Assembly: GCA_963845385.1 (NCBI GenBank)
Contig: CAWJRW010000006.1
Location: 1,544,910-1,608,909 of the forward strand
Reading direction: 5' to 3'
Length of the DNA: 64,000 nucleotides
Source: an uncultured Alphaproteobacteria bacterium
GTDB taxonomy: Bacteria > Pseudomonadota > Alphaproteobacteria > CAWJRW01
Below are positions 1 through 64,000 of this stretch, one piece after another. The translations under genes were made by a program, and so were the position numbers. The notes under the pieces are model-generated. The model was not told the origin of the DNA and made no database searches. It was given only the letters and a program-made list of their open reading frames with translations. How positions within the stretch are numbered: position 1 is the first letter of the stretch; every line of letters starts with the position of its first letter.

Positions 1-4
1 AAGC

Positions 5-532
5 TCAGGCGGCTTTGGACAGCGCCGTCTCGACCTGCTTCAAGGCGGCCTCTTCGTCGATCTTCTCGACCGCGGCAAGCTCGCGCGCCAGCCGATCGAG
101 GGCCGCCTCATAAAGCTGGCGCTCGCTATAGGACTGCTCGGGTTGGCCCGCCGCCCGATGCAAATCGCGGATCACCTCGGCGATCGAAATGAGATCGCCC
201 GAATGGATCTTGGCCTCGTATTCCTGGGCCCGCCGGCTCCACATGGTGCGCTTGATGCGCGCGCGGCCCTTGAGGGTGCGCAGCGCATTCTTCACCACGT
301 CCGGGCTCGACAGCCGGCGCAAGCCGACTTGCTTCGCCTTCGCCGTCGGCACGCGCAGCGTCATCTTGTCCTTGTCGAAGGAGACGACGAACAGCTCGAG
401 CCTGGAGCCCGCGACCTCGCGCTCCTCGATGCGCTCGATCTTGCCCACGCCGTGGGCCGGATAGACCACGAACTCGTGCTGCCGGAAGTCGAGCTTCCGC
501 AGGTTCGTCTTCGCTTGTGTCTTTTTCGCCAT
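5..532 (-). CDS. carD: CarD-family transcriptional regulator
   Basis: ORF 5..616(-) trimmed to the internal ATG (MAKKTQAK...). LDFRQHEFVVYPAHGVGKIERIEEREVAGSRLELFVVSF is the CarD/TRCF RNAP-interacting N-domain signature. Confidence 0.85.
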   Translation of the reverse strand: MAKKTQAKTNLRKLDFRQHEFVVYPAHGVGKIERIEEREVAGSRLELFVVSFDKDKMTLRVPTAKAKQVGLRRLSSPDVVKNALRTLKGRARIKRTMWSRRAQEYEAKIHSGDLISIAEVIRDLHRAAGQPEQSYSERQLYEAALDRLARELAAVEKIDEEAALKQVETALSKAA

Positions 533-853
533 CTGTCTGACCTTGAATCCATCGAGCCGAGGGCTGGACGCGCCGATGCGTGCCCGGCCGCTGCTCATTT
601 CCGTCCGGCTCCTCATGCCCTTACAACTCGTGATCGGCGCCGTCCTGGCCCACGCTCACGCCCGCGCATTCGGCGCAAACGCACACCCTTCTCCGCGCCC
701 GAGGCGGCGCGGGATGGGCCCTCCGGAATCACTACGAGGTTGAAATTATTACCACAATTTCTCATCGAAAGGAAGCCCGGAGCGTCCGCGACCTTCCGAA
801 GCGGCTACCCAAAGATGAACCAAATTGGTTAACAGACCACACCCGCTGGGGTT

Positions 854-1192
854 TCAGGAGCCCTGGCCCGGCTTCGGGCTGAAGAATTTCTCGAACTTTT
901 CGGGCACGGCCTCCCACTCCTTGGCGTCGGCCGGGGCCTCGCCCTTTTGGGTGATATTCGGCCAAGTGAGCGAGTATTGCCGGTTGAGCTCGAGCCACTT
1001 CTCGAGCCCCGGCTCGGTGTCCGGCTTGATCGCCTCCACAGGGCATTCGGGCTCGCACACGCCGCAGTCGATGCACTCGTCGGGGTGGATGACGAGCATG
1101 TTTTCGCCCTCGTAGAAGCAATCCACCGGGCAGACCTCGACGCAGTCCATGTACTTACATTTGATGCAGGCGTCGTTCACGATATAGGTCAT
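854..1192 (-). CDS. fdxA: 7Fe ferredoxin (FdxA type)
   Basis: ORF 854..1198(-). [29 protein letters not shown]...[16 protein letters not shown] carries the two Cys clusters of 3Fe-4S/4Fe-4S ferredoxins. ATG at 1192 preferred over the upstream GTG. Confidence 0.9.
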
Positions 1193-1194
1193 CG

Positions 1195-1692
1195 TCACGC
1201 TCCCGGCGTCGTTTCCGAGGCCGCGCTCGTTTCCCGCCGAAGCCGCTCCAACACGCGCTGGCGCGCCGCACCGCTTTGCTGGTCGCTCAAATGCAAGAGC
1301 CCGGTCACGCGGCGCATGAGATTGCTTTCATATGGATGCTCCACGCCGTCGGCGTAGACCACCTCCCACAGCATTTCAATCAGACCAATACGCTCGGCCT
1401 CGCTTTGCTCCATGGCCGCACGGCGCGTGAAGCGGAAAATGTCCACGGCTTCGGCTTGCGCATTCTCGCCCGCTTCGGCCAAGGCCGCGGCCTCCGCAGG
1501 CTCGAGCCCGAAGCGCTCGGACAAGATGGCGCGGACGCGTGCCCGCTCCTCGGCGCCGTAATGGCCGTCGAGATGGGCGGCCTCGACCAAGAGCGCTGCC
1601 GCCGCCTTCCGCCGCTCGTCATGCAAGCCCCCGCCCCGGGAGGGCGGCGGGCTCTCACGGCCTTCGAGCCAAGCCTTGATGCGCTTCAGCAT
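1195..1692 (-). CDS. TerB-family (tellurite-resistance TerB-like) protein
   Basis: ORF 1195..1692(-). Two helical halves ([24 protein letters not shown] and [29 protein letters not shown]) are typical of TerB-like proteins. The stop abuts the fdxA start. Confidence 0.6.
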
Positions 1693-1770
1693 TCGCCTCC
1701 GCCATAATTCATATCAGTTGAACAACACCATTACAACGTGTTGGCTAGCTAATAACATAGCTCTAGTGTG

Positions 1771-2190
1771 TTATATGGCGCCGCCCTTGAGACGATCAAG
1801 GGCGCGGCGCTCTTTCTTGGTTGGCCGGCCTGCCCCTTTGGGACGGCTCGGCGCCTTGACCGGCCGCGCGGCAGGCGACCGCTCCGCCGGCGCCAGGTCC
1901 TCGTACAAGGTGCGCGCTTCGGCCGGCGGGCCGCGCCGGACACCAGCCGCGCCCACGCGCACGACGCGTATGCGCGCGCCCAATGGAAATGTCAGCACAT
2001 CGCCCGCCCGTACCAGATGGCTCGCCCGCGTGATGCGCAGGGTCTCGGCACCCGCGCGGCCCAAGCGTATGCGGCCGCTTTCGGCAAGCGCCTGGGCGAG
2101 CGTCCGGCTCTTGAGCAGGCGCGTGAACCACAGCCATTTGTCCACGCGCTGACCGGCAGGACTCTCTTGCCCCTTCGTGAGGCCCGCCAT
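1771..2190 (-). CDS. S4-domain RNA-binding protein (Hsp15-like)
   Basis: C-terminal part of ORF 1771..2574(-), from MAGLTKGQ (ATG at 2190). RVDKWLWFTRLLKSRTLAQALAESGRIRL is the S4/Hsp15 motif. The upstream part of the ORF only shadows the helicase tail. Confidence 0.75.
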   Translation of the reverse strand: MAGLTKGQESPAGQRVDKWLWFTRLLKSRTLAQALAESGRIRLGRAGAETLRITRASHLVRAGDVLTFPLGARIRVVRVGAAGVRRGPPAEARTLYEDLAPAERSPAARPVKAPSRPKGAGRPTKKERRALDRLKGGAI

Positions 2191-2203
2191 CCCGCAAGGC
2201 CCG

Positions 2204-5233
<3,030 letters not shown>

Positions 5234-5544
5234 GGGGCCTCACCATGGCGGTTAACAAAGAGACCGGCAAGGCGGCAGGTCCCTTTCGTTAATGCGGCGA
5301 ACGAACCCGGGACAGAGGGGGACCGAATCACTGACCGGGCTTGATTCGAGTTTTGTTCACGTACAAGATATTGCGCTGTCAACAAAATGGCGCACAAGTC
5401 ATGCAAATTGGCTAGCTCCACGCGTTAAGGCCTCGGGCGAGAGATATCGCCCGTGCGAGCCTCGCGCGCCTTCCCCGGAACAGGCGATCGCGGGGGCCGA
5501 GACGCTCCGTGAGGTGACGCTACGCTGGGGCTTGAGGCGTCTGC

Positions 5545-5574
5545 TTGACGGTGGCAGCGCCCAGCGCCTATACC
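5545..5574 (+). promoter_or_regulatory. Candidate sigma-70 promoter of rpmB (TTGACG-N17-CTATAC)
   Basis: TTGACG at 5545-5550 and CTATAC at 5568-5573, about 30 nt upstream of the rpmB ATG. Fits the alphaproteobacterial housekeeping consensus TTGAC-N17-CTATAT. Motif match only. Confidence 0.4.
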
Positions 5575-5605
5575 GGCGCCTCTTCGAAGGCTTAAGGACA
5601 ACAAC

Positions 5606-5896
5606 ATGTCGCGCCGTTGCGAACTCACGGGCAAGTCTCCGTTGCGCGGCCACAATGTGAGCCACGCCAACAACAGGACCCGCCGCGTTTTCGCGCCTAA
5701 TTTGCGCGTGGCGACGCTCGCAAGCGATGTCTTGGGCCGCAACTTTCGCTTGCGTCTTTCGATGCATGCGCTGCGCTCGGTCGACCACCGCGGCGGCCTC
5801 GATGCGTTTCTGCAAAAAGCTGCCGATCAAGACCTCTCTCTCCGCGCCCGCCGAATCAAGTACGAGATCCTGAAGGCGCTCGAAGCGCGCGCCTGA
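5606..5896 (+). CDS. rpmB: 50S ribosomal protein L28
   Basis: ORF 5606..5896(+). [33 protein letters not shown] is the canonical L28 N-terminus. Confidence 0.95.
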
Positions 5897-5913
5897 ACGC
5901 ACGCCGGCTCTCC

Positions 5914-6640
5914 GTGGCGTGCGCAGCGCGTGCGCATTTCGGCGCGCCGGCGAAAGGCGGGTCCGTGAACAATTCTCCGATCAAGGCCGAGAGCGCCTTC
6001 GCGCGTGCGGGCAAACGCATTCTCGCCGCCGTGCTCGTGGTGCTTCGCCTGCTTCCCCCGGTCATCGGCATCCTCGGCGCCTACGGCGCTTCCTTTGTCT
6101 TTCAACAGCCGATCACGATGTTCGACCAATTTTTCCCGTCCGGTGTATTGGCGCCGGGCTATTGGCTTACCTGGGGTCATCTCCTCATCATGTTCGCGTT
6201 CTTCGCCGTCATGCTCACCAATCGCGCGCTCGGGCCGCCCTACGCGTTGGCGCAAGTGGCGATCGGCTGGCTCATCATCCTCTGGCGCCTGGCTCGCGGT
6301 GGCCGACATCGTGAAGACCTTTCCCGGAAGCCCCTTGCCGCCGCCCCGCGTGCTTTTGGCCTTTCTTGTCGCGCTTGGAATTGCGCATATCGCGAACATC
6401 GTCATCTTCGATCAGGCGCGCGGCAAACCGTGGTGGCGCGCGCCATTCTATGGCGGCCTCGGTGCGGCGTTGGTCTTGCCTCTTCTCTATTGGCCGATCG
6501 CGAAATGGGGCGCGGAGCCTTTCCTCGGGCGCATGGCGATCGATTTCGCCGTCAAGGCGGTGATGGTCTATGTGCTGCTTGGGCTCTACGCGCTATTGCG
6601 CCCCTTGATCCGCCCCCGCGCCGGCTTGGGCGGCTACTGA
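5914..6640 (+). pseudogene. VUT/DUF165 family (queuosine-precursor transporter YhhQ-like) membrane protein, one frame break near 6295
   Basis: N-part in the frame of ORF 5914..6720 (...TWGHLLIMFAFFAVMLTNRALGPPYALAQVAIGWLIIL). C-part in ORF 6005..6640 (...IVIFDQARGKPWWRAPFYGG...MAIDFAVKAVMVYVLLGLY). Both parallel E. coli YhhQ motifs. Start codon uncertain. Confidence 0.6.
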
Positions 6641-7714
6641 GGCGCTGCCTTCGAGCGCGAACATCAAGAGCACGGTGCGCTGCAGCCCGTTGTAGTTGTC
6701 GTCCGAGAGCACATAGATGAGCGTCTCGCCCTTGCCGTTTTGGCGCGTGGCGACGGCTTCCATGTTGTCGATCGAATAACGCACGTCGAGCTCGGCCAGC
6801 ACATCGCCGGTGAAGGCCTGGAGCGGGCCGACGGCCGCACGCTTGATGCGCCGGAGCTGCATGCCCGCGCCGCGCTCGAGGCTGAAGCTTCGCTCGAGCA
6901 CGAGCAGGTCGCCGCGCTCGCCGTTCATGGGCATGAGCGCAAGATCGGTCACGCGGTAGTCGCGTATCGCCTTGAGAAAGACGACGCCGTAACCGCCGCG
7001 GCCCACCATGGGCGGCACGGGAATGAGCCAGCCCATGAGATCGCCCATCCGGTCGCGCACGTCCTCGGAGATGGCGAGCAGCGCGTTGGTGTCGAAGTTG
7101 ACGAGACCCTTGACGCCGCCGCTCACGATGTTTGCCGGAATGTCGAGATGCGCGGGCACCTCTGTCGGCACCGCGTTGAAGCCGTCGCGGCCGTACGGAT
7201 AAAGCCAAATGCGGTTGTCGCGCTCGAAGCTCACATAGACATCGCCGTCGAGGCCTTGCTCGCCCGCGCTCGTCATGGCTTCCGCGTCGGGCTCGGTCTT
7301 GCCGGAGAGCGGCGCACCGTTCAAGTCAAGCATCGGCGCGAGATCGGCCTTGCGCAGGCCCGTGAGCCTGCCGTTCGTGTAGGTGAGTTGCGCCCTGAAC
7401 CAATAGCCCGCGTCGGATACGGCGAGCAGGCGCTTGCCGTCCGCGCTCACGATGAGGCCCGAAAGCCCGCCGAAGCGCTTGTCGCGCGACTTGAGATAGA
7501 GCCCGCCGCGATAGACGAGCTTGCCCACCTTTTCTTCCTCGGGCGCTGCGGGATTGAGCGCGATGGGCAGCGCTTCCATGTTGATCACCGATTTTCCGAT
7601 CCGCATCTTGTGGAAGTCGGTGTCGAGCTGGGTGTTCGCGCAGGCGCTGCACGCGATCACGAACAGCGAGAGGGCGGCAAAGCGCGCGCAAAGAATAGTG
7701 TGTTCTTTCCCCAT
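6593..7714 (-). CDS. Esterase-like-activity-of-phytase family secreted protein
   Basis: ORF 6593..7762(-) trimmed to MGKEHT. Signal-like LSLFVIACSACA, then FGGLSGLIVSADGKRLLAVSDAGYWF and YVLSDDNYNGLQRTVLLMF, both typical of this family. Confidence 0.6.
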   Translation of the reverse strand: MGKEHTILCARFAALSLFVIACSACANTQLDTDFHKMRIGKSVINMEALPIALNPAAPEEEKVGKLVYRGGLYLKSRDKRFGGLSGLIVSADGKRLLAVSDAGYWFRAQLTYTNGRLTGLRKADLAPMLDLNGAPLSGKTEPDAEAMTSAGEQGLDGDVYVSFERDNRIWLYPYGRDGFNAVPTEVPAHLDIPANIVSGGVKGLVNFDTNALLAISEDVRDRMGDLMGWLIPVPPMVGRGGYGVVFLKAIRDYRVTDLALMPMNGERGDLLVLERSFSLERGAGMQLRRIKRAAVGPLQAFTGDVLAELDVRYSIDNMEAVATRQNGKGETLIYVLSDDNYNGLQRTVLLMFALEGSASVAAQAGAGADQGAQ

Positions 7715-7819
7715 GGGCCTTGCCCCCCTTGACGGGAACGTGATTGCATCGGGCGAACACAATCATACACGATGATGCCTCTTCTGACTGTCCTCAGCAT
7801 GCTTAACGGGAGGTTAACG

Positions 7820-8656
7820 ATGACCGCGATCGACAAGCAGGGCTTCACGCGGCGCGACGCCGTCAAGATTGCCGGCTGCACGCTTGCCGGCGTGCTCGCA
7901 GACCCGCGGCTTGCCCGCGCCGCAGCCGAGACGCTCGAAACGGTTTCCGTGACGACGGCCGATGGGCGCACGGTTAGCGCGGCGCTGGCGCGGCCGAAGA
8001 CGAAGGGCCCCGCCGTTCTCGTCATCCACGAATTCTGGGGACTCAACGACCAGATCAAGGCGTTCACGGCCTCGCTCGGAGAGCTTGGCTATCTCGGGCT
8101 CGCGGTGGATCTCATCGGCAAGCCGGAGACCGACAACCCCGACGTCGCCATGGCGAACATGCTGGCGGTCGTTCCGAGCGAAGCGACGGAATCCGTGAAG
8201 GCCTGGATGGCATTCTTGCGCAAGCACGAGGCCGGAACCGGCAAGCTCGCGACCTTGGGCTTCTGCTTCGGCGGCGGCTGGTCGCTCAACGCGAGCCTCG
8301 CCGCGCCCGTCGACGCCACGGTGATCTATTACGGCCGGGTCGCAGCACCTCCGCCCCCGCCCGCCCCCGGCGCGCCGCCCGCGCCTTACGACAGCGGCCA
8401 AGCGTTCACGCCGGCGCAGCTCGCGCCCCTGAAGGGCCCCGTGCTCGGCCATTTCGCCATGAAGGACACCTTCATCACCAAACCGATGGTCGACGATTTC
8501 GCCGCGGCGGCAAAGAAGGCGGGAAAGTCCGTGACCGTTCATTGGTACGACGCCGAGCACGGCTTCGCCAATCCGACCACGGCGCGCTACGACAAGGAGG
8601 ACGCGCAGCTCGCCTTGACGCGCACACAGGCGTTTCTCAAAGAGAACCTCGGCTGA
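7820..8656 (+). CDS. Dienelactone hydrolase family protein with Tat-like signal
   Basis: ORF 7772..8656(+). TRRDAVKIAGCTLAG is twin-arginine-like. VLVIHEFWGLNDQIK and GFCFGGGWSL (nucleophile elbow) match dienelactone hydrolases. Confidence 0.8.
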   Translation: MTAIDKQGFTRRDAVKIAGCTLAGVLADPRLARAAAETLETVSVTTADGRTVSAALARPKTKGPAVLVIHEFWGLNDQIKAFTASLGELGYLGLAVDLIGKPETDNPDVAMANMLAVVPSEATESVKAWMAFLRKHEAGTGKLATLGFCFGGGWSLNASLAAPVDATVIYYGRVAAPPPPPAPGAPPAPYDSGQAFTPAQLAPLKGPVLGHFAMKDTFITKPMVDDFAAAAKKAGKSVTVHWYDAEHGFANPTTARYDKEDAQLALTRTQAFLKENLG

Positions 8657-8749
8657 CGCGCCGGACGCGTTCGCGCTTCGAACGGTTGCCGCACGGGCGC
8701 CGCGGCTCGTGCGCCCGTTCTTCGAGCGTCTATAACCCGCGCTCAAGCC

Positions 8750-9701
8750 ATGCGCATTCTCTTCGTCACCTCGAACCGCCTCGGCGATGCCGTGCTCTCT
8801 TCGGGCGTGCTGGCGGAACTTGTCCGCCGCTTTCCGGACGCGCGCTTCACCGTGGCGTGCGGGCGCGCGCCGTCCGAGCTTTTTTCCGCGCTGCCGCGGC
8901 TCGAACGCGTGATCGTGGTGGAGAAAGAGCCCTTCGACCTCCACTGGTTCCATTTGTGGCGCAAGACCGTGGGCTCTTGCTGGCGCATGGTGGTCGATCT
9001 GCGCGGCTCGGGGCTGTCGTGGTTTCTGGCGGCGCGCGAGCGGCGCATCGCGGGACGCGCGCGCAGCGACGAGCACCGCGTGGCAGAGTTTTGCGCGCGT
9101 GCTCGCGAGCGCCACACCTTTCGCGCCCGAGATTTTTCCGAGCGCCGAGGCGCGCGCACGGGCGGCGGAGCTTCTACCGCAAGCGGGCAAGGCGCTGGCG
9201 CTGGGGCCGACGGCCAATTGGCCGGGCAAGCAATGGCCGGCGGAGCGCTTCGCGGAGCTCGCGCGCCGTCTGACCGCGCCCGGCGCGCCGCTCGCCGAGG
9301 CGCCCATCGCGATCTTCGGCGCCCCCGGCGAGCGTCCCATGGTCGAGCCGCTTCTGCGCGCTCTGCCCGCCTCGCAGGTGATCGATCTCGTGGGCCGCGT
9401 CGATCTGCTCACGGCCTATGCGGGCCTCGCGCGTGCGGCGCTCTTCATCGGCAACGATTCGGGCCTCATGCACCTTGCCGCCGCTTCGGCGACGCCGACG
9501 CTCGGGCTTTTCGGCCCGAGCCGCGAAGCCCATTACCGGCCCTGGGGCCGCTTCACGGCCACCGTGCGCGGCCAGTCCTACGAGTTGATCATGCACGCGC
9601 CCGATTTCGACCGCCTCAAGCCGGTTTCCCACATGGGCGCCATTTCGGTCGAAGCGGTGGAGGACGCGGCGCGCGCGCTCTTGGCGCGTGCACGCGCTTA
9701 A
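8750..9701 (+). pseudogene. Glycosyltransferase family 9 (heptosyltransferase-like), one frame break near 9095
   Basis: N-part MRILFVTSNRLGDAVLSSG... lies in the frame of ORF 8750. C-part is ORF 9099..9701 (...AALFIGNDSGLMHLAAASATPTLGLFGPS). Similarity continues across a +1 shift. Confidence 0.8.
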
Positions 9702-9779
9702 GGCGGCTCTGGCGCCCGCGGCGCATTGAGGGCAAGCTCGCGCCGTTCTCGGCGCCATTCAGATGCGGAGCCGTCCCGC

Positions 9780-11107
9780 TTGAACTTCGATCTTCTCCTC
9801 AAGGGTGGCATTTGCGTCAACCACAACGGCGTGGGCGCGGCCGATGTCGGCGTGCGTGACGGCCGCATCGCCGCCATCGGCGATCTTTCGAGCGCAAGCG
9901 CGGCGACGCGTGCTCGATGTGCGCGGGCTTCATGTGCTGCCCGGGGTGATCGACACGCAAGTGCATTTCCGCGAGCCGGGATTGGAGCACAAGGAAGATT
10001 TCGAGACGGGCTCGCGCGCGGCCATTCTCGGCGGCGTCACCGCCGTCTTCGAAATGCCGAACACGAAACCGCCGACCACGAGCGCGGAGGCGCTTGCCGA
10101 CAAGCTGAAGCGCGCGCAAGGGCGCATGCATTGCCACTACGCTTTCTATGTCGGCGCGGCGCCCGACAATATCGACGCGCTCGAAAGCCTCGAACGGCTC
10201 CCCGGCGTGTGCGGCGTCAAGCTCTTCATGGGCTCGTCCACCGGCACGCTTCTCCTCGCCGAGGACGCGGACATCGCGCGCGCGCTCGCGAACGGCAGGC
10301 GGCGCATGGCCGTGCATGCCGAGGACGAGGCGCGGCTTATCGAGCGGCGGGCGCTTGCGGCGCGCGGCTTGCCCGCGACGCATCCGCTTTGGCGCGATGC
10401 GGAATCGGCATGTCGCGCGACGGAGCGGCTGCTCAAGCTCGCGACAGCGGCGCGCCGGCGCGTGCATGTGCTCCATGTCTCGACGGCCGAGGAGATGGCG
10501 CTTCTTGCCGCCCATCGCGACCTCGCCACCGTCGAGGCCACGCCACAACATCTGACGCTCGCCGCACCCGAGGCCTATGAGCGGCTCGGCACGCTGCGCG
10601 CAGATGAACCCGCCCATTCGCGAGGCGAGCCATCGCCATGCGCTGTGGCTCGCGCTGCGCCAAGGCGTGGTCGATGTTCTTGGTACGGATCATGCGCCGC
10701 ATACGCGCGACGAAAAGGCCGCGACCTATCCCGAGACGCCCTCCGGCATGCCGGGCGTGCAGACGCTCATGCCCGTCATGCTCGACCATGTGAATGCGGG
10801 CCGGCTGACGCTCGAGCGCCTCGTCGATCTCACATCCCATGGGCCCAAGCGCGTCTTCGGCATCGCGGGCAAGGGCGGGCTCGCCGTGGGCTACGACGCC
10901 GATCTGACGGTGGTCGATCTCAAGAAAAGGCGCGTCATCGAAGACTCTTGGATCGCCTCGAAATGCGGCTGGACGCCCTTTGCGGGCATGAAGGTGCAAG
11001 GCTGGCCCACGGGGACGATCATCGCCGGCACGGTCGCGATGTGGGAGGACACGATCACGGCGCCCGCCGCAGGCCAACCGATCCGCTTCGAGGAGACTCT
11101 CGCCTGA
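9780..11107 (+). pseudogene. pyrC: Dihydroorotase (amidohydrolase superfamily), two frame breaks near 9895 and 10600
   Basis: LNFDLLLKGGICVN...VRDGRIAAIGDL (frame of ORF 9726), then LPGVIDTQVHFREPG...KLFMGSSTG...VHAEDE (ORF 9805), then VLGTDHAPHT...GYDADLTVVD (ORF 10577). TTG start at 9780 is inferred. Confidence 0.85.
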
Positions 11108-11111
11108 AAAC

Positions 11112-11279
11112 CTAGAGCGTGATGATTTTAGGCTGAATTCAAAGAGGCCTCATCCTGAGGAGCCCTGCCCCTCATCCTTCGAGAGGCTCGGCGCTTGCGC
11201 GCCGAGCCCTCAGGATGAGGGGCAAGGGCGTCTCGAAGGATGAGGCCGGGCGCTCCGACCTAAAATCATCTTGCTCTAG
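11112..11279. repeat. MITE-like element: 21-bp terminal inverted repeats enclosing nested REP palindromes
   Basis: CTAGAGCGTGATGATTTTAGG at the left end versus CCTAAAATCATCTTGCTCTAG at the right end (19/21 complementary). The interior holds CCTCATCCTGAGG / CCTCATCCTTCGAGA / CCTCAGGATGAGG / TCTCGAAGGATGAGG cores. It fills the convergent pyrC/usg gap. Confidence 0.75.
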
Positions 11280-11539
11280 TTGAGGGTCAGCTCGAGGTCG
11301 GCGTAGCGGAGCTCGCTTGCGGGAATGATGCCCGCCGTGCCCACGCGCACCGAATGGAGCTTGCCATCCAGATTGGTTTGCCAGAAGGACAAGAAGCGCA
11401 TGAGCACGGGATAGCGCGGGGCGAGATCGACGGCCTGCCAGATGAAGCTTTGCAACAGCCTGGGATGGTCGGGTAAGTGGTAAAGGATTTCGGCCGTGGT
11501 CAGCCGGTAACCCCGTTCGAGCAAGTGCACGTTACGCAT
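11276..11539 (-). CDS. usg: Usg family protein
   Basis: 87-aa ORF. GYRLTTAEILYHLPDHPRLLQSFIWQAVDLAPRYPVLMRFLSFW matches the small alphaproteobacterial Usg family. Confidence 0.75.
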   Translation of the reverse strand: MRNVHLLERGYRLTTAEILYHLPDHPRLLQSFIWQAVDLAPRYPVLMRFLSFWQTNLDGKLHSVRVGTAGIIPASELRYADLELTLN

Positions 11540-11703
11540 GCTTCACCCTCGTCGACACCGAAGACTTCCGGCCGCTCCTTTCCGCCGCTACTCCTTCGTA
11601 CACGGACAAGGCTCCACCGCGTGAAGCCGCCGGTCAAGTGGAAAGCTTTATTCTAACCGCAACCGAGTTAACCCATTCTGTCTGCCGTCTGCCCGGACCC
11701 GTC

Positions 11704-12694
11704 ATGGAACGCTTCACCGCATTGATGATTCGCAAACAAGGCGAGAGCCAAAGCGTGGCGCTCGAAGAGCTTTCGCGCGACGCGCTGATGGAAGGCGACG
11801 TGGTGGTCCGGGTCGAGCATTCGACGCTTAACTACAAGGACGGGCTCGCGCTCACCGGCCGCTCGCCGGTCGTGCGGCGCTTCCCGATGATCGGCGGCGT
11901 CGATCTCGCCGGCACGGTGGAAAGCGCTGAGGGCGGCGAATGGCGCCCGGGCGAGCGCGTGATTGTCAACGGCTGGGGCTTGAGCGAGACGCATTACGGC
12001 GGTTATGCGGAGCTCGCGCGCGTGAAGAGCGAGTGGCTCGTGCCCTGCCCATCGGCCTTCAGCACCGCCGAGGCCATGGCGATCGGCACCGCGGGCTACA
12101 CGGCCATGTTGGGCGTATTGGCGCTCGAGGATCATGACGTGACGCCGGACCGCGGCCCCGTGCTGGTGACGGGTGCTGCGGGCGGCGTTGGCAGCATTGC
12201 GGTCGCACTGCTGTCAAAGCTCGGCTATACCGTGCAGGCCGCGACCGGGCGGCCGCAGGAAGAAGGCTATTTGAAAGCCTTGGGCGCTGCCGAGATCATC
12301 GGCCGGGAGGAGCTCTTGGGGGACGTGAAGCCGCTTGCCAAGCAGCGTTGGGCGGGCGCGCTCGATGTCGTGGGCGGGCGCATGCTCGCCAATGTGCTCT
12401 CCGCCATCCAGACGCGTGGCGCGGTGGCGGCGTGCGGGCTGGCCGGCGGCATGGAATTGCCCACGACGGTGGCGCCGTTCATTCTGCGCGGCGTCACGCT
12501 CGCCGGCATCGAGTCCGTCTACGAGCCGCGCCCGCGGCGCATCGAAGCCTGGACGCGGCTCGCGCGCGATCTCGACAAGAAGAAGCTCGCCAAGTTGACG
12601 CGTCATGTCGGACTCGCCGAGGTGCCGGCGCTCGCCCCCGAAATTCTCGCGGGCCGCGTGCGCGGCCGCATCGTCGTCGACATCGCAAGCGTAG
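11704..12694 (+). CDS. YhdH/AcuI-type NADPH:quinone/acrylyl-CoA reductase (MDR family); natural stop apparently lost
   Basis: ORF 11638..13050(+) from MERFTALMIRKQ. VRVEHSTLNYKDGLA, VTGAAGGVGSIAV and GRVRGRIVVDIA are family motifs. Homology ends near 12690, but the frame stays open to 13050 as an Arg/His-rich tail overlapping the next gene. The end coordinate is my estimate. Confidence 0.75.
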
Positions 12695-12706
12695 CGCCTG
12701 AGCGCG

Positions 12707-13354
12707 ATGCCGGACTCGATCGTTCTCATCGGCGTGGGCATCGTCATCGGGCTCATCACCGCGGCGCCCATCGGCGGCGTCAATCTCCTTTGCATCCGCC
12801 GAACCGTGAGCGCGGGCCCACTCAATGGCTTTCTCTCGGGGCTCGGGGCGGCGGCGGGCGACGGTCTCTTCGCGCTGCTCGCGACCTACGGCCATTCGGC
12901 GCTTGCCGATCTCTTCGTGCGCTCGGAGCACACGCTGCAATATCTCGGCGGTGCATTCCTGCTTGCTCTCGGCATCTACACCTACTTCGCCGATCCCGCG
13001 CGCGCGGCAGAACGTCGGCGCCCGCGCTGGTCAATGCGCACCACCGATGACTTGCCGCACACCATGGTCGCGACTTTTCTGCTCACCATCACCAATCCCG
13101 CGACGCTCATCGCGTTCACGGCCATCTTCGCGAGCTTAGGCGACCGGCTGGGCCTCACGCCCGATGTCAGCCATTCCGGGCTCGTGACGGCCGCGGTGTT
13201 CTCCGGCTCGGCCTTGTGGTGGCTCATCCTCGCCATCGTGGTCGAAATGTTCCACGGTCAGATCGGCGAGCACTGGCTTGCCCGCGTCAACCACATCACG
13301 GGCGCGGTGATCGCGCTTCTCGGCGTGGGCGTCCTCATCGCGGCGCTGACGTGA
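12707..13354 (+). CDS. LysE/RhtB family amino-acid exporter
   Basis: ORF 12707..13354(+), six hydrophobic segments. GIVIGLITAAPIGGVNLLCIRRT and FLLTITNPATLIAFTAIF are LysE-family motifs. Confidence 0.85.
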   Translation: MPDSIVLIGVGIVIGLITAAPIGGVNLLCIRRTVSAGPLNGFLSGLGAAAGDGLFALLATYGHSALADLFVRSEHTLQYLGGAFLLALGIYTYFADPARAAERRRPRWSMRTTDDLPHTMVATFLLTITNPATLIAFTAIFASLGDRLGLTPDVSHSGLVTAAVFSGSALWWLILAIVVEMFHGQIGEHWLARVNHITGAVIALLGVGVLIAALT

Positions 13355-13418
13355 GCGCGGCTGGTCTCGTTCACGCGGCGGCGTTAGGATGACCGCTGCT
13401 CGCAATGAAAGAGGCACA

Positions 13419-14971
13419 ATGAACGGCGCCGAGAGCCTGATCCGGACCCTCGTCGATTGCGGCGTCGAGGTTTGCTTCAGCCAATCCCGGCACCTCCGAG
13501 ATGCATCTGGTCGCGGCGCTCGACCGCGTTCCGGGCGTGCGCGCGATCTTAGGTCTGCACGAAAACGTCGTCTCGGGCGCCGCCGACGGCTATGGCCGCA
13601 TGCGCGACAAGCCCGCGCTCGCGCTCCTGCATTTGGGCATCGGGCTTGCCAACGGTCTCACCGGCTTGCACGGCGCGCGGCGCGCGATGAGCCCCGTCGT
13701 GACGCTGGTGGGCGAGCATCCGCGCGCGCATCTGCCGTATGACGGGCCGAATGTGATGGATATCGCAGCGCTTGCCCGCACCGTCTCGCGCCACGTCAAG
13801 ATCGCCGAGAGCGCGCGCACGCTGGCGCTCGACGGCGCCAAGACCGTGGCCGAAGCGCTCGCGCCGCCGGGCGGCGTGTCGACGCTGATCTGTCCCTCGG
13901 ACGCCGCATGGGATGAGGGTGCGCTGCCCGTGGCGCCCTTGCGTCTGCCCAAAGTGGAAGCCGTGCCCGAAGCGCGCGTGCAAGAAGCGGCCGAGGCGCT
14001 GAAGGATGCGCGCAAGAGCGTCTTGTTCCTGGACGGGCTTTGCCTTGCGCGGGGCGGCGCTTGAAGCCGCGGGCCGCATCGCCGCCGCGACCGGCGCCGT
14101 GCTCATGTGCCCGATGTTTTACGCGCGCATGCGCCGCGGCGCGGGCGCGGTCGCCGTGCAGCGCCTGCCCTATTTTCCCGAGGAGGCGGCCAAAGCGCTT
14201 AACGGCGTCGATTGCCTCGTGCTCGCGGGCGCAAAGCCGCCCGTCAACTTCTTCGCCTATCCCGGACAGGCGAGCACGCCCGTATCGTCCGCGACGCGCA
14301 TCACGCTTCTCGCAGCGCCCGAGGAAGATGCGACGAGCGCGCTTCTTGCGCTCGCCGAGGCGCTGCGCGCGCCGAGAGAGCCAGGGCTTCGCCAGCCCGC
14401 GGCGCGCACGCCCAGCCCGCGCGGAAAACTCGATCCGTCCACGGTCGGCGCAGGCGTCGCCGCCTATCTGCCGGAAGAGGCGATCATCGTCGACGAAGGC
14501 GTGACCTCGGGCTTCGCGGCCCAGCAACTCACCGCGGGCGCCGCGCCCCACGACAGTTTGCAGGTCACCGGCGGCGCGGTGGGCGCAGGATTATCGCTCG
14601 CCGTAGGCTGCGCGGTTGCCTGTCCGTCGCGCAAAGTCGTGTGCCTGCATGGCGATGGCGGCGCGGTGAGCGCCGTGCAGGCGCTGTGGACCATGGCGCG
14701 CGAGAATCTCGACGTCACCACCGTCATCTTCGCCAACCGCTCCTATCTCATTCTCAATTACGAGTTCATGCGGCTCGGCATGGAGAGCGTGAGCGGCAAG
14801 GCGCCGCAACTCTTCGATCTCGCGCGGCCCGCCCTCGACTGGGTCAAGATCGCGCAAGGCTTGGGCGTCGAAGCCTCGCGCGTCGAGAGCGCGGAAAATT
14901 TTTCGGACCAATTCGGCGCGGCGATGCGCGCGGGCGGGCGCGGCCCGCGCCTCATCGAAGTGCCGCTGTAG
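13419..14971 (+). pseudogene. Thiamine-diphosphate enzyme (acetolactate-synthase-like), two frame breaks near 13478 and 14035
   Basis: MNGAESLIRTLVDCGVEVCFS | NPGTSEMHLVAALD... (extra C at about 13478) | ...ALRGAALEAAGRIAAATGA...HGDGGAVSAVQALWTMARENLDV (ThDP-binding GDG motif). Spans ORFs 13389, 13501 and 14006. Confidence 0.75.
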
Positions 14972-14989
14972 CGCTTTCCGTAAGAGCTC

Positions 14990-15188
14990 GGTTCATCCTC
15001 CAGAGGGGGAGTCTCGGCTGAGGCCACCCTCATCCTTCGAGACGCTCGGAGCTGACGCTCCGAGCCCTCAGGATGAGGGTGGCGGTCGAAGGGCGCTCGC
15101 ACCTCAGGATGAGGTTTCATAGTCTACTTGCCTCATGGTGAGGAGCCACGCGAAGCGCAGCAAGGGTGGCGTCTCGAACCATGAGGCG
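14990..15188. repeat. REP-like nested palindromes (type I CCTCATCCTTCGAGAC...CCTCAGGATGAGG plus type II CCTCATGGTGAGGAGC...CGTCTCGAACCATGAGG)
   Basis: Hairpin units at about 15024-15083 and 15131-15186. Same cores as at 11.1, 24.6, 42.7 and 60.7 kb. Lies between convergent gene ends. Confidence 0.8.
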
Positions 15189-15191
15189 AGG

Positions 15192-15650
15192 TCAGCCCGA
15201 AAGGGGCCCGTGCAGGCGTGCGCTTTTCTCGATGATGCGGCTCGTCTCCGACCACAGCCGGTAGCGCGGCAGGTCGTCGAGCGCGACCCAGCGCAGCTCG
15301 GCTGCGTCGTCGCCCGCCTTCGCCTCGCCCGCGATGGGCCGCGCCGAGAAATCGATGAGCGTGAAGTGATGGCTCATGGCGCCCTTGGGATCGCGGAACA
15401 TGGCGTCCACGACGTCGACCAGGCCGAGCACGGCGATGGTGAGCCCGGTCTCCTCGCGCACCTCGCGCAACAGCGCCTCCATCACCGTCTCGCCCACTTC
15501 CTGCGCGCCGCCGGGCAGGCTCCATTCGCCCTGGCGCGGCTCCTTCTTGCGGCGCACGAGCAAAACCTCGCGCCCGCGCCAGATCACGGCGCCGACGCCG
15601 ACGCGGGGCAAGTGGGACGGCTCGCGCATCGGCGTACTATAGCGCGGCAC
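15192..15650 (-). CDS. NUDIX hydrolase
   Basis: ORF 15192..15650(-). Nudix box GGAQEVGETVMEALLREVREETGL (GX5EX7REUXEEXGU). Confidence 0.85.
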   Translation of the reverse strand: MPRYSTPMREPSHLPRVGVGAVIWRGREVLLVRRKKEPRQGEWSLPGGAQEVGETVMEALLREVREETGLTIAVLGLVDVVDAMFRDPKGAMSHHFTLIDFSARPIAGEAKAGDDAAELRWVALDDLPRYRLWSETSRIIEKSARLHGPLSG

Positions 15651-15821
15651 CGAACCATGCCGTGAGCCCGCGCGCTTGCCGCCGATCGACGCCCGAAGCC
15701 TGCGGGGCGGGTATTTGCTATTCTCGCCACCGCTTCGCTCGCCGCCGCAAAGCCAAAGCTTTGCTTTGGCGAAGCGGGGTCAGGCGCAGGACCTGCGCGG
15801 GAATAATAGGAGGGCATCACC

Positions 15822-16661
15822 GTGAGTGGCATCAGAAACCTCATTGTCGTTGGCATTGTTGGCGTCTTCTTGCTCATGCTTGTTTCCGGAAGTTGGTACA
15901 CGGTCGATGCCGGCGAGAAGGCCGTCGTGCTCACCTTCGGCTCCATCAGCGCCGTCAAGGGCGCCGGCTTGCACTTCAAGGTGCCGCTCGCGCAAACCGT
16001 CCACACGGTGAGCACACGCGTGCAATGGCTGAGCTGGGATGCGAACGAGCCGATGGAGACCTATTCCAAGGATCAGCAGCCGGCGAAGCTGCAAGTCAAC
16101 GTCGCCTATCGCGTGCTGGCCGACGACGCGTCCTTGCGCGCCTTCTACACGACCTATCGCGAAATCGAGAGCCTGACGGCCGCGCTCATCGCGCCGCGCG
16201 CGCTCGAAGCCATCAAAACCACCTTTGGGCGTTTCAATGCGGTGACGGCCATTCAGGATCGCACGAAGCTCAACGCCGAAGTCGAGAACGCGGTGCGCCG
16301 TCTCGTTGTCGGTCCCGTCTATGTCGAGGGCGTTCAGATCAAGGACATCACCTTCTCGGAGGAATACGAAAAGTCGGTCGAGCAGCGCATGCTGGCGCAG
16401 GTCGAAGTCGAGAGGTTCCGCCAGAACAAGGAGCGCGAGCAGCTTCAGGCCGACATCAAGGTGATCCAAGCAACCGCCGAGGCGCAATCGCTGACGCTCA
16501 GGGGCCAGGCCGAGGCTTCCGCCATTCGCGCCCGCGGCGAGGCGCTGCGCGACAACCCGAAGCTCGTCGAGCTCGTGGCCGCCGAGAAATGGAACGGTGT
16601 CCTGCCCACCACCATGCTGCCGGGCTCGGCCGTGCCCTTCATCGAGGTGCCGAACCAGTGA
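15822..16661 (+). CDS. SPFH/prohibitin (band 7) family membrane protein
   Basis: ORF 15822..16661(+). N-terminal TM (LIVVGIVGVFLLMLV), then YTVDAGEKAVVLTFG and a coiled Gln/Ala/Glu-rich C-part typical of prohibitin homologues. Confidence 0.85.
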   Translation: MSGIRNLIVVGIVGVFLLMLVSGSWYTVDAGEKAVVLTFGSISAVKGAGLHFKVPLAQTVHTVSTRVQWLSWDANEPMETYSKDQQPAKLQVNVAYRVLADDASLRAFYTTYREIESLTAALIAPRALEAIKTTFGRFNAVTAIQDRTKLNAEVENAVRRLVVGPVYVEGVQIKDITFSEEYEKSVEQRMLAQVEVERFRQNKEREQLQADIKVIQATAEAQSLTLRGQAEASAIRARGEALRDNPKLVELVAAEKWNGVLPTTMLPGSAVPFIEVPNQ

Positions 16662-16854
16662 GGCAGAGCCCGCCGTCGGGAGCGCACGGGACGGCGGGGC
16701 TCTACCTCTAACCAATTGTATTGAGACGGTTATCTGCGGCTGCCGGGGGTTTCCCGGCAGCCGCCGCCCGTATTTACCAGCCGTCAGGGCTAATCATTTG
16801 TAAACGCGCCGGCTCCACAATCGCAGCGTTAGAGAAACTGCCAATGGCAAATCA

Positions 16855-18218
16855 ATGGTTGCAGACGCCAATTCGCCAACCGATCGCCAACAGCAGACGG
16901 TGCTCGTGCTCGGTCCCGACATACCGCGCGCGCCGTCGTCCGAGGGCGTGGCTTTCTCCACCGATCCGCGGACGGCGTGCGACGCCATCGTCATTTCGGA
17001 GCCGATCGACGAGGCGACCTGGCGCGCGCTCGCCGAAGGCCGGCACGCGCTCGTGCCGATCGTCGACTTCGGCGTCAACAAAGGACTGTCCGCGGATTTC
17101 AGCGCCGAGGCGCTGACACGGGAGAACGTGCAGGCCGCGCTCGGCGAGTGCCAGCGCATCTGGCGCCGCCTCGCGAACTTGCCCCTCGCCGAGCTCAAGA
17201 CGAGCCCCGACACGATCGAGCTTTCGGTGCTCGCGCTCGCCTATTCGCGCGACAAGCCCATCGAGGCCAAGCGCACGAGCGAAGCCCGCGCCACGGTCTA
17301 TTACCCGCTGCTCCTCAAGCGCTTCGGGCTCGGCGCCGCCGATCTGCGCGCCACCCTCGCGTTTCTCGCCAACCTGAACCTCTTGAACCCGAGATTTTTC
17401 GCGCGCGCGCATCTCTGCAAAGCCTGCGGCTCGTCCAGGCTTTGCGCCTTCGAAGCTTGCGTCAAATGCGGCAGCGGCGCGCTCAACCAGGAAGTCCTGA
17501 TCCATCACTATCGCTGCGGCTACCAGACGCGCGAAAGCGAGTTCGTCGTCCAGCGCGATCTCGTCTGCCCGAAATGCCGCCGCGTGCTGAAACATTTCGG
17601 CGTCGATTACGACAAGCCGGGCGTGGCGATTCGCTGCGAGAGCTGCGCCGCAAACATGCACGAGCCCCAAGCCCGTCTTTCAGTGCCTCGATTGCGCGCA
17701 AACGACGAATGCCGACGCCGCGGAGACGATCGACTGGTTCTCCTACGATTTGACCGACCAGGGCAGCGCCGCGGTGCTCGAAGGCCATCTGCCCAATCTC
17801 GATCTCGCGCGCATCATGAAGCGCGAACCGCGCGCCTATGCGGGCACCGACTTTGCGCTGCTCATGGGCGAGCAGCTCCGGGTCGCCAAGCGCTACAAGC
17901 GCCCGATCTCCGTTGCCTTGATCCAAATCTCCAACGAAGACGAAGTGCGAACAGAGCTCGGCGTCGCGGGCGCGAGTGCGGCTTATCGCTTCGTTGCGGA
18001 TCTGATGGCGGAGAACTTGCGCGAGACCGATTTTTTCACCATCACCCAGGGCAAGGCCATTCTCGTGGCCTTTCCGGAGACCGATCCCGAGCGCACCGCG
18101 CTGGCGCTCGCGCGGGTCAAGTCGAAAATCAGCCAATCCATCGCGGCGCCCGTGGAACTCAGCTGCGGACGTGCGCTCCGCCGAGGACGCGGCGCAGCTC
18201 ATCGAGGCGCAGAGGTGA
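16855..18218 (+). pseudogene. Multi-CxxC zinc-ribbon (TackOD1-like) protein with C-terminal degenerate GGDEF domain retaining an RxxD I-site; two frame breaks near 17665 and 18172
   Basis: CKACGS...CVKCGS...HHYRCGY...CPKCRRVLKHFGVDYDKP...CESC...(extra C in gagCCCCaag)...FQCLDC. Then RYKRPISVALIQISNEDEV...NLRETDFFTITQGKAILVAFPETD, which aligns to PleD-type ...RAIDLPCRYGGEEFVVIMPDT. The stop TGA at 18216-18218 overlaps the GTG of the next gene. Confidence 0.65.
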
Positions 18219-19534
18219 CGGGCGCCGACCCGGTCGCCACGGGGCTCGAGGCCGTGGGCCTCTTGAGACAGCTCGATCTCGAAAGTCTCGTGCGCCTCTT
18301 CTGGTACACGTTGCTTTTCGACTTGCCGCGCTATGCGGTGGGAAGCCTGATCATTCTCACCACCCCGCTTGCGCGCCGGCTCCTGCCTGCGGCGCGACGC
18401 GAGCCCCGAACCGATTTCCGGGAAGCCCCTCAGCTTCAGCGTCGTAATCGGCGGGCACAACGAAGCAGAGGCTCTGCGCAGGTGCATCGCCTCCATACGC
18501 GAGCAGACCATCATGGACGCCGCGCGCGGCGAGATCATCGTCATCGACGACGGCTCGAGCGACGAGATGGCGCGCGTCATGGCCGATCTGCGCCGGCGCG
18601 GGGCCATCGACGTCGCGCTGTCCTTGGGGCTCCGCGGCGGCAAGAGCGCCGCCGTCAATCTGGGTCTCAGGCACTGCAAGAACGACATCGTGATCATCGC
18701 CGATGTCGACACGAGCTTCGATCGCGACGCTTTCGAGCGCCTGCTCGAGCCCTTCGAGAATCCGGAGATCGGCGCGGTGTGCGGCAATCTGACGTCTGCG
18801 CAATCCCTTCGTGAGCATGGTGACGCGCTTCCAGGCGATCGAATATCTCATCTCGATTTCCCTTGGCCGGCGCGTGAGCGACGTCTTGGGCGTGCTCTCC
18901 ATCGTCTCGGGCGCGTTCGGCGCCTTCCGGCGCGAGGCTTTGCACGCGGTCGGCGGCTACGACGTCGAGGTGGGCGAGGATGCCGATCTCACCTTGAAGC
19001 TCATTTGGGCGGGATGGCGCATCGCTTTCGCCCATGAGGCGCGCGCGAGCACCGACGCGCCCGAGACCTTCTCGGCCTTGGTGCACCAGCGTCTGCGCTG
19101 GGACCGGGGCGTCATCACGATTTGGGGACGCAAATACCGCCGCGCGCTCGATCCGCACTACGCCAACTTCACGCTCGGGATGACGCTCATCCTGGCGGAC
19201 GTCTTTCTCTTCGAGGCGCTGCTCAGCGTCGCGATGATCGTCTACCTGTTCTGGCTGTTTCTCACCTTCGGCAGCTTCGGCTGGGTGCTTCTCGTCGCCA
19301 CCATGAGCATCTATTTCGGCCTCAGCGCTGCGATGCTCGTCGCGGCCGCAATTCTCGAGCGCGACGCGGACGCGCTCGCGCTTCTTGCCCTATGTGCCCT
19401 TCTATTCGCTCATGAACTTCGCCGTTATGCGCCTGGTTCGCCTCATCGCGTTCGTGGACGAGCTCGTGTTCCGGCGCTCCTACCGCGATCCCTATGTGCC
19501 ACGCCGCGTCATGGATCAGGTTGAGTGGTTCTGA
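18215..19534 (+). pseudogene. Processive family-2 glycosyltransferase (polysaccharide synthase with QxxRW motif); three frame breaks near 18395, 18800 and 19390
   Basis: N-terminal TM LFWYTLLFDLPRYAVGSLIIL. FSVVIGGHNE, IIVIDDGSSD, IIADVDT, VSGAFGAFRREAL, GEDADLT and QRLRWDRG form the D,D,D,Q(R/Q)xRW set of processive GT2 synthases. C-terminal TMs follow. Pieces lie in ORFs 17750, 18369 and 18811 plus a third frame ending ...RVMDQVEWF. Confidence 0.75.
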
Positions 19535-20535
19535 TGAAGAAGCTGCAGTCGCGCGCGCGGCCCGACAGGCTGACGAACGAGCTTCGTCCGCGCCGGACCG
19601 CGCTGTCGCGCTGGCTCTATCTCGGCGTGCTCGGCGTGCTTGCGCTGTGGGTGGGCGATCTTCTGTTCGGCGGCTTTTTCTTCCTGCGCTCCGACGGGAT
19701 CGTGCTCGCGCCCTCCGTGACGGTATCCGCCGAGTTCGTGGGCACGGTGCGAAGCTTGAGCGTGCACGAGGGCGACGCCGTCGAGCAGGGCAAGCTCGTG
19801 GGCACGGTGAGCTCCCACGGCGTGGTCGAAGGCATCGCGCGCAATACCGTCGAGGTGGTCAATCTGCGCTCCAAAATCTTCGACCTCAAAACCCGCGCGG
19901 AGATCATCGATGCCGTTCTCTATCTCGCCACCGAACGCAGCAAGTCCGCATCCGACGCGCAAAAGACGATCAGGTCGCTCGCCGACCAGAAGATCCTTCC
20001 TCTCGATTTCCGGACGGCCGCGGTCGACGCGCAATATCGAAGCCGTTACGACATGGCATCCCTCGAGGTGGAGCGCGACGCGACGGCGGCCGAGCTTTCG
20101 TTTCTCGATCCCGCCGTCAAGCAGGCCGAGGCCGCGGTCGCCGATCTCAGAAGGCTCTACGCCAACGGCAATGTCCTGGCGCCCATCAGCGGCATTGTCG
20201 GCCGTCTTCATGCGGTGCCGGGCTCGGTGTTTCAGCCGGGCCAGCCGCTCATGGAGATCTACAGCGACGCGCGCTATGTGCTCGCCTATCTGCCGAGCGG
20301 GGCGCTCTACCAGGTCGCGGTGGACGATCCGGTGACGATCCGCTGGGGCCTGCGCGCGCTGCGGGGAAAAGTCATCCGCATCGAGCCCATCGCCGCGAGC
20401 CTGCCGTCCGAGTTCCAGCAGGCCTTCAAGCCCGTCGATCGCGCGCAAGTCATCCGCGTCGCTTTCGATGCCGGCGCGAGCCCGCCGCCTTTGTTCACGA
20501 AAGTGAGGCTGCGCGCGGGCATATCTTTCTGGTAG
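19534..20535 (+). CDS. HlyD-family (membrane-fusion-protein-like) protein
   Basis: ORF 19525..20535(+). The ATG at 19534 shares its A with the GT2 stop (tgATGa). One N-terminal TM (WLYLGVLGVLALWVGDLLF). Lipoyl-like hairpins VSAEFVGTVRSLSVHEGDAV and APISGIVGRLHAVPGSVFQPGQPL flank a coiled region. Confidence 0.7.
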   Translation: MKKLQSRARPDRLTNELRPRRTALSRWLYLGVLGVLALWVGDLLFGGFFFLRSDGIVLAPSVTVSAEFVGTVRSLSVHEGDAVEQGKLVGTVSSHGVVEGIARNTVEVVNLRSKIFDLKTRAEIIDAVLYLATERSKSASDAQKTIRSLADQKILPLDFRTAAVDAQYRSRYDMASLEVERDATAAELSFLDPAVKQAEAAVADLRRLYANGNVLAPISGIVGRLHAVPGSVFQPGQPLMEIYSDARYVLAYLPSGALYQVAVDDPVTIRWGLRALRGKVIRIEPIAASLPSEFQQAFKPVDRAQVIRVAFDAGASPPPLFTKVRLRAGISFW

Positions 20536-20540
20536 CCGCC

Positions 20541-22122
20541 TCAGTCGACGACGACTTCGACCAGCGTCGGTCCGGCCGCGCTGAAAGCCGTCTTGAGCGC
20601 GCCGTCGAGCGCTTCGGGCTTATCGACGAAGCTTGCCGACAGCCCTTGTCCGCGCGCGAGCGCGCAGAAATCGATGCCCGAGAGATCGGTTCCCACCGAG
20701 CGCTGCAGCCCGAAGCGGTGGCCGAACTGGACGAGTGCCTCGTAGCGCTTGTTGTTGACGATGATGAAGGTGATGGGAAGCCCGAGCTGGGCCGCGGTCC
20801 AAAGTCCTTGGATCGCATACATGCTCGAGCCGTCGCCGAGCACGGCGATCACTTTTTCCTTCGGACGCGCCAGCGCGACGCCGATCGCCGCGGGCAAGCC
20901 ATGGCCGAGCCCGCCGCTCGCGCAGGTGTAGAAGGTGTCGCGCTTGAGGATCGGCAGATAATCGTGCATCGGCCCGCGGCTGCTCGGCGCTTCCTCGACG
21001 ATGATGCTGTCCTTGGGCCGTAACGCCGCGATCTGCTGCATGAGATAGCCGTCGGTGAACGGCGTTCCGCGAAAGACGGGGCGCGCGGCGGCGTGACGGA
21101 AAGCGTCGCGCGCTTGCGAGGCTGCGGCCCTTCGAGCAGATCCGCGATCCCCGCTTTCAGGCTCGTCACCACGGCGCTGCCGACGGGCGCCCAGGCCGCC
21201 ATCGCCGGATCGTCGATGAGCTGGAAGAGCGTTGCACCTTCGGGAACGAAGGGGCCGAAGCCTTCGACGTGATAGGTGAAGGCGGGCGCGCCGAGCACGA
21301 GGATGAGATCGTGGCCCTTGAGGCTTTCCACGATGGGCTCGCGCGCCGCGACGAGAAAGCCCGCGAACAGGCGATGATCTTCGGGGAAGCTGTTGCGCGC
21401 CGACATCGGGCTCGCCCACACCGGCGCCTCGTGGCGCTCGGCGAGCGCGATCACCTCGTCCCAGGCGTCGTCCCGCGCCAGCGCGGCGCCGACGACGAAC
21501 GCGGGCTTTTCCGCCTTGGCGAGCGCATCGGCGACCGCGGCGAGCATTCCGGCATCGCCGCGCAGCGTGCGGCTCACCTGGCGCGCTTCGACGGGCTCGC
21601 AGGCACGATCCCAATCGTCGATCGGGATCGACACGAAGCAGGGCCCGCGCGGCGGCTGCATCGCCGTGTAATAGGCGCGCGCGATGGCGGCCGGCACATC
21701 TTCGGCGCGGGCGGGCTCGTTGCTCCACTTGACGTAGGGCTTCGGAAACTCGGGCGCGTTCTGGGCGAAGAGAAAGGGCTCGAGCGGCAGGATCGAGCGC
21801 GCTTGCTGGCCCGCGGTGACGACGAGCGGCGTCTGGTTTCTGTAGGCGGTGAAGAGATTGCCCGCGCGCATGGCCGACGCCCACCGCCGAGTGCAGATTG
21901 ACGAAGGCTGCGTTGCGATTGGCCTGCGCGAAGCCGTCGGCCATGCCGAGCACGATCGATTCCTGCAGGCCCAGCACGTAGCGGAAGTCTTGCGGGAAAA
22001 TCGCGGAACATCGGCAACTCGGTCGAGCCGGGATTGCCGAAGATCGTGGTCATGCGGAAGGCGCGGAGCAGATCGAGCACCGCGTCCCGCACCGTCGTCT
22101 GCGCAGCTCTTTTCCCCGTCAT
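20541..22122 (-). pseudogene. Thiamine-diphosphate enzyme, benzoylformate-decarboxylase-like; at least three frame breaks (about 21100, 21870, 21985)
   Basis: MTGKRAAQTTVRDAVLDLLRAFRMTTIFGNPGSTELPMF | LGLQESIVLGMADGFAQA... | GNLFTAYRNQTPLVVTAGQQ... | ...LGDGSSMYAIQGLWTAAQLGLPITFIIVNN. Pieces lie in ORFs 21574, 20541 and 20849. Confidence 0.75.
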
Positions 22123-22223
22123 CGACGCCTCCCTCGCTCTTGTTCGCCGAAGCCCGTCTTCGCGCAGGCGTCGTTCTCTGATTGCGGTAGATCGAGCTTC
22201 AAGTGCAATGCGAATGTGAGTGT

Positions 22224-22299
22224 TGGTAGCGGGAGAGGGATTCGAACCCCCGACCAAAGGATTATGATTCCTCTGCTCTACCGGCTGAGCTATCCCGCC
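22224..22299 (-). tRNA. tRNA with CAT anticodon (tRNA-Met elongator type; Ile-lysidine type not excluded)
   Basis: Minus-strand 76 nt: GGCGGGATAGCTCAGCCGGTAGAGCAGAGGAATCATAATCCTTTGGTCGGGGGTTCGAATCCCTCTCCCGCTACCA. Folds by hand into a cloverleaf: 7-bp acceptor stem, GCTC/GAGC D stem, anticodon loop ATCATAA, TTCGAAT T-loop, encoded CCA. Confidence 0.9.
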
Positions 22300-22375
22300 A
22301 CGCAAGAGATATGAGACCGGAGGCCGGGATTTAGGAGACCCCCTTCCGGCCTGTCAAGGAACGGGGCCCGCTCCC

Positions 22376-23573
22376 TCAGGCGGCGGCGACGGCCTCTGCC
22401 CGCAAGCGCGCGGCGTCGGTCTTGGCGATGAAGCCGCCGCCCAGCACGCGCGTTCCGGCGCGTGCATCATCGAAGCCGCGCGTGCCGGAGCGCTCGTAGA
22501 AGACGCAAGCCTGGCCGGGTGCCACACCCTCCTCGCCGTCGGCGATCTCGACCTGCGCTGTGCCGTCGTCCCGCAAGACAAGATGCGCGGGCTTGGGCGG
22601 GCGCGTGGAGCGCACCTTCACCGCGACCGGAATGCCTTCGGCCTCCGCGCGCGCGCGAAGCGCTGCGTGCCCAAGGAAATTCACCTCGCGCAAGGCGAGC
22701 CCGCGGCAGATGAGCGCCTCGCGCGGGCCGACGATGACGCGCCGCGTCGCGGCGTCGAGCGCGACGACGAAGAGCGGCGCGCCGCCCGAGAGCCCGAGCC
22801 CGCGCCGCTGGCCTACCGTGAAGTGAATAACGCCGGGATGCGTTCCCAGCACGCGGCCTTCGAGATCGACGATCGCGCCGGGCTCGGCGGCGCCGGGCTT
22901 CAGGCGCTCGACCACCGCCGCATAGCGTCCTTCCGGCACGAAGCAGATGTCCTGGCTGTCGGGCTTCTGCGCCACCGGCAATGCGCGCGCCTCGGCGGCC
23001 GCGCGCACGGCGCGCTTCGTCATGTCGCCCAGGGGAAAGCGCAAAGTGGAAAGCTGCGCCGGCGTCGTGGCGAAGAGGAAATAGCTCTGGTCGCGCGTCG
23101 CGTCGCGCGCCGCGTGGAGCTCCGGCCCCTCCGCGCCCGCGATGCTGCGCGCATAATGGCCGGTGACGAGCGCCTCGGCGCCGAGCTCGCGCGCAACTCC
23201 AACGAGATCGCGGAACTTCACGCGCTCGTTGCAGCGCACGCAGGGCACGGGCGTCTCGCCCTTGGCATAAGTCTCGGCGAAATCCGCCATCACGCTTTCG
23301 CGAAAACGCGCCTCGAAATCGAGCACGTAATGGGGGATGCCGAGCCGCTCGGCGACGCGCCGCGCATCGTGAATGTCCTCGCCCGCGCAGCAGGCGCCCT
23401 TGCGCCCGCGCGCCAAGCCATGGTCGTAGAGCTGGAGCGTGACGTCCCACGACGTCGAAGCCCTGCTCCTTGGCGAGCGCAGCCGCAAGCGCGGAATCGA
23501 CGCCGCCCGACATGGCGGCGACGACGCGCGCGCCGGCGGAAAGTCCCTCGATCTTGGGCAATGGCTCGTTCAT
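22376..23573 (-). pseudogene. mnmA: tRNA 2-thiouridine(34) synthase MnmA; one frame break near 23450
   Basis: N-part [31 protein letters not shown] (PP-loop SGGVDS) in ORF 22467..23609. The rest (VTLQLYDHG...[24 protein letters not shown]...[10 protein letters not shown]...GHYAR) lies in ORF 22376..23488. Confidence 0.9.
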
Positions 23574-23666
23574 GGCGGGGACTATAAGGCCGGCCGACCG
23601 CGCGTTCAAGGCGTGAGAAGTCTGATATCATCCGAAGAAACTAGCAAATTCGCGGGGGAAACGGTC

Positions 23667-24583
23667 ATGGTCCGCATCGCGCTTCTCTTATGCATCGCGA
23701 TCTTCGCGCTTGCCGGATGCAACGAGGGGGAGCAGCGAAGCGCGAGCGCGCCTGCGCCGCCTCCTGCGGAGCGGGCGTCCGGCGCAGCGGGGGTCCAAGA
23801 CATCACCGTCACCGCCGAGATGCGGGCAGAAAAACCGAAGCTCGCCTACAGTCACGACCTTGCGCTCGAAATGGCGGCCGCGACGGTTGCGCCGCGCTTC
23901 GAGCGCGCGCGCAACGCCTGCCTCGAAGAGGCGGCGCTCAACTGCAGCCTCGTGCGCGCCTCGATCTATGTCGGCGATCCGAACACCGGCCAGCCGCCGG
24001 AAGCGACGCTCAACGTGCGCCTGCCCCACGACCAGATCGCGGCCTTCGAGAAAATTCTCTTCGCACGGCTCCCGGGCGAGGGCGAAGGCGAGCCTTTGCT
24101 GCGCCAGCGCACGACCGATGCCGAAGATCTGACCTACGCCATCGCCGACAACGACCGGAGGCTTGCCCAGGCGATGGATTATCGCGAACGGCTCTTGGTG
24201 TTGAGCAAGCAAAGCGGCGCCAAGGTGGCGGACCTCATCCAGATCGAGGAAAAGCTGTCGGAGGTGCAGAGCAACATCGAGCGATGACGGCCGATCAGCG
24301 CGGCATGAACATTCGCGTGGACACGGAGCTCATGAACGTCGCTCTGAGCGCCCATGCAAGCCTTGCGGTGGTCTCCTCGCCGCTCGCCGAGGCCTGGCGC
24401 GACGCCGCGCGCGTGCTGGGGCAAAGCGCGGCCTCGGCCTTCACCTTCCTCGTCGTCGTCATTCCCTGGCTGCCGCTTATTGCGCTCGCGGGATATCTCT
24501 TGTCGCGGCTGTGGCGGATCGTGCGCCGCCGCCGCGCGCAAGCGGCGACCGCGACGGAAAGCGCTCAGGGCGGCGCAGCGTAG
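23667..24583 (+). pseudogene. DUF4349-family lipoprotein; one frame break near 24283
   Basis: Lipobox LLLCIAIFALAGC. ...KLSEVQSNIE | (A)MTADQRGMNIRVDTELMNVAL..., with a C-terminal TM FLVVVIPWLPLIALAGYLL. The junction needs one extra G (gag gcg). Confidence 0.6.
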
Positions 24584-24598
24584 AGCCCGTTGGAGACT

Positions 24599-24719
24599 TC
24601 ACCTCATCCTTCGAGACGGCCGCATTGCGGCCTCCTCAGGATGAGGTGACATCTTGGTTTGCCTCATGGTGAGGAGCCACCCGAAGCGCGGCGAAGGGTG
24701 GCGTCTCGAACCATGAGGC
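24599..24719. repeat. REP-like palindromes (type I + type II)
   Basis: CACCTCATCCTTCGAGACGGCCGCATTGCGGCCTCCTCAGGATGAGGTG followed by CCTCATGGTGAGGAGCCACCCGAAGCGCGGCGAAGGGTGGCGTCTCGAACCATGAGG, between convergent gene ends. Confidence 0.8.
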
Positions 24720-24747
24720 TTTCCAAGCGAGTTTCTTAGAGAAGCAC

Positions 24748-25680
24748 TTACTTCGCCGGCAGGAAATTGAGGAGCGAGATGGTCTGCAATTGCGACAGGA
24801 TATAAGTCGCGGCTTGGCTTGCCACCTGATCCTGATTCAAGCGCGACACGGCGTCGGCCATGTCCACATCTTCGATGTCGGAGATGAAGCCCTTGATGAA
24901 CACGCTCGTCTGCTCGTGGACTTCGGTGACGCTTTCCACCTGCTGCTGATACTGGCCGTTGCGCGCCACGATGTTGTTCAAGTCCTGTGACACGGTCTTG
25001 AGCGTCGGCAAGATCCCCTGAAGGAACGCTTGCTGTTGCGGGGTGAGCTGGTCCGAGAAGGGGCCGTCTACGCCGGCATTGAAGTCCGCGATGCTCTTCA
25101 AAGCCGTCATGAGCGGCTCGCCGATCTCGTCGGCGAGGAAGGTGTAGTTGAGAGTCTGGCCGGTATCGATCTCGACGCCTCGACGCTGCTGATCGTTGGT
25201 GAAGATCGTCGACGCCGAAGGCGCTGCCGAAAGATCGGCGAGGCTCGAGATATTCACCGGCGCAGTGTTGCCGCGCGAGCCCGCGAAAATATAGCTGCCG
25301 TCGACCTGGGCATTGAGCCCGGAGAGCGCTTGGCGGAAGACGCCGTCGACGGCCTCCATCAGCCCCAAGCCGGAATTGAGGCTCAAGGCGTCGAGCACGT
25401 TCTGGCGCAGCTGGCCCGCGGAGGAGGCGATCTGCTCCAGCTGAACGTTCTGATTTTCGAGCCGGCCGCCGAGCTCGGTCACCGTCTTCTGGAATTGCGC
25501 GATGCGCGTCTCGACGCGCTTGGCCGACAATAAGACGCCCGTATCCTTCGCCAGATCCTTGTAGGTCTGCCCGACCTTTCCCGTCGACACCTGGAGCTGG
25601 GTCTGGAAGGTGCGGGCATTGGTCTTGAGGAGCTCGCTCAAGAGCGTCTGCTGCTGGGAGAGGGTCGCGATGCGGGTCAT
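24748..25680 (-). CDS. flgL: Flagellar hook-associated protein 3 (FlgL)
   Basis: Intact 310-aa ORF directly downstream of flgK. Flagellin-like termini (MTRIATLSQQQTLLSELL... and ...QVASQAATYILSQLQTISLLNFL). Confidence 0.8.
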   Translation of the reverse strand: MTRIATLSQQQTLLSELLKTNARTFQTQLQVSTGKVGQTYKDLAKDTGVLLSAKRVETRIAQFQKTVTELGGRLENQNVQLEQIASSAGQLRQNVLDALSLNSGLGLMEAVDGVFRQALSGLNAQVDGSYIFAGSRGNTAPVNISSLADLSAAPSASTIFTNDQQRRGVEIDTGQTLNYTFLADEIGEPLMTALKSIADFNAGVDGPFSDQLTPQQQAFLQGILPTLKTVSQDLNNIVARNGQYQQQVESVTEVHEQTSVFIKGFISDIEDVDMADAVSRLNQDQVASQAATYILSQLQTISLLNFLPAK

Positions 25681-25701
25681 GGAAAGCTCCGGCCAAACGC
25701 G

Positions 25702-27861
25702 TCAGACGGCGTTGAGCAGCGCCTGGAAAAGGTCGTTCGAGGCTTGAATGAGACGCGCGGCGGCGTTGTAGGACTGCTGATACTGGATCATGTTCGCGAG
25801 CTCTTCGTCGAGATTGACGCCCTCGATCGCGGTCATGCGGTCGTTGATGTCCGCTTGCAGGGACTGGTTCTCGTCGCGCAAGGCGTCGGCTTGCGCCGCG
25901 AGATGTCCGGCGTCCGAAAGCACCGTGCCGGCATAGCTCGACAGCGTCGCCTGCAGATTGCCGAGATCGCCGGCGGCCGAAAAGCTGATGGCATTGTCTT
26001 GCACGGCCGAGAGCGCGAGCGCGCCGCGATTGTCGCCCGCGCCCAGCACCATGTCGCCCGGCGCGGTCGCGGGCGAAAGGTCGATCTGCGCCAGCGCGAG
26101 CTTCGACGGATCCGAAGCGATGCTCGCGCGCAGGCTCAAATTGCGTGCATGATCCATCTGCGCGTTGTCGCCGATGCCGAAAAGCTGCGTGAAGCTCTGC
26201 GCCGTGCCGCCGCGCGCGGTCGTGTCGTTCGCGACTTCGACGCGATAGCCCTGGAAGGCCGCCGTGGGCGTGGCGGTGAGTTGTCCGTTCGCGTCGAGAC
26301 TGAAGGTGAGATAGCCGCCGAGGCCGGTGCCCGCGGTGTTGAGGTCGTTCACGATGTCGCCGATGGTGCCGGCGCCGATCGTATAGGTGTAATCGATGGC
26401 GACCTGGCTGTTCGGGCCGCGCAGCACGAGCTCGAAAGTCTGGCCGGGCGTGAAGCCGTGGGCGTCGGCCGCGCTGAGCCCCGTGTCGAAGGTCGAGGGC
26501 ATCGAGGCCTGGAAGAGATCGTTGAGACCGAAGAAGTGCGCGAACCCCCGGCCGCCGCGGTCGCTGGCGGTGGCGGCGTCCTGCACCACGGCCACCCCGT
26601 TCGCGGGCAGGGCCGCGTTGAGCGTCATCACGCCATTGGCAAAAGCGAGATTGCCGTCCGCGCCGAGGCCCGTGTTGATGGCCGCCACCATGTCGTCCAC
26701 GGTCGCGCCGCCGAAGGCCACCGGCCCGGCGCCATTGACGCTGTAAGTGCCGGCGTCGAAGTCCACATCGACGCGCCGCACGAGCGCGCCCGTCGAATCC
26801 GCGACCACGAACGTCGCCTTGCCCGTGAATCCGTAATCGTCGGTGCCGAGAAGCCCGGTGTTGCGGCCGGTGAGCGCGTTGGCGGCGGGGCTCGCCGCGT
26901 TCTCGTTGTGCGCGGCGTTGAGCGCGTCGGCGAAACGGCCGGCAAGCTCGCCGATCTCCTTGGCGAGAGCGGGCAAGACCTGGCTCCGCATGTTGAGGAG
27001 CCCGCGCAGCTTGCCGTCGCCGAGATGCGGCTCGAGCGCCGTGCCTTGCGGAACGAGCGAGCCGGTATTGGGATCGAGGCGGCGAATGACGATGGGCGCG
27101 AACATCGTCTGCGAGCTGATGGGCCCCGGCGGCGTGTAATCGAGCTGAAAGAGCTGCTCGGTGACGAGCGGCACGCCGTCCTGCGTCGTGACATAGAGCT
27201 TGCCGTTCGCCTGCTCGGCCGTGCGCACGTTCATGAGCTCGGCCAAAGCGCGCACGGCCTGGTCGCGCTGATCGCGCAAGCCGGCGGCATCGTTGCCGCT
27301 CAACACCTCGCGCTGGATCTCCGGATTGAGATTGTCGATGCGCTTCAGCGCCTCGTTGATGGTCGTGATGGTCGAAGTGACCTGCTGCTCGGTATCGGAG
27401 CGGATCGACTGGATGTGGTCGAACAGGCTCGAGAACATGTCGGCCGTGCCGCTGAGCGAGGTCAAGAGCGATTGGCGGCGGATGGTGGAGGTGGGATCGA
27501 TGGACAGATCGCTGATCGCGGCAAAGAGCTGATCGATGCGCCCGCTGAGCGAGCTGTTCTGATCCGGGCGTCCGAACAAGCCCTGAATGCTGTCGTGAAT
27601 CTGCGCCTCGGCGTCGTAGCGCGCCGCGGACGATGTCACCTTGAGCGACTCGCGCGCGAGAAACGTCGCCGCCGCCCGCCTGATCTCGGCGATCTGCACG
27701 CCGCCGGAGGTCGAGCCGTATTGGACCGGCTGCAACTCGATGATGCGCCGCTTGTAGCCCGGCGTGTTGACGTTGGCGATATTCGACGCAGTGGTGCCGA
27801 GCGCGGTCTGATTGGTCTGCAGCGCGGAAAGCGCGTTGGAAAGAATCGAGCCGACCGCCAT
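25702..27861 (-). CDS. flgK: Flagellar hook-associated protein 1 (FlgK)
   Basis: ORF 25702..28038(-) trimmed to MAVGSILSNALSALQTNQTALGTTASNIANVNTPGYKRR (rod/hook N-terminal consensus). C-terminus EELANMIQYQQSYNAAARLIQASNDLFQALLNAV. Confidence 0.9.
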   Translation of the reverse strand: MAVGSILSNALSALQTNQTALGTTASNIANVNTPGYKRRIIELQPVQYGSTSGGVQIAEIRRAAATFLARESLKVTSSAARYDAEAQIHDSIQGLFGRPDQNSSLSGRIDQLFAAISDLSIDPTSTIRRQSLLTSLSGTADMFSSLFDHIQSIRSDTEQQVTSTITTINEALKRIDNLNPEIQREVLSGNDAAGLRDQRDQAVRALAELMNVRTAEQANGKLYVTTQDGVPLVTEQLFQLDYTPPGPISSQTMFAPIVIRRLDPNTGSLVPQGTALEPHLGDGKLRGLLNMRSQVLPALAKEIGELAGRFADALNAAHNENAASPAANALTGRNTGLLGTDDYGFTGKATFVVADSTGALVRRVDVDFDAGTYSVNGAGPVAFGGATVDDMVAAINTGLGADGNLAFANGVMTLNAALPANGVAVVQDAATASDRGGRGFAHFFGLNDLFQASMPSTFDTGLSAADAHGFTPGQTFELVLRGPNSQVAIDYTYTIGAGTIGDIVNDLNTAGTGLGGYLTFSLDANGQLTATPTAAFQGYRVEVANDTTARGGTAQSFTQLFGIGDNAQMDHARNLSLRASIASDPSKLALAQIDLSPATAPGDMVLGAGDNRGALALSAVQDNAISFSAAGDLGNLQATLSSYAGTVLSDAGHLAAQADALRDENQSLQADINDRMTAIEGVNLDEELANMIQYQQSYNAAARLIQASNDLFQALLNAV

Positions 27862-27930
27862 GAGCGTACCCGCGTCTCTTCGCAAAACCGCCTTGGCCGG
27901 ACGAAGAACAGACCAAGTCGAAAGCTTGCG

Positions 27931-27946
27931 TGCAAGTGAAGTGCCA
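27931..27946 (-). promoter_or_regulatory. Sigma-54 (-24/-12) promoter for flgK-flgL
   Basis: Minus strand reads TGGCAC-TTCAC-TTGCA, a perfect match to TGGCAC-N5-TTGCW. The -12 element lies about 70 nt upstream of the flgK ATG. Confidence 0.7.
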
Positions 27947-28032
27947 GGGCCGCGACGCCGAAATGCCGCGTATTTTCGCGACTTTTTCGGCGCGCCGCGC
28001 GCGCCTCGAACGGAAGTTTTGGCCCTGGCGCG

Positions 28033-28047
28033 CGGCAAGACTTGCCG
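28033..28047. promoter_or_regulatory. Perfect 15-bp palindrome CGGCAAG-A-CTTGCCG: candidate FlbD (ftr-like) enhancer shared by the divergent sigma-54 promoters
   Basis: Lies roughly 85-90 bp upstream of each sigma-54 promoter (27946 on the minus strand, 28135 on the plus strand). Dyad symmetry fits a dimeric bEBP site, and flbD is encoded 8 kb away. Confidence 0.5.
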
Positions 28048-28134
28048 GGCGCGAACGAAACCGCGCGCGCTCGAGGATCGGTGCGTCGCGCGAATTCGCG
28101 CTCGAATTCAAGAGCTTCGCGCCGTCGCCCGGCG

Positions 28135-28150
28135 TGGCGCGCGGCTTGCT
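28135..28150 (+). promoter_or_regulatory. Sigma-54 (-24/-12) promoter for fliK-flgD-flgE
   Basis: TGGCGC-GCGGC-TTGCT, one mismatch to TGGCAC-N5-TTGCW. Ends 38 nt upstream of the fliK ATG at 28188. Confidence 0.65.
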
Positions 28151-28187
28151 TCACGCCTTCCGGCGCAATCTTGCGCGCAGAGGCACC

Positions 28188-29726
28188 ATGTCCGAGACGG
28201 CGCAGCTTCTCAATCTTCTGGTCGGCGTGTCAGCAGGCACGACCGCGCCGAAGGCCGCGCATGCCGGTCAGGCCAAGGCGGGCGCCTCGGCCCCCGACGG
28301 ATTTCTCGCGCTGCTCGCGCTCGCCGGCGCCGATGCCAGCGCGAGCGCGGATGCGCTCGCCGCCTCGCTCAAGTCGAACGCCGGTGAAGCGCAGGCGAAC
28401 GGCCTTCCCGCGCCCGCGATTTCGCAAAGCGCCAAGGACAAAGAGACGCCTGTCCAACCCGGCTCATCCGAGAAAACAGAGGCACAGGCGCAAGCCGACG
28501 GCGCCGCTGCCCAATCTCTTCTCCTCTTGTCCTCGTCCGCAACGAGCGAAGGACTTCCGGCCTTGCTCGCGCCGAATGCATCGCCCGAGACGAGCCGCCC
28601 GAGCGCGGAAGACACCGACGGCGCCGCATCCATGACAGCGCGCTCGGCAGATGCGGAGCTTCTTGCTAGCGCACAGCCCAAGCTCGCAGCGCCGACGCCG
28701 CCGCCCGGCCTGCCGCAAGCAAGCGCAACGAGCGACTCCGCTTCGGCAAGCAACACCGCGCCGGGCTCTGCGCCGCCGGCCGCAAATGCCGTCGCAACGG
28801 AAGCCGCGGCGCAAGTTGGCGCCGATCTCGCTTCCAGCGCCAAAGCCGAAGCGCTCGCAGCCGCGACCGAAGCACCAAAGCCCGCGCCGACGCGCGAAGC
28901 CATCGTCAATGCCTCGCTCACAGGCGTCGCGGGCGCGTTGCTCGGCGAGAAGCCCACGTCTTCCGGCACGAAGAGCGCAGCCCAGGCGGACAAGTCCGAG
29001 CCGAAACCTGCCGAGACGCCGCGCGCGGCGCCTCCCGCGCCTCAGAGCGCCGGTCCGCGCAACGCCGCCCCAGAGCCCGCGGCCGAAAAGACGCCTCAGG
29101 CCTCGGCACCGGCGCCGTCCGACGACATGGCCCTGCAGAGCAATACGGCGCGCGCCGCGTCCAACGCCAATCTTGCCTCGCCCCACGAGCAGGCGCCGAG
29201 CCTAGACAGCGCAGCACCTTCGCAAGCTCTCGCCTACACGCAGGCGCAAGGCGCTCATTCCGCGGTGCCCGTGATCGTGCTGCGCGCGGCGCAAAGCGCG
29301 CAGGGACCCGCGCTGCCGCAGGATCGCATCGCGCTCGCCATCGTGCGCCAGCTCGAGGCCGGCGTGAGCCGCTTCGAGATCCGTCTCGACCCGCCCGAGC
29401 TCGGACGCATCGACGTCAAGATGAGCCTGCGCGCGGACGGCCATGTGAGCGCGCAGCTCACCGCCGACCGGCCCGACACGCTCGAGCTTCTGCAGCGCGA
29501 CGCGCGCGTGCTCCAGCGCGCGCTCAGCGATGCGGGCCTCACCATGGACTCGGGCTCGCTCTCCTTCGGCTTGCGCGACCGGGGCGGGCGCCAGGTCTTC
29601 GACCAGGACGAAGCGTCGCCGTCGATCGCCGCGGTCGATGCGGAAGACGAGACCGCGGAGGCGTTGGCTTACGGCATTCCGCTCCTGGCAAGCCTCGAGC
29701 CCGGACGCGTCGACTTACGGGTTTAG
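28188..29726 (+). CDS. fliK: Flagellar hook-length control protein FliK
   Basis: ORF 27930..29726(+) trimmed to MSETAQLLNLL. Long Ala/Pro/Ser-rich spacer, then a C-terminal Flg_hook-type domain (FEIRLDPPELGRIDVKMSLRADGHVSAQLTADRPDTLELLQRDARVLQRAL). Confidence 0.8.
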   Translation: MSETAQLLNLLVGVSAGTTAPKAAHAGQAKAGASAPDGFLALLALAGADASASADALAASLKSNAGEAQANGLPAPAISQSAKDKETPVQPGSSEKTEAQAQADGAAAQSLLLLSSSATSEGLPALLAPNASPETSRPSAEDTDGAASMTARSADAELLASAQPKLAAPTPPPGLPQASATSDSASASNTAPGSAPPAANAVATEAAAQVGADLASSAKAEALAAATEAPKPAPTREAIVNASLTGVAGALLGEKPTSSGTKSAAQADKSEPKPAETPRAAPPAPQSAGPRNAAPEPAAEKTPQASAPAPSDDMALQSNTARAASNANLASPHEQAPSLDSAAPSQALAYTQAQGAHSAVPVIVLRAAQSAQGPALPQDRIALAIVRQLEAGVSRFEIRLDPPELGRIDVKMSLRADGHVSAQLTADRPDTLELLQRDARVLQRALSDAGLTMDSGSLSFGLRDRGGRQVFDQDEASPSIAAVDAEDETAEALAYGIPLLASLEPGRVDLRV

Positions 29727-29765
29727 CTTTGGACCGCACACGGCATTCTTGAAAGAGACCACGCC

Positions 29766-30458
29766 ATGGCCATCGATCCCATCTCGAGCAGCGCCCTTGT
29801 GCCCCCGGCCGCCTCGGCCCTGAGCGGCAACGCGGCCGCCGGTGCCTCATCGCTTGCGGACAATTTCAATACGTTTCTCATCTTGCTCACGACGCAGCTC
29901 AAAAATCAGGACCCGCTGTCGCCGATGGATTCGAGCGAGTTCACCCAACAGCTCGTTCAATTCTCGTCCGTCGAGCAGCAGATTCACGCCAACAAGAATC
30001 TCGAGAACTTGATCGCGCTGCAAAAGGCGGGCGCCGGCGCCGCGGCCGTCGGCTATATCGGCCGCGAAGTCACCGCTGAAACCGACACCGCCGCGCTCAA
30101 GGACGGCCATGCCTCCTGGAGCTACGCGCTCGACGGCAATGCGGAGGAGACGAGCATCCTCATCAAGGACCAGACCGGAAAAGTGGTTGCGACGCGCAGC
30201 GGCGAGACCGGCATCGGCAAGCACGTCTTCACGTGGGACGGTCTCAACAATATGGGCCAGCCCATGCCGGACGGCGCCTACACCGTCGAGATGAGCGCCA
30301 GCGCCGCGGGCGGCACGCCGGTCACGGTCGTCACCGGGATCACGGGCATCGTGACGGGCGTGGTCTTGACCGGCGACGAGCCCGAGCTCGCCGTCGACGG
30401 CGTCACCGTGAAGTTGAGCGACATTCTCTCGGTCAGCGACAGGACGACCTCGAGCTGA
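29766..30458 (+). CDS. flgD: Flagellar hook assembly/capping protein FlgD
   Basis: Intact ORF. FLILLTTQLKNQDPLSPMDSSEFTQQLVQFSSVEQQI is the FlgD signature. Confidence 0.9.
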   Translation: MAIDPISSSALVPPAASALSGNAAAGASSLADNFNTFLILLTTQLKNQDPLSPMDSSEFTQQLVQFSSVEQQIHANKNLENLIALQKAGAGAAAVGYIGREVTAETDTAALKDGHASWSYALDGNAEETSILIKDQTGKVVATRSGETGIGKHVFTWDGLNNMGQPMPDGAYTVEMSASAAGGTPVTVVTGITGIVTGVVLTGDEPELAVDGVTVKLSDILSVSDRTTSS

Positions 30459-30558
30459 ACGGGCTTGTCATGACACGGCGCGCGGACGGCGCGCCCTTCC
30501 CCATCAACGCTTCGGCGCGGCGGCAAAGCACCCGCGCCAAGCCGAAAGGAGCTGAACG

Positions 30559-31936
30559 ATGAGCATCTATGGTGCTCTCTTTGCCGGCGTGTCGGGGCTT
30601 TCGGCCAATTCGGTCGCGCTCGGCATCATTTCCGACAACATCGCCAACGTGAACACGGTGGGCTACAAGCGCCACCAGTCGAGCTTCTCGACGCTGGTCA
30701 CGGGCGCGGGCTCGTCGACCTTCTCGCCCGGCGGCGTGCGTGCCGGCAACCGGCTGCTCATGGACAATCAGGGCCTGATCCTGGGCTCGGAATCGCCCAC
30801 CGATCTCGCCATCTCGGGCGACGGCTTCTTCGTCATCTTCGGCGGCGCCGACGACGAGCGCGGCCAACACGCCCGTGCTCTACACGCGCGCGGGCTCGTT
30901 CGTGAAGGACGCGAGCGGCTTCCTGCGCAACGCCGCGGGCTATTATCTCTTGGGCTGGCCCGTCGCCTCGGACGGCAGCGTGCCCGCAACGCCCTCCGAT
31001 CTCACGCAGCTGCAGAGCCTCAATCTCGAGTCGATCGGCGGCACGGCCGAGCCCACGACCAACGTCACGCTCAACGCCAATCTGCAGGCAAGCCAGGCCG
31101 TCTCGGTCCAGGAGGCGACCTACGATCCCACCGCCTCTGGGACCAACATGGCGTCCGGTGGAGTGACGCCGGATTTCGAAAGCTCGATCCAGATCTTCGA
31201 CTGCCAGGGCGGCTTCCGCACGCTCACCTTGAGCCTGCTCAAGAGCGCGACGCCCAATCTGTGGCACGCCGAGCTCCATGTCGTGCCGCCGCCGATGTCA
31301 CGACGGGTGCGGGCCTCATCGACGGCCAGGTCGCCATGGGCACGATCGCTTTCACGACAAGCGGTCTTTTGGACATGGCGGCGACTTCACCGTCGCTGCT
31401 CAACGTCGACTTCCTGGCCTCGGGTGCGGCACCGGGCGCTGGCGAGGTGGCCTGGGATCACGAGCCTCGGCATCGGCGCGCAATCGGTGGCCATCAGCCT
31501 CGGCACGACAGGGAGCTTCACGCAATTCGACAGCCCCTCGAACCTCATCTCCTATCAAGTGAACGGTGCGGTGTTCGGCGGGCTCGCCGGCGTGCGCGTG
31601 GACGAAAAGGGCTTCGTCACGGCGCTGTTCGACAACGGCGTGCAACGGAAGCATTTACCAAATCCCCGTCGCCACCTTCATCAATCCCGCCGGCCTTCAG
31701 GCCGAGAACGGCAACGCCTATCTCGGTCACCAATGACAGCGGCTCCTTCAACCTCAAGATCCCGGGCGACGGCGGGCGCGGGCAAGATCTCGGCCTCCTC
31801 GCTCGAAAGCTCGACGGTCGACATCGCGGAGGAGTTCACGGGGCTTATTACAACGCAACGCGCCTATTCAGCGGCAACACGTATTATTACGACAGCAGAT
31901 GAAATGTTGAATGAGCTTATACAGACGCGCCGGTAA
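30559..31936 (+). pseudogene. flgE: Flagellar hook protein FlgE; at least six frame breaks (about 30855, 31290, 31455, 31655, 31722, 31775)
   Basis: MSIYGALFAGVSGLSANSVALGIISDNIANVNTVGYK... | ...TPVLYTRAGSFVKDASGFLRN... | AADVTTGAGLIDGQ... | ITSLGIGAQS... | YQIPVATFINPAGLQAENGNAYL | VTNDSGSFNL | ...SSLESSTVDIAEEFTGLITTQRAYSAATRIITTADEMLNELIQTRR. Segments alternate among all three frames. Confidence 0.9.
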
Positions 31937-31943
31937 TACTTTA

Positions 31944-31982
31944 CTCCGGGCAATTCTACTCAGAATTGCCCGGAGTTTTATT
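31944..31982 (+). terminator. Rho-independent terminator after flgE
   Basis: Perfect 13-bp stem CTCCGGGCAATTC / GAATTGCCCGGAG with a 6-nt loop, followed by TTTTATT. Confidence 0.8.
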
Positions 31983-32098
31983 CAAAATTGACACAATCTT
32001 TCCGCAATAGGCGGGTTTTCGCTGTGTCGCTTAGCCCTTTCTTAAAGGGGAAACCTTATTCTTGGCACCAGAGTGGCGTTCCTAGGAGTTCCGCCGAG

Positions 32099-32374
32099 AT
32101 GAGTGCCGAGCCTCGCGGAAAGATCAATTACGTGATCGGGCCTGATGGCAGCCCGCTCACCGTGACCGATCTGCCGCCCCCCAACACGAAGCGGTGGGTG
32201 ATCCGCCGCAAGGCGGAGGTCGTGGCGGCCGTACGCGGCGGCTTGATCAGTCTCGAGGATGCCTGCAGCCGCTACAATCTCACGGTCGAAGAGTTTCTGG
32301 CCTGGCAGCGCGCGATCGAGCGCTTCGGCTTGCCGGGCCTGCGCGCGACACGTCTGCAGCAATATCGTCAATAA
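32099..32374 (+). CDS. sciP: DUF1153 protein = CtrA inhibitor SciP homologue
   Basis: ORF 31988..32374(+) trimmed to MSAEPRGKINYVIGPDGSPLTVTDLPPPNTKRWVIRRKAEVVAAVRGGLISLEDACSRYNLTVEEFLAWQR. AGGAG RBS 11 nt upstream of the ATG at 32099. About 91 aa, as for SciP. Confidence 0.8.
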   Translation: MSAEPRGKINYVIGPDGSPLTVTDLPPPNTKRWVIRRKAEVVAAVRGGLISLEDACSRYNLTVEEFLAWQRAIERFGLPGLRATRLQQYRQ

Positions 32375-32599
32375 GCGACATTAACTGACGCGACGACAAT
32401 GGACGTTGCGTCCAATGCGTGTGCGCGATTTCGGCACAGATGCGCGCGAACTTGCATTTTTCCTTGTCGCGTTAAATCAACTTTTACAGGGCTCCGGGTA
32501 ATTTTTGCCTAGCCTCGGCGTACGCGCTGGAGCCTCGCCGCCGGCCCTGAGTTTAGGTCACGGGGCGTTCCCGTAATCGGCTAACGCGAACGAGCAGCT

Positions 32600-34311
32600 T
32601 TGGTGAACGGGCTTACGAATTTCGTGAGAACGCCTCGGCGTGGCGCGCATTGCGGCGCTCGCCGGGATATGCGCGGCCCTCATCGGCTTTTTCGCCTTCG
32701 TCATTCTGCGGCTGTCCGAGCCGCCCATGGCGCCGCTCTTCGGCCCGCTCGCGGTCGAGGACGCGGGCGCCATCGTCTCGCGGCTGGAAGCCATGGGCGT
32801 GCCCTACGAGCTCAAGGGCGATGGCGGGCTCATCCTCGTGCCCGAGGACCGCGTGCTGCGCCTGCGCATGGCGATGGCCGAAGAGGGACTGCCCTCGAGC
32901 CGCGGCGCCGGCTACGAGCTCTTCGACAAGCAGGACGCTTTCGGCGCCACGAGCTTCATGCAGAACTTCAACCGCCTGCGCGCGCTCGAGGGCGAGCTTG
33001 CGCGCACCATCAGCGCGATCGAGACCGTGGCCTCGGCGCGCGTGCATCTCGTGATCCCCAAGCGCGAGCTCTTCGCCAGCGACGCGACGGAGCCTACGGC
33101 CTCCATCGTCATTCACGCCAAAGGCGCCGGCCTGAGCCGCGAGCAGGTCAAGGCGATCCAGAATCTCGTCGCCGCCGCCGTCGAAGGCTTGAAGCCGCAG
33201 CGCGTCGCCATCGTCGACACGCAAGGCGAGCTGCTCGTCGAGCAGCGACAGCGGCGATCCGCAAGCGGACATGGCGCCGGCACCTACGACGAACGGACTG
33301 CGGCTCATGAAGCGCGCATGCGCACCGAGATCGAGGACATCGTCTCCCATGTCGTCGGCCCCGGCAAAGCGCGCGTGCAAATCGCCGCCGACATCGACTT
33401 CAATCGCGTGACGCAGAACTTCGAGACCTACGATCCCGACGGCCAGGTCGTTCGCTCGACGCAGACGGTCGAAGAGAATTCGAGCAACAACCAAGGCCAG
33501 TCGAGCGAAGCCACCTCGGTCGCACAAAATCTTCCCGATCAAGCAGCAGCCCGCAGAGCGACACGCGGCCACCAACACCTCCGTCGGAGGCCTCGAACCG
33601 CACGGAAGAGACGGTCAATTACGAGATCTCCAAGACCACCAAGACCGAGATCACGGAGGCCGGCCGGATCAAGCGGCTGTCGGTCGCCGTGCTGGTCGAC
33701 GGCAACTACACGAACGACGCCAACGGCGGCGACGCCTATACGCCGCGCGCGCAAGACGAGCTCGACAAGATCGCGGCGCTCGTGCGCTCGGCCATCGGCT
33801 TCGACGAGAAGCGCGGCGATCAGGTGAGCGTCGTCAATCTCCGCTTCGCCGAGCCCAAGATGCCGGAGCTGACGGAGGAGAAGGAGCCCCTGCTCGGGCT
33901 GCGCAAGATCCGACTACATGCGCATCGGCGAGACGGTGGGCCTTCTCTTGGTGGCGCTGCTTGACCATGCTCTTCGTCGTGCGGCCGACGCTCGCCCGCC
34001 TTCTCAATCCCATGGCAGCCCGCGCTCGGCGGCCTGCCGGCGCAGGCACCGCAGCTTGCAGGTCACCAGGCGCCGCAGCTTGCTTCGCCCGCGGCCGCAG
34101 GCGGCGCGCAGCGCACCGCCTGCTCTTGCCCATGGCGGGGCGCCGCTGGCCCTTCCCGCCGGCGCAGCCCGGCATGGGCTCGATGATCGACATCGCGCAG
34201 ATCGAAGGCCAAGTGAAGGAAAGCTCGGTCCGCAAGGTCGGCGAAATCGTGGGCAAGCATCCCGACGAGGCCATGGCGATCGTGCGCACCTGGCTCCACC
34301 AGGGGAACTGA
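32600..34311 (+). pseudogene. fliF: Flagellar M-ring protein FliF; at least four frame breaks (about 32632, 33540, 33912, 33960), possibly more in 34010-34170
   Basis: VNGLTNFVRT | LGVARIAALAGICAALIGFFAF...ASARVHLVIPKRELF...[26 protein letters not shown]... | ...[35 protein letters not shown]... | [18 protein letters not shown] | [14 protein letters not shown]...[37 protein letters not shown]. Confidence 0.9.
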
Positions 34312-34318
34312 GCGAGCC

Positions 34319-35339
34319 GTGGCGCGCGAACGATCCCCGCCAGCTCTCGCGGCCCCGAAAAGGCCGCGGTGCTGCTGCTCGCCTGGGCGAGGAGCACGGC
34401 CAGCGTCTGTGGTCCATGATGGACGAGGACGAGATCAAGGAGCTGTCCCAGATCATGTCCAATCTCGGCACGGTCAGCTCGACGCTCGTCGAACGCTTGC
34501 TGGTCGAGTTCGTCTCGCAGATGTCCTCCACCGGCTCGCTCGATGGGCTCCTACGAGTTCGACCGAGCGCCTGCTCACGCGCTTCCTGCCCAACGACCGC
34601 GTCGGCCAGGTCATGGAGGAAATCCGCGGTCCCGCCGGCCGCACCATGTGGGACAAGCTCGGCAACGTGAACGAGAGCGTGCTCGCGAACTATCTCAAGA
34701 ACGAATATCCGCAGACCGTCGCGGTCGTGCTGTCCAAGATCAAGCCCGAGCACGCCGCGCGCGTGCTGGGCGCGCTGCCCGAGGAATTCGCGCTCGAAGT
34801 CGTGCAGCGCATGCTGCGCATGGAGACGGTGCAGAAGGACATTCTCGACAAGGTCGAGCACGACCCTGCGCACCGAGTTCATGTCCAACCTCGCGCGCAC
34901 CGCCAAGCGCGACGCCACGAGATGATGGCCGAGATCTTCAACAATTTCGACCGCCAGACCGAAGGCCGCTTCATCACCGCGCTCGAGGAGCGCAACCGCG
35001 ACTCCGCCGAGCGCATCAAGGCGCTGATGTTCACCTTCGAGGATCTCGCGCAAGCTCGATCCCGGCAGCGTCCAGACGCTGCTGCGCGCCGTCGAGAAGG
35101 ACAAGCTCGGCGCTCGCGCTCAAGGGCGCCTCCGACACGCTGCGCGACCTCTTCTTCTCCAACATGTCCGAGCGCGCCGGCAAGATCCTGCGCGAGGACA
35201 TGGAGGCGATGGGCCCGGTGCGCCTGAAGGACGTCGACGAGGCGCAGATGAGCATGGTGAACATCGCCAAGGACCTCGCCGCCAAGGGCGAGATCATGAT
35301 CGCCGCAAGCCAAGGGCGAAGACGAGCTCGATCTACTGA
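34319..35339 (+). pseudogene. fliG: Flagellar motor switch protein FliG; about eleven frame breaks in 1 kb
   Basis: [10 protein letters not shown] | [33 protein letters not shown]...STGSL | MGSYE | [37 protein letters not shown]...[20 protein letters not shown]... | [17 protein letters not shown] | [20 protein letters not shown]...MFTFEDLA | [19 protein letters not shown] | [46 protein letters not shown]... | KGEDEL | IY stop at 35337-35339. Confidence 0.9.
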
Positions 35340-35354
35340 GCGCGAACAGAACCC

Positions 35355-35979
35355 ATGTCACCCGCACAACGCTTCACATTCGACCGCGAATTCGGCCACG
35401 ACGGCACGCGCGCCAAGAAGAGCGTGCGCGCTCAAGCGCACGCTGTCGCAGCCGACGAGCTCGAGGCGATCAAGGCGGACGCGTTCGCGCGAGGGCGCCA
35501 AGGCCGCCGAGGCCGAAGCCGCCAAGCGATCGGCCGCGCAGCTCGTCGAGCGTCAACGCGCGAGCTCGGCGCGCTCGTCGAGCGCGCTGGACGACGCCAT
35601 GCGACCGGCCCGCGCGGAGGCGATCAAGCTCGCGCTATCTCATCGCGCGCAAGCTCGCCGCAGCACGCTGGTCGAGGCGCGCTCGCAGACCGAGATCGAG
35701 GCCTTGATCGGCGCAATGCCTCGAGGAGCAGCGCAGCGAGCCGCGACATCGTCATTCGCGTCCACGCCGGGCTCGCTCGACGCCGTCAAGGCCGAAGCCG
35801 CGAAACTTGTCGCAAGGAGCAGAGCTTTACGGGCCGCGTTCTCGTCATCGGCGAGCCGCAGATCGCGGCCGGCAACTGCACGCATCGAATGGGCCGATGG
35901 CGGCCTCGAGCGCGATCTCGACACGCAGATCTACGCCGTGGACGAGATCATACGGACTTATCTGCATGCCGAAGAATGA
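35355..35979 (+). pseudogene. fliH: FliH/FlbE-like flagellar assembly protein; several frame breaks
   Basis: Sits between fliG and fliN, as Caulobacter flbE does. [17 protein letters not shown]..., [63 protein letters not shown] and [28 protein letters not shown] are scattered over two frames. The stop overlaps the fliN ATG (ATGA at 35976-35979). Confidence 0.6.
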
Positions 35980-36448
35980 ACGATGCCGATGTCTCGGATC
36001 GGCCGTCGCCGCCCGAGGAAGCACTTGGCACCACCACGCCCGTTGACGGAGGGAAGTAGACGATGTCGAGCGGCGAAGGAATGGAGCTTCAGGAGCTCAC
36101 CCAGGAGCAACCGCCAAGAACCGGCCGCCGACAAGACCGGCGCGATTGCGGACCAAGCCGAAGCCGAAGAGGCCGCGCACAGCGCGTCCGACCTCGAGGC
36201 CGTCTTCGACGTGCCGGTCAACGTCTCGGCGGTCCTGGGCAAGGCGCAGATGGAAGTGAGCCAGCTCTTGAAGCTCGGCCGCGGCGCCGTGCGTCGAGCT
36301 CGACCGCAAGGTCGGCGAGGCGATCGACATCTACGTCAACAACCGCCTGGTCGCGCGCGGCGAGGTGGTCCTGGTCGAGGACCGGCTCGGCGTCACCATG
36401 ACGGAAATCATCAAAGGCGGTCGCAGCCTGAAAGAGCCTGACAGATAG
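35976..36448 (+). pseudogene. fliN: Flagellar motor switch protein FliN; at least two frame breaks
   Basis: C-terminal SpoA-type domain LEAVFDVPVNVSAVLGKAQMEVSQLLKLGRGAV | VELDRKVGEAIDIYVNNRLVARGEVVLVEDRLGVTMTEII, ending at TAG 36446-36448. The N-terminal region is low complexity with an in-frame TAG at about 36057, which implies further indels. Confidence 0.8.
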
Positions 36449-36451
36449 ATC

Positions 36452-37862
<1,411 letters not shown>

Positions 37863-37870
37863 ACATCCCA

Positions 37871-37970
37871 CCCTCCCCTCGAGGGAAAGCTCCTCGAGGA
37901 GGGAATCCGGTCGACGCTTCGACCTCCCCTCGAGGCGAGTCGAATCGGCGCACGAGCCTTCGCGAGGGGA
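37871..37970. repeat. Two imperfect hairpins built on a CCCCTCGAGG core between flbD and flhA
   Basis: CCCTCCCCTCGAGGG-aaagct-CCTCGAGGAGGG, then CTCCCCTCGAGGC...GCCTTCGCGAGGGGA. The core CCTCGAGG occurs three times within 60 bp. Possibly a terminator or a second REP type. Confidence 0.45.
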
Positions 37971-38020
37971 CTGCGCACGCGACGCCGGCATTGCGCGATC
38001 TGCAGATGTGCGAGCGAGCG

Positions 38021-40130
38021 ATGCCGACACTCGCGGCTCAGACGGCGAGCTGCGTTCGGCGTCTTGCGCATCTCAAGCGCGGCGATATCTGCGCTCGGCG
38101 CTCGGCATTCTGGCGATCATCGTCGTGCTGCATCCTGCCGCTGCCGCCGATGCTGCTCGACTTGCTGCTGGCGATCTCGATCACCTTCTCGGTGCTGATC
38201 CTGATGACGGCGCTGTTCATCGAGCGCCCGCTCGAATTCAGCGCCTTCCCGACCGTGCTGCTGATCGCGACGATGCTGCGCCTGTCGCTCAACCTCGCCT
38301 CGACCCGCCTGATCCTCGCCCACGGCCACGAGGGCACCGCCGCCGCCGGCCACGTCATCGAGGCCTTCGGCAACTTCGTGATGCAGGGCAATTTCGTCAT
38401 CGGCGTCATCGTCTTCGCGATCCTGGTGATCGTGAACTTCGTCGTCATCACCAAGGGCTCGGGCCGCATCGCCGAAGTCGCCGCGCGCTTCACCTTGGAC
38501 GCCATGCCCGGCAAGCAGATGGCGATCGACGCCGATCTCTCCGCCGGCCTCATCGACGAGAACGAGGCGCGCGAGCGCCGCAAGCAGCTCGAGGACGAAG
38601 CGAACTTCTTCGGCGCCATGGACGGCGCCTCGAAGTTCGTGCGCGGCGACGCCATCGCCGGCCTGCTCATCATCTTCATCAACATCATCGGCGGCATGAT
38701 CATCGGCGTCGGCGCAGCAAGGCCTGACCTTCGCCGACGCCGGCAACACCTACACGCTGCTCACCGTCGGCGACGGCCTGGTCACGCAGATCCCCGCGCT
38801 GCATCGTCTCGATCGCCGCCGGCCTGCTGGTGTCGAAGGCCGGCGTCGAAGGCGCCGCCGACAAGGCGCTGGTCGGCCAGCTCTCCGGCTATCCCGCAGG
38901 CGCTCGGCATGTCGTCGCTCGTGATGGCCGTGATGGCGTTCCTGCCCGGCATGCCGACGCTGCTCTTCCTGCTCCTCTCGCGGCGCCATGGGCGGCGCTC
39001 GCCTGAGCGTGTGGCGCACGCGGCGAAGCGGCGCGCCGCCGAAGCGCTGCGCGCGCAGAGCGCCAAGAAGCGAAGCCGCCCGCGCGACGAGCCGATCGCC
39101 GACCGCGCTGGCGATGGACTATCTTGCGCGTCGAACTCGGCTACGGCCTGCTGCCGCTGATCAACGACAATGCAAGGGCCACCGCCTCACCGACCAGATC
39201 AAGGCGCTGCGCCGCCAGCTCGCCAGCGAGATGGGCTTCGTCATGCCGTCGGTGCGCATCATCGACAACATGCAGCTCGGCTCGAACAGACTACGTCATC
39301 CGCGTCAAGGAGATGGAGGCCGGCAGGGCGAGCTGCGCTCCGGCCAGCTGCTGGTCATGGATCCGCGCGGCGACGCCGATCGATCTGCCCGGGCGAAGCG
39401 ATGCGCGAGCCCGCCTTCGGCCTGCCCGCCACCTGGGTCGACGACGGCCTGCGCGAGGAAGCCTCGTTCCGCGGCTACACGGTCGTCGATCCCGCGACCG
39501 TGCTCACCACGCATCTCACCGAGATTCTCAAGGACAACATGGCCGAGCTTCTCTCCTACGCGGAGACGAAGAAGCTGCTCGACGATCTGCCGGCCGAGCA
39601 GAAGAAGCTCGTCGACGACCTCGTGCCCGTCGCAGATCACGGTCACCGGCATCCAGCGCATCCTGCAGGCGCTGCTTGGCGGAGCGCATCTCGATCCGCG
39701 ATCTGCCGACGATCCTCGAAGGCATCGCCGAGGCGGTGTCGCACACGAGCAATGCCACGCGCATCACCGAGCACGTGCGCGCGCGGCTGGCGCGCCAGAT
39801 CTGCAACAACAATCTCGACGCCGCCGGCGAGCTGCCGCTCGTCACGCTTGTCGCCGCGACTGGGAGCACGCCTTCGCCGAAGCGCTGGTCGGCCAGGGCG
39901 AGGACCGGCAGCTCGCCATGGCGCCGTCGCAGCTGCAGGAGTTCATCACCGCGGTGCGCGCGCGCTTCGACGCAGACCGCTGCAGGGCGAGCTCGCCGTG
40001 CTGCTCACCAGCCCCATGATCCGGCCCTTACGTGCGCTCGATCATCGAGCGCTTCCGCCCGCAGACCGTCGTCATGTCGCAGAACGAGATCCACCCGCAG
40101 GTGAAGCTCAAGACCCTCGGCCAGGTGTGA
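38021..40130 (+). pseudogene. flhA: Flagellar export apparatus protein FlhA; many frame breaks
   Basis: [44 protein letters not shown]...[49 protein letters not shown]...[19 protein letters not shown]... These are the FHIPEP motifs. Cytoplasmic-domain pieces ([91 protein letters not shown]) are spread over all frames. Stop at 40128-40130. Confidence 0.9.
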
Positions 40131-40140
40131 GGGCGGGGCC

Positions 40141-41340
40141 ATGCGTCTGCGCACATTCATGCGGCGACCATGAAGGAGGCGATGGCCCGCGTGCGCGCCG
40201 AGATGGGCCCGGACGCCGTCATTATCTATTCCCATGAGCGCAAGCGGGGGCGCGGCGTCGAAGTGCGCGCGGCCGCCGAAGGCTGCGCCGCCGCCGCCGC
40301 CGCCACCGCCCGCGCAGGCAGCTTTGCCCACGGTAAAGCGCGCGCGCGTCCAAGGAACGGAGTCGTCGCTCGCAGGCGCGGCGCGGCGCAGAGAGGCGCT
40401 GGCGAGCGCTGCGGGTGCTTCGGCCGCAACGGATGCGCGCAAGCAGGCGCGCAAGCCCGCCGGCATGAACGGCAACGGCGCGCATGCCCACAGCATTGCC
40501 GTTCTCCGATCCGCGGACACATCCGAAGTCTTGAAGCGCGCGCTCGCCTATCACGGGCTTGGCGGAAAGCTTGCCGCGGCATTGAGCGAGCTCGCGGGCA
40601 AGATGGACGAGCGGACCCGGCTCTCTCGCTCGGAAAGGCGCTCGACGCGCGGTTCGGCTTCCGGCCGCTGCCGGTTCTGCCGCCCGTGCCCATCATGCTC
40701 GTGGGCGGCCCGGGCGTGGGCAAGACCGTGACCACGGCCAAGCTCGCCGCGCGCGCGCGGCTTGCGGGCCACGCCGTGCGCGTCGTCACCACGGACACAC
40801 TGCGTTCGGGCGCGATCGAGCAGCTCGCAAAGCTCCTGGACAGCATGGGTCTCGCGCCCGACACCGCCGACCACGCCCGGAGCCTTGTCCGCGTGGCTCG
40901 CCGCGCAGCGCGAAACGAACGCGCCGACGGCGATTTTCATCGATACGCCGGGCACCAACGTGCTCGCCATCGGCGAACGCGACGATCTCGCGCGTTTCAT
41001 CAAAGCGGGCGAGATCGAGCCCGTGCTCGTGCAAGCCGCCGGCGCCGATTGCGCGGAAGCGGCCGCCAACGCCAAGCTCTTCGCGGCGCTCGGTGCGCGC
41101 CGCATGATCATGACGCGCCTCGACGCGGCGCGGCGGTTGGGCAGCCTTCTCGCCGCCGCGGACGCTTCGCATCTCGGCATCGCCGAGGTGAGCCTTTCGC
41201 CTTATCTCTCCGAACCGCTCAATGCACTCAAGCCCGTCGCGCTGGCGCGCATCCTGCTCGCCCAGAGCGGCGGCTGCGGCGACGCCTTCGCCACACGCCA
41301 GAACCAGCCGAGAACAATCAAGGAGCAGCGCCTGCAATGA
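40141..41340 (+). pseudogene. flhF: Flagellar biosynthesis GTPase FlhF (SRP-type); about four frame breaks
   Basis: MRLRTFM | (A)ATMKEAMARVRAEMGPDAVIIYS...; G1 LVGGPGVGKTVTTAKLAA; FIDTPGTN; MIMTRLDAARRLGSLL. The first junction needs one extra G (atg gcg). Confidence 0.85.
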
Positions 41341-42197
41341 CAATCGCGAGCACCCCGAAATCGCCGGGCCGGCCGGTCAGCATGGCGGGCAACACGCCCA
41401 TCACGGGCCCGCGCCGCTTGACCGTGGCCTCCGGCAAGGGCGGCGTCGGCAAGACGTGGTTTGCCGTGACGCTCGCCCAAGCGCTCGCCATGGAAGGCGA
41501 AGCAGTGCTTCTGGTCGACGCCGATCTCGGGCTCGCCAATGTCGACGTGCAGCTCGGCCTCACGCCGCACGCCGATCTCGCGGCGGTCGTGGCGCGCGAG
41601 ATCAAGATCGAGGCGGCCGTCTCGGCCTATGGCGGCGGACGGAACGCGGCGACGCGCGGCGGCTTCGACGTGCTTCCCGGACGCTCGGGCGCCGGCACGC
41701 TTGCCGGGCTTGCCCAAGGCGAGCTTGCGTCGCTGGCCGCGGGTCTCGTGGCGCTCGAGCGCGCCTATGACCGCATCGTCGTCGATCTCGGTGCCGGCCT
41801 CGATCTCGGCCGTCACGACCTTCGCCGGCCACGACGCGGGCGACGGCCCCGGTCATGCGGTGCTCGTGGTGCTCACCGACGAGCCGACATCGCTCACCGA
41901 CGCCTACGCCTTCATCAAGGTCATGCGCTTGCGCGCGCCCGTCGGCGGATCTGCGCGTCGTGGTCAATCGCGCCTCGAGCTACAGCCAAGGCAAGCGCAC
42001 CTATCAGGCGCTGGAAACGGCGTGCCGGAATTTCCTCGGCTTTTCGCCGCCGCTCGCGGGCATCGTGCCCGAGGACACCCGCGTGCGCCGAATCGATCCG
42101 CCACCAGAGCGCGCTGCTCGGCCGCTATCCCCAGAGCAAGGCTGGCGCCGGAATCATCGCCATTGCCCATGCCTTGCACGCGGGCCGGGCGCTTTAG
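41337..42197 (+). pseudogene. flhG: MinD/ParA-type ATPase FlhG (FleN/MotR-like); three frame breaks
   Basis: The ATG overlaps the flhF stop (ATGA). Deviant Walker A VASGKGGVGKTWFAVTLAQALA, LLVDADLGLANVDV, then VVLTDEPTSLTDAYAFIKVM | [12 protein letters not shown]... | ESIRHQSALLGRYPQSKAG in successive frames. Confidence 0.8.
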
Positions 42198-42282
42198 GGC
42201 GCCCCGCCCCGCGTCGCCACGCCCGCCGATTTCCGCTATGATCTCCCGCGGGAGAAAGCGCAGAAAGCGCAAAGGTGGGGAC

Positions 42283-42606
42283 ATGGAAGGCATTCAGCAG
42301 ATCATCACGTCGGCGCTGCAGTCGATCGCGCACGTGCAGTTTCTTGCCATCGCGGCCGCGGCGGGCATCATCATGCGCCGCCCCGAACAGATCGTGTACA
42401 TCACGTTGACCGCGCTTGCCGTCGATCAGATCGCGACCATCGTACGGGCGGTCGTCGACAACGACGCGCCGGTCGACGCCACGGTCAACGGCAAGTGGCA
42501 GGGGTTCTTGCATCTCGAGATGCAGACGTTTCTGGCCGCATTCATTGCGTTCGCGTTCGTCACGGCCGTCGTCTTCGGATGCAAATCGCTTCTGAAGCGC
42601 GTCTGA
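42283..42606 (+). CDS. Hypothetical small membrane protein (107 aa) at the end of the flhA-flhF-flhG unit
   Basis: Tail of ORF 41539..42606 from MEGIQQIITSAL (ATG 42283, GGTGGGG RBS-like purine run upstream). Three hydrophobic segments. No family recognised. Confidence 0.45.
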   Translation: MEGIQQIITSALQSIAHVQFLAIAAAAGIIMRRPEQIVYITLTALAVDQIATIVRAVVDNDAPVDATVNGKWQGFLHLEMQTFLAAFIAFAFVTAVVFGCKSLLKRV

Positions 42607-42621
42607 GAACGCCACTGGGCC

Positions 42622-42827
42622 GCCTCATGGTTCGAGACGCGTCACGAAGAGTGACGCTCCTCACCATGAGGCTATCCAAATGATTCCTCATGGTTCGAGA
42701 CGCGTCGCGAAGAGTGACGCTCCTCACCATGAGGCTATGCAAATGATTCCACCCTGAGGAGCCCGCCCCCGGGCCGGCGCTTTGCGCCGCCCGAGGACAA
42801 GCTCCGGCGGGCGTCTCGAAGGGTGAG
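42622..42827. repeat. REP cluster: two tandem type II palindromes plus one type I variant
   Basis: CCTCATGGTTCGAGACGCGTC(A/G)CGAAGAGTGACGCTCCTCACCATGAGG at 42622-42670 and 42685-42733, each followed by CTAT(C/G)CAAATGATTC. Then CACCCTGAGGAG...CGTCTCGAAGGGTGAGG, ending at 42827. Confidence 0.85.
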
Positions 42828-42856
42828 GACGACTTTCAAAGTGACTCGGAGGCCGC

Positions 42857-43306
42857 TTACGAGGACGTGGTCGCCTCGCGGCGCTGATAGGCCTTGATCG
42901 CCACGTCGTCGACTTCGGCCTGCTCGCGGCGGGTTTTCTCGGCGCGTTGCTTTTTCTTGCTGTTTTCCTCGAGCACCTCGATCTTCTTGAGCTCGCGATA
43001 AGCATCGCCCAGCGCGGCCTTCGTGCTCTCGATCTCGCGCTCGATGTTCTTGATCGATTCCTCGAGCTTCTGGCGGCGCTCGGTCATGGCCTTGGCGAAG
43101 GACGGATAGGCATAGGCGCCGATGGGCGAGGTTTCGCCGATGCGGCGCTCGTCGGCGAGCGTCGCCTCGAGCTCGGTTCGCTTGTCCTCGAAGTCCCGGC
43201 GCATCACCTCGAGCTCCCCGAGACGGCGGCGGATATCGTCGACCTGCCACTTGTGCAGGCGGATCAGCGCCTGACGCGACTTCATGCTCGATCTCCTTTT
43301 CTTCAT
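42857..43306 (-). CDS. fliJ: Flagellar export chaperone FliJ
   Basis: Intact coiled-coil ORF immediately downstream of fliI ([37 protein letters not shown]...). The start may be the internal MKSRQ at 43285. Confidence 0.7.
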
Positions 43307-43324
43307 CCGCCTTATCCTTCGGTA

Positions 43325-44671
43325 TTAAGAAGGCTTGCTCGCAAGAATTTCCCGCATCGTCGCGAAGCCGTCCGCAAGGCTCGTCCGCTCGCTCTTGTCC
43401 TGAGTGAGAAAACGCTCGATTTGAGGGTAGTAGTGAACCGCGGCGTCGATGCCGGCATCGGTGCCGCGCCGGTAGGCGCCGAGCCGCACGAGCTCGGCCA
43501 CGTCCTCGAAGACCGCAAGGTGCCGGCGGGCTTCCGCGATGAGCGCCTGCTCCTCGGGCGTGTTGCAGGCCGGCATGGTGCGCGAGATCGAGCGCAGAAC
43601 GTTGACGGCCGGATAGCGCCCGCGCTCGGCGATGGCGCGGTCGAGCACGATGTGGCCGTCCAAGAATTCCGCGCACGGCGTCCGCGATGGGCTCGTTGTG
43701 GTCGTCGCCCTCGACCAGCACCGTGAAGAGGCCCGTAATGGCGCCGGTTCCCGGCACGCCCGGCCCTGCGCGCTCAAGAAGCCGCGGCAGCTCGGTGAAG
43801 ACCGTGGGCGTGTAGCTCTTGGCGGTGGGCGGCTCGCCGCTGGAAAGCCCGATCTCGCGCTGGGCCATGGCAAAGCGCGTGACGCTGTCCATGAGGCACA
43901 AGCACCTGCGCGCCGCGGTCGCGGAAATATTCGGCGACGGAAAGCGTGAGATGGGCAGCCTGGCGGCGGCGCAAAGGCGATTCGTCCGAGGTCGCGACCA
44001 CGACCACGCTGCGCGCTAATCCTTCCCGACCCAGATCGTCGGCCAAGAACTCCTGCACCTCGCGGCCGCGCTCGCCGATGAGACCGATCACCGCCACGTC
44101 GCAGGCCGTGTGGCGCGCGAGCATGGAAAGCAGCACCGATTTGCCGACGCCCGAGCCCGAGAAGATGCCCATGCGCTGCCCCCGGCAACAGGCGACGAAG
44201 GTGTTGAGCGAGCGCACGCCGAGATCGAGCTTCTCGCCCACCCGCGCGCGCTTGTGCGCGGGCGGCGGACGATTGCGCAAGGGATAGGGCTCGACACCCT
44301 GCGGCAGCGGGCCCTTGCCGTCCACCGCATTGCCGAAGGCGTCGACCACGCGGCCGAGCCAGCCTCGCGGAGGGATGGATGAGGCTGTCGAGCCCGCCCA
44401 CATCGGCGCGGCATCCCATGCGCACGCCTTCGAGCGAGTCGAAGGGCATGCACACCGCGCGCTCGTCGCGGAAGCCCACGACCTCGCACGGCACGCGGCG
44501 CGCGCCGCGACCCTGCACGGTCACGCGCGCACCAATAGAGAGTCTGCGCGCGGCCCCCGCCACCTCGACGAGCAGACCTTGCACGGTGACGACGCGCCCA
44601 TAGCGTTGGACGGGATCAATCTGCTCGATCTCGGTGAATAGAGGTTTCAACTCCGGCCACCCGCAAAGCAC
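43325..44671 (-). pseudogene. fliI: Flagellum-specific ATPase FliI; three frame breaks
   Basis: Walker [18 protein letters not shown] (ORF 43774..44403). Walker B/arginine region [26 protein letters not shown]...[26 protein letters not shown] (ORF 42735..43901). N- and C-termini lie in ORF 43325..44671. Confidence 0.9.
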
Positions 44672-44966
44672 TTAAGAGCCTGCGCGCGGAGCGCGGGCCC
44701 GGGCCTAGCCGATTATCCTTACAAGGACCGCTTAAGCCCGCGTAAAGCGGGCGGCATCGTCCGCACCCGTCCCTTGTGACTTGGCGGCGAAGCAGCCTAT
44801 ACAAATGCGTCCGCGCCTTGCTTACTGATTCGCGTCACGCCCACCCTCCTGGTTGAGGGTTTGTCCAGAATTCCTCGTGCCCCGTTAAGGTTTCTTAAGT
44901 AATTCCGCATAGGCTCTCACGCGGGAGTTAACCATACCAGGGGCGAGCGCCTGCAAGAGGGATCAG

Positions 44967-45661
<695 letters not shown>

Positions 45662-45677
45662 GACGCAAAGACAGAGC

Positions 45678-45699
45678 AAGGGCGCCTTCGGGCGCCCTT
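45678..45699. terminator. Hairpin between convergent ctrA and glycerate kinase (bidirectional terminator candidate)
   Basis: AAGGGCGCC-ttcg-GGCGCCCTT, a perfect 9-bp GC-rich stem. Flanking T/A tracts are weak. Confidence 0.5.
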
Positions 45700-45743
45700 C
45701 TGCTATGGACCGGCCGCCGACGTCCTGCGCTGCGTGAAGTCTT

Positions 45744-47010
45744 TCAAGGCTGCAAGAGCAGAACCCGCAAGTCGCCGACATTGGTTCGCGTCGGTCCCGT
45801 CACGATCGCGTCGCCTATGGCTGCGAAGAGCTCGCCCGAGCGGTGCTCGAGCAGCACGCGTTGGGGTTCAAGCCCCTGCGCGCGTGCCTTGGCGAGCGTG
45901 TCCGGCAGCACAAGGGCGCCCGCGGCATCCGGCGTTCCGTCGATCCCGTCCGTATCGAGCGCGAGCGCCGCGACACTTGTCTTACCGTTCAGCGCAATCG
46001 CCAAAGCCAAGGCGTATTCGCGGTTGCGGCCCCCCGATGCGTCGGCCGATGCGCCCGTGACGGTGAGCTCGCCCCCGGAAATGACCGCCAGGGGCCGATT
46101 ATCCTGCACGAGCCTCTCGACGAGCCGGGCATGTTCGAGCGCCACGTTCCGCGCTTCGCCCTCGACACGGTCTCCGAGATCGACGACGGAATAGCCCTGC
46201 GCGCGGGCTTCTTTCTCCGCGGCGGCAAGCGCATCGCGAGGCCGGGTGACAATTTGGTATCGGCTCCGCGAGAGTTTCGGATCGTTCGGCTTGACGGTTT
46301 CATTCATGGCATCTTCGAGCGCGCGCTTGACGCTCTGCGGCACATCGATCCCATAACGGCGGAGAATTGTCCGCGCGTCGGCAAGAGAGTCTGGGATCGC
46401 CCACGGTCGGGCCCGATGCGATGACAGCCGGATCATCGCCGGGTACATCCGAAATTGCGAGCGTCACCGTTTCGGCCGGAAAGGCCGCGACCGCAAGCCG
46501 GCCGCCCTTGATCTGCGAGAGATGCTTGCGGACGACATTGATGTCGCCGATCGGAGCGCCTGACTGCAACAAGGACTTGTTGACCGTCTGCTTGTCCTCG
46601 AAGGGCACGGCTTCGGCCGGCAAGGAGAGAAGCGCCGAACCGCCGCCGGACAGCAACAACAAGAGTCGATCTCCTTCACCCAAAGTTTTCGCCAAAGCGA
46701 GGATTCGCACAGCGGCATCGCGCCCGGCTTGATCGGGGAGCGGATGCCCCGCTTCCACGATCTCGAGCAGCTTGAGCTCTTCTCCGTGCCCGTATCGCGT
46801 GACGATCAGCCCTTCGAGCGGCGCGCCGTAATGCGTCTCGACGGCAAGCGCCATGCGCGCCGCAGCCTTCCCCGCGCCCACGACCACGAGCCGGCCCTGC
46901 GGCCGGGGCTCGAGAAATTTCGCCACCATATTGAGCGGATCGACGGCCGAGAGCGCCGCCTCGCAAATTCTCATGAGCTGCTGGCGAGCGTCCCAGGCCA
47001 ATTGGCCCAT
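45744..47010 (-). pseudogene. Glycerate 2-kinase / hydroxypyruvate-reductase-like (DUF4147 + MOFRL); one frame break near 46395
   Basis: N-part in ORF 46300..47010 (LVVVGAGKAAARMALAVE...LLLLSGGGSALL...VRKHLSQIKGGRLA...ISDVPGDDPAVIASGPT). C-part in ORF 45744..46448 (...[11 protein letters not shown]...[12 protein letters not shown]...ALDTDGIDG). Confidence 0.8.
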
Positions 47011-47095
47011 CCTTCACGCTGATGGCTGCAAGAAAAGCGCGTCCGCTCTTGGTAGTGGTCTTTTTCTGATCTCGCAACAACGCCCCGCGCTGCCA

Positions 47096-47128
47096 CCCAA
47101 AAACAAGAGCGCCCCGAACCGGGGCGCT
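47096..47128 (-). terminator. Rho-independent terminator after cheR
   Basis: Minus strand: stem AGCGCCCCG/CGGGGCGCT followed by CTTGTTTTTGG. Confidence 0.7.
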
Positions 47129-47163
47129 TTCTCTTTCACAAACGGCGGAGCGACGAAGTTTCT

Positions 47164-48043
47164 TCAGGCCCCCGCGGCGCGCGCGAGCGCGGGCGTTGCG
47201 GGTTGCGCGGCATGGCCCGCATCGGCGCGCACATAGAGCCCGCGCTTGCCTTCGAGCGGCTTCAGAGCCTCGGTGACGCCGATCACGGTCTCGGCTGCGC
47301 CCAGCACGAGAAAGCCGTCCGGCGCCAATTGGCGCGCTACGCGCTCGAGGATCTGGCGCTTGGTCGGCTGGTCGAAATAGATGAGCACGTTGCGGCAGAA
47401 GATGATGTCGAAGGTGCCGAGAATGCGCAAATCGTCGAGCAGGTTGAAGGTGCGGTGGTTGACCATGGTGCGGATGGCGTCGTCGATCTGCCAATAGTCT
47501 TCGGTTTTCTTGAAGTACTTGACCAGATGTTTGACGGGCAGGCCGCGCTGCACCTCGAACTGGCTGTAGATGCCGCGCTTGGCGCGCTCGATCACTTCGT
47601 TGGAAATGTCGGAGGCGAAGATCTCGAAGCGGTAGCCCGCCGTCTCCCGCGGCATCTCCTTGATCATGATGGCGATGGAATAAGGCTCCTGGCCCGTCGA
47701 AGCGGCCGCGCACCAGATGCGGATCTGACGCTGCTTGCCGCGGGCGGCCAGCAGCGCGGGCAGGATGTGCTCGCCGAAGATGCTCGAAGGGAATCTTGTC
47801 GCGGAAGAACGAGGACTCGTTGGTGGTCATCGCTTCCGTCACTTCGGCGAGCAGGCTCTCCGGCGCCGAGGCGCCGAGCTTCCCGATGAGCTCGGAGACG
47901 CCGGCACAGGCGTGACGGCGGGCGACCGGCCCCAAGCGCGTCTCGACGAGATAGAGCTTGTCGCGCGACAGAACCAGGCCCGAGCGCTTCTTGACGAGCG
48001 ACACGACGAGATCGAAATCCTCAGGTCGCATCGGCGCCTCCAT
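47164..48043 (-). pseudogene. cheR: Chemotaxis methyltransferase CheR; one frame break near 47745
   Basis: N-part (DFDLVVSLVKKRSGLVLSRDKLYLVETRL...TTNESSFFRDKIPFEHL) in ORF 46676..48100. SAM domain (IRIWCAAASTGQEPYSIAIMIKEM...FDIIFCRNVLIYFD) in the frame of ORF 47164..47667. The junction has an extra C (cttCggc). Confidence 0.9.
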
Positions 48044-49171
48044 GCAAGAGACGCTCGAGGCCGGGACCGATGTCCGGCAGCGCCAAGACGGCGCTCGCAA
48101 GCCCCGCCATCGTCACCGCGCCCGGCATGCCCCAGACGACGCTCGTGGCCTCGTCCTGGGCGATGACCGCACCGCCGGCCTCGACGATCATGCGCGCGCC
48201 CTCGCGGCTGTCCACGCCCATGCCCGTCAAGACGAGGCCCAACGCGCGCTTCCCGTAAGTGCGCGCGACGCGAGCGGAAGAGCGCATCGGCGGCCGGGCG
48301 GCAAAAATGCTCCGGCGGGTTTTCGTTGATGCGAATGACGGCGGTGCCGCTTCCGTCGCGCTCCACCTCCATGTGATGCTCGCCGGGCGCCACATAGATG
48401 TGGCCGGCCTCGACGACAGCGCCGTCGGTTCCTTCAACGCTCGGCCGTCCCGAATAGCGCTCGAGATGCTCGGCGAGAATGGTGGTGAAGGTGGCCGGCA
48501 TGTGCTGCGCGATGAGCATGGGCACGTCGAGGCTGGGTCCGATCACCTTCGCGATCTCGAAAAGCGCCTGGGGGCCGCCCGTGGAGCTGCCGATGGCGAT
48601 CACGCCGGGCTCTTCCTGCGGCATGGGCCGGAGCGCGAAGGGTCCGCGCGGCGCGCGCGCCGTGGTCTCTGTGCGAAGCTCGGCCGGACCGGCCTCGGGT
48701 CTCCTGGGACGGCGCGCACGGCGGCGCGCCTCGGCGATCGCCTTCACTTTCGCGGTGAGCTCGCGGCGGAACTCTTCGACCTCATGAGCGCCGTGCAGCG
48801 CCTGAGGCTTGGCGACATAGTCCGAGGCGCCGAGCGACAGCGCCTTGAGCGAAATCTCGGCGTTGCGGCGCGTGCGCGTGGACGACATGATGACGCGCAC
48901 GCCGGGCGCAGGCCTTGAGAAGCGCCGGCAGCGCCGCGAGTCCGTCCATGTGCGGCATTTCGATGTCGAGAACGATGACGTCGCAATGCGTCGTTTCGGC
49001 CTTGCGCAGCGCTTGTGCGCCGTCGCCGCAGGTCGCAACCACGCTCATGGAGGGGTCGGCTTCGAGCCAGCGCTTGACGATGCCCCGCACGACGGCCGAG
49101 TCATCGACCACCATCACTCGATAAGGCCCCTCTTCGGGGATGGCTTGGGTTGCGACGGCGATCACGCCCAA
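48021..49171 (-). pseudogene. cheB: Chemotaxis methylesterase/response regulator CheB; two frame breaks near 48905 and 48300
   Basis: Receiver VMVVDDSAVVRGIV...DVIVLDIEMPHMDGL (ORF 48782..49171). Linker and esterase start IAIGSSTGGPQAL...IAQHMPATFT (ORF 47839..49038). C-part LVLTGMGVDSREGARMIVEAGGAVIAQDEATSVVWGMP (ORF 48021..48437). Confidence 0.9.
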
Positions 49172-49177
49172 ACACTC

Positions 49178-49561
49178 TCATTCACGCGCGGACTTGATGA
49201 GGCCGACCTCGGCGAATTTCGCCTCGATGATGTCGCGATCGAACGGCTTCATGATGTACTCGTTGGCTCCGGCGTTGATCGCCTCGCTGATGTGCTCCAT
49301 GTCGTTTTCCGTGGTGCAGAAGACGACGAGAGGCGAGGTGCCGCCCTCTTCCCGGCGCAAGGCGCGCAGGAACTCGATGCCGCTCATCACCGGCATGTTC
49401 CAATCGAGCAGAATCGCGTCCGGCATGCCGTTGCTGCGGCACACCTCGAGCGCTTCCTTGCCGTCCGCGGCTTCGCTGATGCTGAACCGGAGTTCTTCGA
49501 GAATACGCCGAGCGACTTTCCGGATTACGCGCGAATCGTCGACGACCAGGCAATGCTTCAT
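49178..49561 (-). CDS. cheY: Chemotaxis response regulator CheY
   Basis: Intact 127-aa receiver. VVDDSRVIRK, ILLDWNMPVMSG, NEYIMKPF. Confidence 0.9.
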   Translation of the reverse strand: MKHCLVVDDSRVIRKVARRILEELRFSISEAADGKEALEVCRSNGMPDAILLDWNMPVMSGIEFLRALRREEGGTSPLVVFCTTENDMEHISEAINAGANEYIMKPFDRDIIEAKFAEVGLIKSARE

Positions 49562-49585
49562 TGGGCCTCTCCCCGAGGGCGCATG

Positions 49586-50068
49586 TCAGGTCGCCTCGTG
49601 ACGCTGCCCGAAGTCCAGAACACGATCGACATCGAGCACGACCAAAAGATTGCCATCTAGACGGTAAACGCCCCGTGAAATGACAGCCCACTGAGCATCT
49701 AAATTGGAAGGATTGGGTTCCATCGCCTCGGGCGCGAGGCTCAAAACGTCGCCGAGCGCGTCGATGAGGAGCCCATAGGCCTCCGTGCCCTTCTCGATGC
49801 CCACCGCGAGGCGCGCCTGCGACTGCTCCGCCGGCGGCAAACCGAGCCGCGCGCGCAAGTCGACGGCGGTAACAATTCGTCCACGAAGATTAAGAACGCC
49901 CGCGATCTCGCGCGGCGCGAGCGGCACGCGCGTGATGGATTGCGGCACGAAGACGTCCTGCACGGAGCCCACGGGAATCCCGAAAGTCTGGTTGGCGACG
50001 ACGACGGTGATGAAATCTTTCGCCCCGCGCTGCGGATTGCTCTCGCTTGTCGAGCGATGCGGCATCAC
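49586..50068 (-). CDS. cheW: Chemotaxis coupling protein CheW
   Basis: Intact 160-aa ORF overlapping the cheA stop by 4 nt. FGIPVGSVQDVF...GVLNLRGRIVTAVDLR is the CheW-domain signature. Confidence 0.9.
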   Translation of the reverse strand: MMPHRSTSESNPQRGAKDFITVVVANQTFGIPVGSVQDVFVPQSITRVPLAPREIAGVLNLRGRIVTAVDLRARLGLPPAEQSQARLAVGIEKGTEAYGLLIDALGDVLSLAPEAMEPNPSNLDAQWAVISRGVYRLDGNLLVVLDVDRVLDFGQRHEAT

Positions 50069-52566
50069 GCGGCCTCTTCCTGCAGGGCGAGCTGCTCGCT
50101 CACCGCCGTGATCAGGGCGTCGCGATCGAACTTGGGCACGTAGCTGTGAAAGCCCGCCTTGAGCGTCACCTCGACGTCCTCCGGCGTGCGCCGCCGCGAC
50201 AAGGCAAGCCGCCGGGTGCCGCGCCAGTCGGGATCCTCTTTGAGCATGCGCGCGAAAGAAAGCCCGTCCATGCCGGGCAATTCGATCTCGCTCACGATGA
50301 GGTCGAAAGCGCGCCCTTCGCTCTTCAAGGCGAGCGCGGCCTCGACGCTGTCGACGGCGGTGACGGCGTAGCCCGCGGCCATCAGGAGCGGCGAGACCAG
50401 ATTGCGGAAAAAGGGATTGGCATCGACGACGAGCACGTGTTTGCGTGCGGCGTCGGGGGCATCGTCCTCGCCGTCGAACCAGTTCTCGTCGGCCATCTTG
50501 AGGTAATGGCCGACGTCGAGGATGCGCGTCGTGCGGCCGCGCACGACCGCGGAGCCGATGACGCCGGGGCTCGCCGTCGCGAGCTCGATGTTGAGCACAC
50601 CCTCGACGATGTCCTCAATGTTGTCGACGACGAGACCCATGCTCTTCCGCTCGTTCGAGAAGACGACGACGGGCTGGCGTCCGGCGGTCTTGAATGTAAC
50701 CGTGGGCGAAGCGGGCACGAGCGGCATGAGCCTGCCGCGATATTGCACGACGGGCCTGCCGTTGGCGCTTTCGATCTTCGAGACTTCGATTTCCTCGAGT
50801 CGCGTGACGAGCGCGAGCGGCACGGCCTTGGGCTCTTCGGTTCCCGCGCCAAAGACCAAGAGCGCCGTGCGCTCCTCGGCTTTGGTCAAGCGGCGCTCTT
50901 CGGCGGCGCTCTCCGCCTCATCGTCGGTGTCGGTGTCCCCGATGGTCCCGGCGATGCCGTTGGGATCGAGGATCATGATCACCCGACCGTCGCCCAGGAT
51001 CGTCGTGCCCGAAAACACTGCGATATGGCGGATCCGCGAGGCCGTGGGCTTGACGACGATCTCCTCGGTGTCGAACACCTCGTCGACGACGATGCCGAAG
51101 GTGCGCAAGCCGACCTGCGCCACGATGACGAAGGCTTCGTCATCCCTTTGGTGCTTCGACGCCTTCGCGTCGAGCTTCAGAAGCTCGGTCAAATGGACGA
51201 GCGGCAGGAGCTTATTGCGCAAGCGCAAGACCGGCGTCGCATGGATGGTCTCGATGCGATGCTCGGCGCCCGCCCGGACGCGCACGAGCTCGACCACGCT
51301 GATCTGCGGGAAGGCGAAGCGCTCGCCGCCGGCGCCGACGATCAGGGTCGAGACGATGGCAAGCGTCAGTGGGATCTTGATCGTGAAGCTCGTGCCCTCG
51401 CCCGGAACCGAGCGCAGATCGATGGCGCCGCCGATCTCTTGAATATTGTTGCGCACGACGTCGAGGCCGACGCCACGGCCCGAGATGCTCGACACGGCCG
51501 CGGCCGTGGAGAAGCCCGGAACAAAGATGAAGTTGTGAATATGCGAGGCCGACATGCGCTCGAGATCGGCCTCGCTCGCGAGCCCTTCCTTGAGGGCTCT
51601 CGCTCTTATGCGCGCGACGTCGAGCCCGCGCCCGTCGTCGGCCACGACGATGATGATGTGGCCGCCTTCGTGGCGGGCGGACAGGCGAATGCGCCCGCTC
51701 TCGGGCTTGCCCGCGGCGCGACGTTCCGCCGGCGTCTCCATGCCGTGGTCGGCGGCGTTGCGCACCATGTGGGTGAGCGGATCCTTGATGAGCTCGAGCA
51801 CTTGGCGGTCGAGCTCGGTCTCGGCGCCGGTCATCTCGAGCTCGATCTTCTTGCCGAGCTCGACGCCCAAATCGCGCACGATGCGCGGCAGCTTTTTCCA
51901 GGCGATGCCGATGGGCTGCATGCGCGTCTTCATGACGGCTTCCTGCAGCTCGCCCGTGATGTTCGACAGCCGTTGCAGCGGCACTTTGAATTCACTGTCC
52001 TGCAGGCGGCGGACCATCTCGAGGAGCTGGTTGCGCGTGAGCACGAGCTCGCGCACCATGGTCATGAGATGCTCGATCAGATCGACGTTCACGCGGATGG
52101 TCTTGCTCGCCGGCGCAACGTCGTTGGTTTTTTCCGGATCGGGAGCTTCCCCCGCATCGGCGGTCGCGGTGGCGGCCTTTTGTGCTTGCTCGCGCGCCGC
52201 CATCGCTTCCAATCTCGCGATGAGATCGGCGTCGTCGCCCTCCGGCTCGGTCTCGGTCGCGGCGATGCCGGCCAAGAGCTCCTTGATCCGGTCGACCGCG
52301 TTCAAGATGACCGAGACAGCGGCCGGCGTGACGGAGATGGCGTCGTCGCGAAACTTGCCGAGCAGCGTCTCGGCCGCGTGCGCCACCGCGCCGAGCCGCG
52401 GCAGACTGAGGAACCCGCTCGTGCCCTTGATCGTGTGCAGCACCCGGAAGATGCGGGCCAATACCTCGCGATTGGAAGGATTGCGCTCGATCTCCACGAG
52501 ATCGTGGTCGATGAGCTCGAGCCCCTCGGCTGTCTCGCTCAAGAACTCGTGTAAGAGATCGTCCAT
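50065..52566 (-). CDS. cheA: Chemotaxis histidine kinase CheA with C-terminal receiver domain
   Basis: Intact 833-aa ORF. Hpt site RIFRVLHTIKGTSGFL, HATPase (NAADHGME..., DDGRGLD, GRGVGLDVV), a CheW-like domain, then a receiver-like C-terminus (VLVVDANPFFRNLV...DLIVSEIELPGMDG). Confidence 0.9.
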   Translation of the reverse strand: MDDLLHEFLSETAEGLELIDHDLVEIERNPSNREVLARIFRVLHTIKGTSGFLSLPRLGAVAHAAETLLGKFRDDAISVTPAAVSVILNAVDRIKELLAGIAATETEPEGDDADLIARLEAMAAREQAQKAATATADAGEAPDPEKTNDVAPASKTIRVNVDLIEHLMTMVRELVLTRNQLLEMVRRLQDSEFKVPLQRLSNITGELQEAVMKTRMQPIGIAWKKLPRIVRDLGVELGKKIELEMTGAETELDRQVLELIKDPLTHMVRNAADHGMETPAERRAAGKPESGRIRLSARHEGGHIIIVVADDGRGLDVARIRARALKEGLASEADLERMSASHIHNFIFVPGFSTAAAVSSISGRGVGLDVVRNNIQEIGGAIDLRSVPGEGTSFTIKIPLTLAIVSTLIVGAGGERFAFPQISVVELVRVRAGAEHRIETIHATPVLRLRNKLLPLVHLTELLKLDAKASKHQRDDEAFVIVAQVGLRTFGIVVDEVFDTEEIVVKPTASRIRHIAVFSGTTILGDGRVIMILDPNGIAGTIGDTDTDDEAESAAEERRLTKAEERTALLVFGAGTEEPKAVPLALVTRLEEIEVSKIESANGRPVVQYRGRLMPLVPASPTVTFKTAGRQPVVVFSNERKSMGLVVDNIEDIVEGVLNIELATASPGVIGSAVVRGRTTRILDVGHYLKMADENWFDGEDDAPDAARKHVLVVDANPFFRNLVSPLLMAAGYAVTAVDSVEAALALKSEGRAFDLIVSEIELPGMDGLSFARMLKEDPDWRGTRRLALSRRRTPEDVEVTLKAGFHSYVPKFDRDALITAVSEQLALQEEAA

Positions 52567-52699
52567 GATCGGAGCTTCTTTGGCAGACGCGCGACCCTTC
52601 CGGAACGTCGCGTGAGACGGCCGTCATTAACCCCGATTAGTCGTGGAAATCGGTTAAGAACGTTGAAACGCGCTGAAACGCTCTGCGGTCCGGCGCGCT

Positions 52700-53323
52700 C
52701 AGGAGGCGAAGCGCAAGCCCAAGAACACGCAGTCCTCGGATTCCGAGGCCATCACGGTCGCGCCCTGGGCGCGGGCGAGGATTCTGGGTAAAGAAAGGCT
52801 GAATCTGGCGCGCGTCGCTGCCTTCGAGGGGCCGGCTGTCGAAGAGCGCCACGCGGATGTCGGGAGAAAGCTTGGCCTTGGGCCCGCGCGCTTCGAGGCG
52901 CAGCGTGTTCGCCTCTTCGGCGACGGTCAGCACGCCGCCCCGCGGAATGCATTCGAGCGCGATGTGGAGAAGGTTCAACAAGAGCTTGAGCCGCTCCTTG
53001 GGCACGGCGCGCGCGGGCAATTTCCAATTGAGGCCTATCTTGCCCTTGGTGAGGAGACCCTCGGTCAAGCGCTTGGCCTCGCCGAATTCCACCTCCTCGC
53101 CCATGGCCGATGCGACGCCGAAAGCCATGCGCGCGAATTCAAGACGCGCAGCCGCCTGAAGAGCCGATGCCTCGATGAGAACCAGCGCATGCTTGCGCAT
53201 CTCGGCGTCCTCTTCGTCGTGCAACACTTCAAGTCCGTTGCAGATCGCGCCGATGGGACTGATGAGATCGTGACACAAGCGCGAGGCGATCAGCGACGCG
53301 ATGTCCAGTGACGGCTCGTCCAT
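52700..53323 (-). pseudogene. chpT: ChpT-family histidine phosphotransferase; one frame break near 52795
   Basis: LASRLCHDLISPIGAICNGLEVL (phospho-His helix), ARLEFARMAFG and LLNLLHIALECIPRGGVL match the ChpT/HPTransfase family. The C-terminus continues in the next frame as ILARAQGATVMASESEDCVFLGLRFAS, with the stop at 52700-52702. Confidence 0.75.
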
Positions 53324-53445
53324 GAAAATCGACCTCCGGTGCGCCCTAGTGTTATACTTTCCGCCGCGCCCGGTGCGAAGGCTGCGGTGGGGCTACGGTG
53401 CGGCGCTGCGCATTCATAGACGGCGATCTTGACGAGGGAAAGCTT

Positions 53446-53628
53446 ATGGAGTCCTTCATCGTCCCCGGCGCCCTCGTCCGCCATCCCGAGGAGACGGAAT
53501 GGGGCGTGGGGCAGGTGCAGTCGGTGGTGGGCAGCCGAATCACGGTGAACTTCGAGAATGCCGGCAAGCGCCTCATCAACGGGGAGCTTGTCCAGCTCGT
53601 TCTCGTGGCCCCGGAGCGCGACGACTGA
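53446..53628 (+). CDS. DUF3553 family small protein
   Basis: ORF 53398..53628(+) from MESFIVPGALVRHPEETEWGVGQVQSVVGSRITVNFENAGKRLING. Matches the conserved approximately 60-aa DUF3553 pattern. Confidence 0.7.
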   Translation: MESFIVPGALVRHPEETEWGVGQVQSVVGSRITVNFENAGKRLINGELVQLVLVAPERDD

Positions 53629-53653
53629 CGCCGAGAGCGAGGTCCCAAGTTCG

Positions 53654-54472
53654 ATGCCCGCCTCCGCGCAAGCCCGAGAGACAAGCCTCGCGCGCCTGAT
53701 GCTTTGCCTCGCGCTCGACGCGGGGGCGCGCATCATGGCGATCTATGCGGGCCCGATCGAGGCGCGCCACAAAGCCGACCGCTCGCCGGTGACCGAGGCC
53801 GATGACGCGGCCGAGGCCGTGATCCTCGCGGGCCTCGCGCGCGCCGAGAAGGACACGCCCGTCATCTCGGAGGAAGCCTTCGCCGCGGGCCATGTGCCGC
53901 AAGTGGGGCGGCGCTTTTTTCTCGTCGATCCCTTGGACGGCACCAAGGAGTTCTTGAGCGGCAACGGCGAGTTCACGGTCAACATCGCACTCATCGTGGA
54001 TGGCGCGCCCACACTCGGCGTCGTTTATGCGCCCGCGAAAAACCTTCTCTTCTCGGCGGAGGGCGCCGGTCGCGCGTTCGAGCGCCACATCGAAGGCGCA
54101 GCCAGCGCCGCAGCGCTCGACAGCGCAGCACCCCGCCCCATCCACGTCCGGCGCGCCGACAAGAGCCGGCTCGTGGCCATCGCCAGCCGCAGCCACCGCA
54201 ATCCGGAGACGGAGGAATTTCTGAAACGCTACGCGGTCGAGACATTCATCGAGGCGGGCTCGTCGCTGAAATTCTGTCTCATCGCCTCCGGCACGGCCGA
54301 TCTCTATCCGCGCTTGGGACCCACCATGGAGTGGGACACGGCGGCCGGTCACGCCGTGCTTGCGGCCGCGGGCGGACATGTGCGCACGCTCGACGGCGCG
54401 CCGCTCGCTTACGGCAAAGTGCGCGATGGCTTCCGCAATCCATACTTCATCGCCGAGGGCGATCTCGGTTGA
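53654..54472 (+). CDS. cysQ: 3'(2'),5'-bisphosphate nucleotidase CysQ (inositol monophosphatase family)
   Basis: ORF 53558..54472(+) trimmed to MPASAQ. SPVTEADDAAE, FLVDPLDGTKEF and MEWDTAAGHAVL are IMPase/CysQ motifs. Confidence 0.85.
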   Translation: MPASAQARETSLARLMLCLALDAGARIMAIYAGPIEARHKADRSPVTEADDAAEAVILAGLARAEKDTPVISEEAFAAGHVPQVGRRFFLVDPLDGTKEFLSGNGEFTVNIALIVDGAPTLGVVYAPAKNLLFSAEGAGRAFERHIEGAASAAALDSAAPRPIHVRRADKSRLVAIASRSHRNPETEEFLKRYAVETFIEAGSSLKFCLIASGTADLYPRLGPTMEWDTAAGHAVLAAAGGHVRTLDGAPLAYGKVRDGFRNPYFIAEGDLG

Positions 54473-54805
54473 AAGATTGTCAGACGCAGGACAGGGCGAA
54501 GTCAGGCGTCAACCGCGGTCCCCGGCAAGCCCCCCAGCCAGCCCGGAGACCGCGGCGACGGGCCGCGATCGCTCCGAGGAACGGACGGCCAAAGCTCTCC
54601 GGCGTGCGGAAGACCGCATGCGCGAAGAAGGGAGGGGTGAGCGGAAGGACGGTCCCACACGCGCCGGAAGCAGCGTTGGAAAGTGCAAGCCGCGTGCCTT
54701 CCGCAAAGCGCCGCGGAGCGCGCGGCGTTTCAACGGCGCCAGCGCGAAAGGGCGCGCGATCGTGGCTTGAGACGGAAACGCCCCGTGCCAGAGCGGCACA
54801 GGGCT

Positions 54806-55160
54806 TCAAGGCATGCGCACCCAAGCGCCGTTTGCATCGCGGTAGAATTCGCCGCTCCGCGTCTCCGAGGGGATCAGTTGCTCGGCTTGGAGCTTGCCCA
54901 CCTCCGAGACCGGCGCGCCGCGCTGCTGGGCGATCTGGGCATAGAGCGCGCGCCTGACCGGCGTTGATCTCTTGCACTTGGCGCACCACGTCGGCGGGCG
55001 CGCTTGCGCTCACGATGCCGAGATAGCCATCGGCCTGCTCGCCCACGAGGCCCGCGCGCCGCGCGCCGTCGAGCGGGCGCGCCAGAGCGGGGCTTGCGAG
55101 CGCGAGCGCCAGAAGCGCCGCCGCAAGCAGGGAAACGAGCCTGAACTTCGATGTCGTCAT
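54806..55160 (-). pseudogene. ydbL: YdbL-like DUF1318 periplasmic protein; one frame break near 54950
   Basis: Signal peptide LLAAALLALALASPALA, then GLVGEQADGYLGIV...VRQVQEINAGQAR | LYAQIAQQRGAPVSEVGKLQAEQLIPSETRSGEFYRDANGAWVRMP, with the stop at 54806-54808. Confidence 0.7.
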
Positions 55161-55190
55161 GGCCTGGTCCTCATATCACAAGATATCGGG

Positions 55191-55457
55191 TCAGAAGAGA
55201 TCCGGCCGCTCTTTGCGCGCCTTGCTCAAGTCTTCCTCGACATAGATCCGGACTTCCTGCTCGATCTTGACGTTGAGGTTGATGACGATGGGCTTGTCGG
55301 GGGCCTGCAATTTCACGGTGGGCGTGCAGGCCACAAGCGCCAAAGCCGCGACAGAGGCTGCGACGGCAAGCGCGCCGAACGGCCGGCTCAAGCTTCTTGT
55401 TGCGTCTTCTTTCACGTCTTGCGCCTCCCTACTGGCTGCCATACTTGCGGTAGGCAT
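55191..55457 (-). CDS. ynbE: YnbE-family lipoprotein
   Basis: ALALVACTPTVKLQAPDKPIVINLNVKIEQEVRIYVEEDL matches YnbE. The true start is probably an internal codon closer to the lipobox. Confidence 0.75.
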   Translation of the reverse strand: MPTASMAASREAQDVKEDATRSLSRPFGALAVAASVAALALVACTPTVKLQAPDKPIVINLNVKIEQEVRIYVEEDLSKARKERPDLF

Positions 55458-57763
55458 TAAGACCGTTGCGCAGCATGTTGACGAAAGGACCCTCCGTCGA
55501 CACGTTGAGCTCGACCGGATAGCCGCTATAGAGAGCTGGATTATTCCCCTTCAGATGAACCTTTACTGAAAGCGTGCCGTCCACGGGCCCCGCGAGATCG
55601 ACGGACAACGTACTATAGCGGAAATCGTCGAGCGCATTGAACAAGATCTCGGTTTCGGAGCCCTTGGCGCCGGCGGCCGCTGTGGGGTTCTTGTAGGTCA
55701 GAGAGCCGCCCGGCGCCTCGGCTTCCGCGTGTCCGTCCTTCACGATTTGACGATCGCCCTCGAAGATCACGGGCACCCGGGCCTTGAGCCGGCCGGTTCC
55801 CGCAAGACCCTTGATGGCGACGAGCTCGAGCAAGGCCTTCAGATCCACATGGTCGAAGGCGAGCGTGATCTTCTTCTCGCGGCCGCCGCCCAATTCGAAC
55901 GGCTCCAGGAAGACACTGCCCGAAAGAAACGGAAAGGAAGCCTCGCGCACGCGGATGTCGATGCCCTTCGCAAACTCGAAGCGCAGGACGCCGTCCGTGA
56001 GCGGCAAGCCCACATCCATCGTCCGTACACGGATCTCTTGGGGCGCCGGCCGTCTCGAGCGGAACGAGGCTCGAAAGCGCGACCTTGCCGCTCACGCCTT
56101 GGAGCTCGGCGAAGCCCGCGCGGAAACCGAGATCGGCAAGATCGAGATTGGCCTCGGAGCGGAAGCCCGAGGCGCCCCATGCGAAGTCCGCTTTGCCGCC
56201 CACCGTGCCCGACGCGCGCGTGATCGTGCCCCGGAGCAGTGGCAGAAGCCTGTCGGGCTGCAGCGCGCCCTCGGCGAAGGTGAGCCTTTCGAGCACGAGC
56301 GCGGCCCGGCCTTCGGCGCTCTCGAGATCGTGCTCGCCCTCGACATGGGCAACGGGTTGGGCGACGGCGCCCGCGCCCTCGACCTCGCCATCGAGCGCGA
56401 AGACAAGGCGACGGCCCTCGAGATCGACCTTGCCCTGAAGAGAAAGCGGCGCGAAGCGCGGCGCGCGCGTAATGTCGGCCACCTCGCCATGAACGAGCCG
56501 GAGCGCGCCTTCCTCGAGCGTGTCGCCCTCGCCCGCCACCTCGCCCGACAAGTCGAGCCCCGACAGCGACAAGGCGGCCGCGGGCGCGGTGAGCGTGCCG
56601 CCTTCCGCCTTGAGCGAGGCGCGCCAACCCGATGGTTTTCGCACCACGCCGATGGTGAGCGCGGGCAGCATGCCCGCCACGACATCGCCCTGCGCGTTTT
56701 GCAGCGCGATCTTCGCCGAGGGCACGAGCGCATCGACGGTGAGCGCGCCGTCTTCGCTCGTCAGCAGCGCGCGATCCGGCGCCAGCGCACAAAGGCTCAA
56801 ATCCGTGCTCTGCGTGGAAAAAGACGTGAGCGCGAGACGGACATTGCGCAGCTCCGTGCACGTGTCGGCGAAGACGGAGAGCTTGCCGCGGCTTTGCTCG
56901 AAGCGTCCGTTGAGCGCGAGCGCGCCATGGTCGAACACGAGCGACTGGCCGAGAGGGCCGTCGAGCATGGCGTCGAGCGCGGCGCGGCCTTTCCAACCGT
57001 CGCCGTCCACCGATTTCTCGAGCACGAGCGTGGCGTCGCTGAAACGGAGATTGAGCGGGCCCGCCGCCGGTCTCGACCACGGCCGGCGGGGCTGCGGGCG
57101 CCGGAGCCTCGAACCGCACATGGGCTTCGAGCGCCCCCTGTCGGGGAAAGCGACAGCGTGATGTCGCCCTGATGGGGTGCCACCATAACGGGCGCATCGG
57201 CGCGCGGGGCGATGGCAAGCGCGGCGCGGGCCGAGCCGCCTTGCGCCGGATCGAGATCGATCGCGTCCGCGCGCACGCTCACATTGGCGTAAGGCGTATC
57301 GAGCGTGAGCAACGTGTCCTTGAGCGCGATGGACGGCAGCGGCGCCGCGCCGCCTCCGCGCCCCGCGAAGATGAACGGATCCAAGGCACCGAAGGAAAAC
57401 CCGTCCGCGCCGAGCGTGCCGGAGAGGCGAAGGCCGTCCCCCTCGAGCCCGCGCACGCCGCCGAACGGGCCCCATACGCCGAATTGGGCCGCGGCGCGCC
57501 GCGCCGACATGACTTGGCCGAGCGAGACGTCTGCCAGCACGAGCTTCCGCCATCGCGCGTCTTCGACTGTGAAATGCGCGTCCGCGACGCCCGCTATCGC
57601 GAGCGCGCCGCGCAAGGCGAGCGACGTCGCCCATTTGGGTGCGACAAGAAAGCCCGCCACGGCCACGATCACGAGCAACGCGAGACCAGCGCCGGCGGCG
57701 CCCAGAAATCGGCCGCCAGGCGAAGCTTCTCGTGCCGCTCACTTCTGTTTCGCTCCCGCGCAT
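55429..57763 (-). pseudogene. ydbH: YdbH-family (AsmA-like) intermembrane lipid-transfer protein; four frame breaks (about 57715, 57150, 57060, 56033)
   Basis: N-terminal TM LLVIVAVAGFLVAPKW, a long beta-rich body (ORFs 56797..57678, 55839..57218, 55613..57763) and a C-terminal piece, ORF 55429..56019 (...LSGSVFLEPFELGG...FRYSTLSVDLAGPVDGTLSVKVHLKGNNP...). Conserved order ydbH-ynbE-ydbL. Confidence 0.75.
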
Positions 57764-57920
57764 GACCGACGCCAGACCGGCCGCTCGTGCCGGGCGCCCG
57801 GTGTCCCCTTCCGCCCCGCCTCATCATCGGCCGCGCGCATGGCGGGGTCAATCGCCCATCTCGTCAGCACCGCCACAGTCGTGCCATGATTCCGCGTTGA
57901 TTCTTCGAAGGGAGTTTCAC

Positions 57921-58505
57921 ATGTGCGCGCGCTTCCGCTTTTCATCGCTCTTGGGCGGACTATTGGTTTCGGCGTGTCTTGTTGTCTTCAGCCACGGCAT
58001 CGCCGCCGCCGCGGACCAGCCCGAGACATACAAGAAGAACGAAATCGCCAATGCGGTCGCGAACTTCTTCGGCATGACCACGGAAGCCGCGGCGCGCGTG
58101 GTCGAGAAGATCTTCCACGACAAGGGCGAGCCCAACGCCTATATCACCGGCGAGGAAGGGGCGGGCGCCTTCATCGGCGGCCTGCGCTACGGCAAAGGCG
58201 AGCTCGTGCGCAAGGGCGCCGAGCCGATGGTCGTCTTTTGGCAGGGTCCGTCGGTCGGCTTCGATTTCGGCGGCAACGCGTCCAAGGTCTTCGTGCTCGT
58301 CTACAATCTCTACAATCCGGAGGATCTCTTCCACCGCTTTCCGGGACCGGAAGCCGCGGGCTATTTCATCGCCGGCCTCGGCGTGAATTATCAGCAAAAG
58401 GGCGAGATCGTTCTCGCGCCCATACGCACGGGCGTGGGCTTACGCGGCGGCGTCAATGTCGGCTATCTGCGCTACACGCGCCAGCGCCGCTGGCTGCCGT
58501 TCTGA
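57921..58505 (+). CDS. DUF1134 (EipA-like) periplasmic protein
   Basis: ORF 57639..58505(+) trimmed to MCARFRFSSLLGGLLVSACLVVF (signal). GEPNAYITGEEGAGAFIGGLRYGKGEL...GPSVGFDFGGNASKVFVLVYNL is the DUF1134 pattern. Confidence 0.75.
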   Translation: MCARFRFSSLLGGLLVSACLVVFSHGIAAAADQPETYKKNEIANAVANFFGMTTEAAARVVEKIFHDKGEPNAYITGEEGAGAFIGGLRYGKGELVRKGAEPMVVFWQGPSVGFDFGGNASKVFVLVYNLYNPEDLFHRFPGPEAAGYFIAGLGVNYQQKGEIVLAPIRTGVGLRGGVNVGYLRYTRQRRWLPF

Positions 58506-58582
58506 GGCGCCTCTCGACAGCGCGCGCCAAGAGGTGAAAACTCCGCGGCGTGCCGGTTTCCGGCCCATCGAGGGAGCGCGCC

Positions 58583-59573
58583 ATGCAATACACCAATCTC
58601 GGCCGTTCGGGCCTGCGCGTCTCGCGCATCTGCTTCGGCGCCATGAGCTTCGGCACGCAGCGCGCCTGGACCTTGAGCGAGGACAAGGCCAAGCCCTTGG
58701 TGAAGAAGGCGCTGGAGGCGGGCGTCAACTTCTTCGACACGGCCAACGTCTATTCGGCCGGCGAAAGCGAGGAGATTCTCGGCCGCGCGCTCAAGGAGTA
58801 CGCGGCCCACCGCGAGGACGTGGTCATCGCGACCAAGGTCTTCTTCAGCGCCGCCGGCATCGCCGACCGCAAGGAAAACCGCTGGGGGTTGAGCCGGAAA
58901 CACATTCTCTACGAGGTCGATCAGTCGCTGAAGCGGCTCGGCACCGACTACATCGACCTCTATCAAATCCACCGGCTCGATCCGCGCCCGCCCATCGAAG
59001 AAACCCTCGACGCGCTCGATGCCTGCGTGCGCGCGGGCAAGGTGCGCTATATCGGCGCCTCCAGCATGTGGGCCTGGCAATTCGAGCGCGCGCTCGCCAC
59101 GAGCGAGCGGCTTGGGCTCGCGAAATTCGTCTCCATGCAGAACCACTACAATCTCGTCTATCGCGAGGAGGAGCGCGAGATGCTGCCGCTGTGCCGCGAG
59201 CGCGGCATCGGCGTCATTCCCTGGAGCCCGCTTGCGCGCGGCTTTCTCGCCGGCAACCGCACGCGCGAAGGCGGCAAGACCGCGCGCGCAAAAACCGACG
59301 AGTTCTTTCAGGTGCCGCCCGCGGATTACGAGAACGATTTTCAGGTGCTGGAGCGCGTGGTCGAGCTCGCCGAGCGCCACGGCAAGCCGCCCGCCGTCAT
59401 CGCGCTCTCGTGGCTCTTGGCGCAGCCCGGCGTCACCGCGCCCATCCTGGGCTGCGACGAAACTCGAGCAGCTCGAGCAATCGCTCACGGCGGTCGATTT
59501 TTCGCTCAGCGCGGACGAGATCAAATATCTAGGCGAGCTTTATAGGCCGCATAACGTGAGGGGGCATGCGTGA
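58583..59573 (+). pseudogene. Aldo/keto reductase; one frame break near 59455
   Basis: MQYTNLGRSGLRVSRICFGAMSFG...FFDTANVYS...YIDLYQIHRLD...VRYIGASSMWAWQ...IPWSPLARGFL...APILG | ATKLEQLEQSLTAVDFSLSADEIKYLGELY (ORFs 58550 and 59019). Confidence 0.85.
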
Positions 59574-59713
59574 GGGGGCGAGTTAATCCACGCGCGGTTG
59601 ACAAGGTGGCACCGTCCGCGCTTGCTCTCAATTGCAGAAGGTGCCCTCGTCGGTTGAGAGGCATGCTATCAATCAGGTCGTTACCTGAAAAGAGGACAGA
59701 CTTAGGGGACATC

Positions 59714-60422
59714 ATGGCCGTCGAGTTGATCAGGTCGCTCCTTGATCGTGCGGACACCCTCTGCCGCGAGCTTGAGACAGAGCTGAACAAGTGCCTTGCC
59801 GCGCAGGATGTAACTTCACTGGCGCTCAATCTAACGCATGAGGTGATTGAGAAATGCGCCAATGCGCTGGATCAAATTATGACCGCGACATATGAGCAGC
59901 ACATCAAGCCGAAGCTTGCAGCCCCTCCTAAACGGGGCGGGTACTTTCCGGCAACCGAGACGGAAGATGAATTCAAGTCGGCAATGGGACAGTGGGGCGC
60001 CGCAAACATCGACGTTCTGGATCCACGGCTCGCCAAGATATTGCGTTCGGTGCAACCCATGACTTCCGCCGCAAATCTATGGCTCAAGCAACTCCGGTGG
60101 ATCGCAGCCCAAAAGCATGCGGGGCTTATTCCTCAAAAGAAGATCGAGGAGCGCCGAGTGACGGTCACAGACTCGACTTGGCGGAAGTATTTCTTGGGGA
60201 CCAGGCGTCACGTTTAGTGGTGGCATATCGGTTATGGGCGCGCCTATCGATCCGCAAACACAGCTGCCCGTTCCAACAGCGGGGGTAACTACTCGAATTG
60301 AATCGTGGGTCAGCTTCGTTATTGAGGGCACTAATCTCAATGCATTAGGCTTCTGCAGGGGCGCAGTAACAAATACGAGATCGATCCTAGAAAAGTTCGT
60401 GAGCGATCTTGCGCTGGTATAG
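59714..60422 (+). pseudogene. Hypothetical protein in a low-GC patch (no family recognised); one frame break near 60187
   Basis: ATG 59714 with AGGGG RBS. MAVELIRSLLDRADTLCRELETEL...RVTVTDST | GGSISWGPGVTFSGGISVMGAPIDPQ...FVIEGTNLNALGFC... joins ORFs 59570..60217 and 60234..60422. Visibly AT-richer than its flanks. Confidence 0.4.
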
Positions 60423-60586
60423 CGAACGCACTTAATACGGCGACAGAAATTCGCTCCAGTTCAGCTTGACGCTCGCGGAATAAAACGCGCCGTCGAAATA
60501 GCGCGAGCCGCGAAGGCGCCGCCGCCCACTTCAAGCCACAAGCCCTCGCCCCCGCCGCGCGGCCTGATAGACATCTCGGACACTGG

Positions 60587-60769
60587 CCTCACCCTTCGAG
60601 ACGCCCGCCTCTCATCCTGAGCTCCCGCCCTCATCTTTCGAGACGCCGCCTGACGGCGGCTCCTCAAGATGAGGGCGAGAGACGAAGGACGCGGGCTCCT
60701 CAGGGTGACGAATTAAAGGAAGCCTCATGGTGAGGAGCGTCACGCAGTGACGCGTCTCGAACCATGAGG
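60587..60769. repeat. REP cluster (type I variants + one type II unit)
   Basis: CCTCACCCTTCGAGACGCC..., CCCTCATCTTTCGAGACGCCGCCTGACGGCGGCTCCTCAAGATGAGGG, ...CTCCTCAGGGTGA, then CCTCATGGTGAGGAGCGTCACGCAGTGACGCGTCTCGAACCATGAGG. Confidence 0.8.
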
Positions 60770-60935
60770 CGATCCAGAGAGATTTTCAAACTGGCACCGA
60801 TGAGTTAGCCGCGCCGCAACGAACAGCGAAGGCAGGCCGCCCAGAAACATTGCGCGCTTGAACATGGGACCCTCCCTTGATTTGCGTCGCGCGGGCTAGT
60901 CTAACTCAGCGCGGGACAAGAACAGGGGCCGCCGC

Positions 60936-62732
60936 ATGAGCAGCGAATACGACGTGATCGCCGTGGGCTCGGGCCACAACGGCCTCGTGGCCGCGGCCTA
61001 TCTCGCGGCGGCGGGAAAGAAGGTGCTGGTGCTCGAGCGCAACGCCTGGTTCGGCGGCGGCGTGGTGACGCGCGAGCTCACCGTGCCCGGCTTCCGCCAC
61101 GACCAGCATTCCATGGCGCACATCTTCATTCAGGCGAACCCGCTGCTGAAGAACGACGAGCTCGGCCTGAAATCGAAATTCGGGCTCAACTACGTCTTCC
61201 CCGAGATTCCGATGATGTCGGTGTTCGAGGACGGCAGACGCTCGGCGTCTATCGCGACCGCAAGCGCACCTGCGCCGACATCGCGAAATTCTCGAAGAAG
61301 GACGCGGACGCCTTCTTGCGCCTCTCCGATCAGGCGGCCGCCTGGCTGCCCATGCTCGCGGCAAGCTTCTACGCGCCGCCCGCCGCCGCTCGGCGCCTCG
61401 CTCGCGTTCATGGATCAGAGCCGCGAGGGGCGCGAGCTGTGGCGCACCATGCAGATGTCCTCGCACGACGTGCTGTGCGAGCTTCTTCGAGCACGACAAG
61501 CGTGCGCATGCATTTCGCGCGCGTGGCGGGCGAGAACCTCGTCTCGCCCGACGAGAAGGCGACGGGCCTCGGCGTCTTCGTCTTCGTCGGCTTCCTCGAG
61601 GCTTACGGCATCGGCGTGCCGATCGGCGGCTCGGGCAAGCTCACCGATGCGCTCATCGCCTGCATCGAGCATCACGGCGGCACGGTGCAGGCGAGCACGG
61701 ACGTCGACGAAAGTGCTCACCGCGGGCGGGCGCGCGGTCGGCGTGCGCACGAACGACGGGCGCGATGTTCAAGGCGAAGGACGGCGTCATCGGCGCCATT
61801 CACCCGCATCATCTCGGGCGCATGGTGGACGGGCTCGACGCCCAAGTCGTGCGCGACGCGGAGCGCACGCAGATCTCGGAGATCGGCTGCATCACGGTGC
61901 ACGCGGCGCTCGAACGAGCCGCTGAAATTCCGCGCGGGCGAGCACGTGCGCGCGGTGATGATCGAGCTTCTGCCCAACGACTACGACACGCTTGCGCAAA
62001 TCGTTCGACAATCTGCGCTACGGCGAATTTTCCGACTATCCGCTCGTGGGGCTCGGCTCGCTCACGATGTTCGATCCGTCGCGCGCGCCGGCGGGCAAGG
62101 CCACGATGCACGCCTGGGACTACGTGCCTTACGCGCGCGCCGACGGGCGAAGCTGGGACGACACCAAGCACGCACTACGCCGAGCGCATGCTGGCGCATA
62201 TGGGCAAGTTCATCGACGAACCTCACGCCCGACAACATCATCGCCTATCACTGCGACAGCCCGCTCGACATGGAGCGCACCTCGTCGAGCTTCCTGCGCG
62301 GCGATCTGCACGGCGTCGCGGCCACGACGTATCAGCAGGGCGCGCACCGGCCGACGCCCGATCTCGGCCAGAACACCGTGCCGGGCGTGCGAGCGGCTTT
62401 ATCTCGTGGGGCCGTTCCAGCATCCGGGCGGCGGCGTTTTCGGCGCGGGGCGCGCGGCGGCCATGCGCATGGCCGACGACTTGAAGCTCGATCTCGACAA
62501 AGCGCTGCGCGAAAGCTGGACGATGAAGCTCTATTCCGCCGACAATTCCGAGCTCATGGAAGTGAGCGCGCTCGAGCGCAACGGCGACGAGCTCGTCATC
62601 AAAGGCAAGGTGTTCGGCACCATGCCGATGACGGCGAAGCTCACGCCGCAAGAGGCGCGCGCGGCGCTCCGCCTCCTCAATCTGCGCCTCGTGCTCTTTC
62701 TCTTGACGCTGCCGTTTCGCAAGAGCGCGTGA
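60936..62732 (+). pseudogene. FAD-dependent oxidoreductase (phytoene-desaturase-like) with an in-frame about 70-aa hydrophobic-tailed C-terminal extension; about nine frame breaks
   Basis: MSSEYDVIAVGSGHNGLVAAAYLAAAGKKVLVLERNAWFGGG (GxGxxG dinucleotide fold), ...VPIGGSGKLTDALI..., ...RLYLVGPFQHPGGGVFGAGRAAA. Pieces lie in ORFs 60936, 61316, 61765 and 61992. From ATG 62524, MKLYSADNSELMEVSALERNGDELVIKGKVFGTMPMTAKLTPQEARAALRLLNLRLVLFLLTLPF may be a separate small gene. Confidence 0.65.
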
Positions 62733-62753
62733 AGCGCGCTCGCGCGCTTCGGC

Positions 62754-63164
62754 TCAGCCGGGAAACAGCGACATCACGTAGTGGCTGTCCATATATTCGC
62801 GGATGGCGGCGATTTTGCCGTCCTTCACCTCGAAGGCCCAGGCATAGAGGTTGTCGTAAGGCCGCCCGTCGCTCAAGCGCCCGACGCCCCTGATCTCGGC
62901 CAGCACGAGCGGGCCCTTGGAGGCGATCGAGCTGACGTGGATCTTCGGATCGCCCTCGACGAACAGCCCGCGCACCGGCGCCAGAAACTTGTCCACGATC
63001 TCGTCGCGCCCCACATGCGCGCCCGAGCCCGGCACGGCCTTGGCCTGCACCGTCCAGACGGCGTCCTGGTGAAACAACGGGCGGATGCGCTCGAGCTCGC
63101 CCGAGGAGAGCGTGTCGAGGAAGTTGAGGACTACTCGTTCGTATTCGTTGGCGGCGTGAACCAT
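62754..63164 (-). CDS. SnoaL-like / NTF2-family protein
   Basis: ORF 62754..63230(-) trimmed to MVHAANEYERVVLNFLDTLSSGELERIRPLFHQDAVW...YAWAFEVKDGKIAAIREYMDS, the typical NTF2-like fold pattern. Confidence 0.65.
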   Translation of the reverse strand: MVHAANEYERVVLNFLDTLSSGELERIRPLFHQDAVWTVQAKAVPGSGAHVGRDEIVDKFLAPVRGLFVEGDPKIHVSSIASKGPLVLAEIRGVGRLSDGRPYDNLYAWAFEVKDGKIAAIREYMDSHYVMSLFPG

Positions 63165-63275
63165 GGGTGCCTCGCTGATTGGCCATGTAGTGATGATGAG
63201 AGGAGCGCCTCTACGCGCAACTGCATCCAAGAATTGTTAGCTTACCACTGTCAGCGGGATAATGTGGAGACGGCC

Positions 63276-63639
63276 ATGCCGCGCAAGATGAGGAAAGACG
63301 AAAATGGTCGACACGCAGCAGATGACTCGACAGTGCGTTGGAGCACGCGCCGAGAAGCTTGTTGAGGCGGAACTGCTTCGTCATGGCTGGACACGCAGTA
63401 ATGTGAACGCTACGCTGAAAAGCGCCGTAGACTTTGACATCTTCGCAGTGAAGCGCGGTAAGTCGGTGCAATGAAGGGTGACGGCGTCGAGCACTGGGTA
63501 TCTGTTCCCCTCGGAGATCCTGGTACAATGCACCGCGACACGCTGGGACCAGACACCCAAGTCGATGATAAGCGCGTTCCTTCTGAACAAATTGGGCAAA
63601 AGGCAGAATTATTTCCGACGAACATACCTATCAAAATGA
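63276..63639 (+). pseudogene. Possible small PD-(D/E)XK-nuclease-like gene, disrupted (in-frame TGA at 63472 plus probable shifts), in a low-GC patch
   Basis: ...GARAEKLVEAELLRHGWTRSNVNATLKSAVDFDIFAVKRGKSVQ-TGA-RVTASSTG... resembles the GxxGE..v..eL...GW...D-D..A.K.GK...(I/V)Q(V)K(T/A)S core of restriction-endonuclease-like proteins. Boundaries and frame are uncertain. Confidence 0.25.
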
Positions 63640-64000
63640 CTTGCATATTTGGCAGAGATTCTCTGTCTGAGCTTAATGACTGGGAGGACTCTCTTATAGA
63701 CTGTTTTAAAGTTCTCCCTGCTCAACTCTGTTGCGAATCCCTCTTCTATTTGACCTTCCTCGATCATTTTTGACAGATAGTTGTACTCGTTTATAAGCGC
63801 CTCAACATGATCGAATCCAATCGTCTTCCCGAAAAACAGAGCCATCGGAATCTTCCCGGCAATCTCGTCAAATCGCTTCCGAACATCCTCGAGCATGGCG
63901 CGGTAGATGTTGGGGGTACCCCCCTTCAAGCTATCAAGCTTGTTGTCGATAGCGCTTAGAAGTGTCCCCACATCTTCAGACCACAAGACCCTTTTTGTTG
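63609..64000 (-). CDS. Hypothetical helical protein in a low-GC patch, probably 5'-truncated by the window edge
   Basis: ORF 63609..63986(-). The frame stays open upstream to position 64000. AT-rich codon usage unlike the rest of the window. No family recognised. Confidence 0.35.
   Translation of the reverse strand, partial: TKRVLWSEDVGTLLSAIDNKLDSLKGGTPNIYRAMLEDVRKRFDEIAGKIPMALFFGKTIGFDHVEALINEYNYLSKMIEEGQIEEGFATELSRENFKTVYKRVLPVIKLRQRISAKYASHFDRYVRRK

Follow-up and report, generated by a model that had tools for sequence, protein, structure and literature searches.

The locus under study occupies positions 16855-20535 (+) of the window, the 64,000-nucleotide stretch of alphaproteobacterial DNA that was analysed, and consists of three same-strand genes with overlapping stop and start codons. 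Gene 1 (16855-18218, +; 453 aa when frame-corrected) encodes an N-terminal alpha/beta domain, a TackOD1 domain and a degenerate GGDEF domain. Gene 2 (18215-19534, +; 438-439 aa when frame-corrected) encodes a membrane-embedded GT2 enzyme of the processive type, and gene 3 (19534-20535, +; 333 aa, no frame break) a membrane-fusion (periplasmic adaptor) protein. Both overlaps named in the preliminary description were read in the sequence. At the gene 1/gene 2 junction (GTGA, 18215-18218, +) the GTG at 18215-18217 overlaps the TGA at 18216-18218, and at the gene 2/gene 3 junction (TGATG, 19532-19536, +) the TGA at 19532-19534 shares one base with the ATG at 19534-19536. These junctions recur in relatives, including the 4-nt overlap in L001 (5499-5502) and the TGATG junction in L001, L004, L087 and L088; across loci, spacings of -4, -1 or about +10 nt between gene 1 and the GT2 gene are common. 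ATG 19534 (MKKLQ...) is the true start of gene 3, as in the matching relative, and the GTG at 19525 given in the ORF list was rejected on that ground. The upstream Band_7 gene is followed, immediately past its stop codon, by a GC-rich hairpin (16660-16708, +; fold -32.4 kcal/mol, z -3.1), after which no T-run was seen. It is likely a terminator, in which case the trio would have its own promoter within 16709-16854; no sigma-70 consensus was found in this region.

The five single-nucleotide frame breaks noted earlier in genes 1 and 2 are present in the assembly, and each was mapped as a net +1 insertion (tblastn, indel map). Two sequencing-type insertions fall in gene 1 (about 17664 and 18164, +) and three in gene 2 (about 18389-18418 (net), 18792 and 19387, +). 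They are not specific to the locus. Approximately 10.5 kb of syntenic coding sequence contained 12 frame breaks, of which 11 were 1-nt insertions, and the neighbouring genes for two TPP enzymes, mnmA and DUF4349 were also broken by 1-nt insertions. Window-wide, 68 same-strand frame switches were counted, with flagellar and chemotaxis genes broken too, and the rate in the locus (~1.4 per kb) compares with ~1 per kb across the window. Since insertions of the same kind occur throughout the window, the five breaks are assembly errors and not decay. Codon-position GC periodicity persisted on either side of each break and, outside the breaks, the gene 1 and gene 2 proteins shared 84-93% identity with intact relatives and had lost none of their motifs.

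Conservation of the neighbourhood, which the preliminary description had left to be surveyed, was extensive. In a metagenomic relative (84-88% identical) the three genes are all unbroken and in matching synteny, encoding 453, 438 and 333 aa with the same overlapping junctions. Close relatives that share the synteny (L001-L003) have the trio, as do distant ones in which the flanking genes are unrelated (L004-L006, L087-L089). A GT2 gene directly followed the gene 1 homologue in 79 of the 80 fetched loci, which span at least eight phylum-level lineages (Alpha-, Gamma- and Zetaproteobacteria, Bacteroidales, Calditrichaeota, KSB1, Caldisericaceae and Desulfurobacteriaceae); such recurrence of gene order in independently fetched loci is more than chance. 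Versions outside the Alphaproteobacteria add a fourth gene, encoding a TolC-like/glycosidase-like fusion. In 36/37 four-gene loci this protein of ~700 aa is immediately followed by the adaptor gene; its N-terminal part matches CmeC of the TolC family (E 2e-4) and its C-terminal part a glycosidase-like chain (E 1.3e-9). In this version the gene 1 homologue lies mid-operon. The four-gene adaptor and the gene 3 family are homologous over their full length (hhalign probability 99.9%, E 5e-35). In one locus (L027) the GT2 and HlyD domains are joined in one ORF of 781 aa, a fusion that could be an assembly error, and in two Rhodomicrobiaceae loci the operon has taken up genes for nucleotide-sugar dehydrogenase and epimerase between its own.

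The gene 1 protein, 87% identical to the intact 453-aa P0001, contains no hydrophobic segment by hydropathy and is reported as soluble; its AF2 model has a pLDDT of 85.9. The N-terminal alpha/beta domain (16894-17250, +; residues about 14-132, delimited from AF2 secondary structure) has no Pfam match and showed no significant similarity to receiver domains in profile comparison (probability 3.5%), with P68 and D81 nearly invariant among homologues. The TackOD1 domain (17203-17752, +; residues about 117-299) was identified by a strong match to PF18551 (E 7.7e-37; 127 bits, cut-off 32). The earlier expectation of a TackOD1 model in NCBIfam did not hold, as no such model matches gene 1; the match exists in Pfam. 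The domain carries five CxxC pairs and one HxxC and is predicted to bind several zinc ions. Ten cysteines (C188, C191, C202, C205, C221, C238, C241, C261, C264, C277) and H218 are invariant in 83/83 homologues, and C280 is retained in 81/83.

The multi-CxxC protein was also correctly described as ending in a degenerate GGDEF domain (17843-18209, +; residues about 330-451). TQGKA replaces GG[DE]EF, a motif absent from all 83 homologues. On the single sequence the Pfam GGDEF match is weak (E 1.7e-4) and, at 21.9 bits, falls short of the cut-off of 23.8. The family profile recovers GGDEF crystal structures from the PDB (3ign, E 4e-12), and all 50 Foldseek matches listed for the C-terminal domain were GGDEF-domain proteins, nearly all diguanylate cyclases. 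The RxxD inhibitory-site motif, here RETD (R389-D392; 18020-18031, +), precedes the former GGDEF position by five residues and is matched in the alignment by RqsD of 3ign, a GGDEF structure with c-di-GMP bound; a partner arginine, R420, follows 31 residues downstream of R389. RxxD was present in 60/83 homologues, and 58 of these 60 had R or K at position 420. The three residues are thus kept together in 58/83, and they are lost together in Bacteroidales and in Roseibium/Breoghania/Mesorhizobium clades, the pattern to be expected of a functional ligand site and not of a remnant. On these sequence features, gene 1 probably senses cyclic-di-GMP.

The same GT2 and adaptor machine could instead operate with a gene 1 that is not a c-di-GMP receptor, the GGDEF-like domain being a structural remnant or dimerisation module and the input coming from N-terminal phosphorylation-type signalling, a partner protein, or metal or redox state via the cysteine-rich TackOD1. 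The 23/83 homologues that lack RxxD still keep the GT2 pairing, so c-di-GMP cannot serve as the input throughout the family. Among its longer members some have one or two canonical receiver domains, the window protein scores under the Pfam cut-off for GGDEF, and TackOD1 was defined as a response-regulator output domain (PMC5847659). Nevertheless, the joint retention and loss of R389, D392 and R420, the exact placement of RxxD and its alignment with a ligand-bound structure all argue for a receptor, and the window protein has no recognisable receiver domain by Pfam or profile comparison. We regard this alternative as possible but doubtful.

In the literature searched, TackOD1 and PF18551 are each named in a single paper, where the function is called obscure. 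In archaeal response regulators the domain sits behind a receiver or wHTH domain, and its cysteines are arranged much as in the zinc-binding insert of PriA (PMC5847659). It could therefore bind DNA rather than the synthase, a point against a synthase-bound role (PMC5847659), and gene 1, first in the operon in the window, might be a transcription factor whose zinc ribbons control operon expression, with or without c-di-GMP. Pfam, however, gave neither an HTH nor any other domain known to bind DNA, and the coding overlap with the GT2 gene is strict and phylum-spanning (junctions mostly -4 to about +10 nt). Together with the mid-operon position of gene 1 in the four-gene version, this is more in keeping with a stoichiometric subunit than with a regulator, making a transcription factor improbable.

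Gene 2 was described as a GT2 enzyme with the D,D,D,QRLRW set, and the frame-corrected protein (93% identical to P0042, 84% to intact P0043) bears this out, with IDDG at 110, DVD at 163, GEDAD at 253 and QRLRW at 291 (19087-19101, +; the QxxRW acceptor-binding motif of processive GT2 synthases). Pfam matches were Glycos_transf_2 (E 1.5e-24) and Glyco_trans_2_3 (E 1.6e-15), and Q291, R292, R294 and W295 were invariant in 26 GT2 homologues. Both sequence and structure group gene 2 with processive membrane synthases. Sequence matches in the PDB were HAS1, PcManGT, chitin synthases and BcsA. The AF2 model of P0043 (pLDDT 84, pTM 0.82) aligned by Foldseek with hyaluronan synthases over its full length, including the TM region (TM-score 0.71-0.73), followed by PcManGT, BcsA and chitin synthases; the lipid-linked GT2s ArnC and GtrB scored far lower (0.34-0.38). 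Among named NCBIfam models, PgaC/IcaA (TIGR03937) ranked highest on the C-terminal half and on both halves combined, and MftF, a non-polymer glycosyltransferase, scored as high on the N-terminal half. The cellulose-synthase model matched only around QxxRW. Orthology to PgaC/IcaA, the poly-beta-1,6-GlcNAc synthase of similar size and with the same catalytic motifs, was rejected, as the halves score 60 and 73 bits against a 422-bit cut-off and the trio lacks PgaA, PgaB and PgaD partners.

Gene 3, whose protein is identical to the public record P0162, matched HlyD_3 (E 4e-12), HlyD_D23 (E 4e-10) and, weakly, the Biotin_lipoyl hairpin, in agreement with its description as a single-TM HlyD-like protein. 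A short Arg-rich cytoplasmic tail of ~30 residues precedes one TM segment (residues about 32-50, hydropathy), and no Pfam match to PilZ was obtained. The family profile is closest in the PDB to EmrA (E 6e-13), followed by MacA, MexJ and HlyD. The EmrA, MacA and HlyD families work with TolC-type channels; the ORFs scanned in the window included no TolC-like gene.

The GT2 product might be a short oligosaccharide or glycolipid (NodC-like or lipid-directed) exported with the adaptor's aid, as with DevB-type adaptors. With 438 aa the enzyme is small and close to NodC in size, the lower-scoring NCBIfam matches include NodC and the DevB family, and the three-gene locus has no hydrolase, deacetylase, precursor or outer-membrane gene. 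Yet the best full-length structural matches are channel-forming polymer synthases, far ahead of lipid-directed GT2s, the four-gene fusion is typical of polymer export and trimming, and two operons include nucleotide-sugar genes; we consider this even less probable than a transcription factor. That genes 1 and 2 are pseudogenes is barely credible: the five frameshifts stand in the deposited assembly and the mis-framed 530-aa ORF is itself on public record (P0002), but insertions of the same kind break mnmA and the flagellar genes, and identity, motifs and GC periodicity are all retained.

Our preferred reading, to which we assign a probability of roughly 60%, is that the three genes form a functional operon, broken in frame by sequencing errors alone, that encodes a synthase-dependent, c-di-GMP-gated exopolysaccharide machine. 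Gene 2 would be the inner-membrane processive GT2, polymerising a nucleotide sugar and threading the chain through its own TM channel. Gene 3, an EmrA/HlyD-type adaptor anchored by one helix, would form the periplasmic conduit to a TolC-family outer-membrane channel, presumably encoded elsewhere in this genome and, in other phyla, adjoining the operon as the TolC-like/glycosidase-like fusion. Gene 1 would be a soluble regulatory subunit, produced at a constant ratio to the synthase. The GGDEF domain of gene 1, catalytically dead, may bind c-di-GMP at the retained inhibitory site, and the TackOD1 module would relay binding to the cytosolic face of the synthase, switching polymerisation on. Counted against this reading were the sub-threshold GGDEF score, the homologues without RxxD, the possibility that TackOD1 binds DNA, the absence of hydrolase, deacetylase and precursor genes from the locus, and the lack of a TolC-like gene among the window ORFs scanned.

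Several known systems resemble parts of this scheme. In Pseudomonas aeruginosa, PelD is a GAF and degenerate-GGDEF receptor that activates PelF; as proposed for gene 1, c-di-GMP at a dead-GGDEF RxxD gates polysaccharide synthesis post-translationally through a dedicated subunit. The Pel system differs from the trio in that PelD sits in the membrane and carries a GAF domain, PelF is a GT4 enzyme and soluble rather than a membrane GT2, and export runs via PelB/PelC instead of adaptor and TolC. Bacillus subtilis ydaJKLMN likewise places a separate dead-GGDEF protein with an intact inhibitory site, the receptor YdaK, in a putative synthase operon (YdaM/YdaN); YdaK and its inhibitory site are required for activity of the machinery (PMC7064775). 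Compared by description, YdaK differs from gene 1 in having four TM helices and neither a zinc-ribbon nor an N-terminal alpha/beta domain; it is partnered by YdaN rather than by a membrane-fusion protein, and the Gram-positive host has no outer-membrane step.

The parallel drawn earlier to Sinorhizobium meliloti bgsBA holds as an analogy, through GT2, adaptor and c-di-GMP, but not as membership. Mixed-linkage glucan there requires BgsA, a membrane GT2, the adjacent HlyD-type adaptor BgsB, and TolC, encoded elsewhere, in a c-di-GMP-activated, tripartite envelope-spanning layout like that proposed here (PMC13438883). BgsA is described as having seven TM domains and, at its C-terminus, a c-di-GMP-binding domain of its own (PMC13438883), whereas gene 2 (438 aa) stops just past its final helices and the putative sensor is encoded separately. 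Gene order is also reversed, and among named NCBIfam models gene 2 matches PgaC/IcaA highest (equalled by MftF on the N-terminal half) and is structurally nearest hyaluronan synthases. For alginate, Alg8-Alg44 similarly pairs a GT2 polymerase with a single-TM adaptor-like co-polymerase in the inner membrane and requires c-di-GMP for polymerisation (PMC4436075). There the adaptor-like protein, Alg44, itself contains the receptor as a fused PilZ domain, and export is through AlgK/AlgE, not TolC. In cyanobacterial XcsA-XcsB-TolC, a GT2 synthase gene adjoins an HlyD-like gene with proposed exit through TolC; XcsA is a BcsA-type cellulose synthase with fused PilZ, without a TackOD1/GGDEF subunit, and the review proposing this model itself states that experimental validation is lacking (PMC12430437).

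As the preliminary description had supposed, no study of the three-part combination was found in the literature searched, TackOD1 and PF18551 included, and the same gene set recurs across hundreds of bacterial species. By analogy, its logic is best read as that of PelD and YdaK combined with BgsBA-TolC. A separate degenerate-GGDEF receptor beside a synthase is a known principle (PelD; YdaK, PMC7064775), and what is new is the set of parts and the way they are combined rather than the principle itself.

The three co-directional genes at window positions 16855-20535 (forward strand) encode, in order, a TackOD1/degenerate-GGDEF protein (gene 1), a GT2 enzyme (gene 2) and a membrane-fusion protein (gene 3), and each overlaps the next. 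The stop codon of gene 1 (TGA, 18216-18218, +) is overlapped by the start of gene 2 (GTG, 18215-18217, +), and the stop codon of gene 2 (TGA, 19532-19534, +) by the start of gene 3 (ATG, 19534-19536, +). The gene 3 start was placed at 19534 instead of the listed GTG at 19525 on the evidence of an intact relative, which begins MKKLQ. In GC content (64-65%) the trio does not stand out from the window, which speaks against a horizontal-transfer island. A promoter scan upstream of the trio found no sigma-70 consensus. A GC-rich hairpin (16660-16708, -32.4 kcal/mol) lies directly 3' of the Band_7 gene, with no T-run after it, and is probably a terminator separating that gene from the trio.

The surroundings were also annotated. 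Two paralogous thiamine-diphosphate (TPP) enzymes, at 13389-14971 (+) and 20544-22122 (-) and with ~30-35% mutual identity, bracket the NUDIX, Band_7 and trio genes, an arrangement kept in a syntenic metagenomic close relative (L001). The only RNA gene detected within the window was a tRNA-Met (CAT) at 22224-22299 (-), between the second TPP enzyme and mnmA. A flagellar/chemotaxis cluster (~24700-53000) begins ~4 kb downstream of the trio. This included flagellin (identified by synteny with L001), FliK, a rod protein, FliF, FliG, a sigma-54 activator and FlhA, as well as an FlhF-like SRP54 GTPase, a MinD/ParA-type ATPase, a FliI-type ATPase, CheR and a CheA-CheW-REC hybrid. Frame errors break many of these genes. 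Adjacency of the trio to this cluster is not kept in distant relatives.

Conservation of the trio as a neighbourhood, a check named in the preliminary description, was evident at every distance compared. In L001, the trio is intact (453, 438 and 333 aa), with junctions and flanks as in the window. At 38% identity, a relative keeps the trio between unrelated flanks, and the trio was likewise present, with unrelated flanks, around all three GT2 homologues (3/3) chosen independently of gene 1. The GT2 gene immediately follows the gene 1 homologue in 79/80 fetched loci, mostly at junctions of -4 to ~+10 nt. No recurrent extra partner genes were found in the alphaproteobacterial flanks examined. 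Scanning one genome per species identified gene 1 relatives in at least 586 species-level genomes. Their hosts were Alpha-, Gamma- and Zetaproteobacteria, Bacteroidales, Calditrichaeota, KSB1, Caldisericaceae and Desulfurobacteriaceae, including marine and soil Alpha- and Gammaproteobacteria as well as deep-branching phyla, and several are cultured. Among the cultured carriers are Pseudomaricurvus alcaniphilus MEBiC06469, Rheinheimera sp. 4Y26, Roseibium litorale 4C16A, Breoghania corrubedonensis DSM 23382, Mesorhizobium helmanticense CSLC115N, Aliiglaciecola lipolytica E3 and Prolixibacter bellariivorans ATCC BAA-1284; the inhibitory-site motif RxxD, described below, is missing in the Breoghania, Mesorhizobium and Prolixibacter strains and present in that of Aliiglaciecola. 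When 1.84 billion representative proteins were searched by profile, the gene 1 family gave 1198 clusters (50% identity) at E <= 1e-30. GT2 clusters numbered more than 1000 at E <= 0.001, the best 120 being ~50% identical to the window protein.

Genes 1 and 2 nevertheless carry breaks in the window, which could be read as the marks of a pseudogene. Translating the L001 genes (~85% DNA identity over 12 kb) and mapping them onto the window located five frame changes, at ~17664, ~18164, 18389-18418 (net), ~18792 and ~19387. The five breaks first noticed from the sequence alone are real, and each consists of one inserted nucleotide in the window, at a density in the trio of ~1.4/kb compared with ~1/kb for the window. 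The same 1-nt insertions occur throughout the window, however, both when indels are mapped against L001 and in a hidden Markov model of codon-position GC, which argues against the pseudogene reading. Neighbouring genes are broken likewise (first TPP enzyme twice, second TPP enzyme three times, mnmA and DUF4349 once each), amounting to 12 breaks in ~10.5 kb of coding sequence relative to L001, 11 of them single-base insertions. The hidden Markov model recovered the breaks mapped with L001 and gave 68 same-strand frame switches across the 64-kb window, some of which are genuine overlapping gene junctions. These were densest in the flagellar/chemotaxis cluster (24.7-53 kb), where the sigma-54 activator and FlhA are merged into one ORF (36452-39160); the densest stretches of the window as a whole were 34000-42000 and 61200-62750. 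One-nucleotide insertion errors of this kind are typical of unpolished long reads. The 530-aa ORF of mis-framed gene 1 is already in the public record (P0002), so the errors belong to the deposited assembly. The frame breaks are therefore a product of error-prone assembly and not of decay of the trio, and any ORF-based reading of any part of this window requires frame correction.

In gene 2, the Pfam families Glycos_transf_2 (E = 1.5e-24) and Glyco_trans_2_3 (E = 1.6e-15) both matched above their cut-offs. Its GT-A domain carries the D, DxD, (T/G)ED and QxxRW motifs of processive GT2 enzymes as IDDG (110), DVD (163), GEDAD (253) and QRLRW (291), all invariant in 26 homologues. The AF2 model of an intact relative (P0043; pLDDT 84, pTM 0.82) has an N-terminal helix (30-56) and C-terminal helices (320-418) that flank the catalytic domain, and the protein (438 aa) stops ~20 residues past the last helix, with no extra C-terminal domain. 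This model matched hyaluronan synthases from end to end, membrane helices included (TM-score 0.71-0.73; 0.73 over 428 columns for the Chlorella virus enzyme), whereas the lipid-directed GT2s ArnC and GtrB reached only 0.34-0.38. The nearest solved relatives by sequence were Xenopus HAS1, Pyrobaculum PcManGT, chitin synthases, Chlorella virus HAS and BcsA. The initial assignment to the processive type, made on motifs, is joined by a predicted HAS-like fold. Gene 2 groups with channel-forming polymer synthases in these model comparisons, and processive synthesis and translocation are predicted for it. Searches of NCBIfam gave no equivalog match for any of the three genes. The top named model for the C-terminal half of gene 2, and for both halves combined, was PgaC/IcaA (TIGR03937), with MftF marginally above it on the N-terminal half. 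Orthology to PgaC/IcaA was rejected, as the two halves scored 60.5 and 73.4 bits against a cut-off of 422.3, the PgaABD partners are missing and the genes alongside encode a TackOD1 protein and a membrane-fusion protein instead.

Gene 3, which is free of frame breaks, has the make-up of a periplasmic adaptor, namely one TM segment, lipoyl halves and a beta-barrel. Pfam matches were to HlyD_3 at 217-292 (E = 4e-12, 47.2 bits vs cut-off 22.2), HlyD_D23 (E = 4e-10, 39.6 bits vs cut-off 30) and Biotin_lipoyl, a lipoyl-type hairpin, at 65-93, and a short Arg-rich tail accompanies a single hydrophobic segment (32-50). These features agree with the single-TM, HlyD-like protein with lipoyl-type hairpins originally described. 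Among solved structures, the gene 3 family profile was closest to EmrA (E = 6e-13), followed by MacA, MexJ and HlyD, adaptors that dock onto TolC-type channels. An Alg44-type co-polymerase was discounted, given only ~30 residues ahead of the TM segment and no PilZ match.

After frame correction, the gene 1 protein (453 aa) shares 87% identity with its intact relative P0001; it has no hydrophobic segment and is hence soluble. An AlphaFold model built from the alignment was confident (pLDDT 85.9) and divides into an alpha/beta part (~14-132), a beta-rich zinc-ribbon part (~177-299) and a second alpha/beta part (~330-451). The middle part matched TackOD1 (PF18551) in Pfam (E = 7.7e-37, 127.1 bits vs cut-off 32) and has the 11 conserved cysteines, in five CxxC motifs and an HxxC, that define this domain (PMC5847659). 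Ten of these cysteines together with H218 are invariant in 83/83 homologues, and C280 is present in 81/83. The domain is found only in Pfam; the NCBIfam TackOD1 model named in the preliminary description gave no match.

No Pfam match was obtained for the N-terminal part of gene 1. A receiver (REC) identity was not supported, with no Response_reg match and a non-significant profile-profile probability (3.5%) in comparison to the receiver domains of longer members of the gene 1 family. Those longer members (P0266, P0258, P0268, P0273, P0286, P0294, P0302 and P0303) have one or two canonical receiver domains ahead of the same core, which makes the regulator of some lineages a genuine response regulator of the two-component kind.

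For the last domain (~330-451), the single gene 1 sequence matched GGDEF weakly, just under the Pfam cut-off (E = 1.7e-4), and the family profile matched GGDEF crystal structures in the PDB (E = 4e-12). In Foldseek, all 50 matches listed were GGDEF proteins, nearly all diguanylate cyclases, with target TM-scores of 0.55-0.62 for isolated GGDEF domains. The modelled domain has a GGDEF fold, and it is degenerate, as already suspected. The GG[DE]EF motif is absent from 83/83 homologues (the window protein reads TQGKA there), and the DxD...N/D residues in the first half of the domain, read from the alignment, are also substituted. Gene 1 does not qualify as an active diguanylate cyclase, as both the GG[D/E]EF motif and the metal/GTP-binding residues have been replaced. 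The inhibitory-site RxxD is kept, as RETD (389-392), five residues before the GGDEF position. A further arginine, R420, lies 31 residues past R389, a spacing that agrees with that in PleD (R359/R390). RxxD occurs in 60/83 homologues, 58 of which also have the downstream arginine (58/83 overall). R389, D392 and R420 were jointly lost in a Bacteroidales clade and in a Roseibium/Breoghania/Mesorhizobium clade; being kept or lost as a unit is the pattern that a working ligand site would leave in an alignment. The remaining 23/83 homologues are without the inhibitory site, so c-di-GMP cannot serve as the input in every case.

Except in the Alphaproteobacteria and in a minority of gammaproteobacterial loci, the operon occurs in a four-gene version, with the adaptor placed elsewhere in the operon. 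This adaptor and gene 3 are homologous from end to end (hhalign probability 99.9%, E = 5e-35), and in 36/37 four-gene loci it is immediately preceded by the gene for a ~700-aa secreted protein (2675-4690 in the Rheinheimera locus L039, 1978-4512 in locus L082, and 35 other loci; alignment A3). The N-terminal part of this protein matched the TolC-family channel CmeC (E = 2e-4), and a single weak Pfam OEP match, below cut-off, was seen in L082. Its C-terminal part matched a glycosidase-like chain (PDB 10yv, E = 1.3e-9) and carries an invariant H-L-D-x-E-P. The four-gene version supports the export model set out below. In a Rhodospirillales MAG, the GT2 and HlyD domains lie in a single 781-aa ORF (L027, 7218-9563), which reflects either a natural fusion of synthase and adaptor or an error in the assembly.

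Other loci have nucleotide-sugar genes in or next to the operon, namely a UDP-glucose/GDP-mannose dehydrogenase-family gene and one or two NAD-dependent epimerase/dehydratase genes (L015, 7356-10821; L011, 5222-7613; also L075, 3653-4903), and epimerases occur in loci L086 and L089. In two Rhodomicrobiaceae MAGs, such dehydrogenase-family and epimerase genes are inserted between gene 1 and the GT2 gene, and a Caldisericaceae locus has a gene of the same dehydrogenase family just upstream. These genes hint that the polymer may contain uronic acid in at least some lineages. No nucleotide-sugar genes were found near the window trio. Separately, in Rheinheimera a ~250-aa protein with a thrombospondin C-terminal-type (calcium-binding) domain is encoded directly downstream of the GT2 gene (L039, 8448-9200; also L043, L047, L068 and L079), and a homologue lies ~3 kb upstream on the opposite strand in Aliiglaciecola (L074) and Alteromonas (L078).

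Building on these domain identities, motifs, predicted folds and operon structure, we propose that the GT2 would polymerise and translocate a polysaccharide, and that the adaptor would join it to a TolC-type channel encoded elsewhere in the source genome. Binding of c-di-GMP at the inhibitory site of the gene 1 protein would then activate the synthase through the TackOD1 module. Those parts of the window that were scanned contained no TolC-like gene. Degenerate-GGDEF receptors of the PelD, YdaK and PopA type share a GGDEF fold and an intact inhibitory site with gene 1, and PelD works like YdaK. The closest precedent for the proposed regulatory logic is YdaK of B. subtilis, a degenerate-GGDEF receptor whose gene lies in the yda operon and whose inhibitory-site arginine is essential (PMC7064775). 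The proposed envelope layout parallels those of Alg8-Alg44, BgsBA-TolC, which is also the precedent for a TolC encoded elsewhere (PMC13438883), and the proposed cyanobacterial system XcsAB-TolC (PMC12430437). The likeness to bgsBA drawn earlier extends to the adjacent HlyD-type membrane-fusion protein; it stops at the synthase, where BgsA has its own C-terminal c-di-GMP-binding domain (PMC13438883) and the 438-aa GT2 of the trio has no counterpart to it, excluding membership of the BgsA type.

In the searched literature, outside which many subscription-journal papers lie, TackOD1 or PF18551 appeared only in Galperin et al. 2018, where its function is described as obscure (PMC5847659). The same literature held no description of a degenerate GGDEF domain combined with a glycosyltransferase, HlyD and a zinc ribbon, in keeping with the first impression that this three-part combination was not a described system. 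It is already established in principle that a dedicated second-messenger receptor can gate a synthase-dependent exopolysaccharide system; neither this receptor architecture nor the combination of the three parts is established. We give slightly less than even odds (roughly 0.45) to the full reading, in which TackOD1 with its degenerate GGDEF domain constitutes a new, widespread class of c-di-GMP receptor, its members in some lineages being regulators controlled by phosphorylation instead. This receptor would gate an unrecognised exopolysaccharide family made up of a HAS/PgaC-like GT2, an EmrA-type adaptor and a TolC-type exit, with a polymer that possibly contains uronic acid. Its scope would be at least 586 species-level genomes in at least eight phylum-level lineages.

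To our knowledge, few synthase-dependent exopolysaccharide systems have been worked out (cellulose, PNAG, alginate, Pel and mixed-linkage glucan), and each has a different way for c-di-GMP to gate a membrane synthase. The trio is compact, portable and very widespread, and its cultured hosts make it directly testable. If true, this reading would for the first time place the TackOD1 domain in a functional context. If confirmed, it would add a receptor of new architecture, in which a zinc-ribbon module is linked to a dead GGDEF domain, extend the now emerging theme of polymer export by GT2, adaptor and TolC, and point to a possibly useful polymer.

What the first reader, a model, noticed from the sequence alone, without database searches (positions are those of the whole stretch)
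17400..18218. Catalytically dead GGDEF domain with intact RxxD I-site fused to a four-pair CxxC zinc ribbon
Hand alignment to PleD-type GGDEF is collinear. KRPISVALIQISNEDEV aligns to (G)DPVSALLIDIDFFKKIND. NLRETD-FFTIT-QGKAI-LVAFPETD aligns to NVRAID-LPCRY-GGEEF-VVIMPDT. The catalytic GG(D/E)EF is replaced by QGKAI and the metal-binding Asp is lost. The inhibitory-site RxxD (RETD) sits exactly five residues upstream, the arrangement PelD uses to bind c-di-GMP as a receptor. Upstream lie CKACGS, CVKCGS, HHYRCG, CPKCRR, CESC and CLDC, a TackOD1-like metal-binding module otherwise known mainly as an archaeal output domain. The logic suggested is a Zn-ribbon partner-binding module plus a c-di-GMP sensing module controlling the adjacent synthase.
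Basis: partly seen in the sequence, partly recalled or inferred. Interest (0 to 1): 0.65.

Follow-up and report, generated by a model that had tools for sequence, protein, structure and literature searches.

The report
Predicted c-di-GMP sensor beside polysaccharide synthase
This gene encodes a zinc-finger (TackOD1) protein ending in a dead diguanylate-cyclase domain that keeps its c-di-GMP pocket, and in hundreds of bacterial species its relatives sit directly upstream of the same sugar-polymer synthase gene, so it is probably an undescribed switch for slime production.

Summary
The motifs are real and the hand alignment is correct. However, the window holds no single ORF: the gene (16855-18218, +) is broken by single inserted bases at 17668 and 18164. 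With those removed it gives a 453-aa protein, 87% identical over its full length to an intact 453-aa metagenomic ortholog.

- **Architecture:** unassigned N-domain (1-116), TackOD1 (117-298, Pfam E=2e-41, five CxxC plus one HxxC) and a short degenerate GGDEF domain (299-453).
- **GGDEF support:** the family profile hits solved GGDEF domains (6e-14). The AF2 model (pLDDT 88) matches only GGDEF folds.
- **Dead catalytic site:** GG(D/E)EF is QGKAI and the metal Asp is Gln.
- **Intact I-site:** D392, R389, R346 and R420 are among the ten most conserved positions of the domain; D392 ranks first, R389 third.
- **REC pattern:** RxxD is present in 122/145 relatives of 400-539 aa but only 2/25 longer ones, most of which carry REC.
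- **Distribution:** at least 587 species genomes.
- **Synteny:** in 93/93 loci an orthologous GT2 synthase lies downstream on the same strand, directly adjacent in about 90. An HlyD-like or OEP-like gene usually follows.

Best reading: a soluble I-site c-di-GMP receptor that controls its partner synthase. This is a new variant of the PelD/PssE/YdaK/BcsE kind. Ligand binding is untested.

The parts
16855..18218 (+). Whole gene for the 453-aa TackOD1 / degenerate-GGDEF protein. It is interrupted in this assembly by two single-base insertions.
   Evidence: Three-frame translation. tblastn of intact ortholog P0001 maps residues 1-271 to frame 1 and 262-435 to frame 2. P0001 is 87% identical, 100% coverage, 453 aa.
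17668..17668 (+). Extra base relative to the intact ortholog (first frame break, inside the TackOD1 module).
   Evidence: blastn against L001 shows a 1-bp insertion in the window (GAGCCC[C]AAG).
18164..18164 (+). Extra base relative to the intact ortholog (second frame break, 17 codons before the stop).
   Evidence: blastn against L001 shows a 1-bp insertion in the window (CTCAGC[T]GCG).
16855..17202 (+). N-terminal alpha/beta domain (residues 1-116), unassigned. P68 and D81 are nearly invariant.
   Evidence: AF2 secondary structure. No significant sequence match or fold match (best E=0.07, YfiR). REC-bearing relatives keep this domain after their REC, so it is not a REC remnant.
17203..17749 (+). 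TackOD1 domain (residues 117-298).
   Evidence: Pfam PF18551, E=2.2e-41, 141.9 bits against cutoff 32.
17416..17695 (+). Metal-ligand cluster: five CxxC plus one HxxC (C188 to C280). That is 12 ligands, enough for three tetrahedral zinc sites.
   Evidence: All 11 Cys plus H217/H218 are conserved in 182-185 of 185 relatives. Matches the published motif (PMC5847659). Coordinates verified.
17750..18215 (+). Degenerate, C-terminally truncated GGDEF domain (residues 299-453).
   Evidence: Pfam GGDEF 19.4 bits, residues 339-433 to profile positions 21-114 of 161. Family profile against PDB: 3ign 6.3e-14, 5euh 3.3e-12, DgcR 1.8e-10. Foldseek top 50 are all GGDEF, TM (target-normalised) up to 0.62.
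18020..18031 (+). RETD: I-site RxxD (R389, D392).
   Evidence: Aligned with the I-site RxxD of c-di-GMP-bound 3ign. D392 is 90% and R389 86% conserved in 145 REC-less representatives; D392 is the most conserved position of the domain.
18047..18061 (+). QGKAI in place of the catalytic GG(D/E)EF.
   Evidence: The position is not conserved in the family, and most members are one residue shorter here.
17924..17926 (+). Q357 at the position of the metal-binding Asp (PleD D327).
   Evidence: Placed by ungapped manual register against the PleD sequence recalled from memory; the HMM alignment to 3ign is consistent with it. The column is variable in the family: R/S/T/Q.
18113..18115 (+). R420, 31 residues after R389, the same spacing as PleD R359 to R390. 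It is the third primary I-site residue, the counterpart of PelD R402.
   Evidence: 76% conserved in REC-less representatives. PelD R367/D370/R402 are all required for binding (PMC2170427). The PleD residue numbers come from memory.
17891..17893 (+). R346 of the RYxRP motif. It is a candidate counterpart of the secondary I-site Arg (WspR R198 / PleD R313).
   Evidence: 79% conserved. The equivalence is inferred from spacing and remembered residue numbers; it was not tested.
18215..19534 (+). Partner GT2 processive synthase (438 aa after removing inserted bases at 18392, 18792 and 19387). Its GTG start overlaps the upstream stop (GTGA).
   Evidence: Reconstruction. Pfam Glycos_transf_2 2.6e-25. 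The sequence shows DDG, DVD, GEDAD and QRLRW motifs. PDB matches: HAS1 7e-15, chitin synthases, BcsA 7e-8. An ortholog lies downstream in 93/93 loci.
19534..20535 (+). HlyD-like membrane-fusion protein (333 aa). Its ATG overlaps the GT2 stop (TGATG).
   Evidence: Pfam HlyD_3 4e-12 and HlyD_D23 4e-10. Present in more than half of the 93 related loci. Coordinates.

Best explanation
The gene encodes a soluble regulatory subunit of a three-gene polysaccharide-synthase module, arranged as sensor, GT2 synthase, HlyD-like adaptor.

Proposed mechanism:
- The C-terminal domain is a GGDEF domain that can no longer make c-di-GMP.
- It keeps the allosteric I-site (R389, D392, R420 and probably R346) and binds c-di-GMP there.
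- Ligand binding changes how the protein engages the membrane-embedded GT2 encoded immediately downstream. The contact is made through the TackOD1 zinc module, the N-domain, or both.
- This switches on polymerisation and export through the HlyD-like adaptor, and probably a TolC-type channel.

Shown:
- domain identities;
- the dead catalytic site;
- conservation of the I-site;
- invariable linkage to the GT2 gene in every locus examined.

Inferred:
- c-di-GMP binding;
- physical contact with the GT2;
- the direction of the effect (activation);
- which domain makes the contact.

The two frame breaks in this window are most likely assembly errors rather than gene decay.
For: 1. **TackOD1 plus GGDEF homology and fold:**
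2. **Catalysis excluded:** QGKAI replaces GG(D/E)EF and Q357 replaces the metal Asp. The guanine-contact positions are replaced (by hand register). The profile match stops at position 114 of 161, and the model ends after alpha4.
3. **I-site under selection:** D392 (90%), R389 (86%), R346 (79%) and R420 (76%) are among the ten most conserved positions of residues 300-453 in 145 representatives. These representatives are no more than 50% identical to one another. The median position is 27% conserved.
4. **Input swap:**
   - RxxD is kept in 122/145 proteins of 400-539 aa but in only 2/25 proteins of 540 aa or more (Fisher p=1e-13).
   - At least 14 of those 25 carry an N-terminal REC.
   - An example is the Palleronia plasmid locus, flanked by Hpt and histidine-kinase genes.
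5. **Gene linkage:** an orthologous GT2 (30-55% identity, near full length) is downstream on the same strand in 93/93 loci from Alpha-, Gamma- and Zetaproteobacteria, Bacteroidales, Calditrichota, KSB1, Caldisericales and Gemmatimonadota. Most pairs have overlapping or near-abutting stop and start codons.
6. **Export gene:** the third gene is HlyD-like in more than half of the loci, and an OEP-domain gene is found in 31.
7. **Precedent:** degenerate-GGDEF I-site receptors encoded in polysaccharide operons are required for synthesis.
   - PelD needs R367, D370 and R402.
   - PssE has RxxD five residues upstream of the degenerate motif and a Kd of 0.8 uM.
   - YdaK loses function with R202A or D205A.
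   - Soluble BcsE has REC*-GGDEF* domains with an I-site.
8. **Assembly errors:**
   - About a dozen frame-breaking indels were found across six genes in roughly 12 kb, including mnmA and two TPP enzymes.
   - All but one are 1-bp insertions in the window, and few lie in homopolymer runs.
   - Identity to the ortholog is the same on both sides of each break (84-95%).
Against: - No binding data exist, and conserved Arg/Asp residues can also be structural.
- The single sequence is below Pfam's GGDEF gathering score. A BLAST search with PleD's GGDEF domain does not find it at all.
- About 16% of REC-less relatives lack RxxD yet keep the GT2 partner (P0012 ADSD; Mesorhizobium P0034). The partnership therefore does not depend on the I-site.
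- The REC versus RxxD contrast may reflect one or a few evolutionary events, so the Fisher p-value overstates independence.
- Unlike PelD, PssE and YdaK, the protein has no obvious transmembrane helix (judged by eye; none was predicted formally), so how it reaches the synthase is unknown.
- No canonical GGDEF or EAL gene lies in the 64-kb window.
- The structure prediction of the sensor-GT2 pair could not be run.
- If the frame breaks are real, the gene is dead in this organism.
Confidence: 0.6

Rival explanations
1. The protein is a structural or assembly subunit of the synthase complex and has no nucleotide ligand. The GGDEF-like domain serves only as a dimerisation or docking scaffold, and the conserved Arg/Asp residues form salt bridges.
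For: The GT2 partnership persists in relatives that lack RxxD (P0034, P0012 and the REC-bearing subfamily). The domain is truncated and strongly diverged.
Against: D392 and R389 rank first and third in conservation within the domain, and R420 and R346 are also in the top ten. These are exactly the residues that bind c-di-GMP in PleD, PelD and BcsE. They are lost together when a REC input is present, which fits an input site better than a structural core.
Confidence: 0.15
2. The protein is a c-di-GMP-responsive transcription factor. The zinc ribbons, and the helical segment before them, bind DNA and autoregulate the operon whose first gene this is.
For: Zinc ribbons often bind nucleic acids. 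A similar Cys-rich insert in PriA positions a DNA-unwinding wedge (PMC5847659), and there is a weak NCBIfam hit to PriA (E=0.41). Weak Foldseek hits include TFS4/TFIIS ribbons. c-di-GMP-binding regulators of polysaccharide operons are known; CuxR was retrieved.
Against: - No HTH or other DNA-binding family was detected.
- No significant fold match to a DNA-binding protein was found.
- The fixed position directly upstream of the GT2, often with a 4-bp stop/start overlap and conserved across at least six phyla, is more typical of stoichiometric partners than of regulators.
Confidence: 0.1
3. The I-site-like pocket binds a different nucleotide, for example another cyclic dinucleotide, (p)ppGpp or GTP.
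For: GGDEF I-sites and neighbouring surfaces can accommodate other nucleotides. PDB entries 9g85 and 9g86 (PleD with c-di-GMP plus ppGpp or pppGpp) appear among the fold matches.
Against: All characterised RxxD sites at this position bind c-di-GMP. The substrate (GTP) site is destroyed.
Confidence: 0.07
4. In this particular genome the gene, its GT2 partner and several neighbours are true pseudogenes, and the module is decaying.
For: The public assembly carries the frame breaks, and its own gene call is the 530-aa hybrid ORF P0002. The sensor has two breaks and the GT2 three.
Against: The breaks are almost all 1-bp insertions, occur about once per kb and also hit housekeeping genes such as mnmA. 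There is no drop in amino-acid identity after each break and no accompanying deletions or stop codons. This pattern fits long-read assembly error on a 2.19-Mb contig.
Confidence: 0.1

Closest known systems
PelD (Pseudomonas aeruginosa Pel system)
   Same: Degenerate GGDEF domain that binds c-di-GMP through RxxD plus a downstream Arg (R367, D370, R402). It is encoded in the polysaccharide operon and required for synthesis (PMC2170427).
   Different: PelD is a membrane protein with four TM helices and a GAF domain, and its partner glycosyltransferase PelF is not a GT2 processive synthase (GAF and PelF from memory). It has no zinc module. The family profile built here does not hit PelD chains at E<=1.
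PssE (Listeria) and YdaK (Bacillus subtilis)
   Same: I-site receptors with a degenerate GGDEF domain, encoded next to a GT2-type synthase. PssE has RxxD exactly five residues upstream of its degenerate motif and a Kd of 0.8 uM. YdaK R202A and D205A abolish polymer production.
   Different: Both are anchored by N-terminal TM helices, and YdaK fails when they are removed. They have no TackOD1. Their operons carry other partners (PssD; YdaL/N) rather than an HlyD-like adaptor.
BcsE (E. coli cellulose secretion regulator; GIL domain)
   Same: A soluble, multi-domain c-di-GMP sensor whose degenerate GGDEF* domain binds the ligand at an I-site RxxD and which tunes a GT2 synthase (BcsA) (PMC7439463). 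BcsE chains appear among the weak fold matches to residues 1-271 (E 0.14-0.3).
   Different: BcsE has NTD*-REC*-GGDEF* domains and no zinc ribbons. It acts through BcsF and BcsRQ, and BcsA additionally has its own PilZ domain. The fold matches are not significant.
BgsA/BgsB(/TolC) mixed-linkage beta-glucan system of Sinorhizobium meliloti
   Same: An alphaproteobacterial GT2 synthase plus HlyD-like membrane-fusion protein, activated by c-di-GMP and probably exporting through TolC (PMC13438883; PMC5567048, retrieved).
   Different: c-di-GMP binds a C-terminal domain of BgsA itself. Here the GT2 is only 438 aa, with no extra domain, and the predicted sensor is a separate protein. The gene order also differs (bgsB-bgsA).
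Archaeal REC-TackOD1 response regulators (Thaumarchaeota; arCOG06883)
   Same: The same Cys-rich TackOD1 domain, with five CxxC plus one HxxC (PMC5847659).
   Different: The archaeal proteins are reported in type IV pilus loci, lack a GGDEF-like domain and have no assigned function. The bacterial family here carries an added N-domain and C-terminal domain and is tied to a GT2 gene.

Membership tests
TackOD1 (Pfam PF18551) | Score above the Pfam gathering threshold | tested here: met
   141.9 bits against 32; E=2.2e-41; residues 117-298 to profile positions 5-187 of 188.
TackOD1 (Pfam PF18551) | Eleven conserved Cys forming five CxxC motifs plus one HxxC | tested here: met
   C188/191, C202/205, H218/C221, C238/241, C261/264 and C277/280 are all present. 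They are conserved in 182-185 of 185 relatives. Definition from PMC5847659.
TackOD1 (Pfam PF18551) | Zinc (metal) binding | not testable with these tools
   Inferred from the 12 Cys/His ligands only.
GGDEF domain superfamily (PF00990) | Homology detectable by profile | tested here: met
   The single sequence is sub-threshold (19.4 bits against 23.8). The family profile hits 3ign at 6.3e-14, 5euh at 3.3e-12 and many other solved GGDEF domains.
GGDEF domain superfamily (PF00990) | [quoted passage not shown] | tested here: met
   AF2 model with pLDDT 87.9. Foldseek top 50 PDB hits are all GGDEF domains (E from 2.8e-6; target-normalised TM 0.5-0.62). The C-terminal strands beyond alpha4 are absent.
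Active diguanylate cyclase | GG(D/E)EF catalytic motif | tested here: not met
   QGKAI at residues 398-402. The position is unconserved in the family.
Active diguanylate cyclase | Metal-binding Asp (PleD D327) and guanine or phosphate contacts (N335, D344, K442, R446) | tested here: not met
   Q357 sits at the D327 position. R365 and S374 sit at the N335 and D344 positions (hand register against PleD recalled from memory). The region that would hold K442/R446 is missing, because the profile match ends at position 114 of 161.
Degenerate-GGDEF I-site c-di-GMP receptors (PelD / PssE / YdaK / BcsE type) | RxxD five residues upstream of the (degenerate) GGDEF position | tested here: met
   RETD 389-392, FFTIT, QGKAI. 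Aligned to the I-site RxxD of 3ign. D392 is 90% and R389 86% conserved.
Degenerate-GGDEF I-site c-di-GMP receptors (PelD / PssE / YdaK / BcsE type) | Additional downstream Arg of the primary I-site (PleD R390 / PelD R402) | tested here: met
   R420 lies 31 residues after R389 and is 76% conserved.
Degenerate-GGDEF I-site c-di-GMP receptors (PelD / PssE / YdaK / BcsE type) | Encoded in an operon with the glycosyltransferase it controls | tested here: met
   GT2 downstream in 93/93 loci, usually with overlapping or near-abutting stop and start codons.
Degenerate-GGDEF I-site c-di-GMP receptors (PelD / PssE / YdaK / BcsE type) | Specific c-di-GMP binding, and dependence of polymer synthesis on it | not testable with these tools
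   Requires biochemistry and genetics.
Degenerate-GGDEF I-site c-di-GMP receptors (PelD / PssE / YdaK / BcsE type) | Membrane anchoring by TM helices (PelD, PssE, YdaK) | tested here: not met
   No long hydrophobic segment is evident in the 453-aa sequence or in the AF2 secondary structure; no transmembrane predictor was run. Soluble BcsE shows that this feature is not universal.
GT2 + membrane-fusion-protein synthase-dependent polysaccharide systems (BgsBA-like) | Processive GT2 with D, DxD, ED and QxxRW motifs and C-terminal TM helices | tested here: met
   DDG, DVD, GEDAD and QRLRW are visible in the reconstructed 438-aa protein. Pfam GT2 families match. PDB matches are HAS1, chitin synthases and BcsA.
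GT2 + membrane-fusion-protein synthase-dependent polysaccharide systems (BgsBA-like) | HlyD-type periplasmic adaptor in the operon | tested here: met
   Window 19534-20535; HlyD_3 4e-12. Present in more than half of the 93 loci.
GT2 + membrane-fusion-protein synthase-dependent polysaccharide systems (BgsBA-like) | c-di-GMP-binding domain within the synthase itself (BgsA C-terminal domain or PilZ) | tested here: not met
   The GT2 is 438 aa and ends in a short conserved tail. No PilZ or extra domain was found.

The most novel reading that the evidence does not exclude
TackOD1, together with the N-domain, is a dedicated docking and output module for one family of membrane GT2 synthases. It can be driven by interchangeable inputs: a c-di-GMP I-site on a dead GGDEF domain in most lineages, or a phosphorylatable REC in others. 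Together with the GT2 and a lineage-specific export gene (HlyD-like or OEP-like), it defines a previously unrecognised synthase-dependent exopolysaccharide system. That system is spread over at least six bacterial phyla. This reading also gives the first functional handle on the archaeal TackOD1 response regulators.
Probability: 0.35. Interest if true: 0.75.

Novelty: new variant of a known kind. Interest (0 to 1): 0.6.

Why it matters
Degenerate-GGDEF I-site receptors that switch on polysaccharide synthases are known from only a handful of systems (Pel, Pss, Yda, Bcs). This would add a large, phylogenetically broad family: 1,202 clusters at 50% identity and at least 587 species genomes. It has a different, soluble architecture.

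It would also assign a first biological context to TackOD1, whose function the only paper describing it calls obscure.

The strict two-gene coupling, and the apparent swap between c-di-GMP and REC inputs, make the system directly testable in cultured carriers such as Aminobacter aminovorans, Methylocystis iwaonis, Pseudomaricurvus alcaniphilus and Palleronia. It points to an uncharacterised exopolysaccharide likely to be relevant to biofilm formation in soil and marine Proteobacteria and Bacteroidota.

Tried and rejected
- **Sensor-GT2 complex prediction:** I built a paired alignment of 25 fused sensor-linker-GT2 sequences (A4). The interface was therefore not tested.
- **N-domain as a decayed REC:** rejected. 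REC-bearing relatives have REC and then this same N-domain (profile coordinates; Pfam). The N-domain profile has no significant PDB sequence match. The 1-271 model has no significant fold match (best E=0.07).
- **Winged-helix guess for residues 112-187:** the profile found nothing in the PDB.
- **Pairwise BLAST with PleD's GGDEF domain:** it does not detect this domain, or any canonical GGDEF or EAL gene, in the window. Only profiles and the predicted fold show the relationship.
- **Apparent 781-aa GT2-HlyD 'fusion' in L038:** the junction reads as out-of-frame sequence, so it looks like a frame error in that MAG and not a real fusion.
- **Prior description in the literature:** 'TackOD1' occurs in one paper only. 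No paper among those retrieved combines 'zinc ribbon' with GGDEF and glycosyltransferase.
- **Identity with known rhizobial synthases:** the best hit on a Sinorhizobium replicon is only 29% identical, so this GT2 does not appear orthologous to known rhizobial synthases such as ApsS or BgsA. The hit itself was not identified.
Full report
**What is in the sequence**

Between 16855 and 18218 on the + strand there is no single ORF. The mechanical ORF list gives a 530-aa ORF (16855-18447) that starts plausibly and then turns into low-complexity junk. A second ORF (17750-18814) in another frame contains the GGDEF-like text. Translating all three frames shows one coherent protein spread over three frames:
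- frame 1: 16855-17667
- frame 2: 17669-18163
- frame 0: 18165-18218

Joining them gives 453 aa. A protein search returned an intact 453-aa protein (P0001), 87% identical over 100% of the reconstruction. It comes from metagenome contigs that are syntenic with the window. On those contigs every gene that is broken in the window is whole.

**The frame breaks**

DNA alignment to that contig places single extra bases in the window at 17668 and 18164. Further extra bases lie at 18392, 18792 and 19387 in the next gene. More lie in two TPP enzymes and mnmA, and a single-base deletion at 24283 breaks a DUF4349 gene.
- About a dozen frame breaks occur in roughly 12 kb.
- All but one are 1-bp insertions, and few lie in homopolymer runs.
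- Protein identity to the ortholog is undiminished after each break.

I read these as assembly errors on a long-read contig (2.19 Mb), not as gene decay. This cannot be proved from the sequence alone.

**Checking the observation**

- RETD at 18020-18031;
- QGKAI at 18047-18061, five residues later;
- the Cys cluster at 17416-17695.

RETD is the only RxxD in the protein. The title's 'four-pair CxxC' is an undercount. There are five CxxC plus one HxxC, exactly the published TackOD1 signature. The finding's coordinates omit the first 180 codons.

**Domain identities**

- *TackOD1.* Pfam calls it at E=2.2e-41 (141.9 bits against a 32-bit cutoff) for residues 117-298.
- *GGDEF by sequence.* Pfam gives only 19.4 bits (cutoff 23.8) for residues 339-433 against profile positions 21-114 of 161. 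NCBIfam gives weak hits to SiaD, DgcR, the GGDEF domain model and PleD, all far below cutoff.
- *GGDEF by family profile.* I built a profile from the C-terminal 155 residues of 23 diverse relatives and searched it against all PDB sequences. It hit 44 sequences at E<=1, 41 of them GGDEF domains or GGDEF-containing proteins, led by 3ign (6.3e-14), 5euh (3.3e-12), DgcR (1.8e-10) and DosC (5e-10). The family's RxxD column aligned to their I-site RxxD, and its PET motif to theirs.
- *GGDEF by fold.* An AlphaFold2 model of the whole protein is confident (pLDDT 87.9, pTM 0.79). Its 50 best PDB matches are all GGDEF domains: SiaD 2.8e-6, PleD, DgcR, WspR and DosC, with target-normalised TM up to 0.62.
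- *Truncation.* The domain runs alpha1-beta1-alpha2-beta2-beta3-alpha3-beta4-alpha4 and then ends.
- *N-domain plus TackOD1.* A separate model of residues 1-271 is also confident (pLDDT 86.2). It has no significant PDB neighbour (best E=0.07). TackOD1 and the N-domain are therefore structurally uncharted.

**Dead catalytic site, live I-site**

The catalytic site fails on every count:
- GG(D/E)EF is QGKAI, and this position is unconserved in the family.
- The metal Asp position is Gln357.
- The guanine-contact positions are Arg365 and Ser374 (hand register against PleD).
- The segment that would carry the phosphate-binding Lys and Arg is absent.

The I-site is conserved. I used 145 representatives of 400-539 aa, each standing for a cluster at 50% identity. 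Within residues 300-453:
- D392 is the single most conserved position (90%).
- R389 is third (86%).
- R346 is at 79%.
- R420 is at 76%.
- The median position is at 27%.

R420 lies 31 residues after R389, the spacing of PleD R359 to R390 (residue numbers from memory). It is the counterpart of PelD R402, which is required for binding together with R367 and D370.

**Family size and the REC swap**

An exhaustive profile search found 1,202 cluster representatives at E<=1e-30. A scan of one genome per species confirmed relatives in at least 587 stretches. These span Alpha-, Gamma- and Zetaproteobacteria, Bacteroidales, Calditrichota, KSB1, Caldisericales and Gemmatimonadota. 'Mainly archaeal' therefore reflects the Pfam name rather than the distribution.

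Relatives of 540 aa or more usually carry an N-terminal REC in front of the same N-domain. REC was confirmed for at least 14 of 25. In this class RxxD survives in only 2 of 25, against 122 of 145 in the shorter class. One example is a Palleronia plasmid, where the REC-TackOD1 gene sits between Hpt and histidine-kinase genes and reads QTTD in place of RxxD.

This looks like an exchange of input modules on a constant output. It argues that the I-site is an input rather than a structural feature. The classes may be clades, so the statistic overstates independence.

**Genomic context**

In the window the stop codon overlaps the GTG start of a GT2 gene (GTGA at 18215-18218). With its three extra bases removed, that gene encodes a 438-aa membrane synthase with DDG, DVD, GEDAD and QRLRW motifs. 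Its nearest solved relatives are hyaluronan synthase, chitin synthases and BcsA. Its stop in turn overlaps the ATG of an HlyD-like adaptor at 19534-20535.

Across 93 loci gathered from metagenomes, plasmids and species genomes:
- An orthologous GT2 (30-55% identical, near full length) is downstream on the same strand in all 93.
- It is directly adjacent in about 90. In three Rhodomicrobiaceae loci, UDP-glucose dehydrogenase and two epimerase/dehydratase genes lie in between.
- Most gene pairs have overlapping or near-abutting stop and start codons.
- The third gene is HlyD-like in more than half of the loci. A protein with a TolC-type OEP domain is found in 31.
- The cassette is also found in cultured Aminobacter, Methylocystis (with a TolC gene nearby) and Palleronia.

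**Mechanism**

The best-supported reading is a soluble I-site c-di-GMP receptor made together with, and acting on, its partner GT2 synthase. Export would run through a membrane-fusion protein and an outer-membrane channel.

This follows established precedent:
- PelD.
- PssE, with the same five-residue spacing and a Kd of 0.8 uM.
- YdaK, where I-site mutants abolish polymer production.
- Soluble BcsE.
- The GT2 / HlyD-like / TolC arrangement of the rhizobial mixed-linkage glucan system, where the sensor is a domain of the synthase itself.

Ligand binding, the physical contact, activation rather than inhibition, and the role of the zinc module are all inferred. Rivals are given with probabilities in their own section: a ligand-free scaffold, a zinc-ribbon transcription factor, another nucleotide ligand, and a true pseudogene in this genome.

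**Novelty**

'TackOD1' appears in one paper in the searchable library, and that paper calls its function obscure. No paper among those retrieved links 'zinc ribbon' with GGDEF and a glycosyltransferase.

The principle, a dead GGDEF I-site receptor beside a synthase, is known. New here are the architecture, the breadth of the family, the invariable pairing with one GT2 family and the apparent REC versus I-site exchange. I therefore rate it a new variant of a known kind, of solid but not exceptional interest, and testable in cultured strains.

Noticed in passing
window 13479, 14038, 17668, 18164, 18392, 18792, 19387, 21866, 21992, 23443, 24283: The assembly carries about one frame-breaking indel per kb relative to a syntenic metagenome contig. 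All but one (a 1-bp deletion at 24283) are single-base insertions. They split two TPP enzymes, the sensor, the GT2, mnmA and a DUF4349 gene. The pattern looks like uncorrected long-read error, so any ORF-based annotation of this contig will be unreliable.
   Followed up: partly
window 19388-19531 (GT2 C-terminus): The partner GT2 ends in a cytoplasmic tail, DELVFRRSYRDPYVPRRV, whose E, S, D and P positions are invariant in 25 pairs from several phyla. It is a candidate docking site for the sensor.
   Followed up: no
L011:3310-5007 (Palleronia sp. LCG004 plasmid NZ_CP136762.1): A REC-N-domain-TackOD1-C-domain version (565 aa) lies upstream of the same GT2 and an HlyD-like gene. It is flanked by Hpt and histidine-kinase genes, and RxxD is replaced by QTTD. 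This suggests phosphorelay control in place of c-di-GMP.
   Followed up: partly
L004:9482-12905, and also L018 and L022 (Rhodomicrobiaceae MAGs): UDP-glucose 6-dehydrogenase and two NAD-dependent epimerase/dehydratase genes are inserted between the sensor and the GT2. From memory, this resembles the uxs1-uxe-apsS-apsH arabinose-polysaccharide cluster of Sinorhizobium, and it hints that the polymer differs between lineages.
   Followed up: no
L008:9783-11876, and 30 further loci: In Gammaproteobacteria such as Rheinheimera and Alteromonas, and in Bacteroidales, Calditrichota and KSB1, the gene after the GT2 is not HlyD-like. It is a roughly 700-aa protein with a TolC-type OEP domain and a faint GH18-like stretch (E=0.004).
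   Followed up: partly
L013:8557-10011 (Methylocystis iwaonis plasmid): A TolC-family outer-membrane gene lies about 1 kb (one small gene) downstream of the sensor-GT2-adaptor cassette. This fits a tripartite export route.
   Followed up: no
window 22227-22299 (-): This tRNA gene is the only Rfam match at gathering threshold in the 64-kb window (68.3 bits).
   Followed up: no
window 24748-28038 (-): Flagellar hook-associated genes (flgL-like, 310 aa; flgK-like, 778 aa) lie about 4 kb downstream of the cassette. Motility genes and a putative c-di-GMP-controlled polysaccharide module are therefore neighbours.
   Followed up: no
L038:6218-8563: An apparent 781-aa GT2-HlyD fusion in a Rhodospirillales MAG. 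The junction reads as out-of-frame sequence, so it is probably a frame error in that assembly.
   Followed up: partly

Follow-up and report, generated by a model that had tools for sequence, protein, structure and literature searches.

A perfect dyad, predicted to be an FlbD-type enhancer, midway between divergent sigma-54 promoter boxes in the flgK/fliK gap of an uncultured alphaproteobacterium

The window analyzed here is a 64,000-nucleotide stretch from the 3.09-Mb genome (64% G+C) of an uncultured alphaproteobacterium, and within it the flagellar genes flgK and fliK are transcribed away from each other. The intergenic gap between them, from the flgK ATG (27861, minus strand) to the fliK ATG (28188), measures 326 bp. 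A preliminary description of this DNA had named the flanking genes; NCBIfam models bore out flgK, flgL, flgD and flgE, and the Pfam Flg_hook model bore out FliK (Table 1). The flgK start is sound, because FlgK orthologs align from residue 1. Genes flgK, flgL, fliK, flgD, fliX, and flgI are intact in the assembly, and in the first frame of flgE the NCBIfam FlgE models matched the N-terminus only. No sigma-70-like promoter or terminator was found in the flgK/fliK gap, and an Rfam search of positions 27600–28500 returned no match. Just 3′ of flgE, at 31948–31975, an inverted repeat with a 12-bp stem (CCGGGCAATTCT-ACTC-AGAATTGCCCGG) runs into a T-rich tract; it probably serves the fliK-flgD-flgE operon as an intrinsic terminator, and sciP (DUF1153) comes after it.

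Table 1. Genes and predicted control elements at and near the flgK/fliK intergenic gap (window coordinates; a dot marks features given without strand).
Feature	Position	Strand	Remarks
flgL, hook-associated protein 3	24748..25680	-	Second gene of the leftward operon; NCBIfam flagellin/FlgL models
flgK, hook-associated protein 1	25702..27861	-	719 aa; TIGR02492 FlgK, 290 bits; frame intact, single-frame in the frame plot
Sigma-54 -24/-12 promoter of flgKL (predicted)	27946 to 27931	-	TGGCACTTCACTTGCA; perfect TGGCAC-N5-TTGCA
AT-richer patch with phased A/T tracts	27962..27991	.	Minus-strand reading cgAAAAAgtcgcgAAAAtacg; two A-tracts about 11 bp apart
FlbD-type (ftr-like) enhancer dyad (predicted)	28031..28049	.	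cgCGGCAAGACTTGCCGgg; core 28033-28047, centre 28040
IHF-like site	28106..28118	+	ATTCAAGAGCTTC; differs from WATCAANNNNTTR at two positions; centre 24 bp before the fliK GG
Sigma-54 -24/-12 promoter of fliK-flgD-flgE (predicted)	28135-28150	+	TGGCGCGCGGCTTGCT; one mismatch
fliK, hook-length control protein	28188..29726	+	Pfam Flg_hook, E=1.9e-18
flgD, hook assembly protein	29766..30458	+	NCBIfam FlgD models
flgE, hook protein	30559..31936	+	Frame switch near 30880 (frame plot)
flbD, sigma-54 activator	36449..37862 (about)	+	Last gene of the fliF operon, after fliF, fliG and fliN; several frame breaks

Two outward-facing sigma-54 boxes had been proposed in the gap, and direct reading together with a pattern search located both exactly where they had been placed. 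Both lie in non-coding DNA and face gene starts at leader distance, and in each the GG and GC doublets have a spacing of exactly 10 bp. The flgK box is one of 6 perfect TGGCAC-N5-TTGCW sites in the genome (3.09 Mb, both strands), in which boxes with at most one mismatch number 58. Predicted transcription starts fall near 27920 for flgKL (leader of about 59 nt) and near 28161 for the fliK operon (leader of about 27 nt, with an AGAGG ribosome-binding site at 28179–28183). The sigma factor itself is encoded on contig C2, as an open frame of 516 aa with a PF04552 match of 230 bits (rpoN). An 11-mer, TGGCGCGCGGC, is found twice in the gap, once at 28135–28145, where it makes up the -24 portion of the fliK box, and once at 28026–28036, where it abuts the left half of the central dyad; this second copy is not a promoter, because it has no TTGC at the correct spacing.

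Between the two boxes lies the palindrome CGGCAAGaCTTGCCG (28033–28047, read as CGGCAAGACTTGCCG), a perfect dyad of the form 7-N1-7. This 15-bp element was confirmed by direct reading and pattern search, and its distance from each box, first estimated at about 85–90 bp, measured 87 and 88 bp edge to edge. Measured from the dyad centre, the flgK GG is 95 bp and the fliK GG 96 bp away, and each predicted start lies about 120 bp downstream of that centre, with the exact spacings liable to be off by a base or two given the indels in rpoB and elsewhere in this assembly (see below). The palindrome cannot act as an RNA hairpin, because the loop would be a single base. The full palindrome CGGCAAGNCTTGCCG occurs once in the genome, and the CGGCA-N5-TGCCG form at 21 sites. 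By chance, all three motifs would fall together in a given 326-bp gap with a probability of about 2e-9, which rises to about 6e-6 across 3000 gaps.

The same kind of dyad recurs at other flagellar promoters of this genome. With flagellar genes located by Pfam models, sigma-54 boxes were found upstream of both flagellins, of flgF-flgG-flgA-flgH, and of flgI, each with CGGCA-N5-TGCCG-type dyads 70–155 bp upstream. The flgI and flgF promoters have one perfect dyad each (102 and 85 bp from the GG, respectively), flagellin 1 has three one-mismatch dyads (102, 134, and 154 bp), and flagellin 2 has two weaker ones (107 and 127 bp). Genome-wide there are 463 dyads with at most one mismatch; the four 180-bp windows upstream of these four other flagellar boxes held 5, against 0.11 expected (P ~1e-7). 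We built a position profile (consensus CCCGGCAAAATTTGCCGGG) solely from the dyads of the other flagellar promoters, leaving out the one between flgK and fliK. By this profile the flgK/fliK dyad scored 21.5 bits, the top site in the 3.09-Mb genome. All 535 sigma-54-like boxes were then ranked by the best dyad 30–230 bp upstream of each, and the top six were those of fliK, flgK, flagellin 1, flgF, a small open reading frame (C6:1888120), and flgI, with flagellin 2 ninth. The genome-wide scan for dyads next to GG-N10-GC boxes that the preliminary description had put forward thus yields a flagellar regulon. Proximal dyads at the other promoters lie 69–107 bp from the GG, a range that takes in the 95 and 96 bp measured in the gap.

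Elsewhere in the gap and its leaders no further site reached 9 bits with this profile. A second dyad candidate at 28011–28025 was rejected at 3.4 bits. The best remaining score, 8.6 bits, belonged to the palindrome GCGCAATCTTGCGC (28163–28176), which follows the predicted start and precedes the ribosome-binding site in the putative fliK leader; as RNA it would form a 5-bp hairpin, no stabler than shuffled sequence (z = 0.76).

Two of the other dyad-bearing regions are themselves divergent, flgI being divergent from fliX and flgFGAH from fliLM, with dyads between each pair. Both pairings presumably match the Caulobacter gene order, and the dyad sequence is one that we take to be the Caulobacter ftr element. 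Dyads are also present at class II promoters (fliX, fliL, and fliF). Upstream of fliF, the region 32472–32512 contains a CtrA-type box, TTAAATCAACTTTTAC (32472–32487, one mismatch to TTAA-N7-TTAAC), followed after 8 bp by the dyad-like CCGGGTAATTTTTGCCTAG (14.2 bits). By analogy with ftr4 at Caulobacter fliF, the pair resembles a class II promoter carrying a site for repression by FlbD. A rod gene of the flgB/C type is preceded, at a distance of about 500 bp, by the sequence AGGCAAGAATTGCCT (C6:267002–267016), which has no sigma-54 box close by; here too FlbD may bind at a class II promoter. The three dyads of flagellin 1 (C6:230761–230827) have spacings of 20 and 32 bp, and the two of flagellin 2 are 20 bp apart; with several dyads each, the late (filament) genes would have multi-site enhancers, in contrast to the single dyad of the flgK/fliK gap.

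Away from the flagellar clusters, all the elements of the regulon signature occur together at C6:1888105–1888200: the sigma-54 box TGGCCCGGCCTTTGCA, a site that fits the IHF consensus perfectly (AATCAAGGACTTG), and, 69 bp before the GG, a dyad scoring 19 bits. The small open reading frame behind this promoter had no Pfam match, and an Abhydrolase_3 esterase comes next; the promoter is possibly an unrecognised FlbD target. Another high-scoring dyad, at C6:2097426, was taken as a chance occurrence, as coding sequence surrounds it and there is no sigma-54 box in its vicinity.

The preliminary description had also pointed to AT-richer patches between the dyad and each promoter as possible IHF-like bending sites. 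The patches are real (27962–27991 and 28092–28121, 50–55% AT against about 34% overall), and an IHF-like match was present in the one on the fliK side; a search for the IHF consensus in the flgK-side patch found none. With its phased A-tracts the flgK-side patch is a possible intrinsic bend. Taken alone, the fliK-side match is not significant. Across the regulon, 5 of 7 promoters have an IHF-like match centred 21–25 bp before the GG (P from 2e-7 to 4e-4, by the background assumed); these matches include the perfect site mentioned above and, at flgF, AATCAAGAGCTTC, which is near-identical to the fliK-side site. Among the relatives surveyed below, fliK-side IHF-like sites cluster 13–38 bp upstream of the GG and flgK-side ones are scattered. 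Both subunit genes, ihfA and ihfB, are present in the genome, with matches above curated cut-offs.

That FlbD is encoded in the same cluster was borne out by domain matches and by a conserved helix-turn-helix (HTH), with the gene frame-broken in the assembly. PF00158 matched in two frames, Sigma54_activat and HTH_8 domains were recognised, and a receiver domain was not detected in the domain search of these broken frames. The HTH segment is 81–90% identical to that of intact orthologs of 456–483 aa in five genomes from four families, and in 4 of the 5 the ortholog lies on the flgK contig, 9–11 kb from flgK. In the same five genomes FlgK is only 39–54% identical, and the next-best activator HTH reaches 33–40%. 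Such conservation of the FlbD HTH would explain that of the dyad. The genome also encodes fliX.

A regulator other than FlbD might bind the dyad, such as NtrC, NtrX, a third activator encoded at C6:1406971, or a repressor. At least three further sigma-54 activators are encoded in the genome, and both FlbD binding and the likeness of the dyad to ftr are presumed here. Even so we rate another regulator as very improbable, because nearly all the sigma-54 promoters that the dyad marks are flagellar, because it is also found at the class II promoters of fliX, fliL, and fliF, where FlbD is known to act as a repressor in Caulobacter, and because the HTH of the sole activator in the flagellar cluster is conserved along with the motif across families, far above the next-best one.

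Frame breaks are dense from 30.8 to 42.2 kb of the window, affecting flgE, fliF, fliG, and flbD, and both flbD and fliG change frame repeatedly. Read as pseudogenes, flbD, fliF, fliG, and flgE would suggest a decaying flagellar regulon whose promoters and dyad are relics out of use. The essential gene rpoB (C6:453400–457400) is broken in the same way, however, with at least two frame switches (rpoC, flgK, and flgL are clean), and the in-frame pieces of flbD score 151 bits over 102 residues, like an intact protein, and retain the conserved HTH. We therefore read the breaks as indel errors of the assembly, clustered in blocks, rather than as old decay. Moreover the six flagellar genes listed above have unbroken frames and the cis motifs are perfect, so that we give the relic explanation very little credence. 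Genome completeness was scored at 73% despite an assembly of only 10 contigs, probably because marker genes are frame-broken as well.

We then looked at the layout of the gap in other genomes. Among the sampled genomes this one has no relative nearer than class level, and it is the sole representative of its order in the genome collection; in named records its best FlgK matches are from Hyphomonadaceae and Sphingomonas. From 400 sampled genomes of the class, 55 had a close FlgK and 40 were fetched for comparison. The divergent arrangement of fliK-flgD and flgK was present in 32 of these 40, and nearly all of the genomes with a divergent gap had a sigma-54 box on the flgK side and another on the fliK side, usually TGGCCC-N5-TTGCT. 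In Sphingomonas flgK directly follows the preceding gene, so these loci are uninformative. Dyads were about eight-fold denser in the gap than in the flanks (2.79 against 0.36 per kb; P 3e-20, a nominal value, as related genomes are not independent). The divergent layout, with its two boxes and its dyads, is shared by many alphaproteobacterial families.

Dyad layouts were surveyed with the profile at a threshold of 9 bits or more (background 0.29 per kb) in the 26 genomes with both boxes. Central dyads together with dyads in a long flgK leader were found in 15 genomes, central dyads only in 5 (this genome, G004, G188, G164, and G216), leader dyads only in 5, and none in 1. Genomes with a short flgK leader, this one included, lack leader dyads because there is no room for them. 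Enhancers for this class of activator usually consist of two adjacent dyads, as in the compact gaps of G004 and G188; the gap described here has one. The present genome is the extreme of the compact layout, with a single dyad that is perfect and equidistant from the two boxes.

This survey bears on whether the dyad acts in both directions. In most of the genomes the relatives' central dyads keep to a fixed 84–96 bp from the fliK GG, while the flgK box lies anywhere from 32 to 198 bp away, and in about 20 of the 26 genomes flgK has dyads of its own in a long leader. The dyad could thus be mainly a fliK element, with flgKL activated weakly from solution, through degenerate sites that went undetected, or without FlbD; that an IHF-like site is present on the fliK side alone would fit. 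In this genome, though, the flgK leader is short and free of dyads, no second site of 9 bits or more lies in the gap, and the two GG doublets stand within a base of each other in their distance from the dyad, both inside the range of the other promoters. The flgK box matches the consensus perfectly, and promoters of the sigma-54 type depend on an activator. Three other short-leader genomes (G004, G188, and G164) likewise have central dyads only. We regard an enhancer confined to the fliK operon, the chief rival reading, as unlikely, and, from the geometry and the lack of any other dyad in the gap, we lean toward a single dyad that serves both promoters.

Taken as a whole, the gap is best explained as a bidirectional class III flagellar control region with an FlbD dyad enhancer, a reading to which we would give a probability of roughly three in four. 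Sigma-54 RNA polymerase would form closed complexes at the two back-to-back -24/-12 promoters, one directed leftward to flgKL and the other rightward to fliK-flgD-flgE. FlbD, partnered by FliX, would bind the central palindrome, and its oligomers would reach either promoter by DNA looping, using ATP to open the complex. Looping toward fliK would probably be helped by IHF at the site just upstream of that promoter, and looping toward flgK, again probably, by the intrinsically bent A-tract patch. Considered separately, the assignment of the dyad as an FlbD enhancer and of both boxes as real promoters is very probably correct. The reading of the preliminary description is supported in silico, having come through each computational test able to refute it.

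A more speculative extension, which we consider possible but doubtful, is that a single perfect, equidistant FlbD dyad is a minimal bidirectional enhancer. The mode of bending would then differ between the arms, with IHF toward fliK and A-tracts toward flgK, and this would set how one oligomer is shared by, or alternates between, the two operons. If this were true, the gap would offer a natural one-site system in which to ask whether one oligomer can serve two promoters and whether they compete.

The feature is well supported and expected, and these data leave the known picture of sigma-54 or FlbD control unchanged. They extend the Caulobacter-type flagellar hierarchy, in which CtrA acts at class II promoters and FlbD/FliX act together with sigma-54 and IHF at class III/IV, with the same divergent gene pairs, to a lineage whose nearest relatives in the genome collection share only its class. 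They also provide an FlbD site profile that can be put to use, along with a map of the regulon in this genome, and the survey separates two flgK/fliK layouts, one with a long flgK leader bearing its own dyads and one with a compact gap and central dyads only. The compact single-dyad form would be a convenient natural template for the study of enhancer sharing between promoters.

The general model of sigma-54 activation is the NtrC-type enhancer, as at glnAp2. The flgK/fliK gap resembles it in having a palindrome for an activator with a Fis-type HTH about 100 bp upstream of a GG-N10-GC promoter, presumed to act by looping, and differs in the control of FlbD, which would come from FliX and flagellar assembly rather than a cognate kinase, and in the single dyad. 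Activator sites common to divergent sigma-54 promoters occur in Escherichia coli, at zraP/zraSR (ZraR) and hyc/hyp (FhlA). In the Desulfovibrio orp operons, OrpR and IHF are described as acting at divergent sigma-54 promoters with shared activator sites (PMC8359166). Like these three systems, the present gap has a predicted activator site, which would serve both sides, between back-to-back sigma-54 promoters. They differ from it in activator, signal, and site sequence, and typically have at least two adjacent sites, in contrast to the one dyad here.

The closest comparison is with Caulobacter, where class III/IV genes are described as requiring sigma-54, IHF, and FlbD, fliK as activated by FlbD, and FlbD as governed by FliX and flagellar assembly, not by a cognate kinase (PMC3096577). 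Caulobacter FlbD is further described as binding ftr motifs and repressing class II fliF (PMC3930126). The flaN (flgK) and flbG (fliK hook operon) units are, by the title of Mullin and Newton (1993), divergent sigma-54 transcription units with ftr elements, those of flaN (ftr2 and ftr3) lying downstream of its start, apart from the upstream ftr of flbG. Work on this locus also includes Mullin and Newton (1989), Gober and Shapiro (1990, 1992), and Benson et al. (1994) (as cited in PMC3096577 and PMC3930126). Our region shares with flaN/flbG the gene pair, its divergence, sigma-54 boxes on both sides, and dyads about 100 bp from the promoter; the two genomes also agree in an flbD that ends the fliF operon, in FliX as its partner, and in an IHF site on the hook-operon side, which here is a predicted IHF-like one. 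Unlike Caulobacter flaN, flgK here has a short leader without downstream dyads, and one perfect dyad stands midway; most of the relatives sampled resemble Caulobacter, with a long flgK leader that has its own dyads. The arrangement is thus of the known flaN/flbG type and not new in kind, and, judged by its sequence, the region corresponds to the flaN/flbG control region of Caulobacter, here in a deep-branching lineage and in compact form with a single dyad.
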